Shown here: piece by piece, positions 1-59,637 of the stretch | Layout of the letters: the number at the start of each line of letters is the position of its first letter | Numbering within the stretch: the stretch's first letter is position 1 | IMG/VR virus record: IMGVR_UViG_3300037851_000119 | Coordinates: 1-59,637 of that record | Direction: 5' to 3' (one strand) | Length of the DNA stretch: 59,637 bases | DNA from: a virus | Translations under genes and position numbers: made by a program | Notes under the pieces: model-generated | Told to the model about the DNA's origin: nothing | What the model saw: the letters and a program-made list of their open reading frames with translations, nothing else | Databases searched by the model: none

Positions 1-127
1 GCCTCTGCTTAAGGAGTAGCAAATGCCTGACATCATCCAGAACGGCGCCCAGGTGCGCCTGATCGTGCCCGTCATCGAGGGCGAGGTTAAGGAAGCCGCC
101 ATCATTTCAGGCGAGATCCAGTACCGG
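1..127. repeat. Terminal overlap. Bases 1-127 are identical to 59511-59637, indicating a circular or permuted assembly.
   Basis: Direct comparison of the first and last 127 nt shows an exact match. Confidence 0.95.
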
Positions 128-202
128 GTCGAGTACGTCGATCAGAACGGCGACACCCAGGAGCGGTTCTTCCCCGCCTCCTCGCTAGAACTCATCCCCT
201 GA
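23..202 (+). CDS. Small hypothetical virion-module protein (59 aa)
   Basis: ATG at 23 follows AAGGAG (11-16). Stop is TGA 200-202. The ORF falls below the 60-aa cutoff of the ORF track. No family recognised. Confidence 0.6.
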   Translation: MPDIIQNGAQVRLIVPVIEGEVKEAAIISGEIQYRVEYVDQNGDTQERFFPASSLELIP

Positions 203-273
203 TAGAGGCGCCCTGCATAGCGAACTGGTGAGGTAATCGCCATGTAGGGCACTCATAGGGCTGCGGGGTCTAT

Positions 274-2574
274 ATGGCCATTCAGTATGTAGGCGGTGTA
301 GCGGGTGGCCGTGCTGGCGCGACCAGCACCACAACGCAGTCCATTAGCGGGACGCTGACTGGCGGCCTCGCTTCATCGCCTTCTCCAGGCGATATTGTTG
401 TCGTCTGGTGTAGTGCTGGCGCGGACACCACTGCCGCTCCGAATCAGACGGTATCAGGTAACAATAGCGGTGCGTACAGTAACGAGACTCTACAGTCTCA
501 GCTAGGCACGACCTACGATGCCTACGCGCAACTCAACTGGAAGGTTCAGGGCTCGACGGTCGATACGACCATTACGATCCCGTCATCTGGGAATGCACGT
601 AACGCACAACGGTGGGCGATCCACGTTTTCCGGGGCGTAGATTCCACAACCCCGTGGGATGTCACGTCCACAACTGCGAGTGGCACGGCATCAGGCAGGC
701 CCAATCCGCCGTCGATCACACCGTCTTCAACCGGCGCATGGATTCTCTGGCTCGGCCATTCTGCTGCCGCAACAGGTACGGCCTATACCGCACCGACCGA
801 CTTCTCGGCAGACTGGCTAGGTGGCACAACGGCGGATACCGCCGACTGTATGGACGGGTTCGGCTACTACACCGGCTGGACTTCCGGGGCCTACGACCCT
901 GCCGCCATTACTGCGGGTGGAACGACCAATTCGGCGGATGCCTGGGTCGCCAAGACTGCGGTATTGAGGCCCGGGTCGATCACGGCAGGCGTTACCGAGT
1001 CAGTCACGGCGTCCGAGAGCGGAGATGCGACAGGATCCTACGGAGTCAGCGCATCCGAGTCCGTCACGGCAGCAGAGTCGTCAAGTGCAGGCGGCGCAGC
1101 AAGCGGTGTAGTAACCGAAACAGTCACGGCCGCCGAGTCAGCAAGCGCGGGCTCTGCGGCAACAGCAAGCGCGACAGAGACGGTATCCGCGTCAGACAGC
1201 GCCAATGCGCTTGTGGTCAAGCTGGCTGATGTCACAGAGACGGTTTCCGCCGTCGAGACGCAGGCCAGCGGGAAGACTACGCCTGCCGCAGCAACAGAGG
1301 CCGTTTCCGCGGCGGAGAGCCAGGATCGGGTCGCTACCTACCCAGCAAGCGTGTCAGAGCCCGTCACGGCATCTGATAGCGGTAGTGCGTCGAAGGTCGC
1401 TGTAGCTTCCGCCAGCGAGGCCGTGACGGCCGCTGAAAGCAGTAACAGAACCAAGGCCACCAACGCCTCCTCGACAGAGACGGTAGCGGCATCCGACACG
1501 GCGAGCGCCGACTCCTGGCTCTCGGACGAGGCCCTGTTCGAGATCACGAACGCCGTCAACGGCCGTGGCCTGAACACGACCGCGATCAACAACAAGGGAC
1601 AGGCCTCCGGACAATACTATGCCGGCGTCATCGAGACATTCACGGCCGCAGAGACGAGCAACGGCGTTCGCCTCGTAACCCGCGGTGTCACAGAGACGGT
1701 GACGGCCGCCGAGGCGGTGTCGGCGACAGTCGTTCGGGTGGCCGGAGTCACCGAGGCATCGACGGCGACCGCAACCGAGTCCGTGATCCTGGCCGCCGTG
1801 GCCACCGTCACGGAGCCGGTGACGGCTGCCGAGACGAGCAACCGCACCATGCAGGCCGTCCGTTCCGTCACGGAGCCTGTCAGCGCCACGGATGCCCAGG
1901 CCGCGTCATTCGTTGCGACCGGATCTGCTACCGAGACTGTTTCGGCTAACGATAGCCGATCGGCATCCTTTGTCGCCGTGGCCAGCGCCACGGAGACGGT
2001 GACGGCCGCCGAGACATCGAACAGGACGATGCAGGCCGTGAGGTCTGTATCCGAGCCGGTGACGGCCGCGGAGACGGTTTCCGGTGTCTCGAACCGTGTC
2101 GCCGGAGTCACCGAGACGGTCAGCGCGACATCCTTCGAGAACGGCGGGTCGCTTGCTACCGCATCTCGATCTGAGCCGGTTACTGCCTCAGACTTCGTGA
2201 ACGGCGGGACGCTTATCATCGCCGACAGATCCGAGGCCGTGACGGCTGGCGACAACACAGACCGGCTTCTGACGCGCTACGACTATGTGTTCGAGGCAGT
2301 CAACGCCGACGATGTGGCAGACCGGATCAGGACGGCGCATGTAGAGGCCGTCGAGGCCATCGTCTTGGAAGACTGGATCGACAGCCTCCGGATTCCGCCC
2401 TATGGCGACCTTGTTCCGGATGGCGTCTATTCCGGCCTGTCTGGCGCTGTTATCCATGCAGGATTTACTCATGGCGGCCAGTACGCAGGCCTTTCCGGAT
2501 CATGGCAGACAGGAAACCTCACGCCGGCAGGCTCGTATGCTGGCCTATACCCGAAAATCAGCCAGCAGAATTGA
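274..2574 (+). CDS. Repeat-rich tail/fibre-like structural protein (766 aa)
   Basis: Long ORF in the fibre gene block. An N-terminal part of about 230 aa looks globular, followed by 22 copies of a 20-aa T/S/A/E/V-rich repeat. Confidence 0.7.
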   Translation: MAIQYVGGVAGGRAGATSTTTQSISGTLTGGLASSPSPGDIVVVWCSAGADTTAAPNQTVSGNNSGAYSNETLQSQLGTTYDAYAQLNWKVQGSTVDTTITIPSSGNARNAQRWAIHVFRGVDSTTPWDVTSTTASGTASGRPNPPSITPSSTGAWILWLGHSAAATGTAYTAPTDFSADWLGGTTADTADCMDGFGYYTGWTSGAYDPAAITAGGTTNSADAWVAKTAVLRPGSITAGVTESVTASESGDATGSYGVSASESVTAAESSSAGGAASGVVTETVTAAESASAGSAATASATETVSASDSANALVVKLADVTETVSAVETQASGKTTPAAATEAVSAAESQDRVATYPASVSEPVTASDSGSASKVAVASASEAVTAAESSNRTKATNASSTETVAASDTASADSWLSDEALFEITNAVNGRGLNTTAINNKGQASGQYYAGVIETFTAAETSNGVRLVTRGVTETVTAAEAVSATVVRVAGVTEASTATATESVILAAVATVTEPVTAAETSNRTMQAVRSVTEPVSATDAQAASFVATGSATETVSANDSRSASFVAVASATETVTAAETSNRTMQAVRSVSEPVTAAETVSGVSNRVAGVTETVSATSFENGGSLATASRSEPVTASDFVNGGTLIIADRSEAVTAGDNTDRLLTRYDYVFEAVNADDVADRIRTAHVEAVEAIVLEDWIDSLRIPPYGDLVPDGVYSGLSGAVIHAGFTHGGQYAGLSGSWQTGNLTPAGSYAGLYPKISQQN
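991..1530 (+). repeat. Tandem array 1: nine in-phase 60-nt (20-aa) coding repeats
   Basis: The gt(c/g)acggc-type core recurs at 1003, 1063, 1123, 1183, 1243, 1303, 1363, 1423 and 1483. Confidence 0.85.
1627..2406 (+). repeat. Tandem array 2: thirteen in-phase 60-nt (20-aa) coding repeats
   Basis: The core recurs every 60 nt from 1639 to about 2360. Units such as TAAETSNRTMQAVRSV repeat at protein level with synonymous DNA differences. Confidence 0.85.
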
Positions 2575-2586
2575 TAGAGGCCGCCC

Positions 2587-3177
2587 ATGGGTTTGACGCT
2601 CCAGATCCCTATTGCAACTGCCAGGACGATCCTGAACGACCTCGCTTCCGACCGCTATTCGGACGCCGACCTGTTGCAGTACGGGAACGATGCCCTGGAC
2701 ATGATGCTTCCGCTTGTCCCGCACCTCTTCTATGCGGAAGGCGAGATCGAGTGCATCCCGACCCAGGCCATGCAGGCCGTCTCCTACGACGATGCTGCAT
2801 CCCTGGTGATGATCAAGCGCATCAAGGGCGGTGGCGTTGTGCTGCGCGGAAGCAAGGACGCTCTTGATCGCTACGACCCGAACTGGATGGCCGGTGCGAC
2901 TGGCGCGGCCGTCAACTGGTTCCCTGTCGAAAACGACCCAATGCGGTTCTGGATCTACCCGCCTGCGCCAGCTACCCAGCAGATCCTTGAGTGCATCTAC
3001 GTCAGGATCCCACCGGAGTATGCCGTCGATGCCGACACTGGCATCCCGCTCCATTACTCAGACCCGATCGCCGACTACATCGTGTACAGAGCCGAGACGC
3101 GAGACGACGAGCATGTGAACAGTAACCGGGCGGCGCAGTTCTTGCAGTCGTTCGGCGCGAAAGTGAAAGGGGCGTAA
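2587..3177 (+). CDS. Virion structural protein, adaptor-like
   Basis: 196-aa ORF after AGAGG. Its position next to the fibre gene suggests an adaptor role. Function is inferred from position only. Confidence 0.5.
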   Translation: MGLTLQIPIATARTILNDLASDRYSDADLLQYGNDALDMMLPLVPHLFYAEGEIECIPTQAMQAVSYDDAASLVMIKRIKGGGVVLRGSKDALDRYDPNWMAGATGAAVNWFPVENDPMRFWIYPPAPATQQILECIYVRIPPEYAVDADTGIPLHYSDPIADYIVYRAETRDDEHVNSNRAAQFLQSFGAKVKGA

Positions 3178-3180
3178 GCC

Positions 3181-4272
3181 ATGTACCAGCAATTCAAGAA
3201 CAATGCCTTCTCCGCCCTGGCCGGGTCGTTGACCAACGTGGCCACGACCATGACGGTGCAGACCGGGCACGGCGACCGCTTCCCGCAGATCACGGCCCCG
3301 AACTACGCTTACGTTACCTTGCAGGACTCGAGCAACAACATCGAGATCGTGAAGGTAACTGCCCGCGCCGCCGCGTCTGACTCCATGACGATCACGCGAG
3401 CCCAGGAGGGCACGGCAGCCCGGGCCTGGAACATCGGTGACATCGTTGAGTTGCGCGTCACGGCGGCCGGCTTGAGCCAGATGGCAACGCTCGATGACCC
3501 GGAGACGCTGAACAATAAGACGCTGGCCAGCCCGACGATCAACACGCCGACGATCAACACGCCGACGATCACCGTGAACGACACCGGGCTCACAATTCAG
3601 GACAGCACAGATAACACCAAGAAGGCGGTGTTCGAGTGTTCTGGCATCACAACCGCCACCACCAGAACCTACACCCTGCCAAACATCAGCGGAACCCTGG
3701 CTGCCACGGCCAACACCGCCCAGACCTTCTCCGGAATCACGACATTCTCAAATGCAACGGTGACTGTCGGCAGCAGCACGGCGGCATCAACCTACGGACT
3801 TGGCACGGGCGCCACCCTCACGGCCACAACGAAAACGGTCAACATCGGCACAGCCGGTGTCTCCGGCTCGACAACGAACATCAACGTCGGCTCTGCGGTG
3901 TCCGGGGCGACATCGAACTTGGCGGTTGACGCCATCGGAACCTACAACAAGGCCCAGCGCGGAACCATCTCCACCCTGACGGACGGGGTGACGATCACGC
4001 CTGACTTCGCCGTGGCAAACAACTTCACGGTGACGCTGGGTGGAAACCGCACCCTTGCGAACCCGACCAATCTGGTGGCTGGGCAGAGCGGCTACATCGT
4101 CGTGCGCCAGGACGCCACCGGCAGCCGCACCCTGGCCTTTGACACCTACTGGAAAACGCCATCTGGTGTCGATCCGGTTCTGACCACCACCGCCAGCGCG
4201 ATTGACGTTCTTGGATACCTTGTCATCTCTGCGACCGAAATCCTAATAAATGCTGCTCTGGACATGAAATGA
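3181..4272 (+). CDS. Tail fibre protein
   Basis: 363-aa ORF rich in T/S/G/N, with a PTINTPTINTPTI repeat. It lies directly upstream of the tail-collar genes. Confidence 0.65.
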   Translation: MYQQFKNNAFSALAGSLTNVATTMTVQTGHGDRFPQITAPNYAYVTLQDSSNNIEIVKVTARAAASDSMTITRAQEGTAARAWNIGDIVELRVTAAGLSQMATLDDPETLNNKTLASPTINTPTINTPTITVNDTGLTIQDSTDNTKKAVFECSGITTATTRTYTLPNISGTLAATANTAQTFSGITTFSNATVTVGSSTAASTYGLGTGATLTATTKTVNIGTAGVSGSTTNINVGSAVSGATSNLAVDAIGTYNKAQRGTISTLTDGVTITPDFAVANNFTVTLGGNRTLANPTNLVAGQSGYIVVRQDATGSRTLAFDTYWKTPSGVDPVLTTTASAIDVLGYLVISATEILINAALDMK

Positions 4273-4769
4273 GTATTATCGCTGCGGTTTTTCCGCTTGG
4301 GATGACAGGGAAAATAGTCGAGCCCATTGGTTCGATTGTCTTGCTTGCGTCCTCGACAGTACCGACTGGATATTTGGAATGTAATGGCGCTGCGATCTCA
4401 AGGACGACCTACGCCACCTTGTTTGCCGTTCTCGGTACGACCTGGGGCGCTGGTGATGGCAGTACGACATTCAACCTTCCGGATTTGCGAGGCGAGTTCA
4501 TAAAAGGCTCGGCAACAATATCGTCAGGTCTTGTGTCGCAAGATGACGCGATTGTGAACATGACCGGCACGATTACAGTCGTAAACCAACCGTTCTTGAC
4601 TGGATCTGGTGTGTTCTCTGTCGGCGGTGCGACAACTAGGTATCAATACAACAGCAACCCGATTACGCAAGTAACCTATATGAACTTTGATGCGTCCAGA
4701 TGGGCCCGCACATCAACAGAAAATAGGGCCAGGAACAAAGCCGTAATGTGCTGCGTGAGGTACACCTGA
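4269..4769 (+). CDS. Phage tail-collar domain protein, paralog 1
   Basis: Motif GYLECNGAAISRTTYATLFAVLGTTWGAGDGSTTFNLPDLRGEF. Start overlaps the fibre gene stop. Confidence 0.8.
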   Translation: MSIIAAVFPLGMTGKIVEPIGSIVLLASSTVPTGYLECNGAAISRTTYATLFAVLGTTWGAGDGSTTFNLPDLRGEFIKGSATISSGLVSQDDAIVNMTGTITVVNQPFLTGSGVFSVGGATTRYQYNSNPITQVTYMNFDASRWARTSTENRARNKAVMCCVRYT

Positions 4770-5269
4770 TGAATGTCGGATTTGTGTTGATGGTGGCTTC
4801 TTCCACGATTCCAGCCGGATTCTTGGAGTGCAATGGCGCGGCAGTTTCTAGGACGACCTACGCAAGCCTGTTTTCCGCCATCGGAACGACATGGGGCTCC
4901 GGAGACGGAAGTACCACGTTTAATCTTCCTGATTTACGCGGTGAGTTTATTCGCGGCTGGGATCATGGCCGTGGCCGGGATCTCCACGCCGCCACCAGAA
5001 CAGGCGGTGATGCGGTAGGGTCAAGCCAACTTGACTCTATTCAGAATTTCACCGGGACTTCTGGGATCGGCTATATGGGCCACAACCTAGCCGGTACGCA
5101 GGACAACGCATTTTACGCCGGGCCAAGCGGATCACGTTGGCAGATTGGGGCAACCGCAACCTCTGGAAATAGTGTGGCTGAATTTGACAGCAGCCTTGAG
5201 GTCGCAAGTTCAACAGAAACGCGGCCGAGTAATAAGTATGTTCAGTATTGCATTAAGGCGATCCCATGA
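4769..5269 (+). CDS. Phage tail-collar domain protein, paralog 2
   Basis: Motif GFLECNGAAVSRTTYASLFSAIGTTWGSGDGSTTFNLPDLRGEF. ATG 4769 overlaps the paralog 1 stop (TGATG). A GTG at 4748 is an alternative start. Confidence 0.8.
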   Translation: MNVGFVLMVASSTIPAGFLECNGAAVSRTTYASLFSAIGTTWGSGDGSTTFNLPDLRGEFIRGWDHGRGRDLHAATRTGGDAVGSSQLDSIQNFTGTSGIGYMGHNLAGTQDNAFYAGPSGSRWQIGATATSGNSVAEFDSSLEVASSTETRPSNKYVQYCIKAIP

Positions 5270-5751
5270 AAGCCGGTGACATCATACTCTTTGGCGGAAC
5301 CGCACTTCCGGCCGGATATTTATTCTGCGATGGGAGCGCGGTATCCAGGACTTCCTACGCGAATTTGTTTGCGGCGATTGGTACTGCATGGGGGGCTGGT
5401 GACGGCAGCACCACATTCAATATCCCAGATATGCGGGGCTATTTCGCCCGTGGGTGGAATCACTCCAGCGGAAACGATCCGGATAGCGCGACAAGAACTG
5501 GCGGAGACGCTGTTGGATCAAGCCAGACATCAGCGCAACAGCGGGTATATGGGGCCTATAGCGTCAACTATTCTCCTCTGTCTGGTGGATCTGGGTCTTT
5601 CACCACAAGTTCATCCACAAGCAGGCAAACATCAACGAATAACTCTGCAACGCTCAATTCTACTTGTTCTGTTAATGCTTCATCTCAAATACGGACGGCG
5701 GCAAGCGTTCAGGTTCGCAACAAAGCGGTCAACCACATCATAAAATTCTAG
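5266..5751 (+). CDS. Phage tail-collar domain protein, paralog 3
   Basis: Motif GYLFCDGSAVSRTSYANLFAAIGTAWGAGDGSTTFNIPDMRGYF. Start overlaps the previous gene by 4 nt. Confidence 0.8.
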   Translation: MKAGDIILFGGTALPAGYLFCDGSAVSRTSYANLFAAIGTAWGAGDGSTTFNIPDMRGYFARGWNHSSGNDPDSATRTGGDAVGSSQTSAQQRVYGAYSVNYSPLSGGSGSFTTSSSTSRQTSTNNSATLNSTCSVNASSQIRTAASVQVRNKAVNHIIKF

Positions 5752-5760
5752 GAGTCTAAG

Positions 5761-6405
5761 ATGCTTGTATTCCAAACCGATGCAGACGGATTCTTTGCGG
5801 GGGCAGTTCAGGCGAACGAATCCCCGCTGGAGCCCGGGGTTTTCCTTATCCCTGGCGGATGCGTGTCTGAGGCGCCCCCGGCTTGTGGTGAGTACGAAGC
5901 AGCCAGACTCGTCAATGGCGCGTGGGCCGTAGTCCCTGATTACGCCGGCGTTAGTTACTGGATGCCGGATCGAACCAAAGGAATAGTGCGCGACCGCGGC
6001 GTGCCGCTTCCTGTCGGCGCGGCATTGACTGAGCCGCCACTCACTATCGGTGAGTTGAAGGACATAAAACGGGCGGAGATCAATCTTGCCCGTGATTCAG
6101 AAGAAGCAGCCGGCTTCGACTACCTTGGCAAGCGGCTTGACTCAGACGCCCAGGCCATTAAGCGCCTGTACGGCGCCGCGATGGCGGCGCAGGCTGCCAT
6201 TGCTGGCGGTATGCCGGCCGGAAACTTCATGGTGACTTGGACGTGCGCGGACGGTACGACTGTCGATATGACCTACGCCGAGGCCGCTGCCGTGCCCGTC
6301 ACGATGGCGCAGGTATCTGGCGCCCTGCATGTCAAGGCCAGGACGCTCAAGCAGCAGATCGACGCCGCGACAACCGAAGCGCAAGTCGAGGCTATCACTT
6401 GGTAA
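5761..6405 (+). CDS. Fibre-associated protein, DUF4376-like C-terminus
   Basis: TAGGAG lies upstream of the ATG. The C-terminal half resembles DUF4376 as I remember it from fibre-accessory proteins. Confidence 0.5.
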   Translation: MLVFQTDADGFFAGAVQANESPLEPGVFLIPGGCVSEAPPACGEYEAARLVNGAWAVVPDYAGVSYWMPDRTKGIVRDRGVPLPVGAALTEPPLTIGELKDIKRAEINLARDSEEAAGFDYLGKRLDSDAQAIKRLYGAAMAAQAAIAGGMPAGNFMVTWTCADGTTVDMTYAEAAAVPVTMAQVSGALHVKARTLKQQIDAATTEAQVEAITW

Positions 6406-6653
6406 AGAAGTACATCCTCAACGTCCTAGTCGCCATCGACCAGTTGGCGTCTGCCATTGTTGGCGGCGACCCGGACGAGACAATCTCATCTCGCCTCGGC
6501 AAGGCGTCGCGGGGTGACTACGGGCGGTTCCAGGCGTACTTCTGGCTTCCGCTCATGTGGCTAGTCGATCTTGTCTTCTTGCCTTTCGACGGGCCAAACC
6601 ATTGTGTGCGCCGCATCGAAGAGGATGAGGGCCGGAACGCTATAGAGGTGTAG
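6399..6653 (+). CDS. Small hypothetical membrane-like protein (possible TTG start)
   Basis: The frame reads KKYILNVLVAIDQLASAIVGGDPDETISSR. The upstream part of track ORF 6237-6653 overlaps the previous gene out of frame. Start is uncertain. Confidence 0.4.
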   Translation: MVKKYILNVLVAIDQLASAIVGGDPDETISSRLGKASRGDYGRFQAYFWLPLMWLVDLVFLPFDGPNHCVRRIEEDEGRNAIEV

Positions 6654-6655
6654 GC

Positions 6656-8686
6656 ATGGTCGCTTTCAGGATCACCGGGTTTGCTGGCATCGTTCCGAGG
6701 ACGGCGGATCGGCTGCTTCCTGACGCTGCCGCGCAGTTGGCCAACAACTGCGTCCTGACAAGCGGGGAACTCCAGCCGGCGTTCCAGAAGGAACTTGAGA
6801 CAGACCCGATCAAGCAGGGGCCGTACTTGACCATATTCAAGTCTGATGTCGGCTGGTTCACTTGGCCCTATGACGTAGATGTAGCCCGCTCCCCGTTGCA
6901 GGGTGAGCAGAAGTACGCCTTCACCGGAGACGGTGAGCCGCGCATGACAACTGACACCCTGGCTCCGAACGGCGGCAACAACGACTACCCGAAGTTGTGG
7001 CGTGTGCTGGGAATCCCGGCGCCGCAGACGGCTCCGACCGTCACGCCTTCTGGTGGGACTGGCGCAACGGTGAGCCGCTTCTATGCCTACACCTTCTATG
7101 ACGACTGGAATCAGGAGAGCGCACCGAGCCCGCTCACGGCTCTTCTGACAGGCAAGGTAGATGATACCTGGGCGGTGACGGGCATGGACGCTACGCCGCC
7201 GAACTCGGGCGACATCACGGCCTTGACCTACGCCAGCCAGACCGTGACGATCACCACCACCAACAAGCACTTCAACAGGGTTGGGGAGCAGATCACGATC
7301 GCCGGGGTGACGACCGTTACCAACGTGAACGGCACTTGGACGCTGACGGCCGTGAACTACACGACCAAGCAGATGTCGTTCGTCGTCACCGGGACGCCTA
7401 CTGGAACCTACAACAACACCACGGACGCCTCAGACACTTGGACGCGGAAAGCGCCGCACGGAACCAGCACGAAGCGACTGTACCGCACAGAAGGGACTTA
7501 TGGCCAGTTCCAGCTTGTTGCCGAAAACATCAGCGCGACAACCTTCAACGACAACATCGCGACCGCCAGCATCCCCGGCGATGAGTTGATCAGCGCGACC
7601 TGGGCGATGCCACCGGCGACCATGGGTGGAATAATCACCCTGCCTAACGGCTCGATGTGTGGATTCGACGGTAACGCTGTTTGCTTCTCTGAGCCCTACC
7701 AGCCTCACGCATGGCCGCCCGAGTACCAGATGCGGGTGGACTACCCGATTGTCGGGATCATGGCCTACGGCATGAACGTAGTTGCAGCGACAACCGGCAA
7801 CCCGTACATGATCACCGGCTACGACCCTGGCCAGATGTCCAGCCAGAAGATTGGCGTACCGTACCCATGCCTGTCGAAACGATCGCTAGTCGATCTTGGC
7901 AACGCAGTCGGGTACGCATCAAAGGACGGGTTCGTGACGATCGGTGAACCAGGGGCCGATATTGTCACGAAGAGTTGGTACACAGCGAACGAGTGGGGCG
8001 ACCTGAACCCTGACACGATGGTTTGCGCGGCGGCCAACGGCGGCCTGTATATCCTACATACCTACCGAGATGTGACGCGCATCCTGTTCTTCGACTTCTT
8101 GCACAACACGGGCCTGACGGTTCTAAACCACAGGGCTACCGACATCGTTGCAGACGCGACGACCGGGGATCTGTACTTATCCGCTACGAGTGACACAGGA
8201 AACGACGAGATCCACAGACTGCCGACGTATGGCGGCTACTACGACACAATGGAGTGGCACAGCAAGAATATTGTCCTGCCGGAGCCAATCAACCTTGGCG
8301 CCGCAAAGGTTGTGTTCTCGTCCAGATACACACAGGAACAGTACGATGCCATGCTTGCTGAGTACCAAGTGAAGCAGGCAGCGAACGTGGCCATCGTCGC
8401 TACAGGGAAAGTCTATGGCGCTCTGAACGCGAAACAGGTACACGGCATGATGGTCAACGGCTCGATTATTCAGAACATCCTGGCGCCGTCCACTGAGGCC
8501 CCCGGTGTCGAGTTCTCGTTGTTCGCAGACGGAGAACTGGTCGTCTCGAAGACCATGCTGACGCCGACCGCCTTCCGCCTGCCGTCCGGATACAAGAGCG
8601 ACCAGATCTCTGTCAAGGTATCCGGCCAGTCGGTTGTGCGGTCGATTGAGGTTGCCGAGACGATGATCGGCCTGAAAGGCGCGTGA
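6656..8686 (+). CDS. Large virion/tail structural protein (676 aa), possibly tail-tube or nozzle type
   Basis: GAGGTG lies upstream of the ATG. The ORF is long and sits in the tail block. Function is inferred from size and position. Confidence 0.5.
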   Translation: MVAFRITGFAGIVPRTADRLLPDAAAQLANNCVLTSGELQPAFQKELETDPIKQGPYLTIFKSDVGWFTWPYDVDVARSPLQGEQKYAFTGDGEPRMTTDTLAPNGGNNDYPKLWRVLGIPAPQTAPTVTPSGGTGATVSRFYAYTFYDDWNQESAPSPLTALLTGKVDDTWAVTGMDATPPNSGDITALTYASQTVTITTTNKHFNRVGEQITIAGVTTVTNVNGTWTLTAVNYTTKQMSFVVTGTPTGTYNNTTDASDTWTRKAPHGTSTKRLYRTEGTYGQFQLVAENISATTFNDNIATASIPGDELISATWAMPPATMGGIITLPNGSMCGFDGNAVCFSEPYQPHAWPPEYQMRVDYPIVGIMAYGMNVVAATTGNPYMITGYDPGQMSSQKIGVPYPCLSKRSLVDLGNAVGYASKDGFVTIGEPGADIVTKSWYTANEWGDLNPDTMVCAAANGGLYILHTYRDVTRILFFDFLHNTGLTVLNHRATDIVADATTGDLYLSATSDTGNDEIHRLPTYGGYYDTMEWHSKNIVLPEPINLGAAKVVFSSRYTQEQYDAMLAEYQVKQAANVAIVATGKVYGALNAKQVHGMMVNGSIIQNILAPSTEAPGVEFSLFADGELVVSKTMLTPTAFRLPSGYKSDQISVKVSGQSVVRSIEVAETMIGLKGA

Positions 8687-8880
8687 TGGCGAAGCGGGCG
8701 ATCCCACAGATACCTGTGTCATCCGTCGAGCATGGCCGTGTCGCCTTCGATCAGGCCATCAAGGAAGTTATCGAGGTCATCACCGGACGGCGCGGAGGGC
8801 AAATCCAGAAACTCTCTGCGGATGCTGGCCTGTCTGATGTCATAGCGAAAGTGAACGAGATCATCGAGAGGCTGCAATGA
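8686..8880 (+). CDS. Small hypothetical structural-module protein
   Basis: ATG overlaps the previous stop (TGATG). About 64 aa. Confidence 0.55.
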   Translation: MAKRAIPQIPVSSVEHGRVAFDQAIKEVIEVITGRRGGQIQKLSADAGLSDVIAKVNEIIERLQ

Positions 8881-9314
8881 AGCGCCTGCTTGTGGACGAG
8901 AAGGAGCGAGTCGGGGCCTGGGTCGCCAAAAAGGTCGATCAGAGGGCTCCGTGGGGTGCATTCAATGCGTTCGGCGCGGAGAGGGACGGGAGCATTGTCG
9001 CTGGTGTTGTTGTGAACAACATCAACGGCGCGAACGCGACCCTGCACATCGCCTCAGAAAAAACGGCCGGAAAGGGTCTTGTGGCCGTCCTGATCGCCAC
9101 GGCCGACTACTGTTTCAACCAAGTCGGCCTCAAAAGAATGACGGGCATGGTTCCAATGAGCATGCCTGATGTAATCAAGTTTGATAAGCATCTTGGGTGG
9201 AAAGAAGAATTTGTGATGAAGGACGCCGCGCCGGATGGCGGCGACATGATGGTGCTTGTCATGCGGCCTGATGATTGCCGCTGGCTAATCAGGAGCGAAA
9301 AAAATGTTCGGTAG
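8877..9314 (+). CDS. GNAT-like acetyltransferase-fold protein
   Basis: 145 aa with an ATGA overlap to the previous gene. Pattern GSIVAGVVVNNINGANATLHIAS...GLKRMTGMVP is reminiscent of GNAT. Recognised by eye only. Confidence 0.4.
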   Translation: MKRLLVDEKERVGAWVAKKVDQRAPWGAFNAFGAERDGSIVAGVVVNNINGANATLHIASEKTAGKGLVAVLIATADYCFNQVGLKRMTGMVPMSMPDVIKFDKHLGWKEEFVMKDAAPDGGDMMVLVMRPDDCRWLIRSEKNVR

Positions 9315-10362
9315 CGCAAAATTCAGGGCGTGGCTACGTCACCCTGGCTTCAACAAGAAGGACTCTGACGCGCCAGACTACGACAAACTGGCGGAGGCCT
9401 CGAAGGAAGCGGCCAAGATCATGGCCGACCTTGGCTATTCGCAACTCGATTTCTCGAAGCAGCAGTACGAGGATGCGAAACCGATCTTCGAGAAGATCGT
9501 CAACCAGCAGATGGGCATCGCCGACCAGACGGCGAAGCAGGGCGCGGACTACTACAACTACCAGAAGTCCTACCGGCCGACAGAGCAGTACATGATGCTG
9601 GAGTCGATGGGCCTGAACGCCGACGAGATCTCCAATGTCATGTCAGGAAACAGGTCTCCGGATGTCTTTGCGACAGCCGCGAAGCGCCGCGAACTTGATC
9701 TTGCCGAATATGACGCCGCCAACAAGGCAGACGCAGCGAAGATCACAATGGATCCAACCGCCCTGTATGAGGCACATAGGGGCGAGATCGACAATCAGGT
9801 TGGCCGCGCAGTAGCAGACACGCAAGGGGCTTATACCCGGTCGCTCAATCAGGCCATCAGGCAGGGCCTCCGGTATGGTGCTGGCGGAAACCAGATCATT
9901 GGGCAAGTCGGTCAGGTCGGGATGGCTCAAGCGTCTCAGCAAGCCTCCGCCGCTAACGTGGCCCGCGAGATGGGCATCCAGGGCGTCAGGACGAGAGCGA
10001 ATGACTCGCTCGGTCTTCGCCAGAACAACCGCGCCGCGATCAACAAGGAAAAGGCAATTGATTGGGCCAAGAAGCTGGATGCAGCAGGCCTCGTCAAGGG
10101 ATTGCCCGGCGCATCCCAGGGCGCCTACGGCCTCGCCATCAATGCCGGAAACTCTGCTGGCCAGAACCAGATGGCGCCTGGGCAGGCATACCTGCAAGGC
10201 GCGCAGGGCGCGGCACAGACGATCGGCTCTGGCCAACAGATGATGCTGTCTGGCTATGGCAACGTCCTCAACAACCAGACACAGATGGCGACATCTGGCC
10301 AGGACGCCGGCATGGCTGGCGCTTTGGGATCGGTTGCTGGCGCGGCGATCACGGTATTCTGA
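9304..10362 (+). CDS. Putative internal virion protein (352 aa)
   Basis: AGGAGCGAAAAAA lies upstream of the ATG. The C-terminal half is Q/A/G-rich and ends in a hydrophobic tail. Confidence 0.5.
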   Translation: MFGSAKFRAWLRHPGFNKKDSDAPDYDKLAEASKEAAKIMADLGYSQLDFSKQQYEDAKPIFEKIVNQQMGIADQTAKQGADYYNYQKSYRPTEQYMMLESMGLNADEISNVMSGNRSPDVFATAAKRRELDLAEYDAANKADAAKITMDPTALYEAHRGEIDNQVGRAVADTQGAYTRSLNQAIRQGLRYGAGGNQIIGQVGQVGMAQASQQASAANVAREMGIQGVRTRANDSLGLRQNNRAAINKEKAIDWAKKLDAAGLVKGLPGASQGAYGLAINAGNSAGQNQMAPGQAYLQGAQGAAQTIGSGQQMMLSGYGNVLNNQTQMATSGQDAGMAGALGSVAGAAITVF

Positions 10363-11102
10363 TGAACAAGATCAAGGACGCCATCAGCAGGCACGAACGG
10401 ATTGCCCTGCAATTTTCTGGCGGCAAGGACTCTCTTGCCGTCCTCGACGTGTTGCGTCCATATCTGGACAAAATCACAGTGTACTGGTGCAACCCTGGCG
10501 ACCCTCTTCCAGAGCATGCCGCATTTGTGCGCGGCATTGGCTCGAGATTGCCTAACTTTGTCGAGATCGAGGGGCGCCTGTTCGAGACGGTCAGCAAGTA
10601 TGGGATCCCGTCCGACATCGTTCCGTTCTCTTCCAGCTACGCCGCCAGGGCGATCGGCGTCATTGAGACGCACCCGATCAATGGCCGCTATGACTGCTGC
10701 TTTGATTCCCTGATGGCCCCGCTGCATGAGCGCATGCTTGAGGACGGGACGACCCTGATCATTCGCGGCCAGAAGAGCTCCGACCGCTACAAGGGCCACC
10801 TCCGCAGCGGAGACACGGACACTTCTGGAATCGAGTACCTGTACCCGATCGAGACATGGAACGATCAGGATGTACTGGATTACCTATGGCAGCACGGTAT
10901 CGAGCTGCCTGACTACTACAAGGCTGGCATAGGGAACTCCATTGACTGCGCCGTTTGCACGGCATGGCTTTCTGAGGGGAAGGGCGCATACCTCAAGGAG
11001 CGCCACCCGGATCTGTATCAAACCTATCAGAGCAATCTGTTGACCATCGCCCACGCCTGCAAGGGTGTTGGTGACAACCTGATCAAAGAACTGGAGGCCT
11101 GA
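10362..11102 (+). CDS. PAPS reductase / PP-loop ATP pyrophosphatase family protein
   Basis: ATG 10362 overlaps the upstream stop (TGATG). PP-loop motif ALQFSGGKDSLAVLD is present. The track ORF's extension to 10062 lies out of frame inside the previous gene. Confidence 0.75.
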   Translation: MNKIKDAISRHERIALQFSGGKDSLAVLDVLRPYLDKITVYWCNPGDPLPEHAAFVRGIGSRLPNFVEIEGRLFETVSKYGIPSDIVPFSSSYAARAIGVIETHPINGRYDCCFDSLMAPLHERMLEDGTTLIIRGQKSSDRYKGHLRSGDTDTSGIEYLYPIETWNDQDVLDYLWQHGIELPDYYKAGIGNSIDCAVCTAWLSEGKGAYLKERHPDLYQTYQSNLLTIAHACKGVGDNLIKELEA

Positions 11103-11103
11103 A

Positions 11104-12660
11104 ATGGGCAGAGGATTTAATTGGGGAGCCTTCCTTGCTGGTACTGCGGCAGGCATGAACATGGGCACAAAGTACCGCGAACTGAAAAAGCAGGACGCTC
11201 TTGAGGCCGACCTTGGACAGATCGGAGAGAACCAGCAGACAACGCAAGGGGCTGGGCTCAAGATCACGGATAAAGATGGCAACACCAGCACGGCGGTCGT
11301 TGATCCGAGCGCGGGCGGAAACATTGACGAGGCCGTTAAGCAGTACGAGGACGCCGGCTACAAGGTAGAACGGGTCGAGACGCCTCGCTTTGTGAACCGA
11401 CAGGGAAGTGTCGATACCGGAACATTCGACACCAAGGATCAGGCAGATGCGGCCAGGGTAGCAGGAAACTACGATCGCATGGGCAAGATCGCAGATGTGT
11501 ACGACAAGCATGGCAAGTCAGACAAGGCCATGGACATCCGCAAGGCAGTCCGTGATGGCATCAATCAGGAATTGCAGACAAAGCTATCGCTTTCGAGGGA
11601 GAAACGCGATCAGGAGACGCACGACGCCTCCATGGAAGACCGCAATGCAAAGAAGGACGCCGCAAAGCGCACAAGGCTTGTAGGCGAGGCAACCAGCAAG
11701 GCCTACGAGGAGCAGGCCGCGGCCAGGGAAGGCCTTGGCGACCAGCAGCGTTTCACCGGAGACATGGCCCGCCTCGTCCAGGGAGCCGGCCTGGAGCAGC
11801 GCATCAAGGAGGCTGCCGGCCCGAAGGCGACAAAGGACGAGATCCAGGCAGCCATCGAGCAGTACCGCAAGGCCTTGGGTGACGCCGAGTACCAGAAGCG
11901 CAACGCCCAGCAAGAAACCCTGTACGGCCGCATGGCGGAGATCTACGGCATGATCGGCCAGGATCCGGCCAAGGCCGAGGAGTTCAAGAAGATGGCCGAT
12001 GCCGAGGGCCTGATGAAGACGATCGCCATGGTCAAGGAAGGCAACCTCGATGAGGCCAACAAGATCTTCAATGGCTCCGGCGAGGTGCGCGGCTACATCG
12101 TCAGCACCGGCAAGCGGAAATCGACCGGCGACGATCTGGTGGCCCAGGTGGTCAACCCGTACACGGGCGCGATCCAGCACATCAATGTCTCCGAGACCGA
12201 GCGGAACATGATGGGCATGATGGACAAGGCCAAGCTGGAGGAAACCAAGTCCAAGACCGAGGAGAACCGTGCCCAAGCCGGTGCGGCCAGCGCATCCGCA
12301 GAAGCATCCAGGGCCTCCGCCGAGAAGTACCGGGCCGAGGCCGAGGCCGAGAAAACTGGTGGCGGCAAAGCCGGAGAGAGGGCTGCAAACCTACGCAAGG
12401 AATACCAGGGCTACGCGAAGAACGCCCTTGGCATCACCGACACGATGATGACAAAGATCGACGCCAAGGAGGCCGCGCGGCGGGAGAAGATCTACAACCG
12501 CTACATGGCCGAACTTGAATCCGTGATCAATTCTGGCGGCATGCCGAACCACAACGCCATCATGGAGAAGGCGAAGCGCCAGGGCGAGATGGACAAGGTA
12601 ACTGCGCCGAAGGGCGAGAAGAAGGCTCCGAGCGGAAAGGACTACAAAGGCCTCTGGTAG
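11104..12660 (+). CDS. Putative internal virion protein, charged and coiled-coil-like (518 aa)
   Basis: Long K/E/A-rich ORF immediately upstream of the giant gene. Confidence 0.5.
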   Translation: MGRGFNWGAFLAGTAAGMNMGTKYRELKKQDALEADLGQIGENQQTTQGAGLKITDKDGNTSTAVVDPSAGGNIDEAVKQYEDAGYKVERVETPRFVNRQGSVDTGTFDTKDQADAARVAGNYDRMGKIADVYDKHGKSDKAMDIRKAVRDGINQELQTKLSLSREKRDQETHDASMEDRNAKKDAAKRTRLVGEATSKAYEEQAAAREGLGDQQRFTGDMARLVQGAGLEQRIKEAAGPKATKDEIQAAIEQYRKALGDAEYQKRNAQQETLYGRMAEIYGMIGQDPAKAEEFKKMADAEGLMKTIAMVKEGNLDEANKIFNGSGEVRGYIVSTGKRKSTGDDLVAQVVNPYTGAIQHINVSETERNMMGMMDKAKLEETKSKTEENRAQAGAASASAEASRASAEKYRAEAEAEKTGGGKAGERAANLRKEYQGYAKNALGITDTMMTKIDAKEAARREKIYNRYMAELESVINSGGMPNHNAIMEKAKRQGEMDKVTAPKGEKKAPSGKDYKGLW

Positions 12661-12666
12661 TAGAAG

Positions 12667-12682
12667 CGTATGCTGGCCTAGC
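12667..12682 (+). promoter_or_regulatory. Conserved motif CGTATGCTGGCCTAGC (copy upstream of the giant gene)
   Basis: The same 16-mer occurs at 58892-58907. Shorter versions occur at 2534-2547, 46875-46887, 54060-54069 and 8822-8831. Confidence 0.5.
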
Positions 12683-12691
12683 GGCAAGAAT

Positions 12692-12716
12692 GGCGGGCAC
12701 AAACCCCGCCATTTTT
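12692..12716 (+). terminator. Rho-independent terminator-like hairpin
   Basis: GGCGGG-cacaaac-CCCGCC followed by ATTTTT, ending 14 nt before ATG 12730. Confidence 0.65.
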
Positions 12717-12729
12717 CTTGCGAGTTGCC

Positions 12730-15700
12730 ATGCCTAAGAAATGGGAAGAAGTACGCCGCTCTGATGCCTTCAAGCGCCTCTCCTCAGAAGAACAAGAAGA
12801 AGCCCGCAACCAATATTTCCGTGATGTCGTTGCCCCGCAGGTAGCGACAGAAGACCTCGAAGCAGTACGCAACAAGTTTGACGAGGACACGGCCCCCAGC
12901 CTGTCCCGCGCCGTCAAGGACTATGCCGGCGATGCCTGGGACGCCATCAACAAGCGCATCCGCCAGGAGCAACCGGAGCGCGATCGTGCCCGCCTGGGCA
13001 TCCTCGAAGACGAGGCCAGGGCCCCTGACAACTCTATTTCTGACCTGACCAACCTCCGCACGGACATCAACAACGTGCGGGCCCGTCTCGGCATGAAACC
13101 CGCGGAGCAGGAGCAGCGTGGCGCCAGCGGATCCTGGGGTGATCCGGTTCCTTCCGCGCCCGCCCCTCTTGCCGGCGTGACGAAGGCCCCAAGCGTGGCA
13201 ATGAACGACCCGCTCAAGACCGAGGGCCTGGAGGTGCTTGGCTCTATCGTTGGCCAGGGCGTCACCCGCCCGCCCGTCCCGACCAATACGCTCGATCGCC
13301 TGAACAACACCACGGAGCAGCAGAAGCGGATCAAGGCTGCCGGCGATGCTGCGGCCCGCAAGATGGTTCCTGGCATGGTTTCGCCCGGAAAGGAGCGTGA
13401 CTACCTCAAGCTGAACAAGGACTCGAAGGGCCTTTCCGCGATCAAGCAGGCGGAGGATGCGGAGCGCAAGCGCATCGCCAAGGAGATCGAGTCCTACGGC
13501 CAGAACTTCGATGAGAACGTGGCCAAGGGACAGTACAAGCCCATGGACGACCGGACTACCGGCGAGACGACCATGGACATGATGAAGGCTACCGCCGAGG
13601 GATTTGCCGCCACCGGCAAGATGATCGGCGATGTCTATGGCCTATCGACCGGCGACATGGACAACTGGCTTTCCAAGGCCGGGGATGAGGCCGTCGATTA
13701 CTGGCGCAAGTCCATGTCTGACTACCAGCAGGCCATGGACGCCTCGAATCAGGCCCAGCTTGCCCAGGTCGAGAAGGATCAAGGCATGTGGGCCGGGTTC
13801 AAGCAGGGCGTCCAGCAGGCCATTGATGACCCGTTGATCGCGGTCGCCCGCCAACTGCCGAACTTCATTGTTGGCGGCGTTGCCGGTGGCGCGGTAAAGG
13901 CAGCGGCGGCGAAGGCATTGCAGACGGCCACCGCGGCCACCCTTGCTGAGATCGGCGCAGGCGGTAACGTCCTGGCCATGGCGGCCATGCAGGGCGCGGA
14001 TGTCGGATCTGACGCCTACCAGAAGATCATTGGCCAGCCACAAGACCAATGGGACATGAATTGGGACTATCAGGAACTCGTCCAAAGTGGCGAGAAGCCG
14101 GAGGTTGCAAAGCAGATCGTTGCCCTGGCGCATGCCCGGGTGGCCGCTGCAAAGGCCGGAGCGGTATCAGTGGCCTCGAACTACATGATCCCTGGCGGCA
14201 TGACGATCGAGAAGATCCTGGCCGGGGCCATGGGCAAGGGAGGGTTCACGGGCGTTATCGGCGGGCTCGTCAAGGGCTATGTCGGCGAGGCTGGACAGGA
14301 GGCGGTAGAGGAAGGTGCTGGCCGCAAGTTAGTCAACGAGGCAGTCCAGAATATTGACGAGAACCAGGGCGCCTATGAGGGTGTCGGTGGCGCGGCCGGC
14401 GTTGGCGCTGGCACGGCCGGCATCATTGGTGGCGCAGCCGGAACCGCTGGCGGAGTCCGTGACTGGATCGCAAAGCGTGGCGTCACCGTGGAGGAACAGG
14501 GCCAGCCTGTACCACCACAGGATACAGCCTTCGATGCCGGCGCCCTGTTTGGCGCGGATCCTGCCGAGGCCGCGGACAAGGCGGATCAGGCCGCCCAGGC
14601 GATCGCTGCCGCTGCACAGGCTGGAGAGGTGGCCCCTGATGCCGACGCACAGGCGATCCAGGCAATCGAGGCGGCAAAGGCCGACCCGAAGCCGGACAAG
14701 ATCGAGGTCGCCGCCCAGGCTATCGCCGCTGCCTCAGAGCAGCAGCCCGCCCCTGCCGGCCCGGAGGTTTCTCTGCCTCCTGCCGCGCAAGGGATCACCA
14801 CCCAGCAACCCGCCGCCGCGCCCCAGGTTCAGGCCCCGCCTCCTCCTCCTGCCGGCCCGATGGTTCGCGCCGCAGAGATCGCCGCGCAACAGGGCGTTAC
14901 CGGGGCCGCCCCGGGCATTGATCAGGCCGTCGATGGCAGCCTGCTACTCGGAGAGGAGGAACAAGAAGATGTCGGCACAGACAATACGCCTGCCGGAGTG
15001 GTTGAGCCTGCCGTACCGGGCGGGACTGATAACGTCCCAGGAGGCGCTGGGCCTGCTGATGTGGGAGCAGGAGGCGTACTTCTCGGAGGCGGAGATACTG
15101 GAGCCGCCGCCGCACCTGTCGCAGGCGATGGACAAGTGCTGCCTGTTCCGGATGCCGGTCAGCCCGACGAGGCACTAGACCAGAAATCTCCTGTCGCCAC
15201 AGAGCAGGACGAGGAGAACATCAAAGAGGCAATCGACCTGCTTCTAAGCGTAGATCTGCCGATCATGAAAGATCGCGCCGCAGAACTCAAAAAGAACCTC
15301 GACCAATGGAAAGCTGGGAAGCGTTCCAAGTGGGCCAGCGAGTTCGATACGGCCGGGGTTCTCGCTGACATCAAGGAATACGTTTCCACATTCAAGAAAG
15401 CGCCGCCAGGGCCGGCATGGGATCCGCAGGCACAGGAGCATGAGGTTCAGCCGCCCATGCCCGGCCAAGTCGTCACCTGGGACACCGAGGACGGCCCGGC
15501 CAGGGGCCGCGTCTCCGACGACCAGAAGCAGGCCCTTGGTTCCGGCACGGTTGTCGAGATCATCGACCACCCCGACAAGGAGGGAAACCCGAAGCACAAG
15601 CGCGTCATCGTCCCGACCGAGAGCCTGACGCCTGACGAAGAGGCCGCCAAGGCCAGGGATGATCTTGATGCCGCGCTTGGGGAACTAGGCGGCATCCTTG

Positions 15701-18700
15701 GCACGGAGGCGGATCGAGTCGAGACGCCGAAGGCTGAGACGGAAGCGCCGAAGGCAGAGACGGAGGCCCCGAAGGAGGAGATGCCGCGCATCGCCACCGA
15801 CGACCGCGCCCCTGACTACACCCCTGAGACGCATGCACAGGTCATCGAGAAGCACCCGGAGAGTGGCGCGATCGGCCCGCAGGAAGGGTTCGAGCCCGAC
15901 AATGCCGACCGCATGGAAGGCGCCAGCGTTGACGAGATCAACGACCGCATCCAAGAGGTCGAGCAGGAACTTGAGGAGGACGCCCGCGCCTACGACGAGA
16001 TCAGGGAACAGGGCACGAAGGCCCTGACTGAGTATGAGCTAGGCATGCGCGAACCCGATGAGGCCGTCGATTTTGCCCTGACGCACCGCGAGAACTACAT
16101 CACCCAGGCCAAGTCGATGCTCGACTACCTGCGCGGCCTCAAGGCCCAGATGGAGGGCAACGACACCCCGGCCACCCGCATGGACTCATGGCAGTACGTT
16201 CCTGCCGATCCGGCCGTCATCGAGAAGGTGGCCGAGAAGCTGGATCTGGAGATTCCGAAGGCCGAGCAGGCCGGCCGCCCGGTCACGATCACGCACGGCA
16301 ATACCTCGATCATCTTCGAGAACAATGGCAAGGGATACGAGCCGACCAGGGCGGTGCTGTTCGACGGCACTCCGCTGATCCGCGGCGAAATGGCGACCCG
16401 CTCCCATGTGATCGACGCGATCAAGGCCTATGCCGACATCAACGTGGCGATCGCCGACGACTGGCTCAAGCATCTACAGCGATACGAGGGATATGCCAAG
16501 AAGGCAGGGGCACTCAAGAAGTTCAACGAAGGCGTTGCCTACCTGACTGACATCAGCAAGGGCAAGGAAATCCCGAATCTGAATCGCATCAACCAGATTG
16601 CGAACTCCATGCGCGGCCTGCCCGGCATGTCCGATGCCGTGGATGCCATGAAGGCGGCGGCCGGCGTATTCGGCAACGCAAAGGCGAAGGCCAAGGCAGA
16701 GCCGCAGCCTACCGCACAGATTTACGAGGACGCCTCGCGGAACCGCGTGATCCGACTGATAAAGGAATCTGGCGGCATCACCATGGACGAGGCCAGCGAC
16801 ATCATTGGCGAAACCGGCCGCCGTGCCGCCCAGCGCATGCCGGGCCTGTTCCGCAACAACGGCAACGGGATCGACCGCATTGCCGAGATGTTCCATGAGT
16901 ACGGCTACCTGACCGATGCCGAGTTCAACGATGTGGACGGCGGTGTGCAGCGGGTACGCGAGATCCTGCGCTCCGCCCTGGACAAGACCGGCTTCGTCGG
17001 CACGATGGCGGAGCAGGAGCGCCATGCTCAACTGCAAGCCATGGAGCAGGAGATCGGCGACAAGCACGGCGAGGCGATCGCTGACGAGGCGATGGTTCTT
17101 ACTGACGCCATCGAGGAAGAGTACGACAATATCCCCTTCACGCCAGCCGAGATCGAGGCGGCCGGGGGCAACGCCAACCCGTTCGGAGACGACAATGGAC
17201 AAACAGGAAATCGCCCAGCGGTTCAAGAAGCTGCCCAAGGACGTGCAAACCAAGGTGTTGCAAATGGCACGGATCAAGCGCAGCCTCAAGAAGGGTTCGG
17301 GCTCGAAGGCTACGACAAGCAAGACATAGCCGAGAAGGACGCCCGCGCCAACGATCAGGCCGCCGCCGACCGGGCGATGGCCGACCGTGAGCGTGACGCC
17401 TTCAACCTGACCGGCCAGACGGCCCAGCGCGAGACGCCGCCAACCGCCGAGATGTTCACCCCTGACGGCAGGGCTACCGATGCCGCCGCCAAGGCAAGGG
17501 CTCTCGAAGACCTGAACGATGCCCTGGCTGACCTGGGCGACATCTTCGGCAAGAACACCCGCCTGTACATGATCACCCCGGAGCAGGAGCAGAAACTTCT
17601 GCCGGTGCTTACTCGCGTCATGGATGCCGCCTTCCGGGCCGGTTACTACACCTTCAAGGAGGCGGCCAAGTTCGTCCTCGACCAGATCCGCGCCAAGCTG
17701 GGAAACAATGTTGCCGACATGATCAGCCTGGATCACCTCCAGGGCGCCTATATCGGTATGGCCGGCAAGTACGGCGACAAAGCCTCGAGCAAGAAAGATG
17801 TCGTTTCCGTCGAGAACATTGCCGATCTAGACAAGGCCGACCAGCCAGCCGCCGTCCCGTCCAAGGCTACGGAGACTGTCCCGCCCCAGGTTACGGAGAT
17901 CCCAGCCCGCGTGAAGGGCGCACCTTTATATATGGAGCCACTTGGGGAGAAGGCCGTCTTGATCCTGGGCGACACCATGGCCAACAAGGATCGCATCAAG
18001 GCAGCCGGCGCGATCTGGAACCGGGCTCACAAGGGCTGGATGTTCCCGAAGGCAAACCTCGCCAAGATGCTCGACAAGCTGGGCGACCTGTTCAAGCCAG
18101 ACGAGAAGACCCTGGCCGTCGAGAAGGCCATGGAGGTCATGCGCCATTTCATGCCCAACAGCCAATACCGCACGATCGAGTGGGGCATGAAGGGCGAGGA
18201 GGGAGAGTTCTTCAAGGACAAGATGATCGAGATGGCCAAGGTCATCGAGGACATGCCGAAGACCTACCAGCAGGACGGCAAGGGCGAAGGCGCCGTGGCC
18301 CATCTGCATTACTTCCGTGGTAGCACAGACTTCTGGATCACCGAGAAGGACAAGGACGGCCCTGGCACGGAGCAAGCCTATGGCCTCGCCTCGCTCTACA
18401 ACGACCCGAACGATGGCGACATGGGCTACATCTCGATTGACGAGATCACGGCCTCCAACGTCGAACTCGACCTGTACTGGACGCCGAAGACCATTGCCGA
18501 GATCAAGGGCAAGGCCGCGCCGGCCAAGACTGAGACGAAACCGGAGCCGACTCCCGCTCCAGCGCAGGAAGACACCGACACCGTGAAGGTGGCCAAGGAG
18601 TTCGCAAAGCGGTTCCAGGCTGGCGAACGCTTCGACTCCATCGTGGACGCCCGCAAGGTGGCCGGCGAGATCCTGGGCAAGGCCGTAACCCCAGGCACGG

Positions 18701-21700
18701 CGATCGCCAAGCAGGTTGACGAGGCGATCGAGTTGGGCGTGGTCATGGAGGCCCGCCGCATCGCCCAGGCCGGCAATGATGCCAAGGCGACCTATGACGC
18801 CCTGGTAGATCTGTACGACCGGCAGCCGAACCTGTCGATGAAGTCCTCGACCTCTGTTGCCAATCAGGCCTACTCGACCCCGGCGCCCCTGGCCTATCTG
18901 GCCTCCAGGCTGGCCGGCATCGACAAGGGCACGACCGTACTCGAACCAACGGCCGGCAACGGCATGCTGCTGATCGAGGCGGCTCCAGCCAAGACCGTAG
19001 CGAACGAGTTGAACGACGACAGAGCCGAGAACCTGCGGGCCATTGGTTTCAACCCGACCACCAAGAACGCTGCGACAGAGAAAATGGCGGCGGAGGTTCC
19101 GGTGCAGGCCGTGATTATGAACCCGCCTTTTGGCACGACCAAGGACGCGGCCGGCACGACGATCGAGTACACGGTTCCACACATCAAGAGCGCGGATGGA
19201 ACCTACAAGACAAACGAGGTTGATCATGCCATCGCCATGAAGAACCTCAAGCACATGAGGGAAAACGGCCGCGCAGTCCTGATCCTTGGCGGAGTAAAGG
19301 CCGAGAACGAGGCGGCCAGGAGTGATGCCTACAACAGCGGGGCAAAGCGCAAGTTCTATTGGGGCCTCTACGGCGAGTACAACGTGGTCGATCACTTCAC
19401 CGTGAACGGCGATCTATACTCGAAGCAGGGCGCCGCTTGGCCGGTCGATGTCGTTGTCATCGAGGGCAGAGGCAAGTCGGCCAGGGCCCTGCCAGCGGTT
19501 GACGTTCCTCGCATCTATAATTCGTGGGAAGACCTGAAAGGGGTACTGGATGAGCAAACTAGCAGACGAGATCGGAATCAAGCTGGAGCGACTCCTGCTC
19601 AAGGAGAAAAACCCGCATCCGACAATGGAGTATCTGGAAAGCCTGCTGGAGGAATCGGGGATCGACCCGTATCTGGAAATCAGGACGGAGAGCCCGGCCA
19701 AGTTCGCGTCGGATCTGAGCAGCATCCTGTCGGAAAACCGGGGGGCGTGGGTCAATCCGGGCAATCTGGACGAGTTCGAGACGGCGGAGGATCTGCTGGC
19801 GGCAATCCTGCCGTAGAGGCGTTCGAGGATAGCGGCCGGGATAGCGTAGTCCTAAACGAAGGAACCCAATTCGCAAAGACCGTACAGGTCGGCGAGGCGT
19901 GGTGGGTGCGCTTCCACACAACCGGAACCAAGGGCAAGCGCATCAACAAGGACGGGAAATACGTCTATACGACCGTACCTGACAACGGAGAATACCAAGA
20001 ACCGGGCATCAAGGTTCTGGCGATCGGCAAGGGCAATAACCCCAACTTCCTTGTAAGCGAGGGCGGTGTTGGCAAGGAAAATGTGCCGACAGTCGTACCT
20101 GCGTCTGACATGATGAAGATGTCCTCCACAAAAGAGGAGCAGGCCGAACACGAAAAGATCGTGGCAGAAAATGCTGCGGCAAGGGCGGCAGAAGAAGATG
20201 CCAATAGAAAGCCCGCCGAGCGCAAGACAGAGAAGGCCTCAGAGGGTCAGGTCAACTACGACCCGGTATCGAAGCAGGGCAATATTGGTACGCTTGTACC
20301 TGCAAACATGCGCGAGGCGGTCAAGTCCGCCCTGGAGAACCTGCAAGATCGCGTAGGCGACCTCGATGCCTTCGTTGCAGAACACCTCGACTACAAGAAG
20401 GAAGACCTGGGCAGCTACTTCTCTGCCGAGCAGGTTGACGCCCTGGCCCTGGCCCTGGACAACCTCGACAACGGCAAGGGCTTCATCATTGGCGACCAGA
20501 CCGGCGTTGGCAAGGGCCGGGTGAACGCTGCCATCATGAAGTGGGCGATCAAGAACGGCAAGACGCCGATCTTCGTCACAGAGAAGCCGAACCTCTACCG
20601 CGACATGCTGCGCGACATGGCCGACATCGGCATGGCCGGCAAGAGCCTTGAGCAGGCAGAAGACGGCGAGAAGATGCGCGGCGTATCAAAACTCGTCCTG
20701 ATGACGAACGCGGATCAGGACATCCCAATCGACGCCGAGGCCATGGAGTGGTTCGAGGAGATGGAGCAGGCCAAGGAGGAGGGGCTGCCTCCGCCGCCGA
20801 AGCCGAAGGAAGGCTTCATGCAAAAGGTATCCGGCCCGAAGCAGAAGGAGCGCCTGGATCGCATGGCGCAGAACGGCCGCCTGGAGGATGGCGCCAAGGT
20901 GGTATTCACGACCTACTCCCAGATCCAGACCGTCAAGGGCAACACCACCGTTCGCAACAAGTTCCTCGACACCTTCGCCAAGGGCGGCATCCTGATTCTT
21001 GACGAGTCCCACAACGCGGGCGGCAGCAGCAACGACAGAGGTGCAAAGAACGATCTCAACCGGGCCGTGCTGGTGCGTCAACTTGCAGGCGCCGCCGATG
21101 GTGTCTTCTATTCGTCGGCCACCTACGCCAAGAACCCTGCCGTGATGGATCTTTACTTCCGCACGGACATGAGCATGGCCGTCAGCAACATGAGCGAGTT
21201 GAAGGGCATCATCGAGAACGGCGGCGTCCCGATGCAGCAGATCCTCGCCAACATGCTCACCGAGGCCGGCCAGTACATGCGCCGGGAGCGTTCCTTCGAG
21301 GGCGTCGAGTACAACACCCCAACGGTCGAGGTGGCCAAGGAAATCGCCAACCAAGTATCGGACGGCATGCGGCAGATCATGGAGTTCTCTGATCTTGTAA
21401 AGGCCGTCACCAATGACATCGACGACGACATCAAGGGCGATGCAGGCAGCGCGTCAGAGGACGGGTCAACTGGCGGCGCCGGGGCGGAGTCCACTAGCTT
21501 CGCCTCCGTGATGCACAACCTGATCGGCCAATACCTGCTGGCGCTAAAGGTCGAGCCAACTATCAAGATGGCCATAGAGTCCCTGAAAGCCGGCGAGAAG
21601 CCTGTTATCACCGTGGCGAACACCATGGAGTCCCTGATCAACGAACTGGCAAAAGACCGCGGCGTTGGCATAGGCGACCCGGTGGATCTTGGCTTTGGCG

Positions 21701-24700
21701 ACCTGTTCGTGCGCTACCTTGAGAAGACCCGCGCCATCACGATCAAGGACGGATTCGGCAACAAGCAGAAGCACTACCTGACCGACGAGGAACTTGGCCC
21801 CGGTGGCGTTGCAATGTACGAGGCGATCAAGCAGTTCTCACTTGGGTCTGATTGGGGTAATACGCCGATCTCACCGATCGACAGGATCAAGGCGGAACTG
21901 GAGAGGGCTGGCTACAAGACCGGCGAGATCACGGGCCGCCAGGGTACGCTGGACTATGCCGGCAAAGACCCGATTTACCGCATGCGCGGCAACAAGGAGC
22001 GTTCCGTTGCCGGCAGAATCAAGACCATCGAGGCCTTCAACAACGGTGACATCGACGTTGTGATCCTGAACCGCGCCGGATCCACGGGCCTGTCCTTGCA
22101 TGCCAGCCCGAAGACCGGCAAGGATCTCCGGCGCCGGCACATGATCATCGCCCAGGCCGAGGCGAACATCGACACCCACATGCAGATGTTGGGCCGCGTC
22201 CACCGTACCGGGCAGGTTATTGCGCCGCGCTACTCGCAACTGGTGGCCAACGTGCCTGCCGAGAACCGCCCTGCCGCCGTCCTGGCGAAGAAGATGGCCA
22301 GCCTGAACGCCAACACCTCCGCCGCCCGGTCGTCTGTCGTGACGGCAAAGGACACCCTGGACTACATGAACGAGTATGGCGACGAGGTGATCGCCAACCT
22401 CATGTATGCCGATCAGGAACTCCACTTCAAGCTGGGCGCCCCGCTCAAGTATGACGACAGCGGCAACGGATTCGAGCCGAAGGACGCCGCCAGAAAGGTG
22501 ACTGGCCGCATCCCGCTCTTGCCACTATCTGATCAGGAGGCACTGTACGAGCAGATCGGCATCGACTACAAGGACTTCCTGGCCATGAAGGAGGCCATGG
22601 GCGAGAACAAGCTGGAGGCCAAGGTCTTCGAGTTGGAGGCGATCCCAACAGACGAGATCGAACTGACCGCCAGAGTCGGCGACAGCACATCTCCGTTCGC
22701 CGCCCCGTCAAAGGCGATCATCTACGACATCAAGCGGATCGGAAAGCCGATGACGGAGGAGGAGCGCACGAACGCGATCCTCAAGTCTCTCGGCAACAAG
22801 GACTCCTGGGGCTGGGCAGCAGACAACCTCAAGGCGATCAAGAGCGAGTACGAGGCCTTCGAGGCCGATGAACTGGCGACCATCGAGGGTCAGCGCACAA
22901 TGGAGGCTACCAAGATGCGCCTGCGCTACCAGTACAACAAGGTGGTGAACGCGATCGAGGAATTCGGCCCAAGCGCCCCGTTTGAACTGATCGATGCGAA
23001 GGGTATGGTCTTCTACGGCGAGGTGCTTGGTCTTGAGCGCAAGGGCAAGGCAAAGAACCCGGCAGCGACCGGGACTTGGAAGATAAGGTTGGCCCTGGCT
23101 GATTCCGCCCGCTCGATCACCATCCCCCTGTCCAAGATCACCTTCGAGGACAAGAAGGAGGCCGGCAAGAGCAGGCTCAAGCTATCTGACAAGCGCACCG
23201 TCGATGACGCTTTCGCTCGCATGCAGGGCGTCTCCCGCGAGAACAGGGTGATCCTTGAGGGCAACCTTGTTGCCGCGTTCAGCACCTTCCCTGGCGGCCA
23301 GATCATCTACTTCAACGGGAACGATGGCCATCTGCGCCAGGGCATCCTGATGCCGCGCAACTTCAACCTCAAGAAGGCCGTGGCCAAGAAGGCCGAGGTG
23401 CTGCGTACACCGGATGAGGCTGTCTCCTTCCTCAAGAAGGATCAGATGAAGCACATGCTGATTGATGACGCCGCCAGCGGCCAGATCGGCTATGTCCGTG
23501 ATCCTCGCTACCGCACCTGGGGCTGGCAGATCTCCGTGCCGTCGAGCAAGAAGTCTGGCGCCAAGTGGTTCCTGAATCAGGACATCCTCACCGCGCTGGG
23601 CGTTGACTTCTTCAAGAGTGGTAGCCGGATGGTTGCCTCTTTCGATGAGTCGCAACTGCCCGCCGTGGTGGCCGCTGTCTATAAGCAGGAGCGCCTGAAA
23701 GGGGTCAACCGCTCCGCCCAGGAGAGTTCCCGCCCGAACGCCGTCAGCGCAGACATGACGGCCAAGGACGTTCGCCGGGCCCTGGATGATCACTTCGGCC
23801 GCGGCATAATCCAATCCATGATCAACGGCGGCATCCTCCAGATCGTTGATCGGATCGACCAACTACCCGAGCATCTTGCCAAGATGTACAAGGGTCGCAC
23901 CGATGTCGATGGCCTCTATGACCCGTATGCCGAGCGCGGCTGGATCATCGCCGAGAACAGCACTCCTGACACCGTTGCCAAGACCCTGATCCATGAGATC
24001 GGCGAACACTACGGCCTGGAGCGCATGCTTGGGCCGGATGAGTACACGCGCATCCTGAACACGGTTCGCTCGATGCACGTTGCCGGGAACCCCGTGGTCA
24101 AAGCCGCCTGGAAGGAGGTCAAGGACTACTATACCCGCGAGGAGGGTAGCCGAGAGTTCCTGCGCGAGGTGCTGGCCAAGGTGGCAGAGCGGGCCGCAGA
24201 CAAGCCGATCGGCGTCCTTGAGCGGATCTACCGGGCCGTGAAGAAGTGGCTGGCCGACAATGGCTGGACGCAACTGAACGACCGCGATCTGCAAGCCCTG
24301 GTGATGGCCTCTCTCCGCAAGTCAACATCTGACGTTCGCACCCTTGTAATCCGCGGCGGCGAGGTCGTGGCTTCGAGCCGAAGCATCCGCGATCGCCTCG
24401 CCTGGGATCAGCAGAACGAAGACAAGAATGGCCCCGTGTTCGAGGCCCCTGACTTCAAGATTATCTCGACCCGTGAACTGTCCACGACCGACGACTTCCA
24501 GCGTGATGGGCTGGCCTTCGGCCATGCGGCCCATGTCCGTGCCGGCAACAAGGCCTACCGCATGGAGATCCTGACGAATGACGGGCGCCGGATCGGCGGC
24601 ATGGACGCGGAGGTGAACGCATTTGGCGAGATCTCGGCCATCCATGACATCGAGTTCAACCGCTACGAGCGCGGCAAAGGGTGGGGTAAAAAGGTGGTGT

Positions 24701-27525
24701 CGTACATCGTAGCCAACAACTATGATGAAGATGCCGTTCGCATCGTGCAGATTGTTGAAGACGCAAAAGCCTTCTGGCGTAAAATGGGGGCACTCGAAGG
24801 AGATCCGTATGGAAACAGTCAAATCGCCTGGGCAGACCATGAGAAATCCGCTCACCGTGGCAAGGGAGGAACGCTGGGCTCAGATGGAGGCGGAAGGCCG
24901 GGAGTTCGAGGCCCAAGTGAAAGCATCCGGGGGGGTCGAGGCGTATCTCAACAAGCGGTTCCCGCAACGCGCCAAGGCGGCCCGTCAGACAAATTCCTAC
25001 AAGCCGTAGGCGGGCGGGCCCTCGCCAAGAGGATTACCTTACCGACCTACAACTACGCGGCTGCCGTACTCGACAGGTTCACCCCTGAGACGGTAAAGGC
25101 CGGGGTAGTTTCAGACTATGGCCTCGATGAGGCCTACACCGACCGGCGAGATGATGTAGAGATCGCCGTCACCAAGCACCTCCGCAGCGCCAAGACCATG
25201 ATCGAGCGGCTGGCCGGCCTGACCAGGGCCGAAAGCCGGGTGGCCTATCAATGGCTGAACGAGAAGCCTGACACGGAACTTGAGCGCCAGCTTTACGCAG
25301 AACTGCCGGAGGCCTCCCGCCGCGTCCTCGATGAGGTCAAGGAGTTTATCGACACCCTCTCCCAGGAGGCGATCGAACTAGGCCAGTTGACCACGGAGGC
25401 CTACGAGCGGAACAAGTACGCCTACCTGCACCGCTCCTATGCCAAGTACACCCTGGACAATGGGAAGACGATGCGGGCCCTCCATGCCCTGCGCCGCCGC
25501 ATCATTGGCGACCAGTACAAGGGACGCGGCCTCAAGTTCTTGGTAGGCATGGACAAGTTGATGGCGGCCGGCAAGCGGGTCAAGCAGGGCGACAAGTTCA
25601 TCCGCCTGGAGAAGAAGGCATCGACCGGCAAGATCACAAAGCGCATCTGGTGGAAGGAGGGCGTCCCGATCCCCGAGGCCTATGCCGCCTTCGAGGTCGA
25701 TCCGAATCCGTGGGAATGGCGATGGACTGACAAGAAGGGCCCTGTCCTATGGCGCGACTTCTCCAAGGAAGAGCGGGAGCAGATGGGGGAACTGGACGAG
25801 GCCCGCTTCGCCATCGTGACGACGATCTCGAAGATGGCCCACGACATCGAGATTGGCAAGTTCTTCGCCTTCGTTGACGAGAACTACGCCGAGGAAAACC
25901 CGCCCCCGGGCGCAGAGGTGATGAAGGCCGTGGACATCGAGCGCGGCAAGATCAACTGGATCGACGCCCTCAAGAAGGGGACATGGGTTCAGGTTCCCGA
26001 CACCAAGATCCAGGGCACAAGCGTCCACAAGTACGGCGCGATCGCCGGCAAGTACGTCCCTGGCCCGATATGGAATGACATTCGCCAGATCGCCAACAAG
26101 CCCGGCGTCTGGGCGTGGTACGACAAGATGATGAAGTATTGGAAGATCTCCAAGACTGCGCTCTCCCCGGCCGTCCACCTCAACAACGTCATGGCCAACT
26201 TCGTCATGGCCGACATGCATGATGTCGGTGTGCGCGAGATCTACGAGGCCGTCACCATCATGGTGAAGGCCAAGAAGGGCAACGCCGATGCCAAGGCTAT
26301 GATCGAGCGGTTCGAGGACTCCGGCGCAATCGCCGGCAGCTTCATCCATGCCGACCTAAAAGACGACCTGATCAATCCGCTCTTGGAGGAACTGCGTGAG
26401 CAGATGAATGGCGACGACGAGATGGCAGGCATGGCCAGTATCGGGACGGTCTTCTCCCTGCTGCATGAGAAGCAATGGAAGCAGGCCACCAATGCCCTGC
26501 TATCCACCAAGGGGGCGGCCCGCGGCAAGAAGGTGGTCGATCTGATGATGAAGGCCTACTCAGGCGAGGATGAGATCTTCCGTCTGGCCGCCTTCCTCAA
26601 GGGAACCAAGGACGGGATGACAGACCGCGAGGCCGGCAAGATGGCCCGCAAGTCGTTCCTAGACTACCGGATCAATGCGCCCTGGATCCAGAACCTACGG
26701 CACACCGTCCTGCCGTTCGTGGCCTTCTCCTACCGGATGCTGCCGATGTATCTCGAGATGTTCGCCAAGAAGCCTTGGAAGCTGGCTAAGTACGCGATCT
26801 TCTCGAACGCCATGGTGGCGATCGGCATGTCCCTGGCCGGCGTTGACGAAGACGACATGGACGAGATCGAGAAGTTGCTGCCGGAAGACAAGCAGGGCAT
26901 CACCCCGTTCCTGACGAATCGCCTTATCCCGCTCGGAAGGGGTGAGGATGATCGGATGATCATGCTCGACATCACCCGCTGGATTCCTCTTGGCGACATC
27001 TTCGAGATGCGCGGCGACACCAGCAACACCATGCCGTTCCTGGCCCCGGCCTATCCGTCCGGCCCGATGATGACGTTGCTCGAGGTGTTCGCCAACAAGA
27101 GCCTGTTCAGCGGCCGGGACATCTGGATGGAAACTGACGCCACGGCAGAGGCCGCCTCCAAGTCGTTCGCGCACATCTGGAAGGGCTGGATGCCTAACTT
27201 CCCGATGCTGCCCGGCACATACTCCACCGACAAGATCATGGCCGCCTACACCGGGGCCACCGATACCTTCGGCCGCGAATACGATCTGGGTCAGGCCTTG
27301 CTGTCGTCTGTCGGCGTGAAGGCCGGGTACTACTCGACAGACACCCTGCGGATGAACGCCTACTACGACTACGACTCCTCGATGGATGAACTGGTGTCCA
27401 GCTACTACTCGCTGGCCCGCCAGTACAACCAGAACAAGATCACCGAGGCCGAGTACGACGAGAGGGCTGCCAAGATCCAGGCGAAGATCGAGGAACTGAC
27501 GCGGAAGTACGAGGAGAAGAACTAG
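12730..27525 (+). CDS. Giant multidomain (polyvalent-type) virion protein of about 4930 aa, with methyltransferase and SNF2/strawberry-notch-like helicase segments
   Basis: Uninterrupted ORF; the track start at 12718 is TTG and the first ATG is 12730. Motifs: VLEPTAGNG and NPPF (19120-19131); GDQTGVGKGR (20491-20520); DESH (21001-21012); QMLGRVHRTGQ (22183-22215). Confidence 0.85.
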   Translation: MPKKWEEVRRSDAFKRLSSEEQEEARNQYFRDVVAPQVATEDLEAVRNKFDEDTAPSLSRAVKDYAGDAWDAINKRIRQEQPERDRARLGILEDEARAPDNSISDLTNLRTDINNVRARLGMKPAEQEQRGASGSWGDPVPSAPAPLAGVTKAPSVAMNDPLKTEGLEVLGSIVGQGVTRPPVPTNTLDRLNNTTEQQKRIKAAGDAAARKMVPGMVSPGKERDYLKLNKDSKGLSAIKQAEDAERKRIAKEIESYGQNFDENVAKGQYKPMDDRTTGETTMDMMKATAEGFAATGKMIGDVYGLSTGDMDNWLSKAGDEAVDYWRKSMSDYQQAMDASNQAQLAQVEKDQGMWAGFKQGVQQAIDDPLIAVARQLPNFIVGGVAGGAVKAAAAKALQTATAATLAEIGAGGNVLAMAAMQGADVGSDAYQKIIGQPQDQWDMNWDYQELVQSGEKPEVAKQIVALAHARVAAAKAGAVSVASNYMIPGGMTIEKILAGAMGKGGFTGVIGGLVKGYVGEAGQEAVEEGAGRKLVNEAVQNIDENQGAYEGVGGAAGVGAGTAGIIGGAAGTAGGVRDWIAKRGVTVEEQGQPVPPQDTAFDAGALFGADPAEAADKADQAAQAIAAAAQAGEVAPDADAQAIQAIEAAKADPKPDKIEVAAQAIAAASEQQPAPAGPEVSLPPAAQGITTQQPAAAPQVQAPPPPPAGPMVRAAEIAAQQGVTGAAPGIDQAVDGSLLLGEEEQEDVGTDNTPAGVVEPAVPGGTDNVPGGAGPADVGAGGVLLGGGDTGAAAAPVAGDGQVLPVPDAGQPDEALDQKSPVATEQDEENIKEAIDLLLSVDLPIMKDRAAELKKNLDQWKAGKRSKWASEFDTAGVLADIKEYVSTFKKAPPGPAWDPQAQEHEVQPPMPGQVVTWDTEDGPARGRVSDDQKQALGSGTVVEIIDHPDKEGNPKHKRVIVPTESLTPDEEAAKARDDLDAALGELGGILGTEADRVETPKAETEAPKAETEAPKEEMPRIATDDRAPDYTPETHAQVIEKHPESGAIGPQEGFEPDNADRMEGASVDEINDRIQEVEQELEEDARAYDEIREQGTKALTEYELGMREPDEAVDFALTHRENYITQAKSMLDYLRGLKAQMEGNDTPATRMDSWQYVPADPAVIEKVAEKLDLEIPKAEQAGRPVTITHGNTSIIFENNGKGYEPTRAVLFDGTPLIRGEMATRSHVIDAIKAYADINVAIADDWLKHLQRYEGYAKKAGALKKFNEGVAYLTDISKGKEIPNLNRINQIANSMRGLPGMSDAVDAMKAAAGVFGNAKAKAKAEPQPTAQIYEDASRNRVIRLIKESGGITMDEASDIIGETGRRAAQRMPGLFRNNGNGIDRIAEMFHEYGYLTDAEFNDVDGGVQRVREILRSALDKTGFVGTMAEQERHAQLQAMEQEIGDKHGEAIADEAMVLTDAIEEEYDNIPFTPAEIEAAGGNANPFGDDNGQTGNRPAVQEAAQGRANQGVANGTDQAQPQEGFGLEGYDKQDIAEKDARANDQAAADRAMADRERDAFNLTGQTAQRETPPTAEMFTPDGRATDAAAKARALEDLNDALADLGDIFGKNTRLYMITPEQEQKLLPVLTRVMDAAFRAGYYTFKEAAKFVLDQIRAKLGNNVADMISLDHLQGAYIGMAGKYGDKASSKKDVVSVENIADLDKADQPAAVPSKATETVPPQVTEIPARVKGAPLYMEPLGEKAVLILGDTMANKDRIKAAGAIWNRAHKGWMFPKANLAKMLDKLGDLFKPDEKTLAVEKAMEVMRHFMPNSQYRTIEWGMKGEEGEFFKDKMIEMAKVIEDMPKTYQQDGKGEGAVAHLHYFRGSTDFWITEKDKDGPGTEQAYGLASLYNDPNDGDMGYISIDEITASNVELDLYWTPKTIAEIKGKAAPAKTETKPEPTPAPAQEDTDTVKVAKEFAKRFQAGERFDSIVDARKVAGEILGKAVTPGTAIAKQVDEAIELGVVMEARRIAQAGNDAKATYDALVDLYDRQPNLSMKSSTSVANQAYSTPAPLAYLASRLAGIDKGTTVLEPTAGNGMLLIEAAPAKTVANELNDDRAENLRAIGFNPTTKNAATEKMAAEVPVQAVIMNPPFGTTKDAAGTTIEYTVPHIKSADGTYKTNEVDHAIAMKNLKHMRENGRAVLILGGVKAENEAARSDAYNSGAKRKFYWGLYGEYNVVDHFTVNGDLYSKQGAAWPVDVVVIEGRGKSARALPAVDVPRIYNSWEDLKGVLDEQTSRRDRNQAGATPAQGEKPASDNGVSGKPAGGIGDRPVSGNQDGEPGQVRVGSEQHPVGKPGGVGQSGQSGRVRDGGGSAGGNPAVEAFEDSGRDSVVLNEGTQFAKTVQVGEAWWVRFHTTGTKGKRINKDGKYVYTTVPDNGEYQEPGIKVLAIGKGNNPNFLVSEGGVGKENVPTVVPASDMMKMSSTKEEQAEHEKIVAENAAARAAEEDANRKPAERKTEKASEGQVNYDPVSKQGNIGTLVPANMREAVKSALENLQDRVGDLDAFVAEHLDYKKEDLGSYFSAEQVDALALALDNLDNGKGFIIGDQTGVGKGRVNAAIMKWAIKNGKTPIFVTEKPNLYRDMLRDMADIGMAGKSLEQAEDGEKMRGVSKLVLMTNADQDIPIDAEAMEWFEEMEQAKEEGLPPPPKPKEGFMQKVSGPKQKERLDRMAQNGRLEDGAKVVFTTYSQIQTVKGNTTVRNKFLDTFAKGGILILDESHNAGGSSNDRGAKNDLNRAVLVRQLAGAADGVFYSSATYAKNPAVMDLYFRTDMSMAVSNMSELKGIIENGGVPMQQILANMLTEAGQYMRRERSFEGVEYNTPTVEVAKEIANQVSDGMRQIMEFSDLVKAVTNDIDDDIKGDAGSASEDGSTGGAGAESTSFASVMHNLIGQYLLALKVEPTIKMAIESLKAGEKPVITVANTMESLINELAKDRGVGIGDPVDLGFGDLFVRYLEKTRAITIKDGFGNKQKHYLTDEELGPGGVAMYEAIKQFSLGSDWGNTPISPIDRIKAELERAGYKTGEITGRQGTLDYAGKDPIYRMRGNKERSVAGRIKTIEAFNNGDIDVVILNRAGSTGLSLHASPKTGKDLRRRHMIIAQAEANIDTHMQMLGRVHRTGQVIAPRYSQLVANVPAENRPAAVLAKKMASLNANTSAARSSVVTAKDTLDYMNEYGDEVIANLMYADQELHFKLGAPLKYDDSGNGFEPKDAARKVTGRIPLLPLSDQEALYEQIGIDYKDFLAMKEAMGENKLEAKVFELEAIPTDEIELTARVGDSTSPFAAPSKAIIYDIKRIGKPMTEEERTNAILKSLGNKDSWGWAADNLKAIKSEYEAFEADELATIEGQRTMEATKMRLRYQYNKVVNAIEEFGPSAPFELIDAKGMVFYGEVLGLERKGKAKNPAATGTWKIRLALADSARSITIPLSKITFEDKKEAGKSRLKLSDKRTVDDAFARMQGVSRENRVILEGNLVAAFSTFPGGQIIYFNGNDGHLRQGILMPRNFNLKKAVAKKAEVLRTPDEAVSFLKKDQMKHMLIDDAASGQIGYVRDPRYRTWGWQISVPSSKKSGAKWFLNQDILTALGVDFFKSGSRMVASFDESQLPAVVAAVYKQERLKGVNRSAQESSRPNAVSADMTAKDVRRALDDHFGRGIIQSMINGGILQIVDRIDQLPEHLAKMYKGRTDVDGLYDPYAERGWIIAENSTPDTVAKTLIHEIGEHYGLERMLGPDEYTRILNTVRSMHVAGNPVVKAAWKEVKDYYTREEGSREFLREVLAKVAERAADKPIGVLERIYRAVKKWLADNGWTQLNDRDLQALVMASLRKSTSDVRTLVIRGGEVVASSRSIRDRLAWDQQNEDKNGPVFEAPDFKIISTRELSTTDDFQRDGLAFGHAAHVRAGNKAYRMEILTNDGRRIGGMDAEVNAFGEISAIHDIEFNRYERGKGWGKKVVSYIVANNYDEDAVRIVQIVEDAKAFWRKMGALEGDPYGNSQIAWADHEKSAHRGKGGTLGSDGGGRPGVRGPSESIRGGRGVSQQAVPATRQGGPSDKFLQAVGGRALAKRITLPTYNYAAAVLDRFTPETVKAGVVSDYGLDEAYTDRRDDVEIAVTKHLRSAKTMIERLAGLTRAESRVAYQWLNEKPDTELERQLYAELPEASRRVLDEVKEFIDTLSQEAIELGQLTTEAYERNKYAYLHRSYAKYTLDNGKTMRALHALRRRIIGDQYKGRGLKFLVGMDKLMAAGKRVKQGDKFIRLEKKASTGKITKRIWWKEGVPIPEAYAAFEVDPNPWEWRWTDKKGPVLWRDFSKEEREQMGELDEARFAIVTTISKMAHDIEIGKFFAFVDENYAEENPPPGAEVMKAVDIERGKINWIDALKKGTWVQVPDTKIQGTSVHKYGAIAGKYVPGPIWNDIRQIANKPGVWAWYDKMMKYWKISKTALSPAVHLNNVMANFVMADMHDVGVREIYEAVTIMVKAKKGNADAKAMIERFEDSGAIAGSFIHADLKDDLINPLLEELREQMNGDDEMAGMASIGTVFSLLHEKQWKQATNALLSTKGAARGKKVVDLMMKAYSGEDEIFRLAAFLKGTKDGMTDREAGKMARKSFLDYRINAPWIQNLRHTVLPFVAFSYRMLPMYLEMFAKKPWKLAKYAIFSNAMVAIGMSLAGVDEDDMDEIEKLLPEDKQGITPFLTNRLIPLGRGEDDRMIMLDITRWIPLGDIFEMRGDTSNTMPFLAPAYPSGPMMTLLEVFANKSLFSGRDIWMETDATAEAASKSFAHIWKGWMPNFPMLPGTYSTDKIMAAYTGATDTFGREYDLGQALLSSVGVKAGYYSTDTLRMNAYYDYDSSMDELVSSYYSLARQYNQNKITEAEYDERAAKIQAKIEELTRKYEEKN
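14969..15178 (+). CDS. Nested +1-frame ORF A (69 aa) inside the giant gene
   Basis: AGGAGG (14954-14959) lies 9 nt before the ATG. By hand count, GC3 is 63/69 here versus 32/70 for the giant frame over the same bases. Peptide: MSAQTIRLPEWLSLPYRAGLITSQEALGLLMWEQEAYF... Confidence 0.5.
   Translation: MSAQTIRLPEWLSLPYRAGLITSQEALGLLMWEQEAYFSEAEILEPPPHLSQAMDKCCLFRMPVSPTRH
17195..17329 (+). CDS. Nested +1-frame ORF B (44 aa) inside the giant gene
   Basis: GGAG (17185-17188) lies 6 nt before the ATG. GC3 is 35/44 versus 17/45 for the giant frame. Peptide: MDKQEIAQRFKKLPKDVQTKVLQMARIKRSLKK... Confidence 0.4.
   Translation: MDKQEIAQRFKKLPKDVQTKVLQMARIKRSLKKGSGSKATTSKT
18280..18470 (+). other. DUF2958-like segment of the giant protein
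   Basis: HLHYFRGSTDFWITEKD...YGLASL...GYISIDEI matches the DUF2958 pattern as I remember it. Confidence 0.45.
18790..19540 (+). other. N6-adenine DNA methyltransferase segment of the giant protein
   Basis: SAM-binding motif VLEPTAGNGML (18937-18969) and catalytic NPPF (19120-19131). Confidence 0.75.
19550..19816 (+). CDS. Nested +1-frame ORF C (88 aa) inside the giant gene
   Basis: AAGGGGT (19538-19544) lies 5 nt before the ATG. An in-frame TGA sits 4 codons upstream. GC3 is 69/88 versus about 33/89 for the giant frame. The peptide looks helical and acidic. Confidence 0.5.
   Translation: MSKLADEIGIKLERLLLKEKNPHPTMEYLESLLEESGIDPYLEIRTESPAKFASDLSSILSENRGAWVNPGNLDEFETAEDLLAAILP
20260..22420 (+). 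other. Strawberry-notch / SNF2-type helicase segment of the giant protein
   Basis: GDQTGVGKGR P-loop, DESH box, and motif VI QMLGRVHRTGQ. Confidence 0.7.
24553..24792 (+). other. GNAT-like segment of the giant protein
   Basis: EISAIHDIEFNRYERGKGWGKKVVSYIV...AKAFWRKMGA resembles the acetyl-CoA-binding core of GNATs. DNA here is locally AT-richer. Confidence 0.4.
24809..25009 (+). CDS. Nested +1-frame ORF D (66 aa) inside the giant gene
   Basis: AAGGAG (24797-24802) lies 6 nt before the ATG. GC3 is 48/66 versus 32/67 for the giant frame. Peptide: METVKSPGQTMRNPLTVAREERWAQMEAEGREFEAQVK... Confidence 0.45.
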   Translation: METVKSPGQTMRNPLTVAREERWAQMEAEGREFEAQVKASGGVEAYLNKRFPQRAKAARQTNSYKP

Positions 27526-27704
27526 AAGATCATTCCGGAGACGGCTGCCCATCCGAAGAATCCGATGCAGCCGGCTACGGTGATCTTCTCCTCTTCACTC
27601 CAGTCAAGGTGTGAGCCTATGAGGTGGCCAACCATCACATAGGCCATGATGGATGTCGGCAGGAAGAGAAGGGCCGTGCCCCAGATGAATTGCAGGATCT
27701 CCAT
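27522..27704 (-). CDS. Small membrane protein next to attP (moron-like position)
   Basis: MEILQFIWGTALLFLPTSIMAYVMVGHLIG...GFFGWAAVSGMIF has two hydrophobic segments. It is convergent with the giant gene, with overlapping stops. Start is uncertain (ATG 27704 or TTG 27803) and no clear SD is present. Confidence 0.4.
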   Translation of the reverse strand: MEILQFIWGTALLFLPTSIMAYVMVGHLIGSHLDWSEEEKITVAGCIGFFGWAAVSGMIF

Positions 27705-27757
27705 GCCGATAGCATAGCCCGGCCGGCCAGCATTTATAGGCCCATAAAAATGATGGA

Positions 27758-27986
27758 TAGCAGAAGAAGTAGCAGAAACGGCCGGCGAAGCCTGTAACCA
27801 CAATGGTTGCTTGTCCCTTCACACGGGAGAGGTCGCAGGTTCGATCCCTGTGCCGCCCACCACCAACACATTGATTTTGCTCATCTATCGGTTATCCGAT
27901 GGTTGGGCAGGATCTACCGATTCTGCTTAATACTTAGGCTAAATGCAGCAGAAAGCGTGGCAGTTCAGCAGAAAGATAGCAGAAAG
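27758..27986. repeat. Arm-type repeats (T)AGCAGAA(A/G) flanking the attP core
   Basis: Direct copies at 27758-27766, 27770-27778, 27947-27955, 27967-27975 and 27978-27986. One inverted copy (TTCTGCT) at 27921-27927. Confidence 0.65.
27813..27862 (+). other. attP core: 3' portion of a tRNA-Val(CAC)-like gene (anticodon arm to CCA), not a complete tRNA
   Basis: Anticodon loop TTCACAC, variable AGGTC, T arm GCAGG-TTCGATC-CCTGT, acceptor GCCGCCC, discriminator A, CCA. No complementary 5' acceptor strand upstream. Confidence 0.75.
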
Positions 27987-27988
27987 GA

Positions 27989-29047
27989 TCAGGCCACTTT
28001 CTCTTGGCCCTGGTCGTAGGGAGTAGCGTTGCCGGCGAAGCGGGCGACATGCCCTGGCGCGAGGTGGGCGTACTTCTGCACCATGTCCAGGCTGGCCCAT
28101 CCACCCAGCTTTTGCAGCACCTCAAGCGGCGTTCCGTTCATCACATGCCATGACGCCCAGGTATGGCGAAGGCAATGGAAGACGAACCCGGATCTCTTGG
28201 TGATGCTGGATTTCCCATATCGGTCTTTCCGCCTGACCTCCTTTATATAGAGGCCTGCCCTGACGCAGGCCCGATCGAAGGCCTCGCCGATCTCGCTCAT
28301 GGGCCCGCACTTTGACAGGTCGGCGTCCTTGCGCTTGTTGGAGTACGGGAACACCCATGTCTTGTTCTTGCCGGCCTGGGACTGGAGGACGGCCAGGGCC
28401 TCGTCGTTGATCGGGATCGAGATCGGCTTGCCTGCCTTTGCCTCGTCAGGGTGAACCCAGAGGACGCGGCGCTTCATGTCCACCTCGCGCCATGCCAGAC
28501 TGAGGATGTTGTGCTGCCGCATGCCGGTCGTGATCGCCAGCTTGCAGATCGGCTTGAGGTGATCAGGCAGTTCCTTGTAGAGGGCCTGCCACTCTGAGGC
28601 CGTGAGCCAGAGGATGCGCCCCTCCGGTTCCTTCTTCGACTTGACCTTGGGGGCCCTGTCCAGCCAGCCAAGACTGGCGGCATGGTTCAGGATGGCCATG
28701 ATCAGGTTCTTCTTGCGGTTCCATGTGCCGGGCTTTTCGCCGGCCAGGGCCTCGCTGATGATGTCAGGGGTGATCTTGGAGAGCGGAAGATCCTCGATCT
28801 TGAGGTTCCGTAGCATGTAGCGATCCGAGTCGCCGCGATCCCCTGCCTCTAGCCATGAGACGCAGGCCTCCAGCCAGGACTTCTCTACTCCTGGCTGCGC
28901 CCGCCAGAGATCGCTCTTAAGGTGGTCGTGCTGCTCTTGGGCTTCGCGCTTATCGGCAGTCCGAGTGCTGTGGCGAATCTGTCTGCCATCTGGGGCCGTG
29001 ATGCGGATCCACCAGTACGGGCTCTTGGGGTCACGGTAGAGCGACAT
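27989..29047 (-). CDS. int: Tyrosine integrase
   Basis: 352 aa. C-terminal HCLRHTWASWHVMNGTPLEVLQKLGGWASLDMVQKYAHL is the typical catalytic region. Adjacent to the tRNA fragment. Confidence 0.9.
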   Translation of the reverse strand: MSLYRDPKSPYWWIRITAPDGRQIRHSTRTADKREAQEQHDHLKSDLWRAQPGVEKSWLEACVSWLEAGDRGDSDRYMLRNLKIEDLPLSKITPDIISEALAGEKPGTWNRKKNLIMAILNHAASLGWLDRAPKVKSKKEPEGRILWLTASEWQALYKELPDHLKPICKLAITTGMRQHNILSLAWREVDMKRRVLWVHPDEAKAGKPISIPINDEALAVLQSQAGKNKTWVFPYSNKRKDADLSKCGPMSEIGEAFDRACVRAGLYIKEVRRKDRYGKSSITKRSGFVFHCLRHTWASWHVMNGTPLEVLQKLGGWASLDMVQKYAHLAPGHVARFAGNATPYDQGQEKVA

Positions 29048-29253
29048 GGAACTGACTCGCTTATCTTAGAATCCGCGTATTGTCCTCGCGCCCATTCGAG
29101 CAAGTCAACGTCGAAGAAGCGCCACTCCTTGCCGACCTTGAAGCCCGGCACAACCCCGTCTTTAGCCAGGGCCCGCAGGGAGTTCGGGTGCATACCCAGG
29201 AACTCCCCGGCCTCTTCGAGGTTCATTGATGTGGCCGCGCCGGTTACGATCAT
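28885..29253 (-). CDS. xis: Excisionase / AlpA-type DNA-binding protein
   Basis: MNLEEAGEFLGMHPNSLRALAKDGVVPGFKVGKEWRFFDVDLLEWAR. The frame has no stop until 28885, so it overlaps int by 163 nt. Start is 29253 or 29226. Confidence 0.7.
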   Translation of the reverse strand: MIVTGAATSMNLEEAGEFLGMHPNSLRALAKDGVVPGFKVGKEWRFFDVDLLEWARGQYADSKISESVPCRSTVTPRARTGGSASRPQMADRFATALGLPISAKPKSSTTTLRAISGGRSQE

Positions 29254-29507
29254 TTCTTAGTAAAGATGAAGTGTTGCGGTACGCGCCGGCCCTTGCTGAT
29301 CAGGCCATGCTCTCGTATGCGCTTGATCAACTGGACGGCCTTCGGATGGTCGATGCCCGTCACGCGCTGCACATCCCAGACGGTGAACTCGTCTGGCAAC
29401 TGGTTGATGATGCCGATGTACTTGGCGTGAGCCTGGGCCATGCGCTTCGTTACCGCCACGGCCGATGCCTTCTTGGCGATGTCGTGGAGATCCTGCACCC
29501 ATCTCAT
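29250..29507 (-). CDS. Hypothetical protein, winged-helix-like C-terminus
   Basis: ATG 29507 has GGAGGAGA upstream and an ATGA overlap with the upstream gene. Confidence 0.55.
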   Translation of the reverse strand: MRWVQDLHDIAKKASAVAVTKRMAQAHAKYIGIINQLPDEFTVWDVQRVTGIDHPKAVQLIKRIREHGLISKGRRVPQHFIFTKK

Positions 29508-29722
29508 ATCCGAGTCTCCTCCTCCGGGGCGGAGTCGATCCAAGTGATATGCCGATCAACAGGGATCTTGGCGTCCTCGAGTCCCTTCTTGTAGGCCAAC
29601 TCGACAACGTGCATGAGGGCCCCGTCGAGGGACTTGCTCTTGTGGTAATTTTCGGCAAGGAACTTCACAAACTCCCGCCTGATGTGTGCAATATCAATCA
29701 TTTTCTCAGAAGATTGGTTCAT
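29504..29722 (-). CDS. Hypothetical protein
   Basis: 72-aa ORF. An alternative ATG lies at 29701. Confidence 0.5.
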   Translation of the reverse strand: MNQSSEKMIDIAHIRREFVKFLAENYHKSKSLDGALMHVVELAYKKGLEDAKIPVDRHITWIDSAPEEETRI

Positions 29723-29975
29723 TTAGAGCATCTACGAGACGCTTATAGGCGATCTCGGTGTTATGCCTGCCCTTCATGGCGACAAGGTTCTTGGCCGCGG
29801 CCTCGATCATGTCGGCTCGATTGAGCCAGTCGTAACGGACGTACACGATGTCGCGGTCAAAGATCGGCTCCCAGCACCAAGTAATGTCTCCGGCATCAAC
29901 CGGGCAATCGCTTTGGCCGGTATCGTCTCCGTGGTATTGCAGGTAAATCCTGCTGGGCGGCTCATTGAATTTCAT
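29706..29975 (-). CDS. Hypothetical protein
   Basis: 89-aa ORF with AAGGA upstream. Confidence 0.55.
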   Translation of the reverse strand: MKFNEPPSRIYLQYHGDDTGQSDCPVDAGDITWCWEPIFDRDIVYVRYDWLNRADMIEAAAKNLVAMKGRHNTEIAYKRLVDALNEPIF

Positions 29976-30136
29976 GTCTGTCCTTCGTGTGCGTGCGCCG
30001 CGCTAGGCACATTGGTTGGGGGGCGCGGCAACTTGCCCCGTGGAGGCGAGAGAGGCCCTACACCTTTTCGGCCGGGAGGCCTTCCCTCTTCTCATGTGCC
30101 ATGATCCATGTCTGTCCCCGGCCTATTCAGTACCCG

Positions 30137-30568
30137 CTAAAAAGGCACATCGTCGTCCAGATCATCGAAGGATCCGCCACCCTGCTGCTTCGCCGGCTTG
30201 CTCTGCCCGTCTGTGGTCGGCGCATCGCTACGGGAGCCGCCCCTTCCGCCAAGCAGTTGCATCGAGTGAGCCTGGATCTCGGTGCTGTACTTCGTCTCGC
30301 CGCCCTTCTCCCATGAACGGGTGACTATCTTTCCCTCGATGTAGATCGAGGAGCCCTTCTTGACGTACTCGCCGACGATCTCGGCCAGACGGCCAAAGAA
30401 CGAGACGCGATGCCACTCTGTCTTCTCCTGCTTCTCGCCGGCCTTGTCCTTCCATTGGTCGGTGGTGGCGATGGACAGGTTGGCGACCGCATCGCCGCCC
30501 GGTGTGTAGCGCACCTCCGGGTCTTTGCCGACATTGCCCAGGATGATTGCCTTATTGACTGATGCCAT
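30137..30568 (-). CDS. ssb: Single-stranded DNA-binding protein
   Basis: [25 protein letters not shown]...[15 protein letters not shown]... with an acidic DDDVPF tail. AAGGAA lies upstream of ATG 30568. Confidence 0.9.
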
Positions 30569-30670
30569 TGTTGTTCCTTGTGTTGTTGGTGGGGGCGGCT
30601 GGCTCCATTTATCTACCATCACCAGCAGGCCAGTTCGTGTTTGCCGATCCCTTTGCGCCCCCGTTGAAAA

Positions 30671-30889
30671 TCAGAGATCCAGGCTTTCCTGATCCGGCAG
30701 GACATCGTTGGCCACTTGCAGCATGACGCCATCGCTCATCGCATCGGCCACCTCCATGCTGGTGGCGGCCTTGACGGTGAAGCGGTTGCCTGCGATATGC
30801 CGGAGGGCCTGGGCCTGATTGGCGGCCTTCACCAGGGCTTTCTCCCCGGTTTGGTCGTCAGTTGTCAGATAGATTCGGACTGTCTTCAT
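30671..30889 (-). CDS. Hypothetical protein
   Basis: 72-aa ORF with GGAGCAAGAAG upstream. Confidence 0.55.
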   Translation of the reverse strand: MKTVRIYLTTDDQTGEKALVKAANQAQALRHIAGNRFTVKAATSMEVADAMSDGVMLQVANDVLPDQESLDL

Positions 30890-30968
30890 CTTCTTGCTCC
30901 TTCATGCGTTTGAAAATTTCCCACTCTACGATTGCCCTCCTGACCATCGAGCCCTGCGGTGACGTTCC

Positions 30969-31106
30969 CTAGTAGCTGCAATGGCCGCCAGAAAAGAACT
31001 CCTCAAATTCCTCGACAAAACCAAGATGGAACTCATGCGACAGCGCCTCAGATACGTCCTCGAATAGGCGGCCGTCTGTCGTCTTATATGCCTTGACCGT
31101 ATCCAT
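30969..31106 (-). CDS. Hypothetical small protein (45 aa)
   Basis: MDTVKAYKTTDGRLFEDVSEAL... starts 7 nt after the upstream stop. SD is weak. Confidence 0.35.
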   Translation of the reverse strand: MDTVKAYKTTDGRLFEDVSEALSHEFHLGFVEEFEEFFSGGHCSY

Positions 31107-31113
31107 GGCTGGC

Positions 31114-31524
31114 CTACGGGTTGGCAACATTCCCGGCGAGGCCGCAGTAGCCCCGGCGGTCGTCGTCATGGGTGCGGGTGAAGCGTTGCAGCACAACCGG
31201 GCGATCCTCGTACTCGAAGTAGGGATCGCCATCCTTGCGCCAATGGGTCGATTCGGTCGGCTTCGGGAAGACGAAATACTTGAGGATCTTGTCCCTTTCG
31301 GCCTCGAACTCGGCTAACGAGGCATCGACCTTGGCCTGCAATGCCTCGCCGACCTCTTCGCCATCGTAGGATTCCATGTGCTTGTCCCAGGCCTCTCGGA
31401 AGGCCTCATGGAATCGAACATCTACCCACACGGCCTGACTCAGTTGCTCGGGCTCGGCCCAGCGCCACGCCATGCAGGACTGGCCCATGCACTCGGCATT
31501 TTCTAATTCTTCCTCTTTTGACAT
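31114..31524 (-). CDS. Hypothetical protein with a CxxxCMAWRW motif
   Basis: MSKEEELENAECMGQSCMAWRW... An alternative start lies at 31566. Confidence 0.5.
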   Translation of the reverse strand: MSKEEELENAECMGQSCMAWRWAEPEQLSQAVWVDVRFHEAFREAWDKHMESYDGEEVGEALQAKVDASLAEFEAERDKILKYFVFPKPTESTHWRKDGDPYFEYEDRPVVLQRFTRTHDDDRRGYCGLAGNVANP

Positions 31525-31555
31525 GGGACACCACTTATGCAACGCAAGATGACTC

Positions 31556-32371
31556 TTACTCAGCATCTTCTGCCTCCATCTGTGTGCGGATTTCACGGTA
31601 CATGGCCGTCAGTTCAGCCTGCTGGATCTCGTCCACAACGGCGGAGATCAGGCTGGCGGCAACATCAAGGGTGTCGATGTCGCCGGCCGTGTTCAGCTTG
31701 TCGGCGATCTCCGCGTAGGTCGGGGCCCGGGGCTTGTCGGCCTGCTTGCGGCCGGCCTTGATCTTGTCCTTGATCGCGGCCGTCCTCGATTGGGTGGGCT
31801 CCTCGACTGGAACCGCCTCGACCGTCACGGCCGGGGAGGCCTCCACGATCCGCTCGGCCTCGTCTTGGTCGTAGATGCCAACGAAGCCGAAGGCCAGACG
31901 GGCGGCCTGGATCATCGCCTTGTGGCGCAGCATGCGGCGGGGGTGCGATCCCCACGGTTGGGTGTTGCGCTTGCACTCCGACAGGTACTCGGTGACGGCA
32001 ATCGCATGGCCGCGATCCTTCCGATAGATCCGGCAGGTACAGGAGTCCTCATCCTGCTCGAACTCCATGCCATCGAACTGCGGATGGGTGTTGATGATCC
32101 TGGCCCAACCATCCACGCCAACGACCGGCACGATGCTGTTCTGCTTGTCAGGGAAGGCATAGATCTCCTTCGTCCAGGGGTTCAGTTGGTACTGGTCTGC
32201 AACGATAAGCAGGGCCATCATCTGCTCGTTGCTGACATCGCCCTTGAAAGCGGTGTGCTTGAGCGTAACCAACATCTTGTCAGGCTCGACGGAGTAGCGG
32301 TCGGCAACCTTCCGGAGGAGGGAGTGCTTCTGCGGCTGGTTGGCCTGGGGAACCACAGCAAGTTCAGTCAT
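31556..32371 (-). CDS. bet: Single-strand annealing recombinase, lambda Bet family
   Basis: Long stretches match lambda Bet as I remember it: NPWTKEIYAFPDKQN.IVPVVGVDGW, SCTCRIYRKDR, MLRHKAMIQ.ARLAFGF.GIYD.DEAERIVE. Confidence 0.9.
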   Translation of the reverse strand: MTELAVVPQANQPQKHSLLRKVADRYSVEPDKMLVTLKHTAFKGDVSNEQMMALLIVADQYQLNPWTKEIYAFPDKQNSIVPVVGVDGWARIINTHPQFDGMEFEQDEDSCTCRIYRKDRGHAIAVTEYLSECKRNTQPWGSHPRRMLRHKAMIQAARLAFGFVGIYDQDEAERIVEASPAVTVEAVPVEEPTQSRTAAIKDKIKAGRKQADKPRAPTYAEIADKLNTAGDIDTLDVAASLISAVVDEIQQAELTAMYREIRTQMEAEDAE

Positions 32372-32374
32372 GGA

Positions 32375-33274
32375 TTACTCCTTCACGTTCTTGGTAAAGC
32401 GGAAATCGATGTACTCGCAGGCGTCGATGGTGATCGGCTTGCGCTTGACGACCTTGCGCGTGTAGCCGGAGCCGTCTTGGAACTTGAGGGCGGCGGCCTC
32501 CCCCATGGCGGCGAGGATGTGGTTGCCAGCGGCCTCGGCCACCTTGTCGTACATGGCGGCCTTGTCCTTGGCGTCCTCGCGCACCTTCATCCAATGCAAC
32601 AGGTCTTCCCCGCCCTGGAGGATCTGGCCGTTCGTGCCTGGGTACATCTCCTTGAGGAGTGGAAGGGTGGCCTTGCTCTCGTAGTCGAGGGGCGGCGGGA
32701 CATCGGCGATGACATGGTTGTGCCAGAAGTTGTGCGCCATCTCGATGATGAGTTCGTCCATCTCCTTGTCGCGCTCGACCTCGTACAGGCGCAGATCGTC
32801 GCCGCCAAAGTAGGCGGCCACCGTCCATACCGGGTAGTCCATCACCAGCATGTAGTGGTGGGGCTGCATCATGTAGTAGGGGGCGATCTCGTCCGTGCCC
32901 TGCTGGCCCCAGAACTTCGCCATGCGGAAGCCCACGTTCTTGATCTCCAGGCCGCGCTTCTCGCCGACAAAGCGGCGGTCGATGTGGGCCGTGAGGAAGT
33001 CGTACTTTGGATGCACCAGCGTCTCGTTGACCCGGTGCAACTTCACCTCGCGGCCCCAGGCCTTGCCGATCTTGTAGGAGCAGAAGTCGGCGATGGGGGC
33101 CTCGAACAGGTTGCCGGCCACCACGGAGTCCTTCTCGGACAGATCCAGGGGCGGGCGGCGGCCGGTCATCTCTTCCCAAAGTTGATAGGCGGTCTGATAG
33201 GGATTCAGGCCGGCGATGGTGCTGGTGGACGATCCGCCGATCTTGCGGGCCGCGAGTTGCTCAGTTGTCAGCAT
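32375..33274 (-). CDS. YqaJ-type (lambda-exonuclease-fold) recombination exonuclease
   Basis: ATG 33274 has GGAGAAAGAAC upstream. An E-x-K motif lies in RGLEIKN. The gene sits directly upstream of bet. Confidence 0.75.
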   Translation of the reverse strand: MLTTEQLAARKIGGSSTSTIAGLNPYQTAYQLWEEMTGRRPPLDLSEKDSVVAGNLFEAPIADFCSYKIGKAWGREVKLHRVNETLVHPKYDFLTAHIDRRFVGEKRGLEIKNVGFRMAKFWGQQGTDEIAPYYMMQPHHYMLVMDYPVWTVAAYFGGDDLRLYEVERDKEMDELIIEMAHNFWHNHVIADVPPPLDYESKATLPLLKEMYPGTNGQILQGGEDLLHWMKVREDAKDKAAMYDKVAEAAGNHILAAMGEAAALKFQDGSGYTRKVVKRKPITIDACEYIDFRFTKNVKE

Positions 33275-33494
33275 GTTCTTTCTCCAGTTGGCGTTCGCGT
33301 TCCTTGATCCACGCAACGTAGTTGCTGCTGCGCGTAACGCCGGGCGCGCATCTGACTTCGTAGGTGGTTTGCTTCTTGCAGAAGATCTCCCCGTGCGTCT
33401 CCTGGGCGATAGCCGCGGCGACACGCAGGGCGAGTTCTGCGCGATGGGATCGGGTTCCGGGGGCTGCCCCGGTATCAATGAGGAATGTGGCCAT
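33261..33494 (-). CDS. Hypothetical protein (77 aa)
   Basis: The ATG overlaps the upstream stop (TGATG). The gene overlaps the exonuclease start by 14 nt. Confidence 0.5.
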   Translation of the reverse strand: MATFLIDTGAAPGTRSHRAELALRVAAAIAQETHGEIFCKKQTTYEVRCAPGVTRSSNYVAWIKERERQLEKEHADN

Positions 33495-33814
33495 CAGAGG
33501 AATACCGAAGCGCCGCCGTACAGGCGGGCCAGGGCCTCGCGCCTGCGCTCGTTGGCCTCGTATGCCCGGAGGTCTTCGCGCATCTCCTCGCGGGCCTCGT
33601 TGCACAAGGACTCGATCTCGACGGCGGCGGCCAGGAAGCGGCTCGTTGCTTCGGGTTCGGTCTGGATTGACTTGCCGGATTGGTGGAAGTCGATGGCCAG
33701 TCGGCGAAGGATCGTTGCGACCAGGGCCATGCTCTCGTCTTGCAGCCAAAGGCTGCCGTCAGACAGCCCCTTGTCGATGGCCTCAAGGGCCTTTACTGCT
33801 TCGATCTGGTACAT
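33494..33814 (-). CDS. Hypothetical protein; first gene of the leftward early operon
   Basis: ATG 33814 has GGAGAAAGC upstream. 106 aa. Confidence 0.6.
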   Translation of the reverse strand: MYQIEAVKALEAIDKGLSDGSLWLQDESMALVATILRRLAIDFHQSGKSIQTEPEATSRFLAAAVEIESLCNEAREEMREDLRAYEANERRREALARLYGGASVFL

Positions 33815-33848
33815 GCTTTCTCCTGTAGAAATGCACCTTACAGGACAG

Positions 33849-33877
33849 AGCATAGAGGATCGCTAAGACATCATCAA
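33849..33877 (-). promoter_or_regulatory. Candidate leftward early promoter (TTGATG-17 nt-TATGCT on the minus strand)
   Basis: -35 is the complement of 33872-33877 and -10 is the complement of 33849-33854. It lies about 35 nt upstream of ATG 33814. Confidence 0.45.
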
Positions 33878-33899
33878 GAAATTTTTTCTAAGAGGGAAC

Positions 33900-33924
33900 A
33901 AAAAAGGCCGCATCTAAGCGGCCT
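33900..33924 (-). terminator. Rho-independent terminator after the repressor transcription unit
   Basis: On the minus strand, AGGCCGC-TTAGAT-GCGGCCT is followed by TTTTTT. Confidence 0.7.
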
Positions 33925-33944
33925 TTGTGGTTGAGTGTGACGGT

Positions 33945-34124
33945 CTAAGCTGTTCGCGGCCTGGATTTACCCTTCTTGGTCGCCGCCCTGATTATGATGC
34001 GGTCGTCAATGTGGTTGTTGAGGATCTGCGCCATGCCGCGAACGGTATGGCATCGTTCTTGTTTTGGGATGCTGGCAAGCAACAGCTTTATTAGCCTAGC
34101 TTCAATGGCGCTTGTCTCTGGCAT
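33945..34124 (-). CDS. Hypothetical small protein (59 aa) downstream of the repressor
   Basis: ORF just under the track cutoff (MPETSAIEARLIKLLLASIPKQERCH...). No clear SD. Confidence 0.3.
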   Translation of the reverse strand: MPETSAIEARLIKLLLASIPKQERCHTVRGMAQILNNHIDDRIIIRAATKKGKSRPRTA

Positions 34125-34210
34125 GGCGGTTTCTGGTTAGAGAAAATCGAACAGGGCGGAGATAATATCATCACAACAATGGAATGGAATATATCGAAAG
34201 TTATAGGCGG

Positions 34211-34576
34211 CTATCCTCCTGATTTCTTGATCTGCTCCCGCAGAAACTCCTTGATGATTGCCCTGGCGCGGATAGGCGAGGCCTTGTAGATCAGCAGGGC
34301 GGTTTCAAGGTAGTCTCTGGTTTCGTCATCGAGATTCGATAAGGGGTCGCTGTCGTCATGCGGCGCATCCATCCATCCGTGCGGAAGCCCTTTCTTCTCC
34401 TCGATCCTTCTGGCCATGGTGTTGCCCATCGTGATCTTGATCTTCTCTGACAAGATCTGAGACAGATGGTTTGGTGCGGCCCCAACATCCTGGGCGAAGG
34501 CGGAGATAGACCCGAACTCCGGGTACTCCGCCAGCAGCAGAAGGAGGTTGTTTCTCCTGATGTCTCGAACGTCCAT
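34211..34576 (-). CDS. CI-like HTH repressor
   Basis: The HTH segment ISAFAQDVGAAPNHLSQILS...ARRIEEKKGLPHGWMD, divergent from a Cro-like gene. AGGAGCGAAC lies upstream. Confidence 0.7.
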   Translation of the reverse strand: MDVRDIRRNNLLLLLAEYPEFGSISAFAQDVGAAPNHLSQILSEKIKITMGNTMARRIEEKKGLPHGWMDAPHDDSDPLSNLDDETRDYLETALLIYKASPIRARAIIKEFLREQIKKSGG

Positions 34577-34778
34577 GTTCGCTCCTAGTTGTCGTAATGT
34601 CCAAGGACGTTTAACGACATCGGTTGCCGTCTATCTATGTCCTTGATTTTCTAAGTGTTGCACACTCTAAGATGAATTGCTCTATTCAACTTTCTTATCG
34701 AATCTCCGTAAGGTACTTGCAAAGTCATTAGGCCCGCTCTAAGATACCTAGAGTTTCATAGGGACAGCCACGAAGAAC
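34577..34778. promoter_or_regulatory. Immunity switch intergenic region with candidate operators and a rightward promoter
   Basis: Inverted repeats AGTGTTGCACACT (34654-34666) and CTCTA-N7-TAGAG (34737-34753). TTGCAA (34718-34723)-17 nt-TAAGAT forms a candidate promoter. TCTAAGAT occurs twice. Confidence 0.5.
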
Positions 34779-35048
34779 ATGAACGAACGCAAGCCTATCG
34801 ACGCACTCCGGAAGTTTGTGCTGGACATGCCGGAACCGATGCGTAACGAGTTCGCTGCCAGATGCGGAACGACATTCGCCTACCTCCAGCAGATCTACAT
34901 GGGTCACAACAAGGTTGGCATGAAGATGGCCTTGGCCATTGAGCGCGAAAGTTTCCGGGCCGTGAAGTTCGAGGATCTGCGGCCCGATCTTGCAGAGGTT
35001 GTCGTCCCGGCGAAGAAGCAGGCCAGGGCACATGCCGCTGCTGCCTAG
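34779..35048 (+). CDS. Cro / YdaS-like HTH regulator
   Basis: 89 aa. The segment FAARCGTTFAYLQQIYMGHNKVGMKMALAIERES is HTH-like. Divergent from the repressor. Confidence 0.65.
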   Translation: MNERKPIDALRKFVLDMPEPMRNEFAARCGTTFAYLQQIYMGHNKVGMKMALAIERESFRAVKFEDLRPDLAEVVVPAKKQARAHAAAA

Positions 35049-35171
35049 AGTTACCTCCCTGGCTGGTGCAATTCCAGCCTTTCGCCTCGGCCTGCGTAGC
35101 GGGTCGGGGTCTTTTTCTTCAAGCCGCTGGCAGGCCGGTCAATGCCTGCCTACCTCCCTTGTAGTGACTTT

Positions 35172-35204
35172 GCCGGGCGCGGGAAACCGCCCCGGCCTTT
35201 TTTT
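35172..35204 (+). terminator. Rho-independent terminator between cro-like and replication genes (tR1-like position)
   Basis: GCCGGG(c)GCG-ggaaac-CGCCCCGGC followed by C and T7. Confidence 0.7.
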
Positions 35205-35215
35205 GGCCTGACTCC

Positions 35216-35641
35216 ATGGGCATGTTGCGTATGTCCCCGGAGGAGTATGCCGCCCTGGTCGAGCGCAAGCGGGCCCAGATGAAGGCGGGGGACAAGCCCA
35301 AGGCGAGGCTCAAGTTCGGCAACGAGAAGACGGAAGTGGCTGGCCAGGAGTTCGACTCCAAGAAGGAGGCCCGTCGATTCTTGTCGCTCAAGGACATGGA
35401 AGCGGCCGGCGAGATCGAGCGACTGCAAACGCAGCAGGTATTCAACCTGATCCCTCGCACCCAGAAGCCCAGCGGCGGCCATGAGCGGCCCTGCACCTAC
35501 ATCGCCGACTTCACCTACATCAAGGACGGCCGCATGGTCGTTGAGGACACAAAGAGCGAGGCCACCCGCAAGGATCGGGCCTACATCATCAAGCGGAAGT
35601 TGATGCTCTCGGTGCATGGCATCGAGATCAAGGAGGTATGA
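35216..35641 (+). CDS. DUF1064-type PD-(D/E)xK nuclease (putative junction resolvase)
   Basis: KFGNEKTEVAGQEFDSKKEARRFLSLKDMEAAGEI...YIADFTYIKDGRMVVEDTKS matches DUF1064 as I remember it. Confidence 0.65.
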   Translation: MGMLRMSPEEYAALVERKRAQMKAGDKPKARLKFGNEKTEVAGQEFDSKKEARRFLSLKDMEAAGEIERLQTQQVFNLIPRTQKPSGGHERPCTYIADFTYIKDGRMVVEDTKSEATRKDRAYIIKRKLMLSVHGIEIKEV

Positions 35642-36526
35642 ATGTCGCGCTATAGAAAAATTGACCCGCGAATCTGGAACGACGAGAAGTTCATGGGCAT
35701 GTCAGACAACGGGAAACTGGCCTTCCTGTTCATCCTGACGCACCCGCACATGACTGCTCTTGGCGCGATGCGGGCAACGGTTTCGGGTCTTGCCGATGAA
35801 CTTGGATGGAAGCCGGAAGCCTTCCGTGAAGCCTTCCAAGAAGCCTCTCGGAAGGGTATGGCAGAGCATGACCAGAAGGCTTGTTTGATAGCCCTTCCGA
35901 ACTTCATTAAGTACAACCCGCCAGAGTCCCCGAACGTGGTCAAGGCATGGGAATCCGCCCTTGATCTGTTACCCGAGTGTGGCCTGAAAACCCGCGTGGT
36001 TGTTAGGGCTAGAGCCTTTGCGGAAGGCATGTCAGAAGCCTTTGGCAAAGCCTTACCGGAAGCCTTCGCTAAGGCTATGCCTTATCAGGAACAGGAACAG
36101 GAACAGGAACAGGAACAGGAACAGGAACAGGAGAAGAACAGAAAAACACCGCGCACGAAACCTGCCGGTTTCGACGCTGGCACATATCTCGAATCCCTTG
36201 GAGTCGATCAGGCTGTCGCAAAGGATTGGCTCACGCTTCGCAAGGTCAAGAAACTCCCGGCCACCAAGACCGCCCTGGATGGCGTCAAGCAGGAGGCTGA
36301 CAAAGCCGGGCTTGCGATGAACGACTGCATCCGTGAGTGCTGCACACGGGGATGGGGATCGTTCAAGGCGGATTGGTGGGAGCGGGAGAATCGCGTCGGC
36401 TCAATCGTCCCGATCCACGGCAACAAGCAGGCTGCCCTGGAGCAACGCAACCGGGCGGCAGCCGCATCGTGGTTGCGGTCGCAAGGAGTTGACGAGTCTG
36501 AAATCGGGGAGGTTTTCGAGGCATGA
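35642..36526 (+). CDS. Replication initiation/organiser protein with a DnaT-like C-terminal domain
   Basis: The position, the internal iteron-like repeats and the C-terminal AKDWLTLRKVKKLPATKTALDGVKQEADKAGL...CCTRGWGSFKADWW support the call. Confidence 0.55.
   Translation: MSRYRKIDPRIWNDEKFMGMSDNGKLAFLFILTHPHMTALGAMRATVSGLADELGWKPEAFREAFQEASRKGMAEHDQKACLIALPNFIKYNPPESPNVVKAWESALDLLPECGLKTRVVVRARAFAEGMSEAFGKALPEAFAKAMPYQEQEQEQEQEQEQEQEKNRKTPRTKPAGFDAGTYLESLGVDQAVAKDWLTLRKVKKLPATKTALDGVKQEADKAGLAMNDCIRECCTRGWGSFKADWWERENRVGSIVPIHGNKQAALEQRNRAAAASWLRSQGVDESEIGEVFEA
36086..36132 (+). repeat. Hexanucleotide microsatellite (CAGGAA)x7 plus a partial unit, encoding (QE)n
   Basis: Perfect units start at 36086, 36092, 36098, 36104, 36110, 36116 and 36122. 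Confidence 0.95.
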
Positions 36527-37161
36527 ACGCGAACGACAAGATCAACTTCACCAAGATGATCTCCATGGTTGGCGAGTATTACGGGAGGGACGTTACCGAT
36601 TCGCTGATCACGTTGTACTGGAGCGGCTTGCAGCAGTACGACATTGGGGCGATCCGTGACGCCATGAACCGCCATGTGCAGAACCCGGATAGCGGCCAGT
36701 TCATGCCGAAGATCGCCGACATCGTGAAGATGATCGGCGGCACAAGCCAGGACGCCGCCCTGCTGGCCTGGGCCAAGGTGGATCGGGCAGTCCGGACGGT
36801 CGGAACCTACTCCGATGTCGTCTTCGATGATCCCTTGATCCACAAGGTCATCGTGGACATGGGCGGCTGGATCAAGCTTGGTGAGCGCAAGGAGGACGAG
36901 TGGCCGTTCGTGGCCAAGGAGTTCGGGAACCGCTACCGGGGCCTCCGAAACCACGCTGACCAGATCTCTTTCCCGGCCGTGCTGATCGGCATGGCCAACG
37001 CAAGTAACGCCCTGCACGGATTTCGGCCGGAGGCCGTGCGGATGATCGGAAACCCGGAGGCCTGCCAGAAGGTTCTTCGTCTCGGTACGAGCGACAGAAG
37101 GATCCCGACGAGCATGGCTGCCATCGCAGCAGAACTTCACTCGGAGGATGTGAGCGCATGA
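36523..37161 (+). CDS. Putative helicase-loader / replication accessory protein
   Basis: Overlaps the upstream gene by 4 nt. The segment YWSGLQQYDIGAIRDAMNRHVQNPDSGQFMPKIADI resembles a G39P-type loader. Recognised by eye only. Confidence 0.35.
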   Translation: MNANDKINFTKMISMVGEYYGRDVTDSLITLYWSGLQQYDIGAIRDAMNRHVQNPDSGQFMPKIADIVKMIGGTSQDAALLAWAKVDRAVRTVGTYSDVVFDDPLIHKVIVDMGGWIKLGERKEDEWPFVAKEFGNRYRGLRNHADQISFPAVLIGMANASNALHGFRPEAVRMIGNPEACQKVLRLGTSDRRIPTSMAAIAAELHSEDVSA

Positions 37162-37826
37162 AACACCCGTTTTCACAGCAACTAGAAAAAATCCTGGCCT
37201 TCGTCAAAGAGCATCCGGGCTGCCTGCTGGATGAGATCTGCGATGCCATCCCAGAACTGTCCAGAAAGACCGTCAAGAACTACTGCGCCAACCTGCGCGG
37301 CAGCGGATACGTCCGCTGGGAGCGTGACGGGAAAGGCAACCGTGCCAAGACCCGGAACTGGATCGCCGAGGGAGATCTTCCTGAGTTCGTGCAGACAAGT
37401 CGCGCCGAGAAAAGGAAGTACATCGAGAGCATCCAGAAGGCCGAGCCAGTTAGCGACGAGATCGAGGATGAAGATGCTGAGAGCCTGAGCGCCAAGGCTC
37501 TTGCTGACGGCGAGAGCCGATCTATTGCCGAGATCCGGGCCATGACTGGACTCTCTAGCAAGATGGCGAATCACATCCTGGCCAGGATGTTCTACCGGGA
37601 TGTCGTGAAGAGGGCAAGCGGCGGGTCTGGAAGTTATGCCTACACCCTGAACGCGAAGGCGCCGAAGTTCATCGAGATAAGTCCCGGGGTCATGGTGGCG
37701 GAAACGCCGACCGGAAGGATCGTCAAGCATACCCAGAACTGGCGGCCAGACCGCGCCCTGTCTTCGTTTGCTCAAGTTTCCGGCGTCCAGTCCGGCCTCA
37801 ACAGGAACGTGAGCGGGCATCTGTGA
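37158..37826 (+). CDS. Winged-helix DNA-binding protein
   Basis: LEKILAFVKEHPGCLLDEICDAIPELSRKTVKNYCANLRGSGYVRWE looks like a wHTH. Confidence 0.45.
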   Translation: MKHPFSQQLEKILAFVKEHPGCLLDEICDAIPELSRKTVKNYCANLRGSGYVRWERDGKGNRAKTRNWIAEGDLPEFVQTSRAEKRKYIESIQKAEPVSDEIEDEDAESLSAKALADGESRSIAEIRAMTGLSSKMANHILARMFYRDVVKRASGGSGSYAYTLNAKAPKFIEISPGVMVAETPTGRIVKHTQNWRPDRALSSFAQVSGVQSGLNRNVSGHL

Positions 37827-38011
37827 TCAAGACATGCCGAGATTGCAGGTGGATTGGGCCGTTCCAGAACTGCAAGGCCGCCATCAAGGGGTTGCTGATC
37901 GACAAGGATGGGAAACCGTACCGGCCAGGAGAGATCGTCACGGTCAAGCCGCGCCGGGCGGAGAAGTGCAACACATTCGAGAAGGATGAGTATGGCTACC
38001 GAAAAGCCTAA
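37823..38011 (+). CDS. Hypothetical small protein
   Basis: 62-aa ORF with a 4-nt overlap to the upstream gene. Confidence 0.5.
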   Translation: MIKTCRDCRWIGPFQNCKAAIKGLLIDKDGKPYRPGEIVTVKPRRAEKCNTFEKDEYGYRKA

Positions 38012-38189
38012 ATCACCGGCAGATACCGCCCACAAGCGGAAGATCGCGGGCCGCAAGGGGGCGGCGGTAACGCCCTGGCGCTGGAACCTCGGGCCGCTGC
38101 GCTCCGGGGATAAGGCGCTCAAGGAGTACCAGCAACGTCAACAGGAATACTTCGCCAAGAAAGGAAATAAGCATGATCTACCCGCATGA
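37992..38189 (+). CDS. Hypothetical small basic protein
   Basis: GAGAAGGA lies 7 nt before ATG 37992. The gene overlaps both neighbours. Confidence 0.35.
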   Translation: MATEKPKSPADTAHKRKIAGRKGAAVTPWRWNLGPLRSGDKALKEYQQRQQEYFAKKGNKHDLPA

Positions 38190-38628
38190 TGTCGGCGTCT
38201 TCATGGCGGCCGGCGACCAGAAGGCATCGCCGGAAGTTGCTCGTCTGTATCTGGCCCTGATGGTCGAGGAGGTTGGAGAAACCCTGGTGGCCGAAGGGTT
38301 CGCCGACTACGGCCGCCTGCTTGAACACATCGCCGAGAACATCAAGACCGGAGCATCCCAGCCGGACATGAGGCTGGTCAACGATGTCGAGTGCTTCGAT
38401 GGTGGCCTGGACGCAATCTGGGTAACGATTGGTTACATGATCGCCAAGGAGTTCCCGATTTCCGAGGGGTGGCGTGAACTGACCGGCTCGAACATGAGCA
38501 AGATGGTCGATGGCCGCCTGCTGAAAGACGCCCATGGCAAGGTCATCAAGGGCAAGGACTACTACCGGCCCCGCCTGGATGCAGTCCTGAATGGCGAAGA
38601 TGACGCGATTGGCGCGGAGGCTGAATGA
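38173..38628 (+). CDS. MazG-like nucleotide pyrophosphohydrolase
   Basis: The segments LALMVEEVGETLVA...DGGLDAIWVTIGYM...SNMSKM...GKVIKGKDYYRPRL follow the MazG/PRA-PH-like pattern. Confidence 0.6.
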   Translation: MIYPHDVGVFMAAGDQKASPEVARLYLALMVEEVGETLVAEGFADYGRLLEHIAENIKTGASQPDMRLVNDVECFDGGLDAIWVTIGYMIAKEFPISEGWRELTGSNMSKMVDGRLLKDAHGKVIKGKDYYRPRLDAVLNGEDDAIGAEAE

Positions 38629-39308
38629 AGGCTGTCTTCGGTCGCGTCTCGAACATCAAGCCGTTCCCCAGCACGGGGAATACGCGCATCGAGATCGAGG
38701 TTCCCGTCGAGCAGCATGTCGCTGTAACCGGCATGCTGTTCGGCCAGGATGTCCTGATCACCATCGCGCCGAGTGGTATGGGCGGGTACGGTGTCAAGGA
38801 TGCTGACGGCCATGCGGAGGCGGCAGAAGAGCCCGGGGAGAAGGCTGGGCAACTTGCCTACGAGTTGACCAAGAAGGGGTACTTCCGCAACCCGCACCTA
38901 TGGGATTGTCTGGAGAAGGTCGGCATCTACACCCAGGAGCAGCACAAGGCCTACATCGAGGGCCTACCGTGCTGCGCCCATGGCCTCAAGTATTCCGGGC
39001 CGGATCTTCTCGGGATGGCCTGCCTGGGGGATGTTGTCCTGCACCATGTCCGGACTTCTGAAAACTCCGGCACGGGGATCAAGCCGAAGCATTGGTTCGG
39101 TGTCCCGCTCTGCCATGAGCATCACCGGGCGATCCATTCGACCGCGGCCACCAGGGAGATCAAGGACGCCGCCCTGCTGCAAGCCGTGGCTATTACCCAG
39201 GACAAGGCGAAGGAGGCGATCAAGGCCTACCTGGGCATGGATTCGTTGCGCGAACTGACCAAGGACGGACTGCGCGACTTCGAGGAGCAGATCGGGATGA
39301 GGGTGTGA
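38625..39308 (+). CDS. DUF968-like / HNH-type protein
   Basis: VVLHHVRTSENSGTGIKPKHWFGVPLCHEHHRAIH matches DUF968 as I remember it. Confidence 0.55.
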   Translation: MKAVFGRVSNIKPFPSTGNTRIEIEVPVEQHVAVTGMLFGQDVLITIAPSGMGGYGVKDADGHAEAAEEPGEKAGQLAYELTKKGYFRNPHLWDCLEKVGIYTQEQHKAYIEGLPCCAHGLKYSGPDLLGMACLGDVVLHHVRTSENSGTGIKPKHWFGVPLCHEHHRAIHSTAATREIKDAALLQAVAITQDKAKEAIKAYLGMDSLRELTKDGLRDFEEQIGMRV

Positions 39309-39309
39309 C

Positions 39310-39777
39310 ATGGGTACTGCCTTGGATGTTGTCGATCCAACATTTGTTTCAGACCTAAACCGCAGCAAAGAGGCGGTATGGCGGGCGTCACGGTGGCTTT
39401 CTGATCAGGGTTTCCATGTTGTTGTTGCGCCAACCATCGTCCGGCCGGATCCGAGTGTGCGCGATGAATACGGCGACGATGGGGACATCCAGATCGTCCA
39501 GCGCGTCGAGATCAAGAGAAGACCAGGGATTCACTTCACAGGACGGGATGACTTCCCATATCCGTCGATCATCGTTGATGTCGCGCATGCCTGGGATCGT
39601 GCCCACCCAAAACCGTATGCCTACATGATCTTCAACGACGACATGACGCATTGCTGCATCGTCAAGGGAGATACAAGCAAGCATTGGTCGAGAACAAGCA
39701 AGTTCGCACGGGGCAGGGAGCGCGAGTATTTGGAGTGCCCAATCGAGTTTTGCAGGTTCAAAAAGGTGTCGCAATGA
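39310..39777 (+). CDS. PD-(D/E)xK nuclease-like protein
   Basis: DGDIQIVQRVEIKRR fits a D...E-x-K motif. Recognised by eye only. Confidence 0.4.
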   Translation: MGTALDVVDPTFVSDLNRSKEAVWRASRWLSDQGFHVVVAPTIVRPDPSVRDEYGDDGDIQIVQRVEIKRRPGIHFTGRDDFPYPSIIVDVAHAWDRAHPKPYAYMIFNDDMTHCCIVKGDTSKHWSRTSKFARGREREYLECPIEFCRFKKVSQ

Positions 39778-39874
39778 GGAGAGGGCCTTGGATCAGGCGA
39801 TCAGTTGTTGGCGGCAGGCTTCGACGTTTTGCGCCATGGGCCCCGGCCCGTCTCTGGCGTCTCTGGAGATAGGC

Positions 39875-40282
39875 ATGAATAACAAGCCGCTGGCCATCAA
39901 ACACAAGAGCAACATAGAACGGTTTGCTGGTCGGCGGCTCTCCCGCGAGGAGGTGCTGGCATACATCAAGGCGATGCAATGCGACCAGTTCACCACGAAG
40001 GAACTGGCCGAGAAGATGGCTGAGAAGGAGTATGCCGTGCGGGCCGCCGTCTCATGGATGGTGATGGGCGGCATCCTGGCGGAGGTTGGCATGGTGACGC
40101 GCCGCACCAAGGACAGCAACCTGCCGTACCGGGCCAAGGCCTACAAGTGGACGGGGCGCCTGGAGGTGAAGAGGGTTCCGCGTAGCCAGCAGGACAGGGA
40201 GGTGGAGGCGGATTGCGCCCGCTTCAATGGCGACTGGAACGCACTAATGTCGGTGTTCTTCAAGATCAATGGGAAGGGGTAG
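39875..40282 (+). CDS. Winged-helix-like hypothetical protein
   Basis: GGAGATAGGC lies upstream of ATG 39875. The segment FTTKELAEKMAEKEYAVRAAVSWMVMGGIL looks like a wHTH. Confidence 0.5.
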   Translation: MNNKPLAIKHKSNIERFAGRRLSREEVLAYIKAMQCDQFTTKELAEKMAEKEYAVRAAVSWMVMGGILAEVGMVTRRTKDSNLPYRAKAYKWTGRLEVKRVPRSQQDREVEADCARFNGDWNALMSVFFKINGKG

Positions 40283-40285
40283 CGA

Positions 40286-40531
40286 GTGGACAACAAGCAG
40301 ATCGGCGGCAGCCACTACCAGAAGGCCATCCAGCCGTGGGACGCCATGCGGGCCTGGATGACGGATGAGGAGTTCGCCGGGTATCTGAGAGGCAACGTCA
40401 TCAAGTACGTTGCCCGGTGCTACGACAAGGGCGGCGTCGAGGACTTGCAGAAGGCCGCGCACTACCTTGAAACGCTGATTGAGTTCATTGGGGAGAATCC
40501 CGGGGCGGGCCGAAGCCCGGATCGCCGCTAG
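40286..40531 (+). CDS. DUF3310 family protein
   Basis: GTG start. GGSHYQKAIQPWDAM...LRGNVIKYVARCYDKGGVEDLQKAAHYL matches DUF3310 as I remember it. Confidence 0.65.
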   Translation: MDNKQIGGSHYQKAIQPWDAMRAWMTDEEFAGYLRGNVIKYVARCYDKGGVEDLQKAAHYLETLIEFIGENPGAGRSPDRR

Positions 40532-40755
40532 TCTGACGATCCGGAAGCCCCGGCATTGACCGGCCTTGCGCCGATCTTGATCAGGAACAGTTCCCACACG
40601 GGGATGGGCATCTCGCGGAGCCCCTGTTCCCACATCTGCCATGCCCGGATTCCGACATGGCAGAGTTCGGCCGCTTTGGCCTGGGTGAGTTCGGCCCGGT
40701 AGCGGGCCGCCTTGATCTCGAACTTGGTGGGGATATGGATGTTGTCTTCTGTCAT
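40528..40755 (-). CDS. XRE-family HTH protein (antitoxin-like)
   Basis: AELTQAKAAELCHVGIRAWQMWEQGLREMP. Last gene of the leftward block, convergent with DUF3310 with a 4-nt overlap. Confidence 0.6.
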   Translation of the reverse strand: MTEDNIHIPTKFEIKAARYRAELTQAKAAELCHVGIRAWQMWEQGLREMPIPVWELFLIKIGARPVNAGASGSSD

Positions 40756-40964
40756 TCGATCTCCATGCGGGCGATGCGTTGCATGTTGTTGAGGGCCCGC
40801 AGGCCATCCCTGGATGCTTTCACGCTCTTCCCGGTAGATGGGTAGTATTCCATCCAGTCATCCTCCATCTGCCCAGCCGCGCTCATCACCATGGCGAAGG
40901 CCTTGGCCTGGACGCGCAGGACTTGATCCCCGCGCACGATGATAACCATGTCTTCTCTAGGCAT
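40752..40964 (-). CDS. Hypothetical protein, translationally coupled to the HTH gene
   Basis: GGAGGT lies 6 nt before ATG 40964. A 4-nt overlap links it to the downstream HTH gene. Confidence 0.5.
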   Translation of the reverse strand: MPREDMVIIVRGDQVLRVQAKAFAMVMSAAGQMEDDWMEYYPSTGKSVKASRDGLRALNNMQRIARMEIE

Positions 40965-40966
40965 TG

Positions 40967-41599
40967 TCATACCTCCGCGCAAAGGTGGCAGTCCAGGCCG
41001 CGCTTGTCCAGCTTGACCTTGCCGCGTTGAACCAGGGCGATGAGGCGATCCAGTTCGTCAGACATGAGGATGTTGTCCTCGTCGTCGTCATCGTAGCCGC
41101 AGCGCCGGAGCAGATCGCCGCCAGACTCACAGACCAGCATACCGTAGCCAGGGACATGCACCCCTCCGTTGATATGCACGGCCCGGCGCACCCGCAGCAG
41201 GTTCCAGCGGATGTCGTTCTCGGCACAGTATTCGAGCAGGGTTCCATGGTGCGTATGGCCATTGCCCCAGGCGCAGGACTCGACCGCCCAGGTGGCGAAG
41301 CCCCAATCCAGGGCCCTGTCAACGGCATCCTTGTCCACATAGTCGGAGTTGTCGTCGTACTGGATGCGGCGCCACTTGGCGATGCAGGCCAGATCGCGGT
41401 CAGACACGCACAGGTAGCGATACACGCCGTCGAGTGGGTCTTTCACGGTCACGAAGTTGTCCCGGCCCTGCGGGTTGCTCTTCTTGTGGGGCTTGCCGCA
41501 GATCTCGCAGAAGACGTACCAATCGCGGATGGCGATGTCCTCCAGGGCCCGCATGCGGGACTCCAGGCGGATTACTCGGTGAAGTGTGTTGCTGTCCAT
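40967..41599 (-). CDS. Hypothetical Cys/His-rich protein (210 aa)
   Basis: The ORF contains FCEICGKPH and GNGHTHHG. No confident family. Confidence 0.5.
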   Translation of the reverse strand: MDSNTLHRVIRLESRMRALEDIAIRDWYVFCEICGKPHKKSNPQGRDNFVTVKDPLDGVYRYLCVSDRDLACIAKWRRIQYDDNSDYVDKDAVDRALDWGFATWAVESCAWGNGHTHHGTLLEYCAENDIRWNLLRVRRAVHINGGVHVPGYGMLVCESGGDLLRRCGYDDDDEDNILMSDELDRLIALVQRGKVKLDKRGLDCHLCAEV

Positions 41600-41862
41600 T
41601 ACTTGCTCCCTTCATTGAGCATTGCGTCTGCGATTGCGTAGGCGTCTTGTGCGACAAGTTCTGATGATGTGCCAGGGGCCTCGGTATCCGGGTCTAGCCA
41701 GAAGGTGCATAGGCCATCTGCGTGTGCGTCATGTTCTGCATACGCGACAAGGGTGGGAATAGCCGCTGCCGCGAAGTAGTCGCGCAGGGTCATGCCCGCA
41801 ACATGCAGGGAGTCGTCGGTCATGGTGGACGGGAAGGCTTGCCCCCCGGTTTCCTTGTTCAT
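41599..41862 (-). CDS. Hypothetical protein
   Basis: 87-aa ORF with a TAATG overlap to the next gene. Confidence 0.5.
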   Translation of the reverse strand: MNKETGGQAFPSTMTDDSLHVAGMTLRDYFAAAAIPTLVAYAEHDAHADGLCTFWLDPDTEAPGTSSELVAQDAYAIADAMLNEGSK

Positions 41863-42113
41863 GCCTCCCCCTTGGCCTGCTGAGTGGATCGGATAGCGGC
41901 GATGATGTCGCCGTGCATGCGGATAACCTGCCCGGTGCTGGGGTTGGTTATCCGCATGGCGTAGGGTTCGCCCCGGCCCTTGAAGACCTCGAAGGTCGTT
42001 TCCAGTTGCTTGAGGTCGCTATCGAACGCGGATAGCCCGCGCCCGTTGCTGTACTTCTCTCCGGGCTGGTAGTGATATACCGCCTCAAACAGGTACATTT
42101 GCTCTTCACTCAT
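41859..42113 (-). CDS. Hypothetical protein
   Basis: 84-aa ORF with a 4-nt overlap. Confidence 0.5.
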   Translation of the reverse strand: MSEEQMYLFEAVYHYQPGEKYSNGRGLSAFDSDLKQLETTFEVFKGRGEPYAMRITNPSTGQVIRMHGDIIAAIRSTQQAKGEA

Positions 42114-42312
42114 CTTTATTCTCCTTGGTGATGGTGTCTAGGATGCGGTTGCACTCGACCATCTGGCCCACCAGGGCTTCGTAGTCGTCGGGAATGTCGC
42201 CTTCGCGCAGGCGGTACTCGGTCATGTCGGAAACCATGTCCCACAGTTTCTCCAGGGCCTCGACGTACTGCTCCTCGGCCTTGGTGATGATGTCGCCGGC
42301 ATAGATGGGCAT
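42106..42312 (-). CDS. Hypothetical protein
   Basis: 68-aa acidic ORF. Confidence 0.5.
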   Translation of the reverse strand: MPIYAGDIITKAEEQYVEALEKLWDMVSDMTEYRLREGDIPDDYEALVGQMVECNRILDTITKENKDE

Positions 42313-42719
42313 CAGTAGTCCTCCTCGTCATAGGCCCATCCGTCCCGGGCGCACTCGGCCCGGCCGTAGTTGGGCTCGACCTCCTGGCCGCTAGAGTTGT
42401 AGCAGCGACCACAGGCGCAGTCGTTGTCCATCGGATCCTCCAGAACTACCACGCGCCCGCATACGCATTGTCCTCGGGCGGGCTCGGTGTAGTGGCTGAC
42501 GTACTCTTGCAGGTAGGGCGGGTTGTACTTCTCGGGGTGTTCCTGGCAGTCGCGCAGGCTGGCCTTGGCCGCCGGCATCATCGCGGCCTCGTCAATCAGG
42601 CCGTACTCGTCGCACAGGAAAGAGTACCCATTACCCCGGCTCTCGCCCTTGCGGTCGTAGCAGATGGCATAGGTCACGCTCTCGATGTGCTGCCGTTCGC
42701 TAATCAGTTTCAGTCCCAT
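42312..42719 (-). CDS. Hypothetical protein with a Cys-rich (zinc-ribbon-like) C-terminus
   Basis: AAGGAGAACACC lies upstream of ATG 42719. Contains CVCGRVVVLEDPMDNDCACGRC. Confidence 0.55.
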   Translation of the reverse strand: MGLKLISERQHIESVTYAICYDRKGESRGNGYSFLCDEYGLIDEAAMMPAAKASLRDCQEHPEKYNPPYLQEYVSHYTEPARGQCVCGRVVVLEDPMDNDCACGRCYNSSGQEVEPNYGRAECARDGWAYDEEDY

Positions 42720-42729
42720 GGTGTTCTCC

Positions 42730-42951
42730 TTAAGCATCGCCGTCAGCACCGCACAGAAGGCAGTAGCAGCGGCCGGATTCCTCGTTGATTACCCACTCAT
42801 GGCCGCAAGTGAATTGCGCCATGTTGCGGGCGGTGTCCGGGCCCTGGACGTAGTGGAAAGCGTCGATGGCCCGGTATGTCATGTTTTCCCGCGCCATGCG
42901 GTAGGCGCGGCACAGGTCAACAAAGTCTTCAAGTTGCGCCAGGGTCTTCAT
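42730..42951 (-). CDS. Hypothetical protein
   Basis: 73-aa ORF. Confidence 0.5.
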   Translation of the reverse strand: MKTLAQLEDFVDLCRAYRMARENMTYRAIDAFHYVQGPDTARNMAQFTCGHEWVINEESGRCYCLLCGADGDA

Positions 42952-43256
42952 AGGTCGCCCTGGCCATCTGTCTTGTAGGTGATGTAGGCCCAGGCATTAA
43001 CCCAGACCCCGTAATCGCCCATCGCCACAAGCGGCTCGTCGTCAACCTCGAACTGCTCCACGACAGCCATGCCGTTACCGCGCATAGAATCGATCTCGTA
43101 GCGGCAGCGGTCGCGGTCGGCGAGTTGCACATCGACGGCGGCCAGGGCCGCGTCCAGGGAAGGGCAGGCCCGTCCGTCCTGCCGGAGCAGATCGGCGGCC
43201 TGGGTTGCGGCCTCGTACAGTCCTTGCACGGGCCCGAAGTAGCAGAGGGTTTTCAT
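42948..43256 (-). CDS. Hypothetical protein
   Basis: 102-aa ORF. Confidence 0.5.
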   Translation of the reverse strand: MKTLCYFGPVQGLYEAATQAADLLRQDGRACPSLDAALAAVDVQLADRDRCRYEIDSMRGNGMAVVEQFEVDDEPLVAMGDYGVWVNAWAYITYKTDGQGDL

Positions 43257-43258
43257 GG

Positions 43259-43489
43259 TCAGTAGTCCTCGTAGATGTCTTCTGGGTGGTCGTAGCCTTG
43301 GGCGTACCGTTCGGCGTAGTAGTTGCTCCAGTAGTCCTTGTCGCGCAGTTCCTCAACGTGGAAGTTGCGCCACTCCGGGTACTTCTCACGTTCCCTTGGG
43401 AGCGCGTAGTAGGCGGCCTCGATGGTGTCGAATTGACCGACGATTGCCTCCTCCCCGGTTTCCTGTATTGCTGCAATGATGTAAGCCAT
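43259..43489 (-). CDS. Hypothetical protein (76 aa)
   Basis: AGGAGGT lies upstream of ATG 43489. The longer track ORF would run through the conserved hairpin. Confidence 0.55.
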   Translation of the reverse strand: MAYIIAAIQETGEEAIVGQFDTIEAAYYALPREREKYPEWRNFHVEELRDKDYWSNYYAERYAQGYDHPEDIYEDY

Positions 43490-43520
43490 AGTTACCTCCT
43501 GGGTGGTGGGTGAAACGGTG

Positions 43521-43541
43521 GGGCCCCCTGTCACGGGGCCC
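43521..43541 (-). promoter_or_regulatory. Conserved intercistronic GC hairpin, copy 1
   Basis: On the minus strand: GGGCCCC-GTGACAG-GGGGCCC, 7 nt after the upstream stop, followed by TTCACCCACCACCCAGGAGG. Confidence 0.6.
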
Positions 43542-43548
43542 GGCCTTG

Positions 43549-43959
43549 TCACCCGAAGACGATCTCGCCAAGGGCCGCGATCTGCACAATGCAGTCGGCC
43601 GCTTCGCCGTCGATGTTGCCGGAGTCATCCTCAAGAACTGCCGTGCTGATGTACTCGCGGATGGTGTCGTTCGTGAGTTGCTCGGTCAGGATGCGCTCGA
43701 TGGCCTGGGCAATCTTGGCGTGGTCGATGTGCTGCCAGTCGTTGCGCGAGTCGCCGTCTGCGAAGGCCTGCCCCTCGTCGGTGCGCGGCTTGACCTCGTA
43801 GGCCAGGAGGATGTCGTCGATCCAGTCGCCGGATGCGGCCTTCTCGACCTGGGCCTTGCGGGCCCTGGCCAAATAGCCGATCCCGCCCTCGGCGGCCGTG
43901 TGCAGCACGTTGGACAGGAACTCGTCGGACAGGCGGCGCTTGATGGTGATCTCTTGCAT
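43549..43959 (-). CDS. Hypothetical protein
   Basis: 136-aa ORF with AGGAGCCAACC upstream. Confidence 0.55.
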   Translation of the reverse strand: MQEITIKRRLSDEFLSNVLHTAAEGGIGYLARARKAQVEKAASGDWIDDILLAYEVKPRTDEGQAFADGDSRNDWQHIDHAKIAQAIERILTEQLTNDTIREYISTAVLEDDSGNIDGEAADCIVQIAALGEIVFG

Positions 43960-43968
43960 GGTTGGCTC

Positions 43969-44070
43969 CTAGTGAAGGTTTGGCAGGATTGCCAGGGTGA
44001 TCAGGACGATGGCGAAGAGGGCCCCGGCAATGAACTCGCCGATGGCATTGATCAGGTCGCGCTTGCTCAT
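43969..44070 (-). CDS. Very small membrane protein (33 aa)
   Basis: MSKRDLINAIGEFIAGALFAIVLITLAILPNLH. ATGA overlap with the upstream stop. Not in the ORF track. Confidence 0.45.
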   Translation of the reverse strand: MSKRDLINAIGEFIAGALFAIVLITLAILPNLH

Positions 44071-44357
44071 GCGCCCCTCGCTTTCTTGATGGCCGCCATG
44101 GCAATGGCCCGGAACTCCTCCTCCGGGCAGCAGAATCGGCTGGTGATCTCCTCCAGGGCGGCCAGCAGTTCCGGGGCCGCCGCGATCAGGCGCATGTTGG
44201 CGTCCTTCTCGGTTGGTTCGATGGGGTCTGGCAGGCGCGGGTTGGACTGTCGGCCGCGCTGGGCGATGGCCACGCCGCCGATCTTGATGTCGCCGTCCGG
44301 CTCGGCGTAAACCGCCCCGGACAGGTAATGCCAGGGGCCAGGGGTGTGCTTGCTCAT
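44067..44357 (-). CDS. Hypothetical protein (96 aa)
   Basis: AAGGAGGCAACACC lies upstream of ATG 44357. Confidence 0.55.
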   Translation of the reverse strand: MSKHTPGPWHYLSGAVYAEPDGDIKIGGVAIAQRGRQSNPRLPDPIEPTEKDANMRLIAAAPELLAALEEITSRFCCPEEEFRAIAMAAIKKARGA

Positions 44358-44390
44358 GGTGTTGCCTCCTTGGTGGTGGTGAATCCAGCG

Positions 44391-44411
44391 GGCCGCCCTG
44401 TCACGGCGGCC
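44391..44411 (-). promoter_or_regulatory. Conserved intercistronic GC hairpin, copy 2
   Basis: On the minus strand: GGCCGCC-GTGACAG-GGCGGCC, 8 nt after the upstream stop, followed by CGCTGGATTCACCACCACCAAGGAGG. Confidence 0.6.
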
Positions 44412-44419
44412 GACTTGAA

Positions 44420-44734
44420 TCACGGGAGGGGGTTGAAGAAGTCGCGCTCGTAGGCGAATACCCAGACGTATGTGCCGGGCCCTTGCCATCCGCCCACCAG
44501 CACCGATCCATCGGCAAGCCAGTTAAGCCGGTTGGCCAGTTCCAGGGCCGCCCGGTAGTGCCGGGCCTCGGTGCCGTCCAGAAGGCCCTGGTACTTGGCG
44601 ATGGCCTCGTCCATGCCGGGGTCGTCATAGCCGAAGGTGATGCTCCGGCCATCCGGTTCGGTCGCCTTCACGCGGGCCCCACGGGTCAGGGTGTTGGGCA
44701 GGTACTTGGTGGTGATGCACTTCTTCGTCCTCAT
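44420..44734 (-). CDS. Hypothetical protein
   Basis: 104-aa ORF with GAGAGGAGTAAGACC upstream. Confidence 0.55.
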   Translation of the reverse strand: MRTKKCITTKYLPNTLTRGARVKATEPDGRSITFGYDDPGMDEAIAKYQGLLDGTEARHYRAALELANRLNWLADGSVLVGGWQGPGTYVWVFAYERDFFNPLP

Positions 44735-44850
44735 GGTCTTACTCCTCTCGCCAGGGGCCCAGCGGGCAGGAAAGCCATGTAGCGCGGCCAGGAGAATCCG
44801 GCCTGCTGGTGGGTGGGGGTCAGTTTGGTGAACAGACGGGTGTGCAGCAT
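44731..44850 (-). CDS. Small hypothetical protein (39 aa)
   Basis: AAGGAGGCAATC lies upstream of ATG 44850. ATGA overlap with the next gene. Not in the ORF track. Confidence 0.4.
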   Translation of the reverse strand: MLHTRLFTKLTPTHQQAGFSWPRYMAFLPAGPLARGVRP

Positions 44851-44866
44851 GATTGCCTCCTTGTGG

Positions 44867-45100
44867 TTAGGTTGACTCGACCCGTACCCCGCCACGCGGG
44901 CCGGGGGACAGGACGAAATCGGGGTACTCGGCCAGTTCGGCCTTGCTGTTGGCGATGTGCAGGCTGGCCTCGATGCGCTGGCCAAACCTGCCAAGTTCTT
45001 CCATGGTTTCCCGGTAGGCCTCGATGGCGGCGCTCTTGCTCTGGTATGCCTTGGCGTCTTCCAAGTAGTCGTCTTGGAATCGAAGATAGGTGCGCGGCAT
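44867..45100 (-). CDS. Hypothetical protein (77 aa)
   Basis: AAGGAGGACGCC lies upstream of ATG 45100. Confidence 0.55.
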   Translation of the reverse strand: MPRTYLRFQDDYLEDAKAYQSKSAAIEAYRETMEELGRFGQRIEASLHIANSKAELAEYPDFVLSPGPRGGVRVEST

Positions 45101-45141
45101 GGCGTCCTCCTTGTGTTGGTTAATGGGGTGAACCAGCGGAA

Positions 45142-45157
45142 CCCCCGAGACGGGGGG
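45142..45157 (-). promoter_or_regulatory. Conserved intercistronic GC hairpin, copy 3
   Basis: On the minus strand: CCCCC(C)-GTCTC-GGGGG, flanked by CAAGTCG and CGCTGGTTCACC. Confidence 0.5.
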
Positions 45158-45167
45158 CTCGACTTGT

Positions 45168-45665
45168 TCATCCGTGGGTGGCTTTGGTGATGGCGGCCTC
45201 GGCATCAATCAGCCATGCCGAAAGGATCGGGTTGCCGTCCGCGTTGGCGAGCTTCACGCGGGCAACGGCAGCCTCCAGCAGGGACAGAAGATCGGGCGCT
45301 GCTTCTTGCAGGCGCTTCTCCCGTGCCTCCTGCTCCTGGCGCAGCAGGCGCTCCTGGCGCTCCTTCTCGGCCTCGTCCTCCAGGCGCTCCCGTTCGGCCT
45401 CGTACAGGTCGCGGGCATGGGGCATGATGTGTCCCAGGATGTAGCGGCCGGTCGCCCCATCAGGATCGAGTTCCCGCGTCCGGTAGGCGTTGCTGCCCAG
45501 CGGGGGGTTCTTGTAGAACGGGCTTTTGTACTCCAGGGTGTCGATGTCCAGCCAGACGTGGTAGCGGTCGCCCTTGTACTCACAGGACAGGCAGAAGGTA
45601 TTTGGCCGCGTCAGGTTCAGGTGTTTGGCCTCGATGTTGGTGATGTCCTTGATGGTCATGGCCAT
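45168..45665 (-). CDS. Hypothetical protein with a charged coiled-coil segment
   Basis: 165-aa ORF with AAGGAGTGAACC upstream. Confidence 0.55.
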   Translation of the reverse strand: MAMTIKDITNIEAKHLNLTRPNTFCLSCEYKGDRYHVWLDIDTLEYKSPFYKNPPLGSNAYRTRELDPDGATGRYILGHIMPHARDLYEAERERLEDEAEKERQERLLRQEQEAREKRLQEAAPDLLSLLEAAVARVKLANADGNPILSAWLIDAEAAITKATHG

Positions 45666-45668
45666 GGT

Positions 45669-45869
45669 TCACTCCTTCGCAAAGGTCACGATGCAGTCGG
45701 GGTTCTTGCTGGCGATCCCGGCCAGGACGGTTTCGGCGTTCGCCCGGTCGGTGTAGCCGGTGGGCAGGGTGTCCGTGCCAAACAGTTCACGGACAACGGG
45801 ATCAGAGAAGCGGGCCATCCAGCCCATGCCCGGTTTCTTCACCAGGGCGATACTCATGCGTTCAGCCAT
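45669..45869 (-). CDS. Hypothetical protein
   Basis: 66-aa ORF with AAGGAGGCCGAC upstream. Confidence 0.55.
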   Translation of the reverse strand: MAERMSIALVKKPGMGWMARFSDPVVRELFGTDTLPTGYTDRANAETVLAGIASKNPDCIVTFAKE

Positions 45870-46011
45870 GTCGGCCTCCTTGTCGTAGTGGTGGGGGTTG
45901 GCTCGTCAGCCCGGCGGGGATCGGTTTTCATGTCCAGGCGGGCCAACTCCGGAAAACGCCCGGCGGGCTAGGCTCCCGCGCTCCTGGCTCCTGGCAGGGT
46001 GAGTGCCAGCG

Positions 46012-46036
46012 GAGGGCCCGCAGCAGGCAGGCCCTC
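46012..46036 (-). promoter_or_regulatory. Conserved intercistronic GC hairpin, copy 4
   Basis: GAGGGCC...GGCCCTC stem, flanked by CAAGTCG and CGCTGGCACTCACCC. It lies in a 175-nt non-coding gap. Confidence 0.5.
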
Positions 46037-46044
46037 GACTTGCA

Positions 46045-46227
46045 CTAGGCAACCAGTTCCACTTCTTCGGTGTCGGCCGCCTCAACCAGGGCGGTCAACT
46101 CGTCCTTGCTAACGTGGTACTTCCTGGCGGCCGCCTCACAGGCGGGATCGAAGGGCATCCCCTCGAAAATCGCCCGCAGCAGGTCGCGTATTGCTGCATC
46201 CATGCGAATGGATTTCCAAGTCCTCAT
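46045..46227 (-). CDS. Hypothetical protein
   Basis: 60-aa ORF with TAGGAGGTTCAC upstream. Confidence 0.55.
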   Translation of the reverse strand: MRTWKSIRMDAAIRDLLRAIFEGMPFDPACEAAARKYHVSKDELTALVEAADTEEVELVA

Positions 46228-46236
46228 GTGAACCTC

Positions 46237-46480
46237 CTATGTCAGAAACAAGGGCCGGAGCAGGTGGCCAAGGGGCTCCCCCGTCTGGGGGTTGCGGAAG
46301 TAGGCATCCCGGCCCATGTACCAGTCGTCCATCAGGTCGATGTGCCACTTCTTGCCGTGGGCCGCCGCGTAGTGCCCAAGTGCATCGGCGTACTCGGGCC
46401 CGAGTTCGCGGCCAACGATGTCCGTGTAGATGGCCAGACGGTCAGCCAGGGAGGGGCGGGGGGGTCTTCTTCGTTGCCAT
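46237..46480 (-). pseudogene. Frameshifted first gene of the leftward block (poly-C7 tract)
   Basis: ATG 46480 has AAGGAGAACACC upstream but stops after 12 codons. The adjacent frame reads LADRLAIYTDIVGRELGPEYADALGHYAAAHGKKWHIDLMDDWYMGRDAYF... and has no start codon. One fewer C in the run 46458-46464 would join the two frames into 80 codons. Confidence 0.55.
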
Positions 46481-46816
46481 GGTGTTCTCCTTGTGGTGGT
46501 GGGGGGGGGTTGAAGGGTGGGGAACCCTGCTAGGGGTTGCTAGGTGGTCTTCGGGCTCTTCGTACAGCCCGTACTCATGCCAGTCGTGCATTTGCTTCTC
46601 CTTCTCGGTGGTGAACCAAACGGCAGCCCGGTTTCCCAGGCGGCCTATTCGTTCATCACTTCTTCGCGTGTCTCTCACGCTCCCTTGGCCGCGTTGCGCT
46701 ATTCCTGACGCTTCCGGCTCAGGCTGCATCGCGCTTTACTCAACGGGTGGGGGGTATCGGTTGTGAAAGAGCAGGCCCTTGAGGCGTTGAAAATGGGCGG
46801 TGTGCTTTCATTATGG

Positions 46817-46882
46817 GTATCGCAATGCGATAGTCAAGAGAAATCTTCTAAGATTGTTCGAGGGGCCCCAACTTCGTATGCT
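46817..46882 (+). promoter_or_regulatory. Candidate promoter/operator of the terminase (late) operon
   Basis: Perfect palindrome TATCGCAATGCGATA (46817-46831). TCTAAGAT lies at 46845-46852. TTGTTC (46853-46858)-17 nt-TATGCT (46877-46882), with the -10 inside the conserved CGTATGCTGGCCT motif. Confidence 0.5.
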
Positions 46883-46905
46883 GGCCTTTGCGCTAAAACA
46901 ACGCC

Positions 46906-47532
46906 ATGCCAGAACTAACCCTCAAGCAGCAGCGATTCATCGAGGAGTACCTGAAAACAGGGAATCTCAGCGAGGCCTATCGCCGGTCTTATGACTGTCA
47001 GCGTATGTCTGAACGGACTATCGGCAAGAAGGCGTATGAACTTTTTCAGACCGGCCATATTGCGGCTAAAGTGGCACAACTTCGCCGATCTGGCAGCGAA
47101 CGCGCTCTAATGTCACGCGCCGATGTGCTGAAAGAGGCGATGCGAATTTCTCGCTTCGATGTTCGAAGATTGTTCAACGATGACGGCAGCCCGAAACCCG
47201 TCTCGGAACTGGACGATGAGACAGCAGCTTGCGTTGCTGGCATCGAGGTGGCCGAGATTTGGGAGGGAAGCGGAAAGGAGCGGGTCTTCGTCGGCTACAC
47301 CAAGAAGTACAGGATCGCCGACAAGAACGCGGCCTTGGACAAGCTATTCCGCCACTTTGGCCTGTACGAGAAGGACAACAAGCAGAAGGCCGACCCGATA
47401 CGCGACCTGATAGCGGCCATCTCCGGGGCCAGCCTCAAGCCGGTGCATGAGACAGCCCAGGTGAAGGGGGAAACCATCGAGGCCGTGAGGACGGACTACT
47501 CCCGCCTGGGAGACGACGAGGACGAGGATTGA
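46906..47532 (+). CDS. terS: Terminase small subunit
   Basis: LTLKQQRFIEEYLKTGNLSEAYRRSY is a typical Terminase_2-type N-terminus. The gene lies upstream of terL. Confidence 0.8.
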   Translation: MPELTLKQQRFIEEYLKTGNLSEAYRRSYDCQRMSERTIGKKAYELFQTGHIAAKVAQLRRSGSERALMSRADVLKEAMRISRFDVRRLFNDDGSPKPVSELDDETAACVAGIEVAEIWEGSGKERVFVGYTKKYRIADKNAALDKLFRHFGLYEKDNKQKADPIRDLIAAISGASLKPVHETAQVKGETIEAVRTDYSRLGDDEDED

Positions 47533-47644
47533 TGCCAGTCCATAAGCCCAGCTTATCGCCTCTTGGATATAACCCCGGCATTTTTGACACCAATGCTCAA
47601 GAAATGAGCAGACTCGATAAACTCAGCTTATCAGGTGGCTAGGA

Positions 47645-49327
47645 ATGACGCGGGGTGTTGACGCCAGTATTGCCCGGCCAGATGCCGCACCAACCGTCGA
47701 GGCGGCCGTCCTAGCCAGCCTGGACGCATGGATTGACGAGTCGGAGGCTGAGATCAAGGCCCGGGAGGCGGCCTATGAGGAGTTGCGGGCCAACCTTGCC
47801 GACCCTATCTGGCGACTGTCCAACCTCTACAAGATCATGGTGAAGGGCGAGGATGGCGAGGATGATCTAGTCCTCCAGTTCAAGCCCAACAGGGCCCAGC
47901 GCCGGTTCCTCAAGCGCCTATGGTCACGCAACATCATCCTCAAGGCCCGGCAGCTTGGCTTCACGACCCTGATTGCTATCGTCTGGCTCGACCATGCCTT
48001 GTTCAACCGCAACGTGCGGTGCGGCATCATCGCCCAGGACAGGGAGGCGGCCGAGGTGATCTTCCGCGACAAGGTGAAGTTTGCCTACGAGAACCTGCCC
48101 GACCCGATCCGGCTGGCCTGCCCCCTGGAGAAGGACAGCGCGACAGAACTTCTCTTTGCCCACAACAACAGCAGCATCCGCGTGGCGACCTCGATGCGAT
48201 CCGGCACGATCCACCGGCTGCATGTGTCAGAGTTCGGGAAGATCTGCGCCAAGTACCCAGACAAGGCGAAGGAGGTGGTGACTGGCTCCCTGCCGGCCGT
48301 GCCTCAGTCCGGCATCGTGGTGATCGAGTCAACGGCAGAGGGCCAGGACGGCGAGTTCTACACCATGACGCAGCGGGCCCTGGCCTTCGAGCAGCAGGGC
48401 CGACAGCTTGGCCCACGGGACTACCGCATGCACTTCTTCCCCTGGTGGCAGGCCAGGGAGTACGTCACCGACCCCTCCCTGGTGGTGATGACGGAGAAGG
48501 ACGCGGCCTACTTCCATGCCATCGAAGGGGAAATCGGCCGGGCCCTGACCGATGAGCAGCGGGCGTGGTATGTGGCGACGAGGGACGGAGAGTTCCATGG
48601 CGACCCCTCTCGGATGTGGCAGGAGTACCCCAGCACTCCCCAGGAGGCCTTCCAAGTCTCTACCGAGGGTTGCTACTACGCAAACGTCCTATCCGATGCC
48701 AGGAAGCAGGGGCGCATCCTCCGCATCCCGATCCTGGCCGAGCCGGTCAATACCTTCTGGGACTTGGGCCAGGGTGATGCCACGGCGGTCTGGTTCCATC
48801 AATGGATAGGCAAGGAGCATCGCTTCATCCGCTACCACGAAGCCTCCGGGGAATCCCTGGCGTACTGGATCAAGTACCTGCAAGACACGGGGTACATCTT
48901 CAACCGGCACTACCTCCCGCATGACGCGGCCCACAAGCACTTGTCGGACACGAACCGCTCCATTGCCGAGCAGTTGGAGGACAAGGGCATGCGAGGCCTG
49001 GAGATCGTGCCGCGCATCTCGGACATCGGGGCCGGGATCAACTTGGTGCGTGAACACTTCGCCCAGGCGTGGTTTGACGAGGAGGGATGCGCCGAGGGGT
49101 TGAAGCGGCTGGGTGGCTATCGGAAGCAATGGAACAGCACCCTGGGGGCATGGCGACCCGAGCCTGCCCACGACGACAACTCGCACGGATCGGATGCCTT
49201 CCGGCAATGGGCCCAGGCGCTAGATGGCGGGCTCTTGGTTCCGGCCGGGTACTCCGTGCCGTCGATTCATGGAAATGGCCGATCTTCTGGCCGTGGCCGC
49301 CGTCCTGGCTCCTGGCGGGCAGCATGA
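47645..49327 (+). CDS. terL: Terminase large subunit
   Basis: 560 aa. Contains an ARQLGFTT-type ATPase segment and a C-terminal nuclease-like half. Followed by the portal. Confidence 0.8.
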   Translation: MTRGVDASIARPDAAPTVEAAVLASLDAWIDESEAEIKAREAAYEELRANLADPIWRLSNLYKIMVKGEDGEDDLVLQFKPNRAQRRFLKRLWSRNIILKARQLGFTTLIAIVWLDHALFNRNVRCGIIAQDREAAEVIFRDKVKFAYENLPDPIRLACPLEKDSATELLFAHNNSSIRVATSMRSGTIHRLHVSEFGKICAKYPDKAKEVVTGSLPAVPQSGIVVIESTAEGQDGEFYTMTQRALAFEQQGRQLGPRDYRMHFFPWWQAREYVTDPSLVVMTEKDAAYFHAIEGEIGRALTDEQRAWYVATRDGEFHGDPSRMWQEYPSTPQEAFQVSTEGCYYANVLSDARKQGRILRIPILAEPVNTFWDLGQGDATAVWFHQWIGKEHRFIRYHEASGESLAYWIKYLQDTGYIFNRHYLPHDAAHKHLSDTNRSIAEQLEDKGMRGLEIVPRISDIGAGINLVREHFAQAWFDEEGCAEGLKRLGGYRKQWNSTLGAWRPEPAHDDNSHGSDAFRQWAQALDGGLLVPAGYSVPSIHGNGRSSGRGRRPGSWRAA

Positions 49328-49494
49328 GGGACGAGGCGATGATGATGGCGTTTGATGGCTGGATCAATCAGCCAGAGAACGGCCGAGTGCCGGGCTATTG
49401 GGCCATGTTGGCTTTTGCGGCTGGCTGGGAGGCCCGAGGCGAGGCGATGCAGGCCGGGGCATCTCCCGACCAAGACCAAGAGAAGAAGGGGTAA
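49324..49494 (+). CDS. Small hypothetical protein (56 aa)
   Basis: ATGA overlap with the terL stop and a TAATG overlap with the next gene. Confidence 0.45.
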   Translation: MRDEAMMMAFDGWINQPENGRVPGYWAMLAFAAGWEARGEAMQAGASPDQDQEKKG

Positions 49495-49724
49495 TGATGA
49501 GTGAGTTCAATGTTGTGACTGACACCTGGGCGCACCGCGACATCACGATGCGCTGCCGAACCTGCATGTGGTTCGTGCCGAAGGCTGCTGACAAGAACTA
49601 CGAAGGCCGCATCGGTGGCCGTCTGGGCCGCTGCCGGCGCTGTGCCCCGACGCACAACGGCTTCCCGGCCGTCTACGAGGCCGACTGGTGCGGCGATCAC
49701 AAGCTAGACGAGAAGAGGGTATGA
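49494..49724 (+). CDS. Small Cys-rich hypothetical protein (76 aa)
   Basis: AGAAGGGG lies upstream. Contains CRTCMWF...CRRCAP...WCGDH. Confidence 0.5.
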   Translation: MMSEFNVVTDTWAHRDITMRCRTCMWFVPKAADKNYEGRIGGRLGRCRRCAPTHNGFPAVYEADWCGDHKLDEKRV

Positions 49725-50044
49725 CCATGTACGAGTACAAGGCGACGATCCTTCGAGTGGTGGATGCCGACACCCTGGACATGGAAGTGGACATGGGCTT
49801 TCACGTTACGAGCCGGCAGAGGTTCCGTCTGGCCCGCATTGATGCGCCCGAGATGAAGACGGCGGAAGGCAAGGCGGCGAAGGCCAGGGTCGAGACTCTG
49901 CTGGCCGAGGCGGCCTCTTGCGTGATCAGCACGGAGAAGGGGGATAGCTTCGGCCGGTGGATAGCCGAGGTGGTGCTGCCGTCCGGGGTGAACCTGTCCG
50001 ACTGGCTTCTGGCCGAGGGGTTGGCGGAGGAGTACAGGAGATGA
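49721..50044 (+). CDS. Thermonuclease (SNase)-like protein
   Basis: VVDADTLDMEV...FRLARIDAPE. ATGA overlap with the upstream gene. Confidence 0.6.
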   Translation: MTMYEYKATILRVVDADTLDMEVDMGFHVTSRQRFRLARIDAPEMKTAEGKAAKARVETLLAEAASCVISTEKGDSFGRWIAEVVLPSGVNLSDWLLAEGLAEEYRR

Positions 50045-50199
50045 GGCGGCGACCTGGGGTTCTGTACGAGTGGATGCGGATCATGTCGGAGGCTGACTTG
50101 CTGACCCGGCTTGTTGCGTTGATTTTGGCTGGCGCGATCTTGCTTGGCATGTGGATGACGATGGGCCTGATGGTGATCGTGTGGCAAATGCTGGCCTAG
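50041..50199 (+). CDS. Small membrane protein (52 aa)
   Basis: ATGA overlap. The hydrophobic segment is LVALILAGAILLGMWMTMGLMVIVW. Confidence 0.45.
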   Translation: MRRRPGVLYEWMRIMSEADLLTRLVALILAGAILLGMWMTMGLMVIVWQMLA

Positions 50200-50236
50200 C
50201 CGAGACAATGGCCCGCAACTTCTCTTGGAGAACCCC

Positions 50237-50695
50237 ATGGCGGTGATGATCGGCGGCCCGAAGGCCTGGAAGACCCGGCAGACGGGCGACATTGGCGTGT
50301 CCTACCAATGGGTGAATGACGAACCGGCCATGATTCTCTTTCCTGCGCGGCATGCGCTACCAGGGCACGGGGCCTATGTCGTGTGCCTGTCGGCGGCGTT
50401 CAAGTATGCGGATTCCAAGACTGGCGGGCCCACGCCGTACCTGATAGAGGCGGCCAAGCATGCGGCGGATGTGATGGGCATGTTCCCTGACCAGTTCACC
50501 CTGCGGCGGATTGCCGATGTGATCGTGGACGGCCTGCCGGATCTGGTGGATATGCCTCCCGAGCCTGTGGGATTCAACGAGGCGGAGCATCGTGCCATTG
50601 CTGGCGAGATGACGATCAGGGTTGATGGCCAGACTATCCATGAAGCGGAGGTGACGGCCCCGACCGAGGCTGAACTGATGGGGGCGCATGCCTGA
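50237..50695 (+). CDS. Hypothetical protein
   Basis: GGAGAACCCC lies upstream of ATG 50237. The stop overlaps the portal start. Confidence 0.55.
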   Translation: MAVMIGGPKAWKTRQTGDIGVSYQWVNDEPAMILFPARHALPGHGAYVVCLSAAFKYADSKTGGPTPYLIEAAKHAADVMGMFPDQFTLRRIADVIVDGLPDLVDMPPEPVGFNEAEHRAIAGEMTIRVDGQTIHEAEVTAPTEAELMGAHA

Positions 50696-52962
50696 TGGAC
50701 GGATTCGAGAATAGCCGGGCGTCATCGCCCTTTGACGACCCGACCCGGATGGGTGGTGTTGCTGGTGAGCCGCTGCCGGAGCGTCCGGCGAATGATCTGG
50801 ACTCCGGCGCGAACCGGGCGCTCTTTTCCAAGCTACGCGACTGGTACGATCAGGAATGGGAGCGGCAGGCGCACAACCGTTACCAGATGGCCCTGGACGA
50901 GGACTACTACGACTCGATGCAATGGTCGGAGGAGGATGCCCAGGCCTTGCTGGAGCGTGGTCAGGCCCCGCTGGTATTCAACGAGATCAAGCCGACGATC
51001 GACTGGATTCTCGGGACGGAGCGGCGCACCCGGATCGACTACAAGGTGCAGCCCAGGAAGAAGGATGGCGGGCAGGACGCCGAGAACAAGACAAAGCTGC
51101 TCAAGTACCTATCTGACACCAACAAGACGGTGTTTTCGCGTTCCAGGGCCTTCGGCGATGCGGTGAAAGCGGGCCTTGGCATCTTGGAGGTGGGGTTGCG
51201 AGGCGACCAGACCGAGGAACTGCTGTACACGCGCTACGAGAACTGGCGCTATACCCTGTACGACTCCAACAGCGTCGAGCCAGATTGGGAGGATGCGCGG
51301 TACTTTTTCCGCTGGAAGTGGCTGGATCAGGACATTGCCGAGGCATACTTTCCGGAGCGGACAGACATCATCAAGAAGGGGGCCACCGACAAGTCCTCCC
51401 TGGAGATGAACGAGGACGACGACGAGATCTGGTATCTCGGGGCCCGCGTGAGTGAGCCCGGCGAGGACTACTCTCGGAGCGTGGGCAAGTACCGGCCCTA
51501 TGACGGCAGCGCCTTTGCCAACTCCAGGCGTTCGCGGATCAAGATGATCGAGTGCTGGTACAAGGAGCCGGTGCTGGTACGGAAGTTCAGCTACGGCCCG
51601 ATGGCTGGCATGGCCTTCGAGAAGGGCAACGTCGAGCATGTTGCGGCCCTGCGGTCTGGTTATTCCCTGTACGACAAGCTGGAGATGCGCGTCATGTGCG
51701 CGGTCTTCTGCAATGGCGGGCTGGTGTTCAAGTCAGAGAGCCCCTACGAGCATGGCCGCTTCCCGTTCGTACCGGTGTGGTGCTACCGCCGCAAGCGTGA
51801 CAATGCCCCGTATGGCGCGATCCGCAACCTGCGCGACCCCCAGGACGACCTGAACAAGCGGGCCTCGAAGTCCCTTTGGATTCTCTCGACCAACCGCGTG
51901 ATCATGGAGCGCGGGGCGGTTGACGACATAGACGAGTTGCGCGAGGAAGTGGCGCGACCGGATGCTGTGGTGGTGAAAAACCCCGGCAAGCAACTGGAGA
52001 TCAACAGCGACTCAGAACTAGCCCAGGCGCACCTTGGGCTGATGGAGCGCGACATCCAGCACATCCGGAACGTGGGCGGCGTGACCAACGAGAACCTGGG
52101 GCGGCAGACGAACGCAACCTCTGGTGTGGCCATTGCCAACCGCCAGGAGCAGGGCGGTGTCGTCACAACGGAGATGTTCGACAACCTGCGATATGCCGTG
52201 CAACTGCTGGGAGAACTGGAACTGGCCAACATCGAGCAGTTCTATACCCAGGAGAAGGTGATCCGCCTTGTCGGTCCGCGTGGCACGGCCTCCTTTGTGG
52301 AACTGAACAAGGTCGATCCGGTGACGGGCGAGGTGCTGAACGACATTACGGCGATGAAGGGCGACTTCATCGTGGACGAGCAGGACTACCGTTCCAGCCT
52401 GCGGCAGGCGATGTTCGAGAGCCTGTTCGACCTGATGGGCCGCCTTGGCCAAGTCAACCCGCAAGTGGCGCTTAATCTTCTCGATCTTGTGGTCGAGATG
52501 GCCGATGTTCCGAACCGGGACGAACTTGTATCGCGGATTCGCCAGATCAACGGCCAGAAAGACCCAGAGGCAGAGCAAACCCCGGAGGAGTTGCAGCAGC
52601 AGCAGGCCCAGGCAGAGCAACAGGCCTTGCAGCAGCAGGTAGCCATGGAGACGTTGCAGGCCCAGCTTGCCGAGATGATCGCCAAGGGCGAACACATGAA
52701 CGCCCAGGCCATCCAGAAGCGTGTCGAGGCGATGTATTCCGCCTTGCAGGCCGCCCAGGTGATCGCGGTAGCGCCCGGCATTGCCCCGGTGGCCGACGAG
52801 ATCATGAAGGGCAGCGGCTTTGTGGACATGGCACCGGCCCTGGATCAGCAGACGGCGCTGGCCGCACAGGCCGCGGGCCCTATCCCGCCCGCAGAAAACC
52901 CCTCGCCTCTGCTTGGAGTACAGCAGGGGATTCAAACCATGGCGCCGGATGGCGTCCGATGA
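50695..52962 (+). CDS. Portal protein
   Basis: 755 aa, directly after the terminase cluster. The C-terminus is Q/A-rich. Called from size and position. Confidence 0.75.
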   Translation: MDGFENSRASSPFDDPTRMGGVAGEPLPERPANDLDSGANRALFSKLRDWYDQEWERQAHNRYQMALDEDYYDSMQWSEEDAQALLERGQAPLVFNEIKPTIDWILGTERRTRIDYKVQPRKKDGGQDAENKTKLLKYLSDTNKTVFSRSRAFGDAVKAGLGILEVGLRGDQTEELLYTRYENWRYTLYDSNSVEPDWEDARYFFRWKWLDQDIAEAYFPERTDIIKKGATDKSSLEMNEDDDEIWYLGARVSEPGEDYSRSVGKYRPYDGSAFANSRRSRIKMIECWYKEPVLVRKFSYGPMAGMAFEKGNVEHVAALRSGYSLYDKLEMRVMCAVFCNGGLVFKSESPYEHGRFPFVPVWCYRRKRDNAPYGAIRNLRDPQDDLNKRASKSLWILSTNRVIMERGAVDDIDELREEVARPDAVVVKNPGKQLEINSDSELAQAHLGLMERDIQHIRNVGGVTNENLGRQTNATSGVAIANRQEQGGVVTTEMFDNLRYAVQLLGELELANIEQFYTQEKVIRLVGPRGTASFVELNKVDPVTGEVLNDITAMKGDFIVDEQDYRSSLRQAMFESLFDLMGRLGQVNPQVALNLLDLVVEMADVPNRDELVSRIRQINGQKDPEAEQTPEELQQQQAQAEQQALQQQVAMETLQAQLAEMIAKGEHMNAQAIQKRVEAMYSALQAAQVIAVAPGIAPVADEIMKGSGFVDMAPALDQQTALAAQAAGPIPPAENPSPLLGVQQGIQTMAPDGVR

Positions 52963-52989
52963 TGCGTGTATCAATGAAAGGAGCAACAC

Positions 52990-53859
52990 ATGGGTAAGCT
53001 GACCGACGAAGAGCGCGAAGGCCTGTCAGACGAGGAACTGGAGGCCCTGGAGGAGGATACCGGCGACGATATGGCCGACATTGGCGACCATGATGATGAC
53101 GATGGAGACGGCCGTGAGGCCAGCGCAGCAGGAGAAGACGATGCGGCCAGCGGCGATGCGGATGCGGATGATGAGGGCGAAGAGGGCGAAGACGAGCCCC
53201 AGCAGCGCGAGTTCATGCCCGTCTATGACGCAAAACCTGTCGAGGGATACGACGCCAAGATGGCCGAGTACGCCTCCCAGAAAAAAGGGCTCAGAGAGCA
53301 ACTGAACAACGGCGACATCACCCTCGATGAGTACGAGGAGAAGAAAGACGCCATCGTTGCAGAGGAGCAGGCCCTACGCGAGAGCAACCTGAAAGCCCAG
53401 ATCTCCTCAGAACAGCGCAACCAGACCGCCATGCAGCGGTGGGAGTGGGAGCAGGAGAAGTTCTTTGGAGAGGAGGGCAACGGCATCTACAAGGATCGCT
53501 ACGTTCTACAGGCCTTCGACCTTGCCGTGCGTGATCTCGCCAACGACGAGAAGAACGCCCAGCGTTCCCCGGCGTGGTTCCTGCAAGAGGCAGACCGGAT
53601 CGTGCGCGAACGCTTCAATATTGTGGCGAAGAAGGAAGACGCTCCTATCCAGCCGAAGGGCGAGAAGCCCAAGCGTGGCCGTGAGCCTGACCTTTCCAAG
53701 ATCCCGAAGACCCTGGCCAATCTGCCGAACGCGGAACTGGCAGAAACAGGGGGCGACGAGTTCGCCTACCTCGAAAAACTGGACGGCATCGAACTCGAAC
53801 GGGCGCTTCGCAAGCTGACCCCTGAGCAAGAGGCCCGATACCTGGGGATTAGTGCCTGA
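52990..53859 (+). CDS. Scaffolding protein
   Basis: GAAAGGAG lies upstream. The N-terminus is highly acidic and the rest is charged and helical. Lies between portal and capsid. Confidence 0.65.
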   Translation: MGKLTDEEREGLSDEELEALEEDTGDDMADIGDHDDDDGDGREASAAGEDDAASGDADADDEGEEGEDEPQQREFMPVYDAKPVEGYDAKMAEYASQKKGLREQLNNGDITLDEYEEKKDAIVAEEQALRESNLKAQISSEQRNQTAMQRWEWEQEKFFGEEGNGIYKDRYVLQAFDLAVRDLANDEKNAQRSPAWFLQEADRIVRERFNIVAKKEDAPIQPKGEKPKRGREPDLSKIPKTLANLPNAELAETGGDEFAYLEKLDGIELERALRKLTPEQEARYLGISA

Positions 53860-54059
53860 TGAGCATGAAGATCGAGTTGCGGGTGGGTGAAACGCTTTCC
53901 TTCGAGGGATCTGGCAAGGCCACGATCACGCTCATGGAGAAGAGCGGCCAGCGGGCCCGCCTCGATATTCAAGCAGACGATTCCGTGAAGATGAGCAAGA
54001 ACACGCCGGTATCTGGTGCGGCCATGGCCCGCAACGGATTGTCGGTGCATCCGATGTAA
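53859..54059 (+). CDS. CsrA-like small protein (66 aa)
   Basis: It shares the RVGETL hexapeptide with E. coli CsrA. The downstream pattern also aligns: T.T(V/L)..K.G(N/Q)..R(I/L)..(N/Q)A...V. The key Arg44 position is Lys here. Confidence 0.45.
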   Translation: MSMKIELRVGETLSFEGSGKATITLMEKSGQRARLDIQADDSVKMSKNTPVSGAAMARNGLSVHPM

Positions 54060-54106
54060 ATGCTGGCCTCGTCTGTATAAAGGCGTCAGGCGAGTAGTTT
54101 CGCGTA

Positions 54107-54171
54107 GGCCTGGAGGGTTCCAGGCCGGTCGCGCAGGAGTGCGACTTGAGAGGTTTTTAACTTTCAAGGAG
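54107..54171 (+). promoter_or_regulatory. Structured 5' leader of the capsid gene with GGA motifs
   Basis: Hairpin GGCCTGG-AGGGTT-CCAGGCC (54107-54126). Hairpin GTCGC-gCAGGAGt-GCGAC (54128-54145) presents GGA in its loop. SD AAGGAG lies at 54166-54171. Confidence 0.5.
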
Positions 54172-54179
54172 CATTTCAA

Positions 54180-55298
54180 ATGGGTAAGACCGTTGTTGGT
54201 GCTGGCGATCCCAAGGCAGTCAAGAAGTTTTCCGCCTTCTTGGCCGTGGACGTTGGCCGCAAATCCTACTGGAACAAGAAGTTCATGGGTGTTGGCGAAG
54301 AGGCCCAGACCCCCATCCAAACCCTGCCGCATCTGGAAAACGATGCTGGCGATCAGATCTCCTACGATCTGGTTGCTCAGTTGAAGATGAAGCCCGTCCA
54401 GGGCGATGCCGTCCTGCGCGGCAAAGAGGAAGATCTCAAGTTCTACACGGATCAACTCTACATCGACCAACTGCGCGGTGGCGTGAACACGGGCGGCAAG
54501 ATGACCCGCAAACGCACCATCCACGACCTGCGGAAAATCGCCCGCGCTCGTCAGTCCGATTGGTGGGCTCGTCTGTTTGACGAAACCATCATGATGTATG
54601 CCGCTGGCGCCCGTGGCGTCAACCCGGACTACATCGAGGACACCAGCTTTACCGGCTACGCCGGCAACAGCTTCGTTGCCCCTGACGCCAACCACCTCCT
54701 CTACGGTGGCGACGCGACGGCCAAGGCCAACGTGGACGCGAACGACAAGTTCACGCTCAAGTTGATCGACCGCGCTGTTGCCCGCGCCGAGGTGATGGGT
54801 GGCGGCACTCAGAAGACCCCAGCCATGCAGCCCGTGATGATCGACGGCGAAGAGCATTACGTCCTCGTCATGCACCCCTGGCAGGAGTACGACCTGCGTA
54901 CCGACACCGGCACGGCTGGCTGGCTGGACATCCAGAAGGCCGCCTCCGCGTCCGATGGCCGCAACTCCCCGATCTTCAAGGGTGGCCTGGGCATGCACAA
55001 CAACGTGGTGCTGCACAAGCACAAGGGCGTGATCCGCTTCTCCGACTACGGTGCTGGCGCCAACGTGGCCGCTGCCCGTGCCCTGTTCCTGGGTCGTCAG
55101 GCTGCCGTGGTTGCCTTTGGCTCCCCGGGTACTGGCCTGCGTTTCGATTGGAACGAGGAAGTCGAAGATCGCGGCAATCAGGTCGTGATCACCACCTCCA
55201 GCATCTTCGGCGTGAAGAAGACCAACTTCACGATCGACGGTACTGCGATGGACTTCGGCTTGATCGCCCTGGACACCGCGGCTGCTGATCCCAGCTAA
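54180..55298 (+). CDS. Major capsid protein (N4-gp56-type, HK97 fold)
   Basis: Strong SD. 372 aa, after the scaffold. Assignment from memory of the family and from context. Confidence 0.75.
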   Translation: MGKTVVGAGDPKAVKKFSAFLAVDVGRKSYWNKKFMGVGEEAQTPIQTLPHLENDAGDQISYDLVAQLKMKPVQGDAVLRGKEEDLKFYTDQLYIDQLRGGVNTGGKMTRKRTIHDLRKIARARQSDWWARLFDETIMMYAAGARGVNPDYIEDTSFTGYAGNSFVAPDANHLLYGGDATAKANVDANDKFTLKLIDRAVARAEVMGGGTQKTPAMQPVMIDGEEHYVLVMHPWQEYDLRTDTGTAGWLDIQKAASASDGRNSPIFKGGLGMHNNVVLHKHKGVIRFSDYGAGANVAAARALFLGRQAAVVAFGSPGTGLRFDWNEEVEDRGNQVVITTSSIFGVKKTNFTIDGTAMDFGLIALDTAAADPS

Positions 55299-55305
55299 GA
55301 CTGAC

Positions 55306-55324
55306 GGAGGGGCCTAGCCCCTCC
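55306..55324 (+). promoter_or_regulatory. GC hairpin directly after the capsid gene
   Basis: GGAGGGGC-cta-GCCCCTCC, with no U tract. Confidence 0.4.
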
Positions 55325-55360
55325 TGACGAATAGCCCAATACCTCTGAAAGGAAATCGAA

Positions 55361-55822
55361 ATGGCTAACATGAAATCCGACTTCGCCAACGGCCGCAAGC
55401 CGATGCCGAACCCCAATGGCCCCGAAGTGGTCAACGTGCTGATCGCCCTTCCCGTTACTGCCGGTCAGACTGCTCTGAACGACATCTACGAGATGTGCGA
55501 ACTGCCCGAGGACTGCGCCCTTGTTGATGCCGTCTATGCCGCATCCGACATCGACACCAACGGCACTCCCGCTCATGCCATGTCGTTCGGCGTGATCAAC
55601 TCCGGTGGCACTGATCTGGACACCACCCTGGAGGCCTCTATCCAAGTCGGCCGTGCTGGTACTGCTGCCCGCATGACCCCGACCGTGGTCAATCAGACCG
55701 TGACGACTGATGGCAAGACCCGCAAGAAGCTGGGCTACAAGGTGACGACTGCATCCGCGACCGGCGCTGCCGGCACTGTGTATCTGAACCTGTCCTACCG
55801 TAGCGCCGCCTGGGGCGCCTAA
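55361..55822 (+). CDS. Virion protein (possible capsid decoration)
   Basis: GAAAGGAA lies upstream. 153 aa, next to the capsid gene. Confidence 0.45.
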   Translation: MANMKSDFANGRKPMPNPNGPEVVNVLIALPVTAGQTALNDIYEMCELPEDCALVDAVYAASDIDTNGTPAHAMSFGVINSGGTDLDTTLEASIQVGRAGTAARMTPTVVNQTVTTDGKTRKKLGYKVTTASATGAAGTVYLNLSYRSAAWGA

Positions 55823-55834
55823 TAGGCGCTGAAT

Positions 55835-55860
55835 AGAAGGGCCCCGCCAGGGGCCCTTCT
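55835..55860 (+). terminator. Perfect 11-bp GC hairpin, possible terminator or RNA stabiliser
   Basis: AGAAGGGCCCC-gcca-GGGGCCCTTCT. No clear U tract. Confidence 0.45.
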
Positions 55861-55877
55861 CCTATGAGGATCAAGAA

Positions 55878-56195
55878 ATGAGCATGAGTGATACCGAATT
55901 GGATGCCGCGATCGCCGCCTGCCCTTACGAGAAGGTGACGAAGGTGATGATCGAGGAGCGCATCGACGGGACTGAGTACATCGTCCTGCCGAACAGCACC
56001 GTGACCGTCTGCAAGCTGACCATGCAGAACGGCTACACAGTGATCGGGGAGTCTGCCTGCGTGGACGCCCGCAACTTCAATCTGGAGATCGGCCGCCAGA
56101 TCGCCTACCGGAACGCCGTTGACAAGATCTGGCAACTGGAAGGCTACCTGATGGCCGAGCGCAAGTGGATTCGTGAACAAGGAGCAAAGGCATGA
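55878..56195 (+). CDS. N4 Gp49 / Sf6 gp66 family protein
   Basis: TVCKLTMQNGYTVIGESACVDARNFNLEIGRQIAYRNAVDKIWQLEGY matches the family as I remember it. Confidence 0.65.
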   Translation: MSMSDTELDAAIAACPYEKVTKVMIEERIDGTEYIVLPNSTVTVCKLTMQNGYTVIGESACVDARNFNLEIGRQIAYRNAVDKIWQLEGYLMAERKWIREQGAKA

Positions 56196-56584
56196 AACTC
56201 AAGAGCAAGCTGCCGATCCGCCGAAACGGCGAACCCGTCAAGGCGTTTTCCTACGGCAAGGCCGTGTACCAGATCATCGACGGGATCTGCGAGGTTCCTG
56301 ACGAGATAGCCGAACGACTGATCAATACCGGCAACTTCGAGGCGGCCGGCAAGCCAGTCGGCGGCGTTGGCGGCAAGGTCGAGGCCGGGCCCCAGGTGGT
56401 TCTGGCTGGAGCAGTCGTGGCCGGCAAGGACAAGGACGGCGATGGCGTCATTGAACTTGAGGAAATGAGCAAGAACGGCCTCCTTGCCATTGCTGCCGAC
56501 ATGGGCATCGAGATCAACGCCAGCGCCAAGAAGGAGGCCATCATCATGGCCATCCGCAAGGTCGAGATCGAGCGGGGCGCCTGA
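56192..56584 (+). CDS. Hypothetical protein with an EF-hand-like loop and a C-terminal HeH/Rho-N-like motif
   Basis: DKDGDGVIELEE fits the 12-residue EF-hand loop. The helix-extended-helix-like part is LLAIAADMGIEINASAKKEAIIMAIRK. Confidence 0.45.
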   Translation: MKLKSKLPIRRNGEPVKAFSYGKAVYQIIDGICEVPDEIAERLINTGNFEAAGKPVGGVGGKVEAGPQVVLAGAVVAGKDKDGDGVIELEEMSKNGLLAIAADMGIEINASAKKEAIIMAIRKVEIERGA

Positions 56585-57039
56585 TGATCATCACGACCGA
56601 GCAATACCTGATGGGCAGGGATGCGCGGTTCCCCGGGGATCTCACAGACGAGATCCTGGCCAACATCCGCGATCTTCTGCCGCGGGTGAACATGCTCATC
56701 CAGTTGGCGGCCGTCGAGGGCGTCACCTTCGAGATCAGTCCAAGGACGAAGACGATCCTGACGAGCGGCTGGCGTCCTCCGGCGATCAACGAGGCGACCC
56801 ATGGGGCCGCACCGATGAGTACGCACATGGCCGGCCAGGGCATCGACATCTACGACCCGAACGATGGCGATCTGGACGACTGGCTCTGGAAGAATCAGCA
56901 CGTTCTGGGCCGCCCTGACATCAACCTCTACATGGAGCATCCCAGCGCCACGAAGGGCTGGGCCCATCTGCAAAGCCGGGTTCCGAAATCGCAGCGGAAT
57001 CTTCCGATGAACGCACGGAGAAGGTGGTTCTACCCATGA
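56584..57039 (+). CDS. Peptidase M15-type endolysin
   Basis: SGWRPPAINEATHGAAPMSTHMAGQGIDIYD...WAHLQ is the zinc D-Ala-D-Ala / L-Ala-D-Glu peptidase pattern. Confidence 0.75.
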   Translation: MIITTEQYLMGRDARFPGDLTDEILANIRDLLPRVNMLIQLAAVEGVTFEISPRTKTILTSGWRPPAINEATHGAAPMSTHMAGQGIDIYDPNDGDLDDWLWKNQHVLGRPDINLYMEHPSATKGWAHLQSRVPKSQRNLPMNARRRWFYP

Positions 57040-57260
57040 ACATCAGACAACGCCGCAAATTGATTGGTCTTCTCAAGTCCAAACTTGGACATGCCGGCCT
57101 GTGGGTCGCCGTTCTTGGACAGGTGCAGGCCCAATCCGAGTTCCTAACCAAGAATCTATCTCCGGCACAGGTCGGCTGGCTGCTGTTCGTGGTCGGTGTT
57201 CTTGTGGTCGGACTGCGCTGGTACACCAGCCAGCCACTTGAAGACAAGGCCAAGAAATGA
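57036..57260 (+). CDS. Putative holin
   Basis: ATGA overlap with the endolysin. 74 aa with hydrophobic segments (VGWLLFVVGVLVVGL). Confidence 0.5.
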   Translation: MNIRQRRKLIGLLKSKLGHAGLWVAVLGQVQAQSEFLTKNLSPAQVGWLLFVVGVLVVGLRWYTSQPLEDKAKK

Positions 57261-57802
57261 TGAGGCGCTACGACGCAATCCTTGGCGCCTTGGCCGCTGC
57301 CCTGATCTGCGCCTTCGTCGCCTGGATCTTCTGGCCGAAGGATCGCCCGACAAATGTTGGGCAGGCAGAGGTTCTTGAGCCCGCCAAGGAAGTGAAGACG
57401 GTCGAGCGGATCATCGAGAAACCGAAGTACATCTACGTCTATCCGCAAGCGGCCAAGGAAGATCTCGGCCTGCCCGCTGGCGTGATCGGCAACGTCAACG
57501 CCAAGGTGACGGCTACCGGACACCTCGACGCGGAAGAGCGGCCATACACCCTATCTGCGGTTCTGGACACGGCAACCGGCGAGAGCCAAGTCTATGCCCG
57601 CCCGGATCCGCTGCCATGGATTGATCGCAATATCACTGGAGAGGTTGGTATGACCTACGGCGTGAAGGACGGCGAGGCAACTGGCCGACTCAGCCTGCGC
57701 CAGAACCTAGTCCAGATCAAGTCATTCCGTCTCGGCGGGTCAGCGACTCTTGACGATGACGGCCAATGGTACGCCGGGGCCGGCGCTTTCTATAGGTGGT
57801 GA
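57257..57802 (+). CDS. N-terminally membrane-anchored lysis-module protein
   Basis: The anchor is ILGALAAALICAFVAWIFW, followed by a soluble domain. Confidence 0.4.
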   Translation: MMRRYDAILGALAAALICAFVAWIFWPKDRPTNVGQAEVLEPAKEVKTVERIIEKPKYIYVYPQAAKEDLGLPAGVIGNVNAKVTATGHLDAEERPYTLSAVLDTATGESQVYARPDPLPWIDRNITGEVGMTYGVKDGEATGRLSLRQNLVQIKSFRLGGSATLDDDGQWYAGAGAFYRW

Positions 57803-57803
57803 T

Positions 57804-58289
57804 ATGTCGGGTGAAGTTCAGCCAGTAGTTGCTCATGTAATGGACTCCGGTGTTCCTGTGTGGACGATCATCCTTGGGATCATAGGCCTGATGGTCAACG
57901 TGATTATTGGCCTAATAGCCTGGACGATTAACACCAAGCTGGGCGATCTGCGCGATGCGATCTCAAGCCTTACAAAGGCCGATCAAGACCTATGGGAGGA
58001 TCTTCTGAAACTTGAGCGAGCCCATTCTGAGCGCATGTCGTTACTTGAGCGCGACCTTCACTCACACAAACTTGATGCGGCCAAGGCCTATACGCCGCTC
58101 GAGCAGCACAACAGGACGACAGAGGCCCTATTCGAGAAGATCGACAAGATGCAGGGCGCGATCATCGAGCAGGTACATGAACTATGCCGAAGCGTGAACC
58201 TGCGAATCGACTCTGTTGAAGGCCGTGCCGACCGCGGGGCCTATTGCTCACACACCTCTCGCGGAGGGATGAATGGCCACTCTGACTAG
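57804..58289 (+). CDS. TM plus coiled-coil protein (i-spanin-like)
   Basis: The TM segment is VWTIILGIIGLMVNVIIGLIAW, followed by heptad-like charged helices. Confidence 0.45.
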   Translation: MSGEVQPVVAHVMDSGVPVWTIILGIIGLMVNVIIGLIAWTINTKLGDLRDAISSLTKADQDLWEDLLKLERAHSERMSLLERDLHSHKLDAAKAYTPLEQHNRTTEALFEKIDKMQGAIIEQVHELCRSVNLRIDSVEGRADRGAYCSHTSRGGMNGHSD

Positions 58290-58890
58290 CTTTGCCAAGT
58301 ATGTCCGGCCCTATGTACCGGGCTGTCCTGAACCGATCCTTCTGGACGCCATCAAGGATGCTTGCGTCGAGTTCTGCAAGCGCACCCTGATCTTCACCAG
58401 GGACATCGAGATCGTCACCGTGATAGGCCAGCGGGCCTATGCCCCGTCATTGGCCGCAGAAGAGGCCCCGGAGCAGATCGAGATGATCGAGCGCGACACC
58501 TACGCCCTGGATGATTCCAGCTTCCATGAGTTTAAGGGAGACATCACCCTGCGCTCCGCTGGGACGCCGACCAAGTATTACCTAGACGAGAACGGCGACA
58601 TCGTTCTCGGGCCGATCCCTGACGCCATCGAGACGCTGGCGGCCACCGTGGCCATCAAGCCGGCCGAGGATGCTACGACCGTGCCAGACGCGCTCTTGTC
58701 GCATTGGAGCGAGTACATCGCTGCCGGCGCGAAGGCGGCCCTATTTGGCCAGGAGAATGTCGAGTGGGGCGATCCGACCAAGGCCGCGTCGAACGGAATG
58801 GCCTTCGATGAGGGCGTCAACAAAGCCCTGATGAAGCGGGCCCGCGGAGGGACGCGCAAGCGCCTCCGTACCGTCTCCCAATGGATGTAA
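58273..58890 (+). CDS. Head-tail adaptor-like virion protein
   Basis: GGAGGG lies upstream. KYVRPYVPGCPEPILLDAIKDACVEFCKRT resembles podovirus adaptor/neck proteins as I remember them. Confidence 0.5.
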   Translation: MATLTSFAKYVRPYVPGCPEPILLDAIKDACVEFCKRTLIFTRDIEIVTVIGQRAYAPSLAAEEAPEQIEMIERDTYALDDSSFHEFKGDITLRSAGTPTKYYLDENGDIVLGPIPDAIETLAATVAIKPAEDATTVPDALLSHWSEYIAAGAKAALFGQENVEWGDPTKAASNGMAFDEGVNKALMKRARGGTRKRLRTVSQWM

Positions 58891-58891
58891 C

Positions 58892-58907
58892 CGTATGCTG
58901 GCCTAGC
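58892..58907 (+). promoter_or_regulatory. Conserved motif CGTATGCTGGCCTAGC (copy upstream of 58962)
   Basis: Identical 16-mer to 12667-12682. Starts 2 nt after the upstream stop. Confidence 0.5.
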
Positions 58908-58961
58908 CTCGATACTCGGCCTGCCTAGTTTTAACCCTGAACGATCGAAAGGGCAGTCATC

Positions 58962-59522
58962 ATGCAAACCGAATCCTGTTTCCCCGGCGCCGTTGGTGAT
59001 GCCGCGATCCTGAAAGGGGTCGGCATCAACGAACAAGCCGACATGCACGGCCGCTACGAAATCACCTGCCGCGATGCTGACGGCAACGTGAAATGGGTTG
59101 ATTTCATCGAGAACCTTGTCACCACCGTTGGCAAGAACGACCTTCTGGACAAGTACCTCGCCGGCTCCGCTTACACGGCGGCGTGGTACATGGGCCTGAT
59201 CTCTTCCACGTCCTACACCACCGGCCCGGCCGTTGGCGACACCGCGGCTTCGCACGGCGGCTGGACGGAGGATGTTGCGTACTCCCAGGCAAGCCGCCCG
59301 ACCGCGGCGTGGTCTGCCGCTTCGGCCGGCTCGAAGTCCCTGAGTGCGGCCCTCCAGTTCTCGATCAACGGCACGACCACCATCAAGGGCTGCTTCCTGA
59401 TCAGCAACTCCACCAAGAGCGGCACGACCGGGATCTTGTACTCCGCCGGCCTCTTCTCTGGCGGCGACAAGGCCGTGGCCAACGGCGACACCCTCTCCGT
59501 CTCCTACACCGCCTCTGCTTAA
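58962..59522 (+). CDS. Virion/tail structural protein (186 aa)
   Basis: AAAGGG lies upstream. The ORF runs into the terminal overlap. Confidence 0.5.
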   Translation: MQTESCFPGAVGDAAILKGVGINEQADMHGRYEITCRDADGNVKWVDFIENLVTTVGKNDLLDKYLAGSAYTAAWYMGLISSTSYTTGPAVGDTAASHGGWTEDVAYSQASRPTAAWSAASAGSKSLSAALQFSINGTTTIKGCFLISNSTKSGTTGILYSAGLFSGGDKAVANGDTLSVSYTASA

Positions 59523-59637
59523 GGAGTAGCAAATGCCTGACATCATCCAGAACGGCGCCCAGGTGCGCCTGATCGTGCCCGTCATCGAGGGCGAGGTTAA
59601 GGAAGCCGCCATCATTTCAGGCGAGATCCAGTACCGG
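59511..59637. repeat. Terminal overlap copy, identical to 1-127
   Basis: Exact 127-nt match. It carries the truncated second copy of the 23-202 gene. Confidence 0.95.

Follow-up and report, generated by a model that had tools for sequence, protein, structure and literature searches.

Evidence for small genes nested in the +1 frame of inter-domain linkers of a giant viral polyvalent-protein gene

Why does a very long viral gene depart from its usual synonymous codons at four linkers, and do the small open reading frames (ORFs) in the +1 frame of these segments encode proteins of their own? The question is raised by IMG/VR virus record IMGVR_UViG_3300037851_000119, whose full stretch of 59,637 nucleotides is referred to here as the window. 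The initial annotation described four ATG-initiated ORFs in the +1 frame of a giant ORF and proposed genuine gene-within-gene coding at the domain boundaries of an ejected polyvalent protein. When recomputed from the sequence, all four ORFs were recovered at the positions originally given. The nested ORFs (ORF1 to ORF4), their Shine-Dalgarno (SD) motifs and the surrounding domains of the giant protein are located as follows:

12718..27525, + strand: giant ORF, predicted polyvalent virion protein (4,935 codons, one terminal stop, likely start at ATG 12730)
14954..14959, + strand: SD AGGAGG of ORF1, 9 nt 5' of the ATG
14969..15178, + strand: nested ORF1 (+1 frame, 69 aa, pI 5.2), probable embedded gene
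17185..17188, + strand: SD-like GGAG of ORF2, 6 nt 5' of the ATG
17195..17329, + strand: nested ORF2 (+1 frame, 44 aa, pI 10.9), candidate only
18580..19542, + strand: N6-adenine methylase domain of the giant protein, with NPPF motif
19538..19543, + strand: SD-like AAGGGG of ORF3, 6 nt 5' of the ATG
19550..19816, + strand: nested ORF3 (+1 frame, 88 aa, pI 4.35), embedded gene in the methylase-helicase linker
20230..23667, + strand: giant-protein SF2 helicase module of Strawberry-notch type, read in the methylase frame
24797..24802, + strand: SD AAGGAG of ORF4, 6 nt 5' of the ATG
24809..25009, + strand: nested ORF4 (+1 frame, 66 aa, pI 9.9), candidate only

Two virion genes lie 5' of the giant gene, one for an internal virion protein (phrog_511) and one for a structural protein, a context compatible with carriage of the giant product in the virion. 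The protein contains an N6-adenine methylase (NPPF at residue ~2135), a Strawberry-notch-type helicase (Pfam AAA_34, ResIII and Helicase_C_4 at residues 2567-3226), a HEIGEH metalloprotease-like motif and a large C-terminal domain. The methylase precedes the SF2 helicase in a single polypeptide, in the same frame and with no stop between them, as in the methylase-helicase dyad of polyvalent proteins whose archetype is DarB of phage P1 (Iyer et al., 2017, PMC5512222). The giant protein shares with DarB an adenine methylase N-terminal to an SF2 helicase, the multidomain architecture of a phage or conjugative-element protein and a neighbourhood of virion genes. Overlapping frames or linkers are not mentioned in the paper on the dyad (PMC5512222). 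P1 DarB was considered as a carrier of a nested gene and rejected; its methylase and helicase are separated by a structured region of 500 residues, and it lacks a nested ORF of this kind. A megablast search found no near relative of the giant gene in phages, querying IMG/VR with the methylase-linker-helicase segment in a single-protein scan gave no match, and no close relative of the C-terminal third of the protein was found in an IMG/VR scan. The relatives of the giant gene analyzed here came from alignment-based scans (207 viral, 503 metagenomic and 243 genomic matches).

Each of the four nested ORFs is preceded by an SD motif at a spacing of 6-9 nt, for which the baseline among all ATGs of the giant gene is 6.6%. 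The hand counts of G or C at third codon positions (GC3) in the initial annotation agree with our recount, which includes the stop codon and gives 64/70, 36/45, 70/89 and 49/67 for ORF1 to ORF4; the giant frame over the same segments gives 33/71, 18/46, 33/90 and 33/68, and the GC3 of the whole giant gene is 0.78. Codons described as rare elsewhere in the genome are indeed enriched in the giant frame at these segments (per 1000 codons, inside versus outside: GGA, 109 vs 6.7; CAA, 69 vs 7.3; AAT, 29 vs 7.1; GTA, 25.5 vs 7.7; TCT, 21.8 vs 5.2). Furthermore, when the whole giant gene was scanned by codon-usage log-likelihood, the +1 frame was favored over frame 0 only at the four segments and in the first ~100 nt of the ORF.

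We evaluated these patterns with a null model that fixes the giant-frame peptide and draws synonymous codons from the gene's own usage (5000 simulations). The model predicts a giant-frame GC3 of 0.76-0.80 at the segments and the observed values are 0.37-0.49, with z scores from -5.9 to -9.7 (-5.9 for ORF1, -7.2 for ORF2 and -6.5 for ORF4). The +1 coding score was beaten in at most 1 of the 5000 simulations at every segment (P 2e-4 for ORF1). As a control, five other hydrophilic, low-complexity stretches of the giant gene have a GC3 of 0.60-0.82. The openness of the +1 frame by itself was not significant under the same model (P 0.47-0.81), and the high GC3 of the nested frames arises in part because codons for Gly, Ala, Pro, Arg, Asp, Glu and Gln start with G or C. 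The anomaly needing explanation is how the giant frame chooses among synonymous codons; across the linkers this frame encodes a hydrophilic Gly/Arg/Ser/Gln-rich tether whose sole visible constraint is the lack of a stop codon.

The linker that carries ORF3 could be compared in 234 related loci from phage, plasmid and bacterial genes with GC contents of 0.37-0.72, a sample whose members are not phylogenetically independent. The initial annotation had proposed examining homologous giant genes for nested frames that stay open, and for ORF3 they do: the methylase-helicase linker is open in both frames in 233 of the 234 loci, and in as many the methylase and helicase share one frame with zero giant-frame stops. 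The nested +1 ORF has a median length of 132 aa and covers ~90% of the linker (234 loci). Its start is also conserved, with an SD core in 205/234 loci and the nested ATG 8-14 nt past the methylase anchor in 184/234. In the window, the ORF3 ATG lies 8 nt past the methylase end and the final methylase codons (LKGVLD) double as the SD and ATG of ORF3. The nested SD-ATG of the relatives likewise sits in the last methylase codons, which encode an LKEKLNE-type motif, and SD variants at the equivalent site include AAGGAG, GGAGG and AAAGGA. The family is found directly 3' of the methylase domain in essentially every member of the methylase/Strawberry-notch-helicase clade, and the nested gene marks this Strawberry-notch (AAA_34/Helicase_C_4) branch. 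The methylase-helicase module itself is present in more than 600 sequenced plasmids. One carrier of the nested ORF is plasmid pAQ6 of Synechococcus sp. PCC 7002, in which it occupies L253 2204-2710 within SYNPCC7002_RS15125.

Membership of ORF3 in this family is supported by profile and pairwise comparisons. A family profile built without the window matched ORF3 and no other among the 1,140 six-frame ORFs of the window (hmmsearch E 2.6e-7), and tblastn aligned ORF3 to the linkers of loci L045 (1e-8), L029, L017, L036, L137 and L023. ORF3 is a divergent short form, with 11-37% identity to other members, and about 20 other loci carry a short form like it. BLASTP found no match between ORF3 and the nested peptide of locus L001, and a global alignment of the two with shuffling gave a z score of about 5. 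Family members are about 90-180 aa long and acidic (median pI 4.5, net charge -9.5). An AlphaFold2 (AF2) model of a 130-aa member, based on 20 aligned sequences, predicts with high confidence (pLDDT 91.7, pTM 0.85) an alpha/beta fold with an N-terminal W-x-P strand region. The single-sequence AF2 model of ORF3 (pLDDT 72.7) has four helices; the short form is without the N-terminal W-P strand segment and the full-length alpha/beta fold of the 130-aa form was not recovered for it.

T is avoided at codon position 2 of hydrophilic linkers, which makes a long +1 ORF expected everywhere and no proof of coding; shuffling, substitution-position and conservation tests were used instead. Synonymous shuffling of the giant frame in 73 distinct linker sequences (from the first 81 loci and the window) predicts 168 stops in the +1 frame, and 0 are observed. 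The reciprocal shuffling of the nested frame in 204 distinct sequences predicts 470 giant-frame stops, and again 0 are observed. Among 31 related pairs, mismatches at nested codon positions 1, 2 and 3 number 840:525:1249, and those in the flanking domains, by giant codon position, 215:128:669 and 212:106:739. The giant third position is the most conserved position of the ORF3 linkers. As judged from these substitutions, the nested frame, not the giant frame, is shown to be under amino-acid-level purifying selection at the ORF3 linker. The ratio of third-position to first-plus-second-position changes is 0.9 for the nested frame versus about 2 for the flanking domains, which points either to rapid evolution of the nested protein or to partial constraint of its third positions by the giant frame. 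Codon choice in the giant frame is also shifted across the family: its linker GC3 is 0.3-0.5 while genome GC3 spans 0.22-0.93.

The family also occurs outside the nested arrangement. Its profile matches 181 unnamed database clusters among 1.84 billion representative proteins, and some copies are fused to ankyrin repeats or T5orf172 domains. In free-standing or otherwise-fused copies (L085, L249 and L250) the frame equivalent to that of the giant gene is interrupted by stops, and free-standing copies begin at the same residue as the nested members. Nothing in PDB, BFVD, Pfam, NCBIfam, PHROGs or PADLOC matches the family; Foldseek searches of PDB and BFVD with both models gave nothing meaningful (best TM-scores about 0.2-0.3, E-values >2) and the family profile matched nothing among PDB sequences. 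The evidence decisively supports ORF3 as a real embedded gene whose product is a short form within a conserved acidic family.

The other three ORFs differ in how far relatives inform on them. Neither searches of the four nested peptides against Pfam, PHROGs, NCBIfam and PADLOC (nothing significant) nor searches with the concatenated peptides (no match among 5.8 billion proteins in a word-indexed search, or by tblastn in phage and plasmid collections) identified relatives, and IMG/VR scans returned no close relative of the ORF1, ORF2 or ORF4 peptides. A homologue of ORF1 is nested at +1 in the 4,321-codon giant ORF of loci L056/L057 (phmmer 2e-8). It has an identical start and similar length, and the alignment scores far better in the +1 frame (z 11.1) than in the giant frame (z 4.0); the L057 copy is without a good SD. 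This relationship and the codon signature suggest that ORF1 is probably a second embedded gene, with one known nested relative. The tblastn and HMM searches recommended in the initial annotation thus yielded a family for ORF3 and one nested homologue for ORF1, and no relatives for ORF2 or ORF4.

ORF2 relatives were not found in the related loci, IMG/VR or protein databases. The segment 2105-2269 of L056 was considered as its positional analogue and rejected, the sequence similarity not being significant. No ORF4 homologue was found in 247 loci, IMG/VR, phages, plasmids or protein databases, and relatives that share the C-terminal domain downstream of ORF4 have no such linker. Nor was a conserved nested ORF found upstream of the domain at residue 1609 (40 relatives) or upstream of the C-terminal domain (9 relatives). 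Basic, K/R-rich +1 peptides can be by-products of acidic linkers that use A-ending codons. ORF2 and ORF4 bear the same codon signature as the other two, which is evidence from within this genome, and are unconfirmed candidates.

Could composition produce all of these ORFs? In such an account the linkers are disordered tethers, the +1 frame is automatically open for lack of T at codon position 2, and the nested ORFs are untranslated. The non-significant openness of the window segments is what it predicts; furthermore, 81 giant ORFs contain 726 +1 ORFs of at least 40 aa, which are meaningless in GC-rich genes, and K/R-rich peptides such as that of ORF2 resemble by-products. However, composition does not explain why the giant-frame third position is the most conserved, why giant-frame GC3 stays at 0.3-0.5 whatever the GC3 of the genome, why the SD-ATG is conserved in relatives and +1 stops are absent where 168 are expected, or why the family yields a confident fold model and free-standing copies. 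We regard a composition artefact as unlikely; it is excluded for ORF3 and ORF1 and may apply to ORF2 and ORF4. Considerably less probable is programmed +1 frameshifting from the giant frame into truncated isoforms, such as a methylase with a nested C-terminal extension. Both products would terminate at the nested stop, the +1 frame is open for more than 20 codons upstream of the ATG in 25/207 loci, and in the window its open stretch upstream of ORF1 spans 14354 to 15178. Yet a +1 stop immediately precedes the ATG in 74/207 loci and lies within 5 codons of it in a further 96, the ATG and SD are themselves conserved, and free-standing copies start at the same residue. The frameshift-terminated isoforms raised in the initial annotation are thus disfavored for ORF3, given a +1 stop 0-5 codons 5' of the ATG in 170/207 relatives.

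With sequencing or assembly errors, or recent compensated pairs of frameshifts, the nested frame would really belong to the giant protein. Numerous frame switches of the kind left by assembly errors do occur in L001, though in its helicase part. We give this explanation practically no weight. The two-frame layout and an equivalent nested stop recur in 233 independently assembled viral, plasmid, genome and metagenome loci, the giant frame is never interrupted, and the nested ORFs end in stops and so do not read back into the giant protein; paired indels are already refuted for ORF3. Alternatively, the nested frames might be functionless relics: the methylase and helicase genes would once have been separate, with small genes between them that became read through upon fusion. 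The existence of free-standing copies fits such a history, as does codon usage, which is genome-typical in the nested frame and not in the giant frame, the pattern of an older nested frame. A dead frame, however, would gather stops (5-8 per linker are expected in AT-rich genomes), and the nested frame is open from GC 0.37 to 0.72, with no sign of nested start loss or nested stops in many relatives. Close pairs also keep the signature of nested selection, with mismatches at positions 1, 2 and 3 of 1, 0 and 8 (L005/L006), 4, 5 and 14 (L025/L048) and 17, 13 and 39 (L012/L078). A present-day relic is very improbable, while an origin of this type is compatible with present function.

Having weighed these alternatives, we consider it very likely from the sequence evidence that the inter-domain linkers of the giant gene are dual-coding, with small SD-ATG genes in the +1 frame. 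Gene-within-gene coding as originally proposed stands decisively for ORF3 and reasonably for ORF1, and the case for ORF2 and ORF4 is one of codon usage. Ribosomes would initiate internally on the giant mRNA, at the nested SD-ATG within the last methylase codons, and the small protein would be made separately from the giant polypeptide. The ORF3-family protein may act together with the methylase-helicase dyad, as a chaperone for assembly or packaging or as a regulator of activity; a gene in cis would always be inherited and expressed along with the dyad. Its role as an acidic partner of the methylase-helicase is our best guess, of low certainty, and draws on co-occurrence, acidity and domain fusions. 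The chaperones or inhibitors of neighbouring enzymatic domains suggested in the initial annotation are likewise speculative.

Embedded genes are already known in phages. The Rz1 spanin gene of phage lambda is wholly embedded in the +1 frame of Rz, and its product, a lipoprotein, acts in lysis as the partner of the host-frame protein. The locus resembles Rz/Rz1 in having a small gene on the same strand, in the +1 frame of a larger gene and with its own start, so that one mRNA region serves both. Spanin-like 'genes-in-genes' have also been described in Synechocystis (slr0489, slr1079 and slr1082; bioRxiv 10.64898/2025.12.20.695498). Unlike Rz, the host frame here encodes a disordered linker within a virion polyvalent protein of 4,935 residues, a host gene can hold up to four embedded genes, and the embedded product is predicted from models to be a soluble, acidic, globular protein; furthermore, the arrangement is conserved over phages, plasmids and chromosomal elements of many phyla.

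Overprinting is also classic in phiX174, where B lies within A and E within D; the new frame is usually disordered with atypical codons, and genome compaction is the usual rationale. As in phiX174, both frames are coding, one biased and disordered and the other ordered. Here, however, the nested frame is the ordered one with genome-typical usage and the giant frame is atypical, and the genome, at about 60 kb or larger, is without comparable size pressure (overprinted genes of small viruses are reviewed in PMC8227390). As a functional analogy only, the ORF3-family protein is small, strongly acidic and encoded next to or inside the gene of a delivered protein. Small acidic partners of transferred effectors include type III secretion chaperones and the DNA-mimic anti-restriction proteins Ocr and ArdA. 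The ORF3 family has no sequence or fold similarity to any of these. A conserved family in polyvalent-protein linkers was not found described: full-text literature searches returned no paper on the arrangement, which the initial annotation did not know from described phages either, and Pfam, NCBIfam, PHROGs and PADLOC hold no corresponding family. The family is almost invisible because gene callers forbid same-strand nested genes.

A broader scheme is possible, if somewhat doubtful. The linkers of giant polyvalent genes in phages, plasmids and integrative elements may harbour a hidden set of +1 genes for several independent small proteins, the giant ORFs having been assembled by -1 read-through of pre-existing small genes, with the ORF3 family as an obligate subunit or regulator of the methylase/Strawberry-notch-helicase anti-restriction module. 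If true, it is the linkers that were written over older genes, whereas overprinting usually runs the other way. An ordered protein can be encoded in another frame of a disordered linker, and the ordered frame can be the main influence on how the shared DNA evolves. The ORF3 family provides a deeply conserved natural example for studies of overlapping-gene evolution and for annotation methods. It accompanies the module in the plasmids noted above and across hundreds of contigs of viral, metagenomic and genomic origin, and work that expresses the 'linker' of a DarB-like methylase-helicase would also express, or silently mutate, a second protein. Injected proteins of this class are poorly understood, and the second protein is a candidate partner for them.

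The window, a segment of a phage genome, carries genes for terminase, portal, major head protein, tail fibre and an internal virion protein, and a giant gene for a predicted polyvalent virion protein whose linkers contain four short ORFs in the +1 frame. All four were found at the positions and in the shared frame given in the initial annotation:

12718–27525, plus strand: giant ORF (4,935 codons; 14.8 kb), downstream of the internal-virion-protein gene
14969–15178, plus strand: nested ORF1
17195–17329, plus strand: nested ORF2
19550–19816, plus strand: nested ORF3
24809–25009, plus strand: nested ORF4

For the giant ORF, the listed TTG start (12718) is probably an error; the ATG at 12730 is more likely. 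The encoded protein has an N6-adenine methylase (NPPF), a Strawberry-notch-type SF2 helicase (Pfam matches AAA_34, ResIII and Helicase_C_4), a HEIGEH motif and a large C-terminal domain, and is a polyvalent protein of the ‘methylase-helicase dyad’ type (Iyer et al., 2017; PMC5512222). Unlike the window’s giant gene, the archetypal dyad, P1 DarB, lacks both a linker of this kind and a nested ORF. Directly upstream of the ORF2 linker, the giant frame reads EEEYDNIPF (17113–17139), which is similar to the acidic tip at the C-terminus of bacterial SSB (DDDIPF) and may be a partner-recruiting SSB-tail mimic within the polyvalent protein; in the related locus L056, DDSDIPW precedes the positional analogue of ORF2. 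An additional giant-frame domain of ~120 residues (19817–20229; FEDSGRDSVV...GKGNNPNF) separates ORF3 from the helicase in the window; it is missing from most relatives, where the nested ORF fills nearly the whole linker.

The codon and start signals reported for the four ORFs were confirmed. Each ATG follows a Shine-Dalgarno (SD) motif (AGGAGG, GGAG, AAGGGG and AAGGAG for ORF1 to ORF4) at a spacing of 6–9 nt, and an SD-like motif precedes just 6.6% of all ATGs in the giant gene. The codons described as rare elsewhere are 3- to 16-fold enriched in the four segments, and our recount of G/C at third codon positions (GC3) in both frames agrees with the earlier one. When all 14.8 kb were scanned for codon-usage log-likelihood, the +1 frame outscored the giant frame solely at the four nested segments and over the initial ~100 nt of the giant ORF (12733–12822). 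Some of this pattern follows from peptide composition. Linkers rich in Gly, Ala, Pro, Arg, Asp, Glu and Gln give high nested GC3 automatically, since the +1 third position is the giant first position. Hydrophilic linkers are likewise open in +1 by default because a +1 stop requires giant codon position 2 to be T, as it is in hydrophobic residues only; given the peptide, +1 openness in the window is indeed non-significant (P 0.47–0.81). The giant frame’s choice among synonymous codons, however, cannot be accounted for by composition. When the linker peptides were kept and synonymous codons drawn from the giant gene’s own usage, the expected giant-frame GC3 was 0.76–0.80, compared to 0.37–0.49 observed (z −5.9 to −9.7), and at most 1 in 5,000 simulations matched the +1 coding score of the nested segments. 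As controls, five further low-complexity, hydrophilic parts of the giant gene had normal GC3 (0.60–0.82).

No close relative of the giant gene was found in the phage collection or IMG/VR; its methylase-linker-helicase segment has abundant protein homologues. Alignment-based scans recovered 240 related loci from metagenomes, IMG/VR and GTDB genomes, and tblastn identified 625 plasmids bearing relatives. The hosts include cyanobacteria, Alpha-, Beta- and Gammaproteobacteria, Desulfovibrio, Acidobacteria and candidate-phyla bacteria, and many viral contigs with relatives are, like the window, ~60 kb long. One of them (L001; JGI 3300072491; 59,612 bp) has at least five frame changes plus stops in its helicase region (3100–4750), most likely long-read assembly errors, and an intact ORF3-type nested ORF. 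Some relatives (proteins P0006 and P0010; locus L009, ~12000–12250) carry an intein-like insertion (CVSGGTRIYDP... or CVAGHTMIFDP...) straight after GFIIGDQ in the Walker A motif of the helicase.

Comparison of the 234 loci having both the methylase and the helicase anchor identifies ORF3 as a conserved embedded gene. In 233 of them, both domains lie in one frame with zero giant-frame stops over a linker of 288–909 nt, and every such locus has a long +1 ORF (median 132 aa, ~90% of the linker); open stretches in the +2 frame span just 13–165 aa, typically 20–60. Synonymous shuffles of the giant frame predicted 168 nested stops in 73 distinct linkers and shuffles of the nested frame predicted 470 giant-frame stops in 204 distinct sequences, yet none was observed in either case, so both frames are held open. 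Giant-frame GC3 in the linker is 0.3–0.5, as opposed to 0.22–0.93 in the flanking domains, where it tracks genome GC; the giant third position in the linker behaves as a second codon position would. The decisive evidence came from the position of substitutions. Across 31 related pairs, linker mismatches fell on nested codon positions 1:2:3 at 840:525:1249, and those of the flanking domains fell on giant codon positions at 215:128:669 (methylase) and 212:106:739 (helicase). Hence, amino-acid-level selection changes frame at the linker.

The initiation signal is conserved as well. The nested ATG lies 8–14 nt past the methylase anchor in 184 of the 234 loci, and AAGGAG, GGAGG or AAAGGA precedes it in 205. 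The bases encoding a conserved giant-frame motif, LKEKLNE, double as SD, spacer, +1 stop and ATG. A +1 stop falls 0–5 codons upstream of the ATG in 170/207 loci, which favours internal initiation over frameshifting and so disfavours, for ORF3, the frameshift-terminated isoforms initially offered as a possibility. Open frames, purifying selection on the nested frame and a conserved start establish dual coding; ribosomes would initiate internally on the giant mRNA to yield a separate small protein.

The nested products of methylase-helicase linkers are a real protein family. Members share a W-x-P motif near the N-terminus, RV..L, N.NL, E..L..W near the C-terminus and conserved hydrophobic patterns, and are acidic (median pI 4.5, net charge −9.5). 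Using tblastn, ORF3 matched the linkers of six loci (L045, 1e-8; L029, L017, L036, L137 and L023). With a profile built without the window, in line with the HMM search suggested initially, ORF3 was the sole match (E 2.6e-7) in a set of 1,140 ORFs from all six frames of the window. An exhaustive HMMER search of 1.84 billion representatives retrieved 181 clusters; the few named matches of a word-indexed profile search were all ‘hypothetical protein’, and no known family matched in Pfam, PHROGs, NCBIfam or PADLOC. AlphaFold2 modelled a 130-aa member from a 20-sequence alignment as short strands and six helices (pLDDT 91.7, pTM 0.85) and the 88-aa short form of the window, alone, as four helices (pLDDT 72.7); neither model had a structural match in PDB or BFVD. 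The family has a RefSeq member in Gloeobacter morelensis pGMOR1 (WP_230844304.1; hhalign 97%), whose nested ORF (L252 2303–2752) is in the gene table as a hypothetical protein; the helicase CDS of this plasmid is annotated from an internal ATG despite an uninterrupted giant frame. Synechococcus sp. PCC 7002 pAQ6 has an unannotated 168-aa nested ORF (L253 2204–2710) within SYNPCC7002_RS15125.

The family domain also occurs away from any methylase-helicase, in proteins P0132, P0142 and P0147 and in the following loci and proteins, some non-overlap members having an unnamed ~200-aa domain after it:

L085 1899–2291: free-standing, after an HsdR-like gene; stops in the giant-equivalent frame
L249 2101–2910: in a small primase/excisionase-type element; stops in the giant-equivalent frame
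L250 1472–2407: family domain, no methylase-helicase; stops in the giant-equivalent frame
P0106: fusion to a transmembrane segment and ankyrin repeats
P0121: fusion to T5orf172 and a zinc ribbon

Free-standing copies and the asymmetry in codon usage suggest, rather than demonstrate, that the small genes may predate the giant ORF and be read through by it. Speculatively, the ORF3-family protein could be a methylase-helicase partner acting as chaperone, packaging adaptor or regulator; a role as a DNA mimic is a weaker alternative.

Gene-within-gene coding at the linkers, as initially proposed for all four ORFs, therefore holds for ORF3 through conservation, nested-frame selection and the family profile, and probably extends to ORF1. 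In one lineage, L056/L057 (GC 0.56), the giant ORF runs to 4,321 codons and, at the position corresponding to ORF1, past an N-terminal Gly/Ala-rich domain and a low-complexity stretch, holds a nested +1 ORF. This nested ORF lacks a clear SD but matches ORF1 (phmmer 2e-8): the start (M-AQ..LP[ED]W) and the position-specific GC anomaly are the same and the length is similar, and the alignment z-score is higher in the nested (11.1) than in the giant frame (4.0). For ORF2 and ORF4, the evidence consists of the codon signature and SD motifs, and the balance for their being genuine genes is roughly even. No nested ORF was found upstream of the domain following ORF2 in 40 relatives with that domain, whose upstream regions are unrelated, or upstream of the C-terminal domain following ORF4 in nine relatives. 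At the ORF2-equivalent spot, after an acidic D-IP[FW] motif, L056 carries a +1 ORF that was positive in the codon scan; its similarity to ORF2 was not significant and we rejected it as a homologue. Comparable SD-led +1 ORFs for basic amphipathic-helix peptides, scored as coding in a self-trained codon scan, are present in linkers of other relatives (L018 6906–7082, L068 1600–1809, L028 5084–5284, L023 8385–8567, L040 6059–6214 and L026 4862–5080). Applied to the giant ORFs of the window and of the first 84 loci, the codon scan flagged 93 segments in +1 and 14 in +2. Such basic peptides may come from additional embedded genes, or acidic linkers may yield them as by-products.

Genes embedded on the same strand have been described in lambda (Rz/Rz1) and phiX174. 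They also occur as ‘genes-in-genes’ in Synechocystis (bioRxiv 10.64898/2025.12.20.695498), so the kind is not new. We found no prior description of the linker-embedded arrangement in the polyvalent-protein paper (PMC5512222) or in full-text searches of openly accessible literature. What is new is that a deeply conserved family, predicted to fold well and ranging across phages, plasmids and chromosomal elements, is encoded within the disordered linker of a giant, presumably transferred protein, probably with several embedded genes in one host gene.

Follow-up and report, generated by a model that had tools for sequence, protein, structure and literature searches.

An open reading frame of 69 codons (ORF A), lying on the same strand as a giant gene, wholly within it and in its +1 frame, is very probably a functional gene translated separately from the gene around it, to judge from comparison with its relatives. 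The window in which it occurs is a stretch of 59,637 nucleotides (positions 1 to 59,637 of IMG/VR virus record IMGVR_UViG_3300037851_000119), and the features discussed here are listed in Table 1. At least a dozen other phages, including three cultured ones, carry the hidden gene in the same way.

Table 1. Nested gene A, its putative initiation signals and the surrounding parts of the giant gene (positions in the window).
Feature	Position	Strand	Remarks
Giant host gene	12730..27525	+	4,931 codons from ATG 12730; from the ORF list and its translation
Part of the N-terminal module (aa 270-505), before the linker	13537..14244	+	From tblastn against the relative G001
Shine-Dalgarno-like AGGAGG	14954..14959	+	9 nt before the ORF A ATG, within the giant coding sequence
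Giant-frame linker (aa about 751-820)	14968..15177	+	Gly/Ala/Pro/Val/Asp-rich, low-complexity; from translation
Nested gene A (ORF A)	14969..15178	+	69 codons plus TAG, +1 frame of the giant gene
ORF A start codon, ATG	14969-14971	+	
ORF A stop codon, TAG	15176-15178	+	

The giant frame is open from TTG 12718, and the gene probably starts at ATG 12730, where the stored product of 4,931 aa begins. Judging from its domain matches, this product is a 'polyvalent' protein of the DarB-like type, in which an N6-methylase-like region is combined with a strawberry-notch-type helicase; Pfam gives AAA_34 (2e-24), Helicase_C_4 (8e-24), ResIII (9e-7) and a weak N6_Mtase match. Polyvalent proteins carry several conflict-related domains (methylase, helicase, LPD) in one phage or plasmid polypeptide (Iyer et al. 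2017, PMC5512222), and the strawberry-notch helicase and methylase-like region of this gene place it in that class. It follows genes for internal virion proteins, and the upstream gene at 6656-8686 matches phrog_511, an internal virion protein, at 9e-132. Residues 270-505 are the sole part of the first 1,300 with a detectable relative (35% identity, E 5e-20 by tblastn, at locus L040 of G001, a distant relative of this phage), and in G001 too the module precedes a linker that carries a nested member of the ORF A family. Word searches and pattern scans found no close relatives of the first 1,350 residues, the hhalign match between this N-terminal module and those of Vibrio phages vB_ValP_FGH (FGH) and VvAW1 and Thalassomonas phage BA3 is not significant, and the DNA of the ORF A region has no match among 50,697 phage records.

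A preliminary description of ORF A had listed its ATG, its TAG, the AGGAGG 9 nt upstream and a GC content of 63/69 (0.91) at third codon positions; all are as stated, and the giant-frame peptide quoted alongside them is a correct translation. The length of ORF A is by itself uninformative, because the +1 frame around it is open for 274 codons (14354-15178), the part upstream of ORF A encoding Arg/Ser/Pro junk. A promoter and terminator scan of 14500-15500 gave no promoter-like site, and the + strand was empty. ORF A could be an accidental open frame in GC-rich DNA, with a GC pattern that only reflects a Gly/Ala/Pro-rich linker: at 60% GC, this genome has many long ORFs in alternative frames (19 of at least 40 codons inside the giant gene alone), and the composition of the linker does give high GC at giant position 1. 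Such an accident is very improbable, however, and is already refuted as far as sequence comparison can refute it; the nested peptide, unlike the giant-frame linker, is conserved, and the evidence from homology, selection and start signals stands against it as well.

There are several lines of evidence for conservation in the nested frame. First, the ORF A peptide matches the giant genes of FGH and BA3 in tblastn over 90% of its length, with a nested-frame Smith-Waterman score of 92 against 25 +/- 5 in shuffles (0 of 5,000 reach 92), whereas the giant-frame sequence over the same DNA scores 34-35 against the FGH and BA3 linkers, which is at chance level (27 +/- 5; 439 of 5,000 shuffles reach 34). 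Second, all-against-all comparison of 11 nested copies gives a median z of 13.6 in the nested frame and 1.0 in the giant frame, and the nested value is the higher in all 55 pairs. Third, three independent close pairs show 29 base differences, of which 18 are at nested position 3 (binomial p 0.0014); 19 of the 29 leave the nested protein unchanged, and 5 the giant one. Finally, giant-frame third-position identity between FGH and BA3 climbs to 0.68-0.83 over the nested ORF only; elsewhere in the surrounding linker the protein identity is 20-40%. The peptide is thus conserved and the Gly-rich linker is not, the reverse of the pattern that the preliminary description had named as telling against a real gene, and the homology search that it had suggested does find relatives, in the nested frame.

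ORF A belongs to an unnamed family of three-helix proteins of 59-79 residues, with the motif LPxW[LM]..A....V[IL]S..EA....[LM]P..L..A..RL.LWE (alignment A3). A profile search of 1.84 billion proteins yielded about 29 full-length matches of 59-79 aa. When the profile is built without ORF A, its sole match among the 1,140 peptides from six-frame translation of the window is the ORF A frame (14333-15175; 45.3 bits, E 4e-13), a score that is not wholly independent because the ORF A peptide was part of the profile by which the family had been collected; the VvAW1 copy, which lies outside the profile, scores E 5.5e-18. The family alignment spans residue 8 to the last of the 69 residues of ORF A, and the C-terminal ...SPTRH-stop is common to ORF A and the family member P0033. 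Six of the seven invariant or near-invariant residues (P9, E25, A26, P47, L50, R56 and L59 in ORF A numbering) are present in ORF A, which has Lys at the near-invariant Arg and 'LFR' in place of the following 'LWE', and is among the more divergent copies. Family-wide alignments are too variable for pattern scans. Two long profile matches (P0012 and P0013) proved to be tandem-repeat translations and were discarded as false positives; a further long match, P0006, is of 2,537 aa with 5 short stretches.

The ORF A peptide begins MSAQTIRLPEWL, and its sequence has neither a hydrophobic signal nor a lipobox; Cys occurs at residues 57-58 only. On the AlphaFold2 model (mean pLDDT 85.8 with 31 sequences, 80.6 with 4) the product is a small soluble three-helix bundle, with predicted helices at residues 10-17, 23-38 and 48-56. 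Comparison of the family with Pfam, PHROGs, PDB sequences, Foldseek (PDB and BFVD), VIA-align wide and the ESM Atlas (features and shape) gave nothing above noise; the best fold-search matches (Z 3.1, TM about 0.5) are generic helical proteins, and the only return from BFVD was BA3_0004 itself.

The high GC content at nested third positions had been taken for a contrast in codon bias, but it is a signature of dual coding. The nested wobble position is position 1 of the giant frame, and holding it at G or C keeps the giant frame open and rich in Ala, Gly, Pro, Val, Glu and Asp. Nested wobble GC is 0.79-0.91 in all 11 nested copies measured, whatever the GC content of the genome, and this includes BA3 (42% GC), where it is 0.79 against a giant-gene GC3 of 0.33; free-standing homologues reach only 0.71-0.72. 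T occupies 2.6% of nested wobble positions, as compared with 19% in free-standing copies (Fisher 9e-14). In the giant frame, the bases of ORF A have a GC1 of 0.915 (99.6th percentile of the 210-nt windows of the gene) and a GC3 of 0.46 (1.7th percentile; gene mean 0.78), and the pooled composition of the 11 giant-frame linkers over nested copies is A 19%, G 15%, P 12% and V 10%. The stretch after the nested stop (15180-15420) is mildly AT-richer, as had been noted, with GC 0.548 against 0.613 for the giant gene (1.6th percentile of gene windows, 8th of the genome), but the idea of an inserted cassette is not supported: the stretch codes normally in the giant frame, with ordinary codon periodicity (GC1/2/3 0.61/0.38/0.65). 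Nor is there evidence for recent insertion of ORF A; the nested arrangement must be old, because it is common to distantly related phages.

Members of the family are nested within a long stop-free ORF in 13 lineages, always in its +1 frame; these include VvAW1, FGH, BA3 and G001, and most of the metagenomic copies are on contigs of 0.5-2 kb, where 'long ORF' means only that the frame is open from end to end. In FGH and VvAW1 the host genes have LPD38, methylase and SNF2/ResIII domains, and that of VvAW1 is annotated as DarB-like. The nested gene itself is unannotated in VvAW1 and FGH, and the BA3 annotation has a 110-codon ORF from an upstream ATG. Across the 13 lineages the peptides are 25-35% identical, and the start, the Shine-Dalgarno sequence, the stop and an uninterrupted frame have all been kept. 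GGAG or GAGG is found 5-13 nt upstream of all 8 nested starts tested, as against 4.7% of all ATGs in those giant genes, and four further nested copies have, by eye, the same Shine-Dalgarno-like site before the ATG.

These sites also bear on whether the nested frame could be reached by a programmed +1 frameshift from the giant gene, the product then being the N-terminal module, cut short and ending in the three-helix domain. The nested frame is +1 in every lineage and continues open for a further 10 to 205 codons before the ATG, and Shine-Dalgarno-like sequences stimulate frameshifting in prfB and dnaX. Nonetheless, the ATG is at the N-terminal boundary of the conserved domain in every copy, which frameshifting does not need, and free-standing homologues begin at the same point. 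Ahead of the ATG the nested frame remains open for no more than 10-14 codons in several lineages, the Shine-Dalgarno sequence alone being conserved there, and at ORF A there is no slippery motif or in-frame stop to be seen (both by eye). We therefore consider frameshifting improbable and favor separate initiation at the internal ATG.

Free-standing genes of the family are present on three bacterial contigs, among ordinary bacterial genes. They contain 2-4 stops in the frame that the phages hold open, and two of them (L020 and L021) differ in a normal coding pattern, with 11, 6 and 30 differences at the three codon positions; scans of genome contigs for further free-standing copies confirmed none. 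The family is dispensable, because some related phages (G003) lack it, as do Bcep22, BcepIL02 and CF418P1. Both the free-standing homologues and these absences, together with the departures of ORF A from the consensus at some conserved positions, could be accounted for if a once-independent small gene had been swallowed by gene fusion and were, in this phage, linker-coding DNA only and not expressed. It is hard to credit such a scar, however, because a dead frame would gain stops and indels, and neither the initiation signals nor the open frame have decayed in the 13 diverged lineages. Moreover, substitutions in the three close pairs avoid changes to the nested protein, and ORF A still scores 45 bits against the family and has a confident predicted fold.

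We propose that ORF A is a gene in use, and that the late mRNA of the giant gene serves two sets of ribosomes. The first would start at the giant gene's own start and read through; the second would bind the AGGAGG, start at ATG 14969 and stop at the TAG, to give the 69-residue three-helix protein. The nested frame of the shared 210 bases would carry the sequence-specific information and be under purifying selection, and the giant frame would need only to be free of stops and to specify a flexible linker that does no harm, being kept so through the nested wobble positions, almost never T and mostly G or C. As to origin, the small gene probably came first, because free-standing homologues exist; the linker would then be a read-through 'overprint' that joined the N-terminal module to what follows it in the polyvalent protein, the small gene being kept. 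Rather more tentatively, the linkers of giant polyvalent proteins might be read-throughs over pre-existing small genes and not mere spacers, such that giant genes grow by fusing neighbors across an intervening gene that survives in the +1 frame; ORF A would be an ancient member of this kind, a cellular gene by origin that phages captured and that is required together with the injected polyvalent protein. If this tentative reading is true, annotation overlooks an entire layer of conserved small proteins.

The family is invisible in phage annotation because gene callers forbid a gene inside another on the same strand. It offers a clean example of dual coding, in which the information is in one frame and the other is left open and harmless by way of the first frame's wobble positions, and the near absence of T at one codon position together with a switch in the frame of GC periodicity could serve as a search signature for more such genes. 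It is also relevant to the assembly of giant polyvalent (DarB-like) genes, and brings in a small protein, accessible to testing in three cultured phages, as one more factor co-expressed with injected anti-defence proteins. We found no description of nested ORFs in polyvalent or DarB genes in the literature, of which our coverage was incomplete.

Phage P1 encodes Ulx, DdrA and Hdf, small Dar accessory proteins described, in work cited in PMC9144972, as needed alongside DarB. They are encoded beside a DarB-type giant antirestriction protein and act with it, and on this model the ORF A product might, as a best guess, be a protein-binding accessory factor co-expressed with the packaged or ejected polyvalent protein. 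We regard that role as doubtful, the parallel being a guess by analogy; the P1 genes are separate and non-overlapping, unlike ORF A. Ulx was also considered as a relative of the family and ruled out (hhalign probability 0.1%). A parallel in layout is the embedded class of Rz/Rz1 spanin genes in lambda-like phages, in which Rz1 is an outer-membrane lipoprotein that binds the product of its host gene (e.g. PMC5295617, PMC6139136). Rz1 and ORF A are alike in being small phage genes enclosed entirely by a larger gene of the same strand, in its +1 frame and with their own start. They differ in that ORF A lacks the signal peptide and lipobox of an o-spanin lipoprotein, and in that its host is a giant multidomain gene, with the overlap on a disordered linker. 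In Bacillus subtilis, comS encodes a short regulatory protein out of frame inside the giant NRPS gene srfAB, from an internal start. ORF A resembles embedded genes of the Rz1 and comS kind in lying inside a longer ORF with both frames open in relatives, and apparently in having its own ribosome binding site and start. comS is a single, narrowly distributed case on a bacterial chromosome, whereas the ORF A family is spread over many phages and also occurs free-standing.

Comparison with related sequences indicates that ORF A, a 69-codon reading frame nested within the giant gene, is very probably a functional overlapping gene (Table). The surrounding genome is complete (59,637 bp, with direct terminal repeats) and encodes a terminase, portal, major head protein and internal virion protein. 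The giant gene probably begins at the ATG at 12730, where its stored product starts, and because this product carries a strawberry-notch-type helicase together with a weak N6-methylase match, it belongs with the DarB-like 'polyvalent' proteins as defined by Iyer et al. 2017 (PMC5512222). An open +1 frame is by itself uninformative: this frame stays open over 274 codons, the stretch upstream of ORF A translating to Arg/Ser/Pro junk, and the giant gene contains 19 ORFs of 40 or more codons in alternative frames. The coordinates of ORF A, the spacing of its AGGAGG and its third-position GC (63 of 69 codons) are all as listed in the preliminary description. Read in the giant frame, these bases have GC contents of 0.915 at the first codon position and 0.46 at the third, which rank at the 99.6th and 1.7th percentiles, respectively, among 210-nt windows of the gene (mean third-position GC 0.78).

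Coordinates of ORF A, its host gene and other features discussed
Feature	Coordinates	Strand	Remarks
ORF A	ATG 14969 to TAG 15176-15178	+	69 codons, +1 frame of giant gene
Shine-Dalgarno-like AGGAGG	14954-14959	+	9 nt upstream of ORF A ATG
Giant ORF	12718-27525		stored product 4,931 aa
Other linker ORFs of giant gene	19550-19816; 24722-25009; 17195-17329		+1 frame
Free-standing family members	L020 488-718; L021 785-973		bacterial-looking contigs
FGH giant gene	L009 21462-29366		
BA3 giant gene	L010 1851-9746		
BA3_0003	L003 6953-7297		second small annotated CDS in BA3 giant gene
iddB (phage P1)	L024 26577-26975	opposite to ddrB	small ORF annotated inside ddrB

A tblastn search of 50,697 phage records with the 69-residue peptide returned Vibrio phage vB_ValP_FGH and Thalassomonas phage BA3 (E about 0.01; 34–36% identical across 90% of its length). 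In each phage the match occupies the +1 frame of a roughly 2,630-codon gene, starts at an ATG preceded by a Shine-Dalgarno-like site and ends no more than two residues from the stop; close relatives of each are present on two metagenomic viral contigs. A profile built from these peptides gave 32 matches at E ≤ 0.001 among 1.84 billion representative proteins, about 29 of them 59–79 residues long and aligned end to end, with the consensus LPxW[LM]..A....V[IL]S..EA....[LM]P..L..A..RL.LWE and a C-terminal residue that is mostly His or Gln. Two long matches, P0012 and P0013, were rejected as spurious translations of tandem repeats; a third, P0006 (2,537 aa), matches profile positions 16–49 in five stretches (E 5.5e-10) and is probably a repeat artefact of the same kind. 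Additional tblastn searches recovered a copy in Vibrio phage VvAW1, in the +1 frame of a 3,641-codon gene annotated 'DarB-like antirestriction', which matches the family profile, to which it did not contribute, with E 5.5e-18. A search by way of the internal virion protein (45–48% identity) led to two relatives of the window's phage: G001 has a complete nested copy (E 5.8e-14) following an N-terminal module 35% identical to residues 270–505 of the window's giant protein, and in G004 the copy is cut off by the contig end.

Several comparisons show which frame is conserved. First, the ORF A and FGH peptides align with a score of 92 (shuffles 25 ± 5, none of 5,000 as high), whereas the overlap translated in the giant frame scores 34 (shuffles 27 ± 5, 439 of 5,000 as high). 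Second, among 11 nested copies the nested frame scores higher in all 55 pairs (median z 13.6, versus 1.0 for the giant frame), the opposite of the preliminary description's refuting case of a giant-frame Gly-rich linker conserved as protein and a peptide that is not conserved. Outside the overlap, the window's giant protein shares only a methylase segment with those of FGH and BA3 (E 8e-5), and hhalign found no significant match between their N-terminal modules. Third, FGH and BA3 are merely 20–40% identical over giant-protein residues 406–830, and their giant-frame third-position identity rises from 0.2–0.4 to 0.68–0.83 precisely over the nested ORF, a classic mark of a second coding frame. 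Finally, three independent close pairs (FGH/L005, BA3/L006 and L019/L022) differ at 29 bases in the overlap, distributed 4/7/18 over nested codon positions (position-3 excess p 0.0014); 19 leave the nested protein unchanged and 5 the giant one. An ordinary coding pattern (11/6/30) is seen in the free-standing pair L020/L021. When the FGH and BA3 giant proteins are compared by blastp, only the first 556 residues are reported as aligned, the alignment stopping at the stop codon of the nested ORF; blastn aligns nt 2538–7905 of the genes at 74% identity.

The start region is also distinctive. GGAG or GAGG lies 5–13 nt before the ATG at all eight nested starts tested, whereas across all ATG triplets of these giant genes the frequency is 4.7%, and a like site was seen by eye in four later-added contigs. 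In the family alignment, free-standing homologues start where the nested copies do. These signals favour independent initiation, since a +1 frameshift out of the giant frame would require no ATG there and no boundary either.

The preliminary description had singled out ORF A for its codon-bias contrast. The GC signal is real and so is the nested gene, but the contrast is the signature of dual coding, not of translational codon bias. Nested wobble GC is 0.79–0.91 in all 11 copies irrespective of genome (in BA3, 0.79 versus a giant-gene GC3 of 0.33), and 0.71–0.72 in free-standing copies. The 725 pooled nested wobble bases comprise 423 G, 193 C, 90 A and 19 T; T thus occupies 2.6% of them, versus 19% in free-standing copies (Fisher 9e-14). 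In the giant frame the nested wobble base is the first of its codon; absence of T there precludes stop codons and the Phe, Tyr, Cys, Trp, Leu and Ser codons beginning with T, and a G or C there leads to Ala, Gly, Pro, Val, Glu, Asp, Arg and Gln. This is the composition seen in the linkers (A 19%, G 15%, P 12%, V 10%), and the corresponding frame of free-standing genes contains 2–4 stops. Wobble T avoidance and these stops indicate that both frames are selected, the nested one for its sequence and the giant one for remaining open and bland. Other +1-frame ORFs in linkers of this giant gene show a similar GC frame switch, and their peptides, compared by eye, are unrelated to ORF A; alternative- versus giant-frame GC3 is 0.78 versus 0.36 at ORF C and 0.73 versus 0.47 in the ORF D region.

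All retrievable contigs were examined for the context of family members. All 13 nested lineages have their copy in the +1 frame of a long ORF, and that ORF is free of stops throughout the overlap. Their place is constant as well: aa 470–750, after the first module. Three free-standing copies have ordinary bacterial genes on their contigs (TRAP/TctC transport, response regulators, GGDEF, HAD hydrolase), those of L020 and L021 adjoining response-regulator and GGDEF genes or a HAD hydrolase; these neighbourhoods vary and give no lead to function. The family was not found in the complete relative G003, Bcep22, BcepIL02 or Achromobacter phage CF418P1. One complete related phage (IMGVR_UViG_3300027851_000033; internal virion protein 45% identical, giant ORF from 16303) carries no family member, and the N-terminus encoded by its giant gene is unrelated; the first module and nested gene may therefore be exchanged between phages as one unit.

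Given the existence of free-standing copies and a giant-frame reading without features, the simplest history would make the small gene the older element, across which the giant frame was later extended, joining an N-terminal module to the enzymatic body with the intervening gene retained. One old event would account for the constant +1 relation and position after the first module; as N-terminal modules of different groups have no detectable relation, there may instead have been several. A recent cassette insertion in the window's phage, as had been suggested, finds no support: the segment at 15180–15420 is indeed AT-richer (GC 0.548, compared with a gene-wide 0.613; 1.6th percentile within the gene and 8th within the genome), and its giant-frame periodicity is normal.

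Embedded same-strand genes are already known, such as Rz1 in Rz and comS in srfAB. No account of genes nested within polyvalent or DarB-like ones was found in the literature searched, whose coverage is incomplete, and the word 'overlapping' is absent from the founding polyvalent-protein paper (PMC5512222). The giant gene of BA3 contains a second small annotated CDS, and in phage P1 iddB is annotated within ddrB, which is likewise one of the large Dar antirestriction genes (Table). AlphaFold2 predicts a three-helix bundle for the ORF A product (helices 10–17, 23–38 and 48–56), with mean pLDDT 80.6 from four sequences and 85.8 from 31. Searches of Pfam, PHROG, PDB sequences, Foldseek, VIA-align and Atlas gave no match above the chance level for small helical proteins. 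An Rz1-type spanin was ruled out, as the product has neither signal peptide nor lipobox, and a relation to P1 Ulx was rejected on comparison. Our tentative working guess is that the product might bind proteins as an accessory factor co-produced with the packaged polyvalent protein, on the model of the small Dar accessory proteins of P1 (PMC9144972).

Follow-up and report, generated by a model that had tools for sequence, protein, structure and literature searches.

A probable nested gene in the methyltransferase-helicase linker of a giant phage protein

Within the window (the whole stretch of 59,637 nucleotides that was analysed), positions 19550-19816 very probably form a genuine, separately translated gene, here called X, which runs in the +1 frame inside the linker that connects the methyltransferase to the strawberry-notch helicase within one giant protein. 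This reading is computational. The case for X rests on codon phase, substitution pattern, conservation and fold, and not on the openness of its reading frame.

The host gene and its methyltransferase-helicase dyad

The giant ORF, which hosts X in another of its frames, encodes a polyvalent internal-virion-type protein. It probably starts with the ATG at 12730 and comes after genes for a tail fibre and an internal virion protein (phrog_511). The phage also has integrase, terminase, portal and major head genes. The features of the host frame were as follows.

12718-27525, + strand: giant ORF of 4935 codons (from the ORF list and translation)
18715-19548, + strand: N6-adenine methyltransferase domain with an NPPFG motif (full-length alignment with homologs)
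20218-22407, + strand: conserved helicase lead-in (ERKTEKASEGQVNYDPVSKQGNIGTLVPANM...) and strawberry-notch core (Pfam, homolog alignment)
20473-21345, + strand: AAA_34 (Pfam, E = 2e-24)
21919-22407, + strand: Helicase_C_4 (Pfam, E = 8e-24)

The methyltransferase domain, whose C-terminal end reads ...RIYNSWEDLKGVL, gave a weak match to Pfam N6_Mtase at aa 2121-2190 (16 bits, under the cut-off of 20.4), and PF02384 was present in many of its homologs. The AAA_34 and Helicase_C_4 strawberry-notch domains span aa 2586-3230 of the same ORF (Pfam), and the nested ORF is positioned between them and the N6_Mtase match. With an NPPF-type methyltransferase, a C-terminally fused helicase and a place in a giant multi-domain virion-module protein, the pair has the features of a DarB-like dyad, which we take to be an antirestriction module.

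Coordinates, start signals and product of the nested gene

19535-19537, + strand: TGA closing the nested (+1) frame, four codons 5' of its ATG (sequence)
19536-19543, + strand: Shine-Dalgarno-like GAAAGGGG, 6 nt 5' of the nested ATG (giant-frame codons L-K-G)
19550-19816, + strand: nested gene X, 88 aa, in phase +1 relative to the giant ORF (codon-phase GC, HMM, phmmer, AlphaFold2)

The reading frame of X extends from an ATG at 19550, which arises from giant-frame GAT GAG read in +1, to a TAG at 19814-19816, and lies wholly inside 12718-27525. A preliminary description of this DNA had given the same start, stop and upstream in-frame TGA, and the 88-aa peptide and giant-frame reading that it quoted both match the sequence. 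The duplex of this Shine-Dalgarno-like element with the anti-Shine-Dalgarno sequence had a dG of -7.9 kcal/mol. No promoter-like site was found near X.

As had been suggested, the product is acidic and helical, with a pI of 4.35, a net charge of -10 (the family mean is -10.7) and four predicted helices. AlphaFold2 modelled it as a small acidic four-helix protein (pLDDT 89.4, pTM 0.80). Ribosomes starting internally at the Shine-Dalgarno element and ATG would release X on its own, as an acidic protein of 9.8 kDa with four helices, and those in the giant frame would produce the fused methyltransferase-helicase enzyme.

Codon phase and base composition

Nine alternative-frame ORFs of at least 88 aa are found on the + strand inside the giant gene, so the length of X alone is unremarkable. 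Codon phase is what distinguishes X from the other alternative-frame ORFs. Over X, GC at nested-frame positions 1/2/3 was 0.61/0.36/0.79, and the giant ORF overall had 0.63/0.42/0.78; the same X DNA read in the giant frame gave 0.79/0.61/0.36. A scan of the whole giant ORF revealed no equally strong phase switch elsewhere. Giant-frame GC3 also dropped across the linker in nearly all of the 75 homologous loci described below, for example from 0.89 to 0.50 and from 0.83 to 0.44.

The segment has the codon phase of ordinary coding sequence displaced by a single base, as might be left behind if the X frame had once been part of the giant protein's frame and had been moved out of it by two compensating indels in this genome. 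We consider such a relic very improbable. The arrangement recurs in 73 loci and is not unique to this genome, X has its own start, stop and Shine-Dalgarno element with selection on both frames, and X-like sequence in frame with both methyltransferase and helicase was seen in none of the 75 loci.

Conservation across homologous loci

The locus set comprised 75 homologous methyltransferase-helicase loci, mostly cyanobacterial and many of them closely related, and did not include P1 DarB, which was too distant for retrieval. An in-frame dyad with a nested ORF, here a linker +1 ORF of 90-233 aa, was present in 73 of the 75. In most of these the +1 ORF covered nearly the entire linker, and the peptides shared common conserved motifs. 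The dual-coding region was 270-700 nt long across carriers, which are bacteria labelled as at least nine phyla, including cyanobacteria, proteobacteria, Desulfobacterota, Bacteroidota and candidate-phyla-radiation (CPR) bacteria. Desulfovibrio piger and Paracoccus onchidii are among the carriers. The carrier elements were plasmids, phages and integrated or chromosomal elements. The preliminary description would have been refuted by homologs carrying the same linker with the nested frame closed; the frame was instead open, conserved and under purifying selection.

The start signals were shared as well. In 67 of 73 loci the start codon was at linker offset +1 or +4, which places it within the opening two codons of the linker, and in most related loci a +1-frame stop lay 1-4 codons 5' of it. 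Anti-Shine-Dalgarno pairing averaged -7.7 kcal/mol over the 73 loci, compared with -2.8 at random in-gene positions (p = 1e-32); the element was strong in 89% of loci and is encoded by the last methyltransferase codons. These features bear on a programmed +1 ribosomal frameshift, through which X would be made only as the C-terminal extension of a truncated methyltransferase-X product. Such a mechanism would suit the observation that X begins exactly at the end of the methyltransferase domain and in the +1 frame, and that about 20 loci are open in +1 for more than 30 codons 5' of the ATG. Those open upstream stretches, however, read as non-conserved, junk-like sequence, and the bases between stop and ATG are variable with no common slippery motif. 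Together with the closely placed stop in the window and most loci, the fixed start position and the strong Shine-Dalgarno element, this makes a frameshift very unlikely.

A family HMM was built from 15 homologous nested peptides. It matched X of the window at E = 2e-6 (the next-best ORF of the window scored 0.24), and phmmer with the same peptide returned matches of 87-101 aa with a best E of 6.5e-13. A profile search retrieved 31 proteins called as 'hypothetical', most of about 100 aa, and hhalign indicated that the short and long forms of X are homologous (probability 88%, E = 3e-6). The family shares the C-terminal motif ET-x-E-[DE]-L-[ILV]-x-x-[ILM]-[IL]-P, which is also found in the window, where the C-terminus ...ETAEDLLAAILP aligns with the family ends ...ETFEELILSLIPSEGGL and ...ETPDDLILRLLPSDGHLE. 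In the Gloeobacter plasmid pGMOR1 the nested ORF has been annotated as a gene by the NCBI pipeline (WP_230844304.1), and plasmid pAQ6 of Picosynechococcus PCC 7002 carries X at NC_010480.1 complement(100507..101013). A metagenomic protein from a 1.9-kb contig, P0155, has an X-like in-frame junction, most likely from an indel.

Sequence and profile searches of Pfam, NCBIfam, PHROGs and PDB sequences found no relatives of X, and Foldseek searches of PDB and BFVD for relatives of its fold gave a best E above 1. No match was obtained in a word-indexed search with the 88-aa peptide, by tblastn or megablast of X or its region against phages, or in viral contigs scanned with the dyad protein or with a degenerate nucleotide version of the LIPSEGGL motif; tblastn against plasmids gave only E about 0.6.

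Compared with its closest relative, X was 46% identical and the helicase about 83%. X evolves faster than the flanking domains, which counts against the reading of it as a gene. More distant control dyads from Yersinia, Pseudomonas, Xanthomonas and Cupriavidus plasmids had short linkers with no protein-like +1 ORF. The LKE/AAGGAG motif was absent from all four, and GC3 was near the flank value in three and lower in Yersinia (0.36 vs 0.48). These distant dyads, of about 30% identity, have no X at all, which was therefore gained or lost at some deep point.

X was intact in three loci in which the dyad is decayed (L085, L095 and L096), and may therefore act independently of the dyad. Free-standing copies of this kind were considered as ancestors of the nested gene and rejected. 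They are read as relics of nested copies because few stops yet interrupt what would be the host frame over the X domain, and because L095 has a decayed helicase start.

Selection on both reading frames

Substitutions at nested positions 1/2/3 numbered 48/26/106, 118/87/280 and 363/313/672 in three divergence bins, and amino-acid identity was higher in the nested than in the giant frame in every comparison. Per-site differences were also counted for a fixed set of locus pairs at giant-frame positions 1/2/3. The values were 0.145/0.110/0.397 for the methyltransferase, 0.362/0.242/0.187 for the nested region and 0.161/0.107/0.428 for the helicase. The nested frame is thus under protein-level purifying selection, with position 3 > 1 > 2, opposite to the flanks. 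The earlier proposal that X is a discrete coding unit is borne out by codon phase, family conservation and this pattern of substitution.

The giant frame also carries marks of constraint where it crosses X.

19549-19818, + strand: giant-frame tether of 90 aa, rich in G/P/S/R/D/E/Q, Cys-free and presumably disordered (translation)

It reads SRRDRNQAGATPAQGEKPASDNGVSGKP... over X. Among the 73 loci, no giant-frame stop occurred over the nested region, against about 439 expected; for the window alone, the probability of a stop-free giant frame was 0.034. Hydrophobicity of the giant-frame linker was 0.137 compared with 0.194 expected from synonymous resampling, with the same direction in all 73 loci, and in all of them the linker was also poorer in Cys than resampling predicts. 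The absence of stops and the hydrophilic, Cys-poor composition indicate that both frames are under selection, and that the giant frame is translated too, as a presumably disordered tether.

Openness of the +1 frame was rejected as evidence by itself. Stops in +1 need a T at codon position 2, so that a linker without hydrophobic residues opens this frame automatically. An ORF arising by chance, with a hydrophilic low-complexity linker stop-free in +1 and nothing encoded there, has two precedents: the +1 ORF at 14354-15178 of the same gene (274 aa), which is Arg/Pro/Ser junk over an Ala/Gly-rich stretch, and the Pseudomonas plasmid linker, which is open in +1 without protein-like sequence. For X, the probability of such an origin is nevertheless close to negligible, as it is contradicted by codon phase, substitutions, HMM and phmmer matches, motifs, the Shine-Dalgarno element and ATG, and a confidently predicted fold.

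The segment downstream of the nested gene

about 19858-20217, + strand: in-frame insertion of about 120 aa (alignment), beta-rich at first and then a charged helix

The approximately 450 nt that follow X are AT-richer, as the preliminary description had noted, with a GC of 0.54-0.55 compared with about 0.60 and a giant-frame GC3 of 0.67 compared with 0.78; their phase is normal for the giant frame. The closest relative found (L083/L084) has five residues where the window has the segment at about 19858-20217, which is also missing from other homologs, and other lineages carry different in-frame domains at the same linker site. From these alignments the segment appears to be a lineage-specific in-frame insertion in the giant frame. 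No Pfam match was found in it, and AlphaFold2, run from the single sequence only, gave an uninformative model with a pLDDT of 45.

It had been proposed that 19540-20260 could be a cassette in two parts whose insertion separated the methyltransferase from the helicase. The downstream half of this proposal agrees with the absence of the segment from L083/L084; the half concerning X is not supported, as X occupies the same position in 73 of 75 dyads. A recent mobile cassette of X plus the downstream domain, inserted into an ordinary linker, would account for the AT-rich indel relative to the closest relative and for the distant dyads that have no X at all. Against this, X and the host gene have the same GC3, neither repeats nor ends were seen, and selection acts on the giant frame where it crosses X. 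We therefore regard a recent cassette as very unlikely for X, whose constant position across at least nine labelled phyla marks it as an ancient and intrinsic part of this clade of dyads. Nor is the pair split: because selection has kept the giant frame open across X, methyltransferase and helicase are joined.

Proposed function and origin

As a separately translated gene, X may possibly encode an accessory factor of the DarB-like antirestriction module, such as a chaperone, inhibitor or regulator, and perhaps a nucleic-acid mimic; we put this forward tentatively. X would have to stay a separate polypeptide, with methyltransferase and helicase delivered as one chain. Nesting would guarantee its co-inheritance and co-expression amid frequent domain shuffling.

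A proposal on origin, in which we have slightly less confidence still, is that the linker is the younger of the two frames. A trio of methyltransferase, X and helicase genes could have been fused by reading through X in its -1 frame, so that methyltransferase and helicase are packaged or injected as one chain. X might then be a factor of the donor cell only, for example a chaperone or inhibitor resembling VirE1 that prevents the dyad from acting before it is delivered. If true, this would be a fusion of two genes achieved by overprinting the third one between them, and it would have been stable in bacteria whose labels cover at least nine phyla.

Comparison with known systems

Genes that overlap on the same strand over a long, conserved stretch are, to our knowledge, considered very rare in bacteria, and they are discarded by annotation pipelines. 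Small out-of-frame proteins with their own internal start are encoded by comS inside srfAB of Bacillus subtilis and as GndA inside gnd of E. coli. Both cases have been discussed (PMC12350097, PMC11230408). Like them, X is contained entirely within a far longer gene for an enzyme, which it overlaps out of frame on the same strand. Whereas comS and GndA are confined to one genus or family and measure 46-60 aa or less, X is 88-233 aa long and occurs in at least nine labelled phyla. Also unlike them, X is predicted to fold and occupies the more constrained frame, with the host frame reduced to a linker.

Among phages, Rz1 inside Rz (the lambdoid spanins) and E inside D and B inside A of phiX174 are embedded pairs in which both products are functional. 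Embedded phage genes have been reviewed (PMC8227390). X resembles these in that the whole of it lies within a second phage gene, in the +1 frame. In the known pairs, both proteins are structured, serve one process and are confined to phages; the host frame of X, in contrast, is a presumably disordered tether within a multi-domain enzyme, and the arrangement extends to plasmids and chromosomal elements.

The DNA methylase-helicase dyad of polyvalent proteins, with DarB of phage P1 as its archetype, was described by Iyer, Burroughs and Aravind (2017, PMC5512222). The host gene of X is that dyad, with an EcoKI/TaqI-like adenine methyltransferase and a C-terminal SF2 helicase, here strawberry-notch, in a giant virion or transfer protein. 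The words 'overlap' and 'linker' are absent from the text of PMC5512222, where 'reading frame' occurs once, on another matter. Literature searches turned up no published account of a gene nested in this dyad, and the two-frame arrangement is apparently undescribed. The linker of a well-known antirestriction module would then be the shadow of a hidden gene. X would add an unannotated protein family to the DarB-like dyad, and functional studies of the dyad would have ignored X or unknowingly disrupted it.

VirE1 of Agrobacterium, like other small acidic partners of translocated DNA-binding proteins, is a helical protein encoded beside one that is delivered into another cell, in its case VirE2. 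Together with Ocr and ArdA, which are more acidic than X at its pI of 4.35 and net charge of -10 over 88 aa, it provides a working analogy for X as a small, acidic, predicted helical product encoded beside a protein that would be delivered, although there is no sequence or fold similarity between these proteins and X. The X locus may offer a natural system for the sharing of frames, with a structured protein in the constrained frame and a presumably disordered tether in the other, and it suggests that depressed GC3 in a low-complexity linker can point to a hidden gene.

Coding phase of the nested ORF

X lies out of frame, in phase +1, within a giant ORF. Its location, its ATG and TAG and the upstream TGA are all exactly as a preliminary description had stated.

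12718-27525, + strand: giant ORF, 4935 codons (ORF list and translation)
19535-19537, + strand: TGA, in-frame stop before X
19550-19816, + strand: X, ATG at 19550, TAG at 19814-19816, phase +1 relative to the giant ORF

The giant product matches the N6-methyltransferase family of Pfam weakly, in a stretch with an NPPFG motif, and then has the strawberry-notch helicase domains AAA_34 (E = 2e-24) and Helicase_C_4 (E = 8e-24). Genes for a tail fibre and an internal virion protein precede the giant ORF, and other phage genes are found in the window.

3181-4272: tail fibre
6656-8686: internal virion protein
27989-29047, minus strand: integrase
47645-49327: terminase
50695-52962: portal
54180-55298: major head protein

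Given these phage genes and its position after virion genes, the giant product was therefore classed as a giant virion 'polyvalent' protein, a category taken from the paper that defined the methyltransferase-helicase dyad (Iyer et al. 2017, PMC5512222). The window as a whole resembles a temperate phage or prophage of podovirus-like type, and no near match was present in the GenBank phage collection.

The length of X is ordinary, as nine other-frame + strand ORFs of at least 88 aa occur inside the giant gene. Over 19550-19816, GC at codon positions 1/2/3 was 0.61/0.36/0.79 in the nested frame versus 0.79/0.61/0.36 in the giant frame, and the giant gene overall (0.63/0.42/0.78) follows the pattern of the nested frame. 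No equally strong phase switch was found elsewhere in a scan across the whole giant ORF.

Homologous dyad loci

We collected 80 genomic loci encoding the dyad, with record titles naming cyanobacteria, alpha-, beta- and gamma-proteobacteria, Desulfobacterota, Bacteroidota, a firmicute, Planctomycetota, Verrucomicrobiota and candidate-phyla-radiation (CPR) bacteria. All spanning proteins contain a G/S/P/R/E-rich, non-alignable 'linker' flanked by the two well-conserved domains. Boundaries of both domains were assignable in 75 of the 80 loci, and in 73 of these the methyltransferase and helicase are in frame without an intervening stop. Giant-frame GC3 of the linker was far below that of the flanks in nearly all 75 (for example 0.89 to 0.50, 0.83 to 0.44 and 0.77 to 0.33). 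In most loci the +1 frame is open across nearly the entire linker, and the +2 frame has 4-30 stops. Because +1 stops need a T at the second position of the host codon, any hydrophilic linker necessarily has an open +1 frame, and openness is therefore no evidence in itself; the depressed linker GC3 is not explained by this effect. X has its start codon at +1 or +4 of the linker in 67 of the 73 loci.

X also occurs in Bacteroides phage BS-TP4, within its giant protein, and on the cyanobacterial plasmids pGMOR1 and pAQ6. In pGMOR1 (Gloeobacter morelensis, NZ_CP063846.1; L081, 3306-3755), RefSeq lists the nested ORF as a 'hypothetical protein' of its own (WP_230844304.1), directly followed by the helicase CDS. 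The methyltransferase part has no CDS listed in the PLSDB feature table, which is incomplete, although the fused frame runs open all the way from the methyltransferase to the helicase. These gene calls look like an annotation artefact caused by dual coding. The pAQ6 copy, from the model cyanobacterium PCC 7002, is preceded by a GAGGA Shine-Dalgarno sequence and is handy for experiments.

L097 2204-2710 = NC_010480.1 complement(100507..101013): X of Picosynechococcus sp. PCC 7002, 168 aa, nested in the pAQ6 dyad gene SYNPCC7002_RS15125

Distant dyads (~30% identity) on Yersinia, Pseudomonas, Xanthomonas and Cupriavidus plasmids served as negative controls. Their linkers are short, and a protein-like +1 ORF and the LKE/AAGGAG motif are absent from all four; linker GC3 was close to the flank value in three and lower in Yersinia (0.36 vs 0.48). 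In a Persicobacter plasmid, methyltransferase and helicase are separate genes, without X.

Two further +1 ORFs of the giant gene were considered. That at 24722-25009 (+ strand; 95 aa, ATG start), in another G/R/S-rich linker after a GNAT-like segment, shows the phase switch of X in weaker form, with own-frame GC of 0.53/0.47/0.73 and giant-frame GC3 falling to 0.47. Its peptide is basic and not obviously foldable, and tblastn gave no match among plasmids. The ORF at 14354-15178 (+ strand; 274 aa), over an Ala/Gly/Pro-rich part, looks like Arg/Pro/Ser junk without its own coding phase (own-frame GC 0.57/0.63/0.86); it exemplifies an automatically opened +1 frame, in contrast to X.

The X protein family

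The +1 peptides form one protein family: they look like ordinary proteins and have motifs in common. The long form (~140-175 aa, one of 233 aa) carries NPNVWxP, R-[VL]-[ED]-W-[LM]-IQ, QWAEA-[IL]-T and a C-terminal TLEEWL; the short form (~90-135 aa) carries RTPxxFA and a C-terminal ETxE[DE]L[IL]xx[IL][IL]P(SEGGL/SDGHLE). The two forms are homologous (hhalign probability 88%, E = 3e-6). When a family HMM from 15 short-form peptides, leaving out that of the window, was compared with 1140 window ORFs, X scored E = 2e-6 and the runner-up 0.24. Searching 1.8 billion representative proteins with phmmer gave six matches of 87-101 aa (best 46% identity, E = 6.5e-13). A profile search gave 31 called proteins of 72-175 aa, mostly ~100 aa, named nothing beyond 'hypothetical protein'; Pfam matched a single one of them, in a zinc ribbon lying outside the X domain.

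The best phmmer match sits on contigs L083 and L084, also nested in +1, ahead of a helicase ~83% identical to that of the window. In L083 (2188-2907) and L084, the closest relatives of the window helicase, the methyltransferase is reduced to its last ~15 residues, and an unrelated 150-aa gene in the frame of X stops one codon upstream of the ATG of X. The helicase ORF begins at a GTG slightly upstream. X and its overlap with the N-terminal linker of that ORF are retained despite the broken dyad.

The acidic, helical product foreseen for the window was borne out. X is 88 aa, 9.8 kDa and pI 4.35, with 18 acidic versus 8 basic residues, and AlphaFold2 (26-sequence alignment; pLDDT 89.4, pTM 0.80) modelled four helices at residues 3-17, 22-35, 49-62 and 79-86. 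Family members have a mean net charge of -10.7 and 35% hydrophobic residues, versus 14% in the giant-frame reading. No sequence relatives were found in Pfam, NCBIfam, PHROG families or PDB sequences, nor fold relatives in PDB or BFVD.

Selection on both frames

Nested-frame differences were counted in independent locus pairs binned by DNA identity. At positions 1/2/3 they were 48/26/106 (90-99% identity), 118/87/280 (75-90%) and 363/313/672 (60-75%), and amino-acid identity was always higher in the nested than in the giant frame. Over one fixed set of locus pairs, differences per site at positions 1/2/3 of the giant frame were 0.145/0.110/0.397 in the methyltransferase, 0.362/0.242/0.187 in the nested region and 0.161/0.107/0.428 in the helicase, a one-base shift of coding constraint exactly over the nested ORF.

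As a null for the giant frame, synonymous codons of X were resampled with the codon usage of each locus. No giant-frame stops were observed over 73 loci versus ~439 expected; for the window alone, the probability of a stop-free frame was 0.034. The giant-frame peptide was less hydrophobic than under resampling (0.137 vs 0.194), Cys-poorer and more polar, a shift of the same sign in 73/73 loci. The substitution pattern, missing stops and composition therefore indicate that X is constrained and that the giant frame is maintained as a hydrophilic tether, presumably disordered, joining methyltransferase and helicase. With GC phase, homologous family and substitution pattern all upholding the proposal of a real, discrete gene, we regard X as very probably a dual-coding gene.

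The segment after X

Past the stop of X the giant frame is back in normal phase (GC3 0.67).

~19858-20217, + strand: in-frame insertion, ~120 extra residues compared with L083, which has five residues there

This segment is missing from other homologs as well, and by alignment is a lineage-specific in-frame insertion. It had no Pfam match and an uninformative single-sequence structure model. In several lineages a different helical domain occupies this site, which seems to be a hot spot of in-frame domain insertion, the window included. In the alphaproteobacterial dyads L004, L011, L018, L040 and L048, the giant frame contains an additional helical domain (...DAAFD...KAKPxFxAAA...), similar from one dyad to the next, between the stop of X and the helicase. 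The earlier suggestion that X and the following segment could together be one inserted two-part cassette was not borne out: the segment itself does behave as an insertion, but it shares no cassette with X, and the two are not a recent joint insertion.

Probable production of X

Anti-Shine-Dalgarno pairing of -5 kcal/mol or stronger precedes the nested ATG in 89% of loci, versus 25% of random in-gene positions (mean dG -7.7 vs -2.8 kcal/mol, p = 1e-32). The usual motif, AAGGAG, is encoded by a conserved L-K-E closing the methyltransferase domain.

19536-19543, + strand: Shine-Dalgarno of window X, GAAAGGGG, dG -7.9 kcal/mol

In most loci, window included, a +1-frame stop lies 1-4 codons ahead of the ATG, which argues against a methyltransferase-X frameshift fusion. 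No promoter-like site was found near X; X is therefore presumably made from the mRNA of the giant gene, probably by internal initiation.

Possible function of X

Intact X genes persist at loci with a decayed dyad: in a Rhodoplanes prophage X lies behind a tail-fibre gene, and in contig L095 beside a truncated helicase start. The third case, on the small metagenomic contig L096 (2306-2833), is a free-standing protein of 175 aa in which a Top1-type zinc ribbon (weak PF01396 match) is fused to an X domain; it adjoins a ParA-like gene (parA) and may hint that X acts at DNA. The would-be host frame of free-standing X genes is largely without stops over the X domain, and these genes are therefore taken to derive from nested copies. 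Survival without an intact dyad hints that X is of value by itself.

Because X has no family or fold match, its function can be inferred from context only. As a tentative working model, rather less likely than not, X could be an accessory factor (chaperone, inhibitor or regulator) of a DarB-like antirestriction module, possibly a nucleic-acid mimic. X would need to remain a polypeptide of its own, the two enzymes moving together in one chain, and nesting would tie it to the dyad in proteins with frequent domain shuffling.

Comparison with known overlapping genes

A codon-usage criterion for frame age is in use for viral overlaps. By it, the frame of X would predate the overprinted linker; the same pattern could come from stronger selection on X, and either age order fits.

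Out-of-frame nested genes are known, such as comS in srfAB, Rz1 in Rz, and E in D of phiX174, and X is like these in its arrangement. Full-text literature searches and PMC5512222 gave no hint of a description of this nested gene. New here are the protein family itself, its depth of conservation in mobile elements and phages of bacteria labelled as at least nine phyla, and the geometry, in which a structured protein occupies the constrained frame and the other frame tethers the two domains of a fused two-enzyme module.
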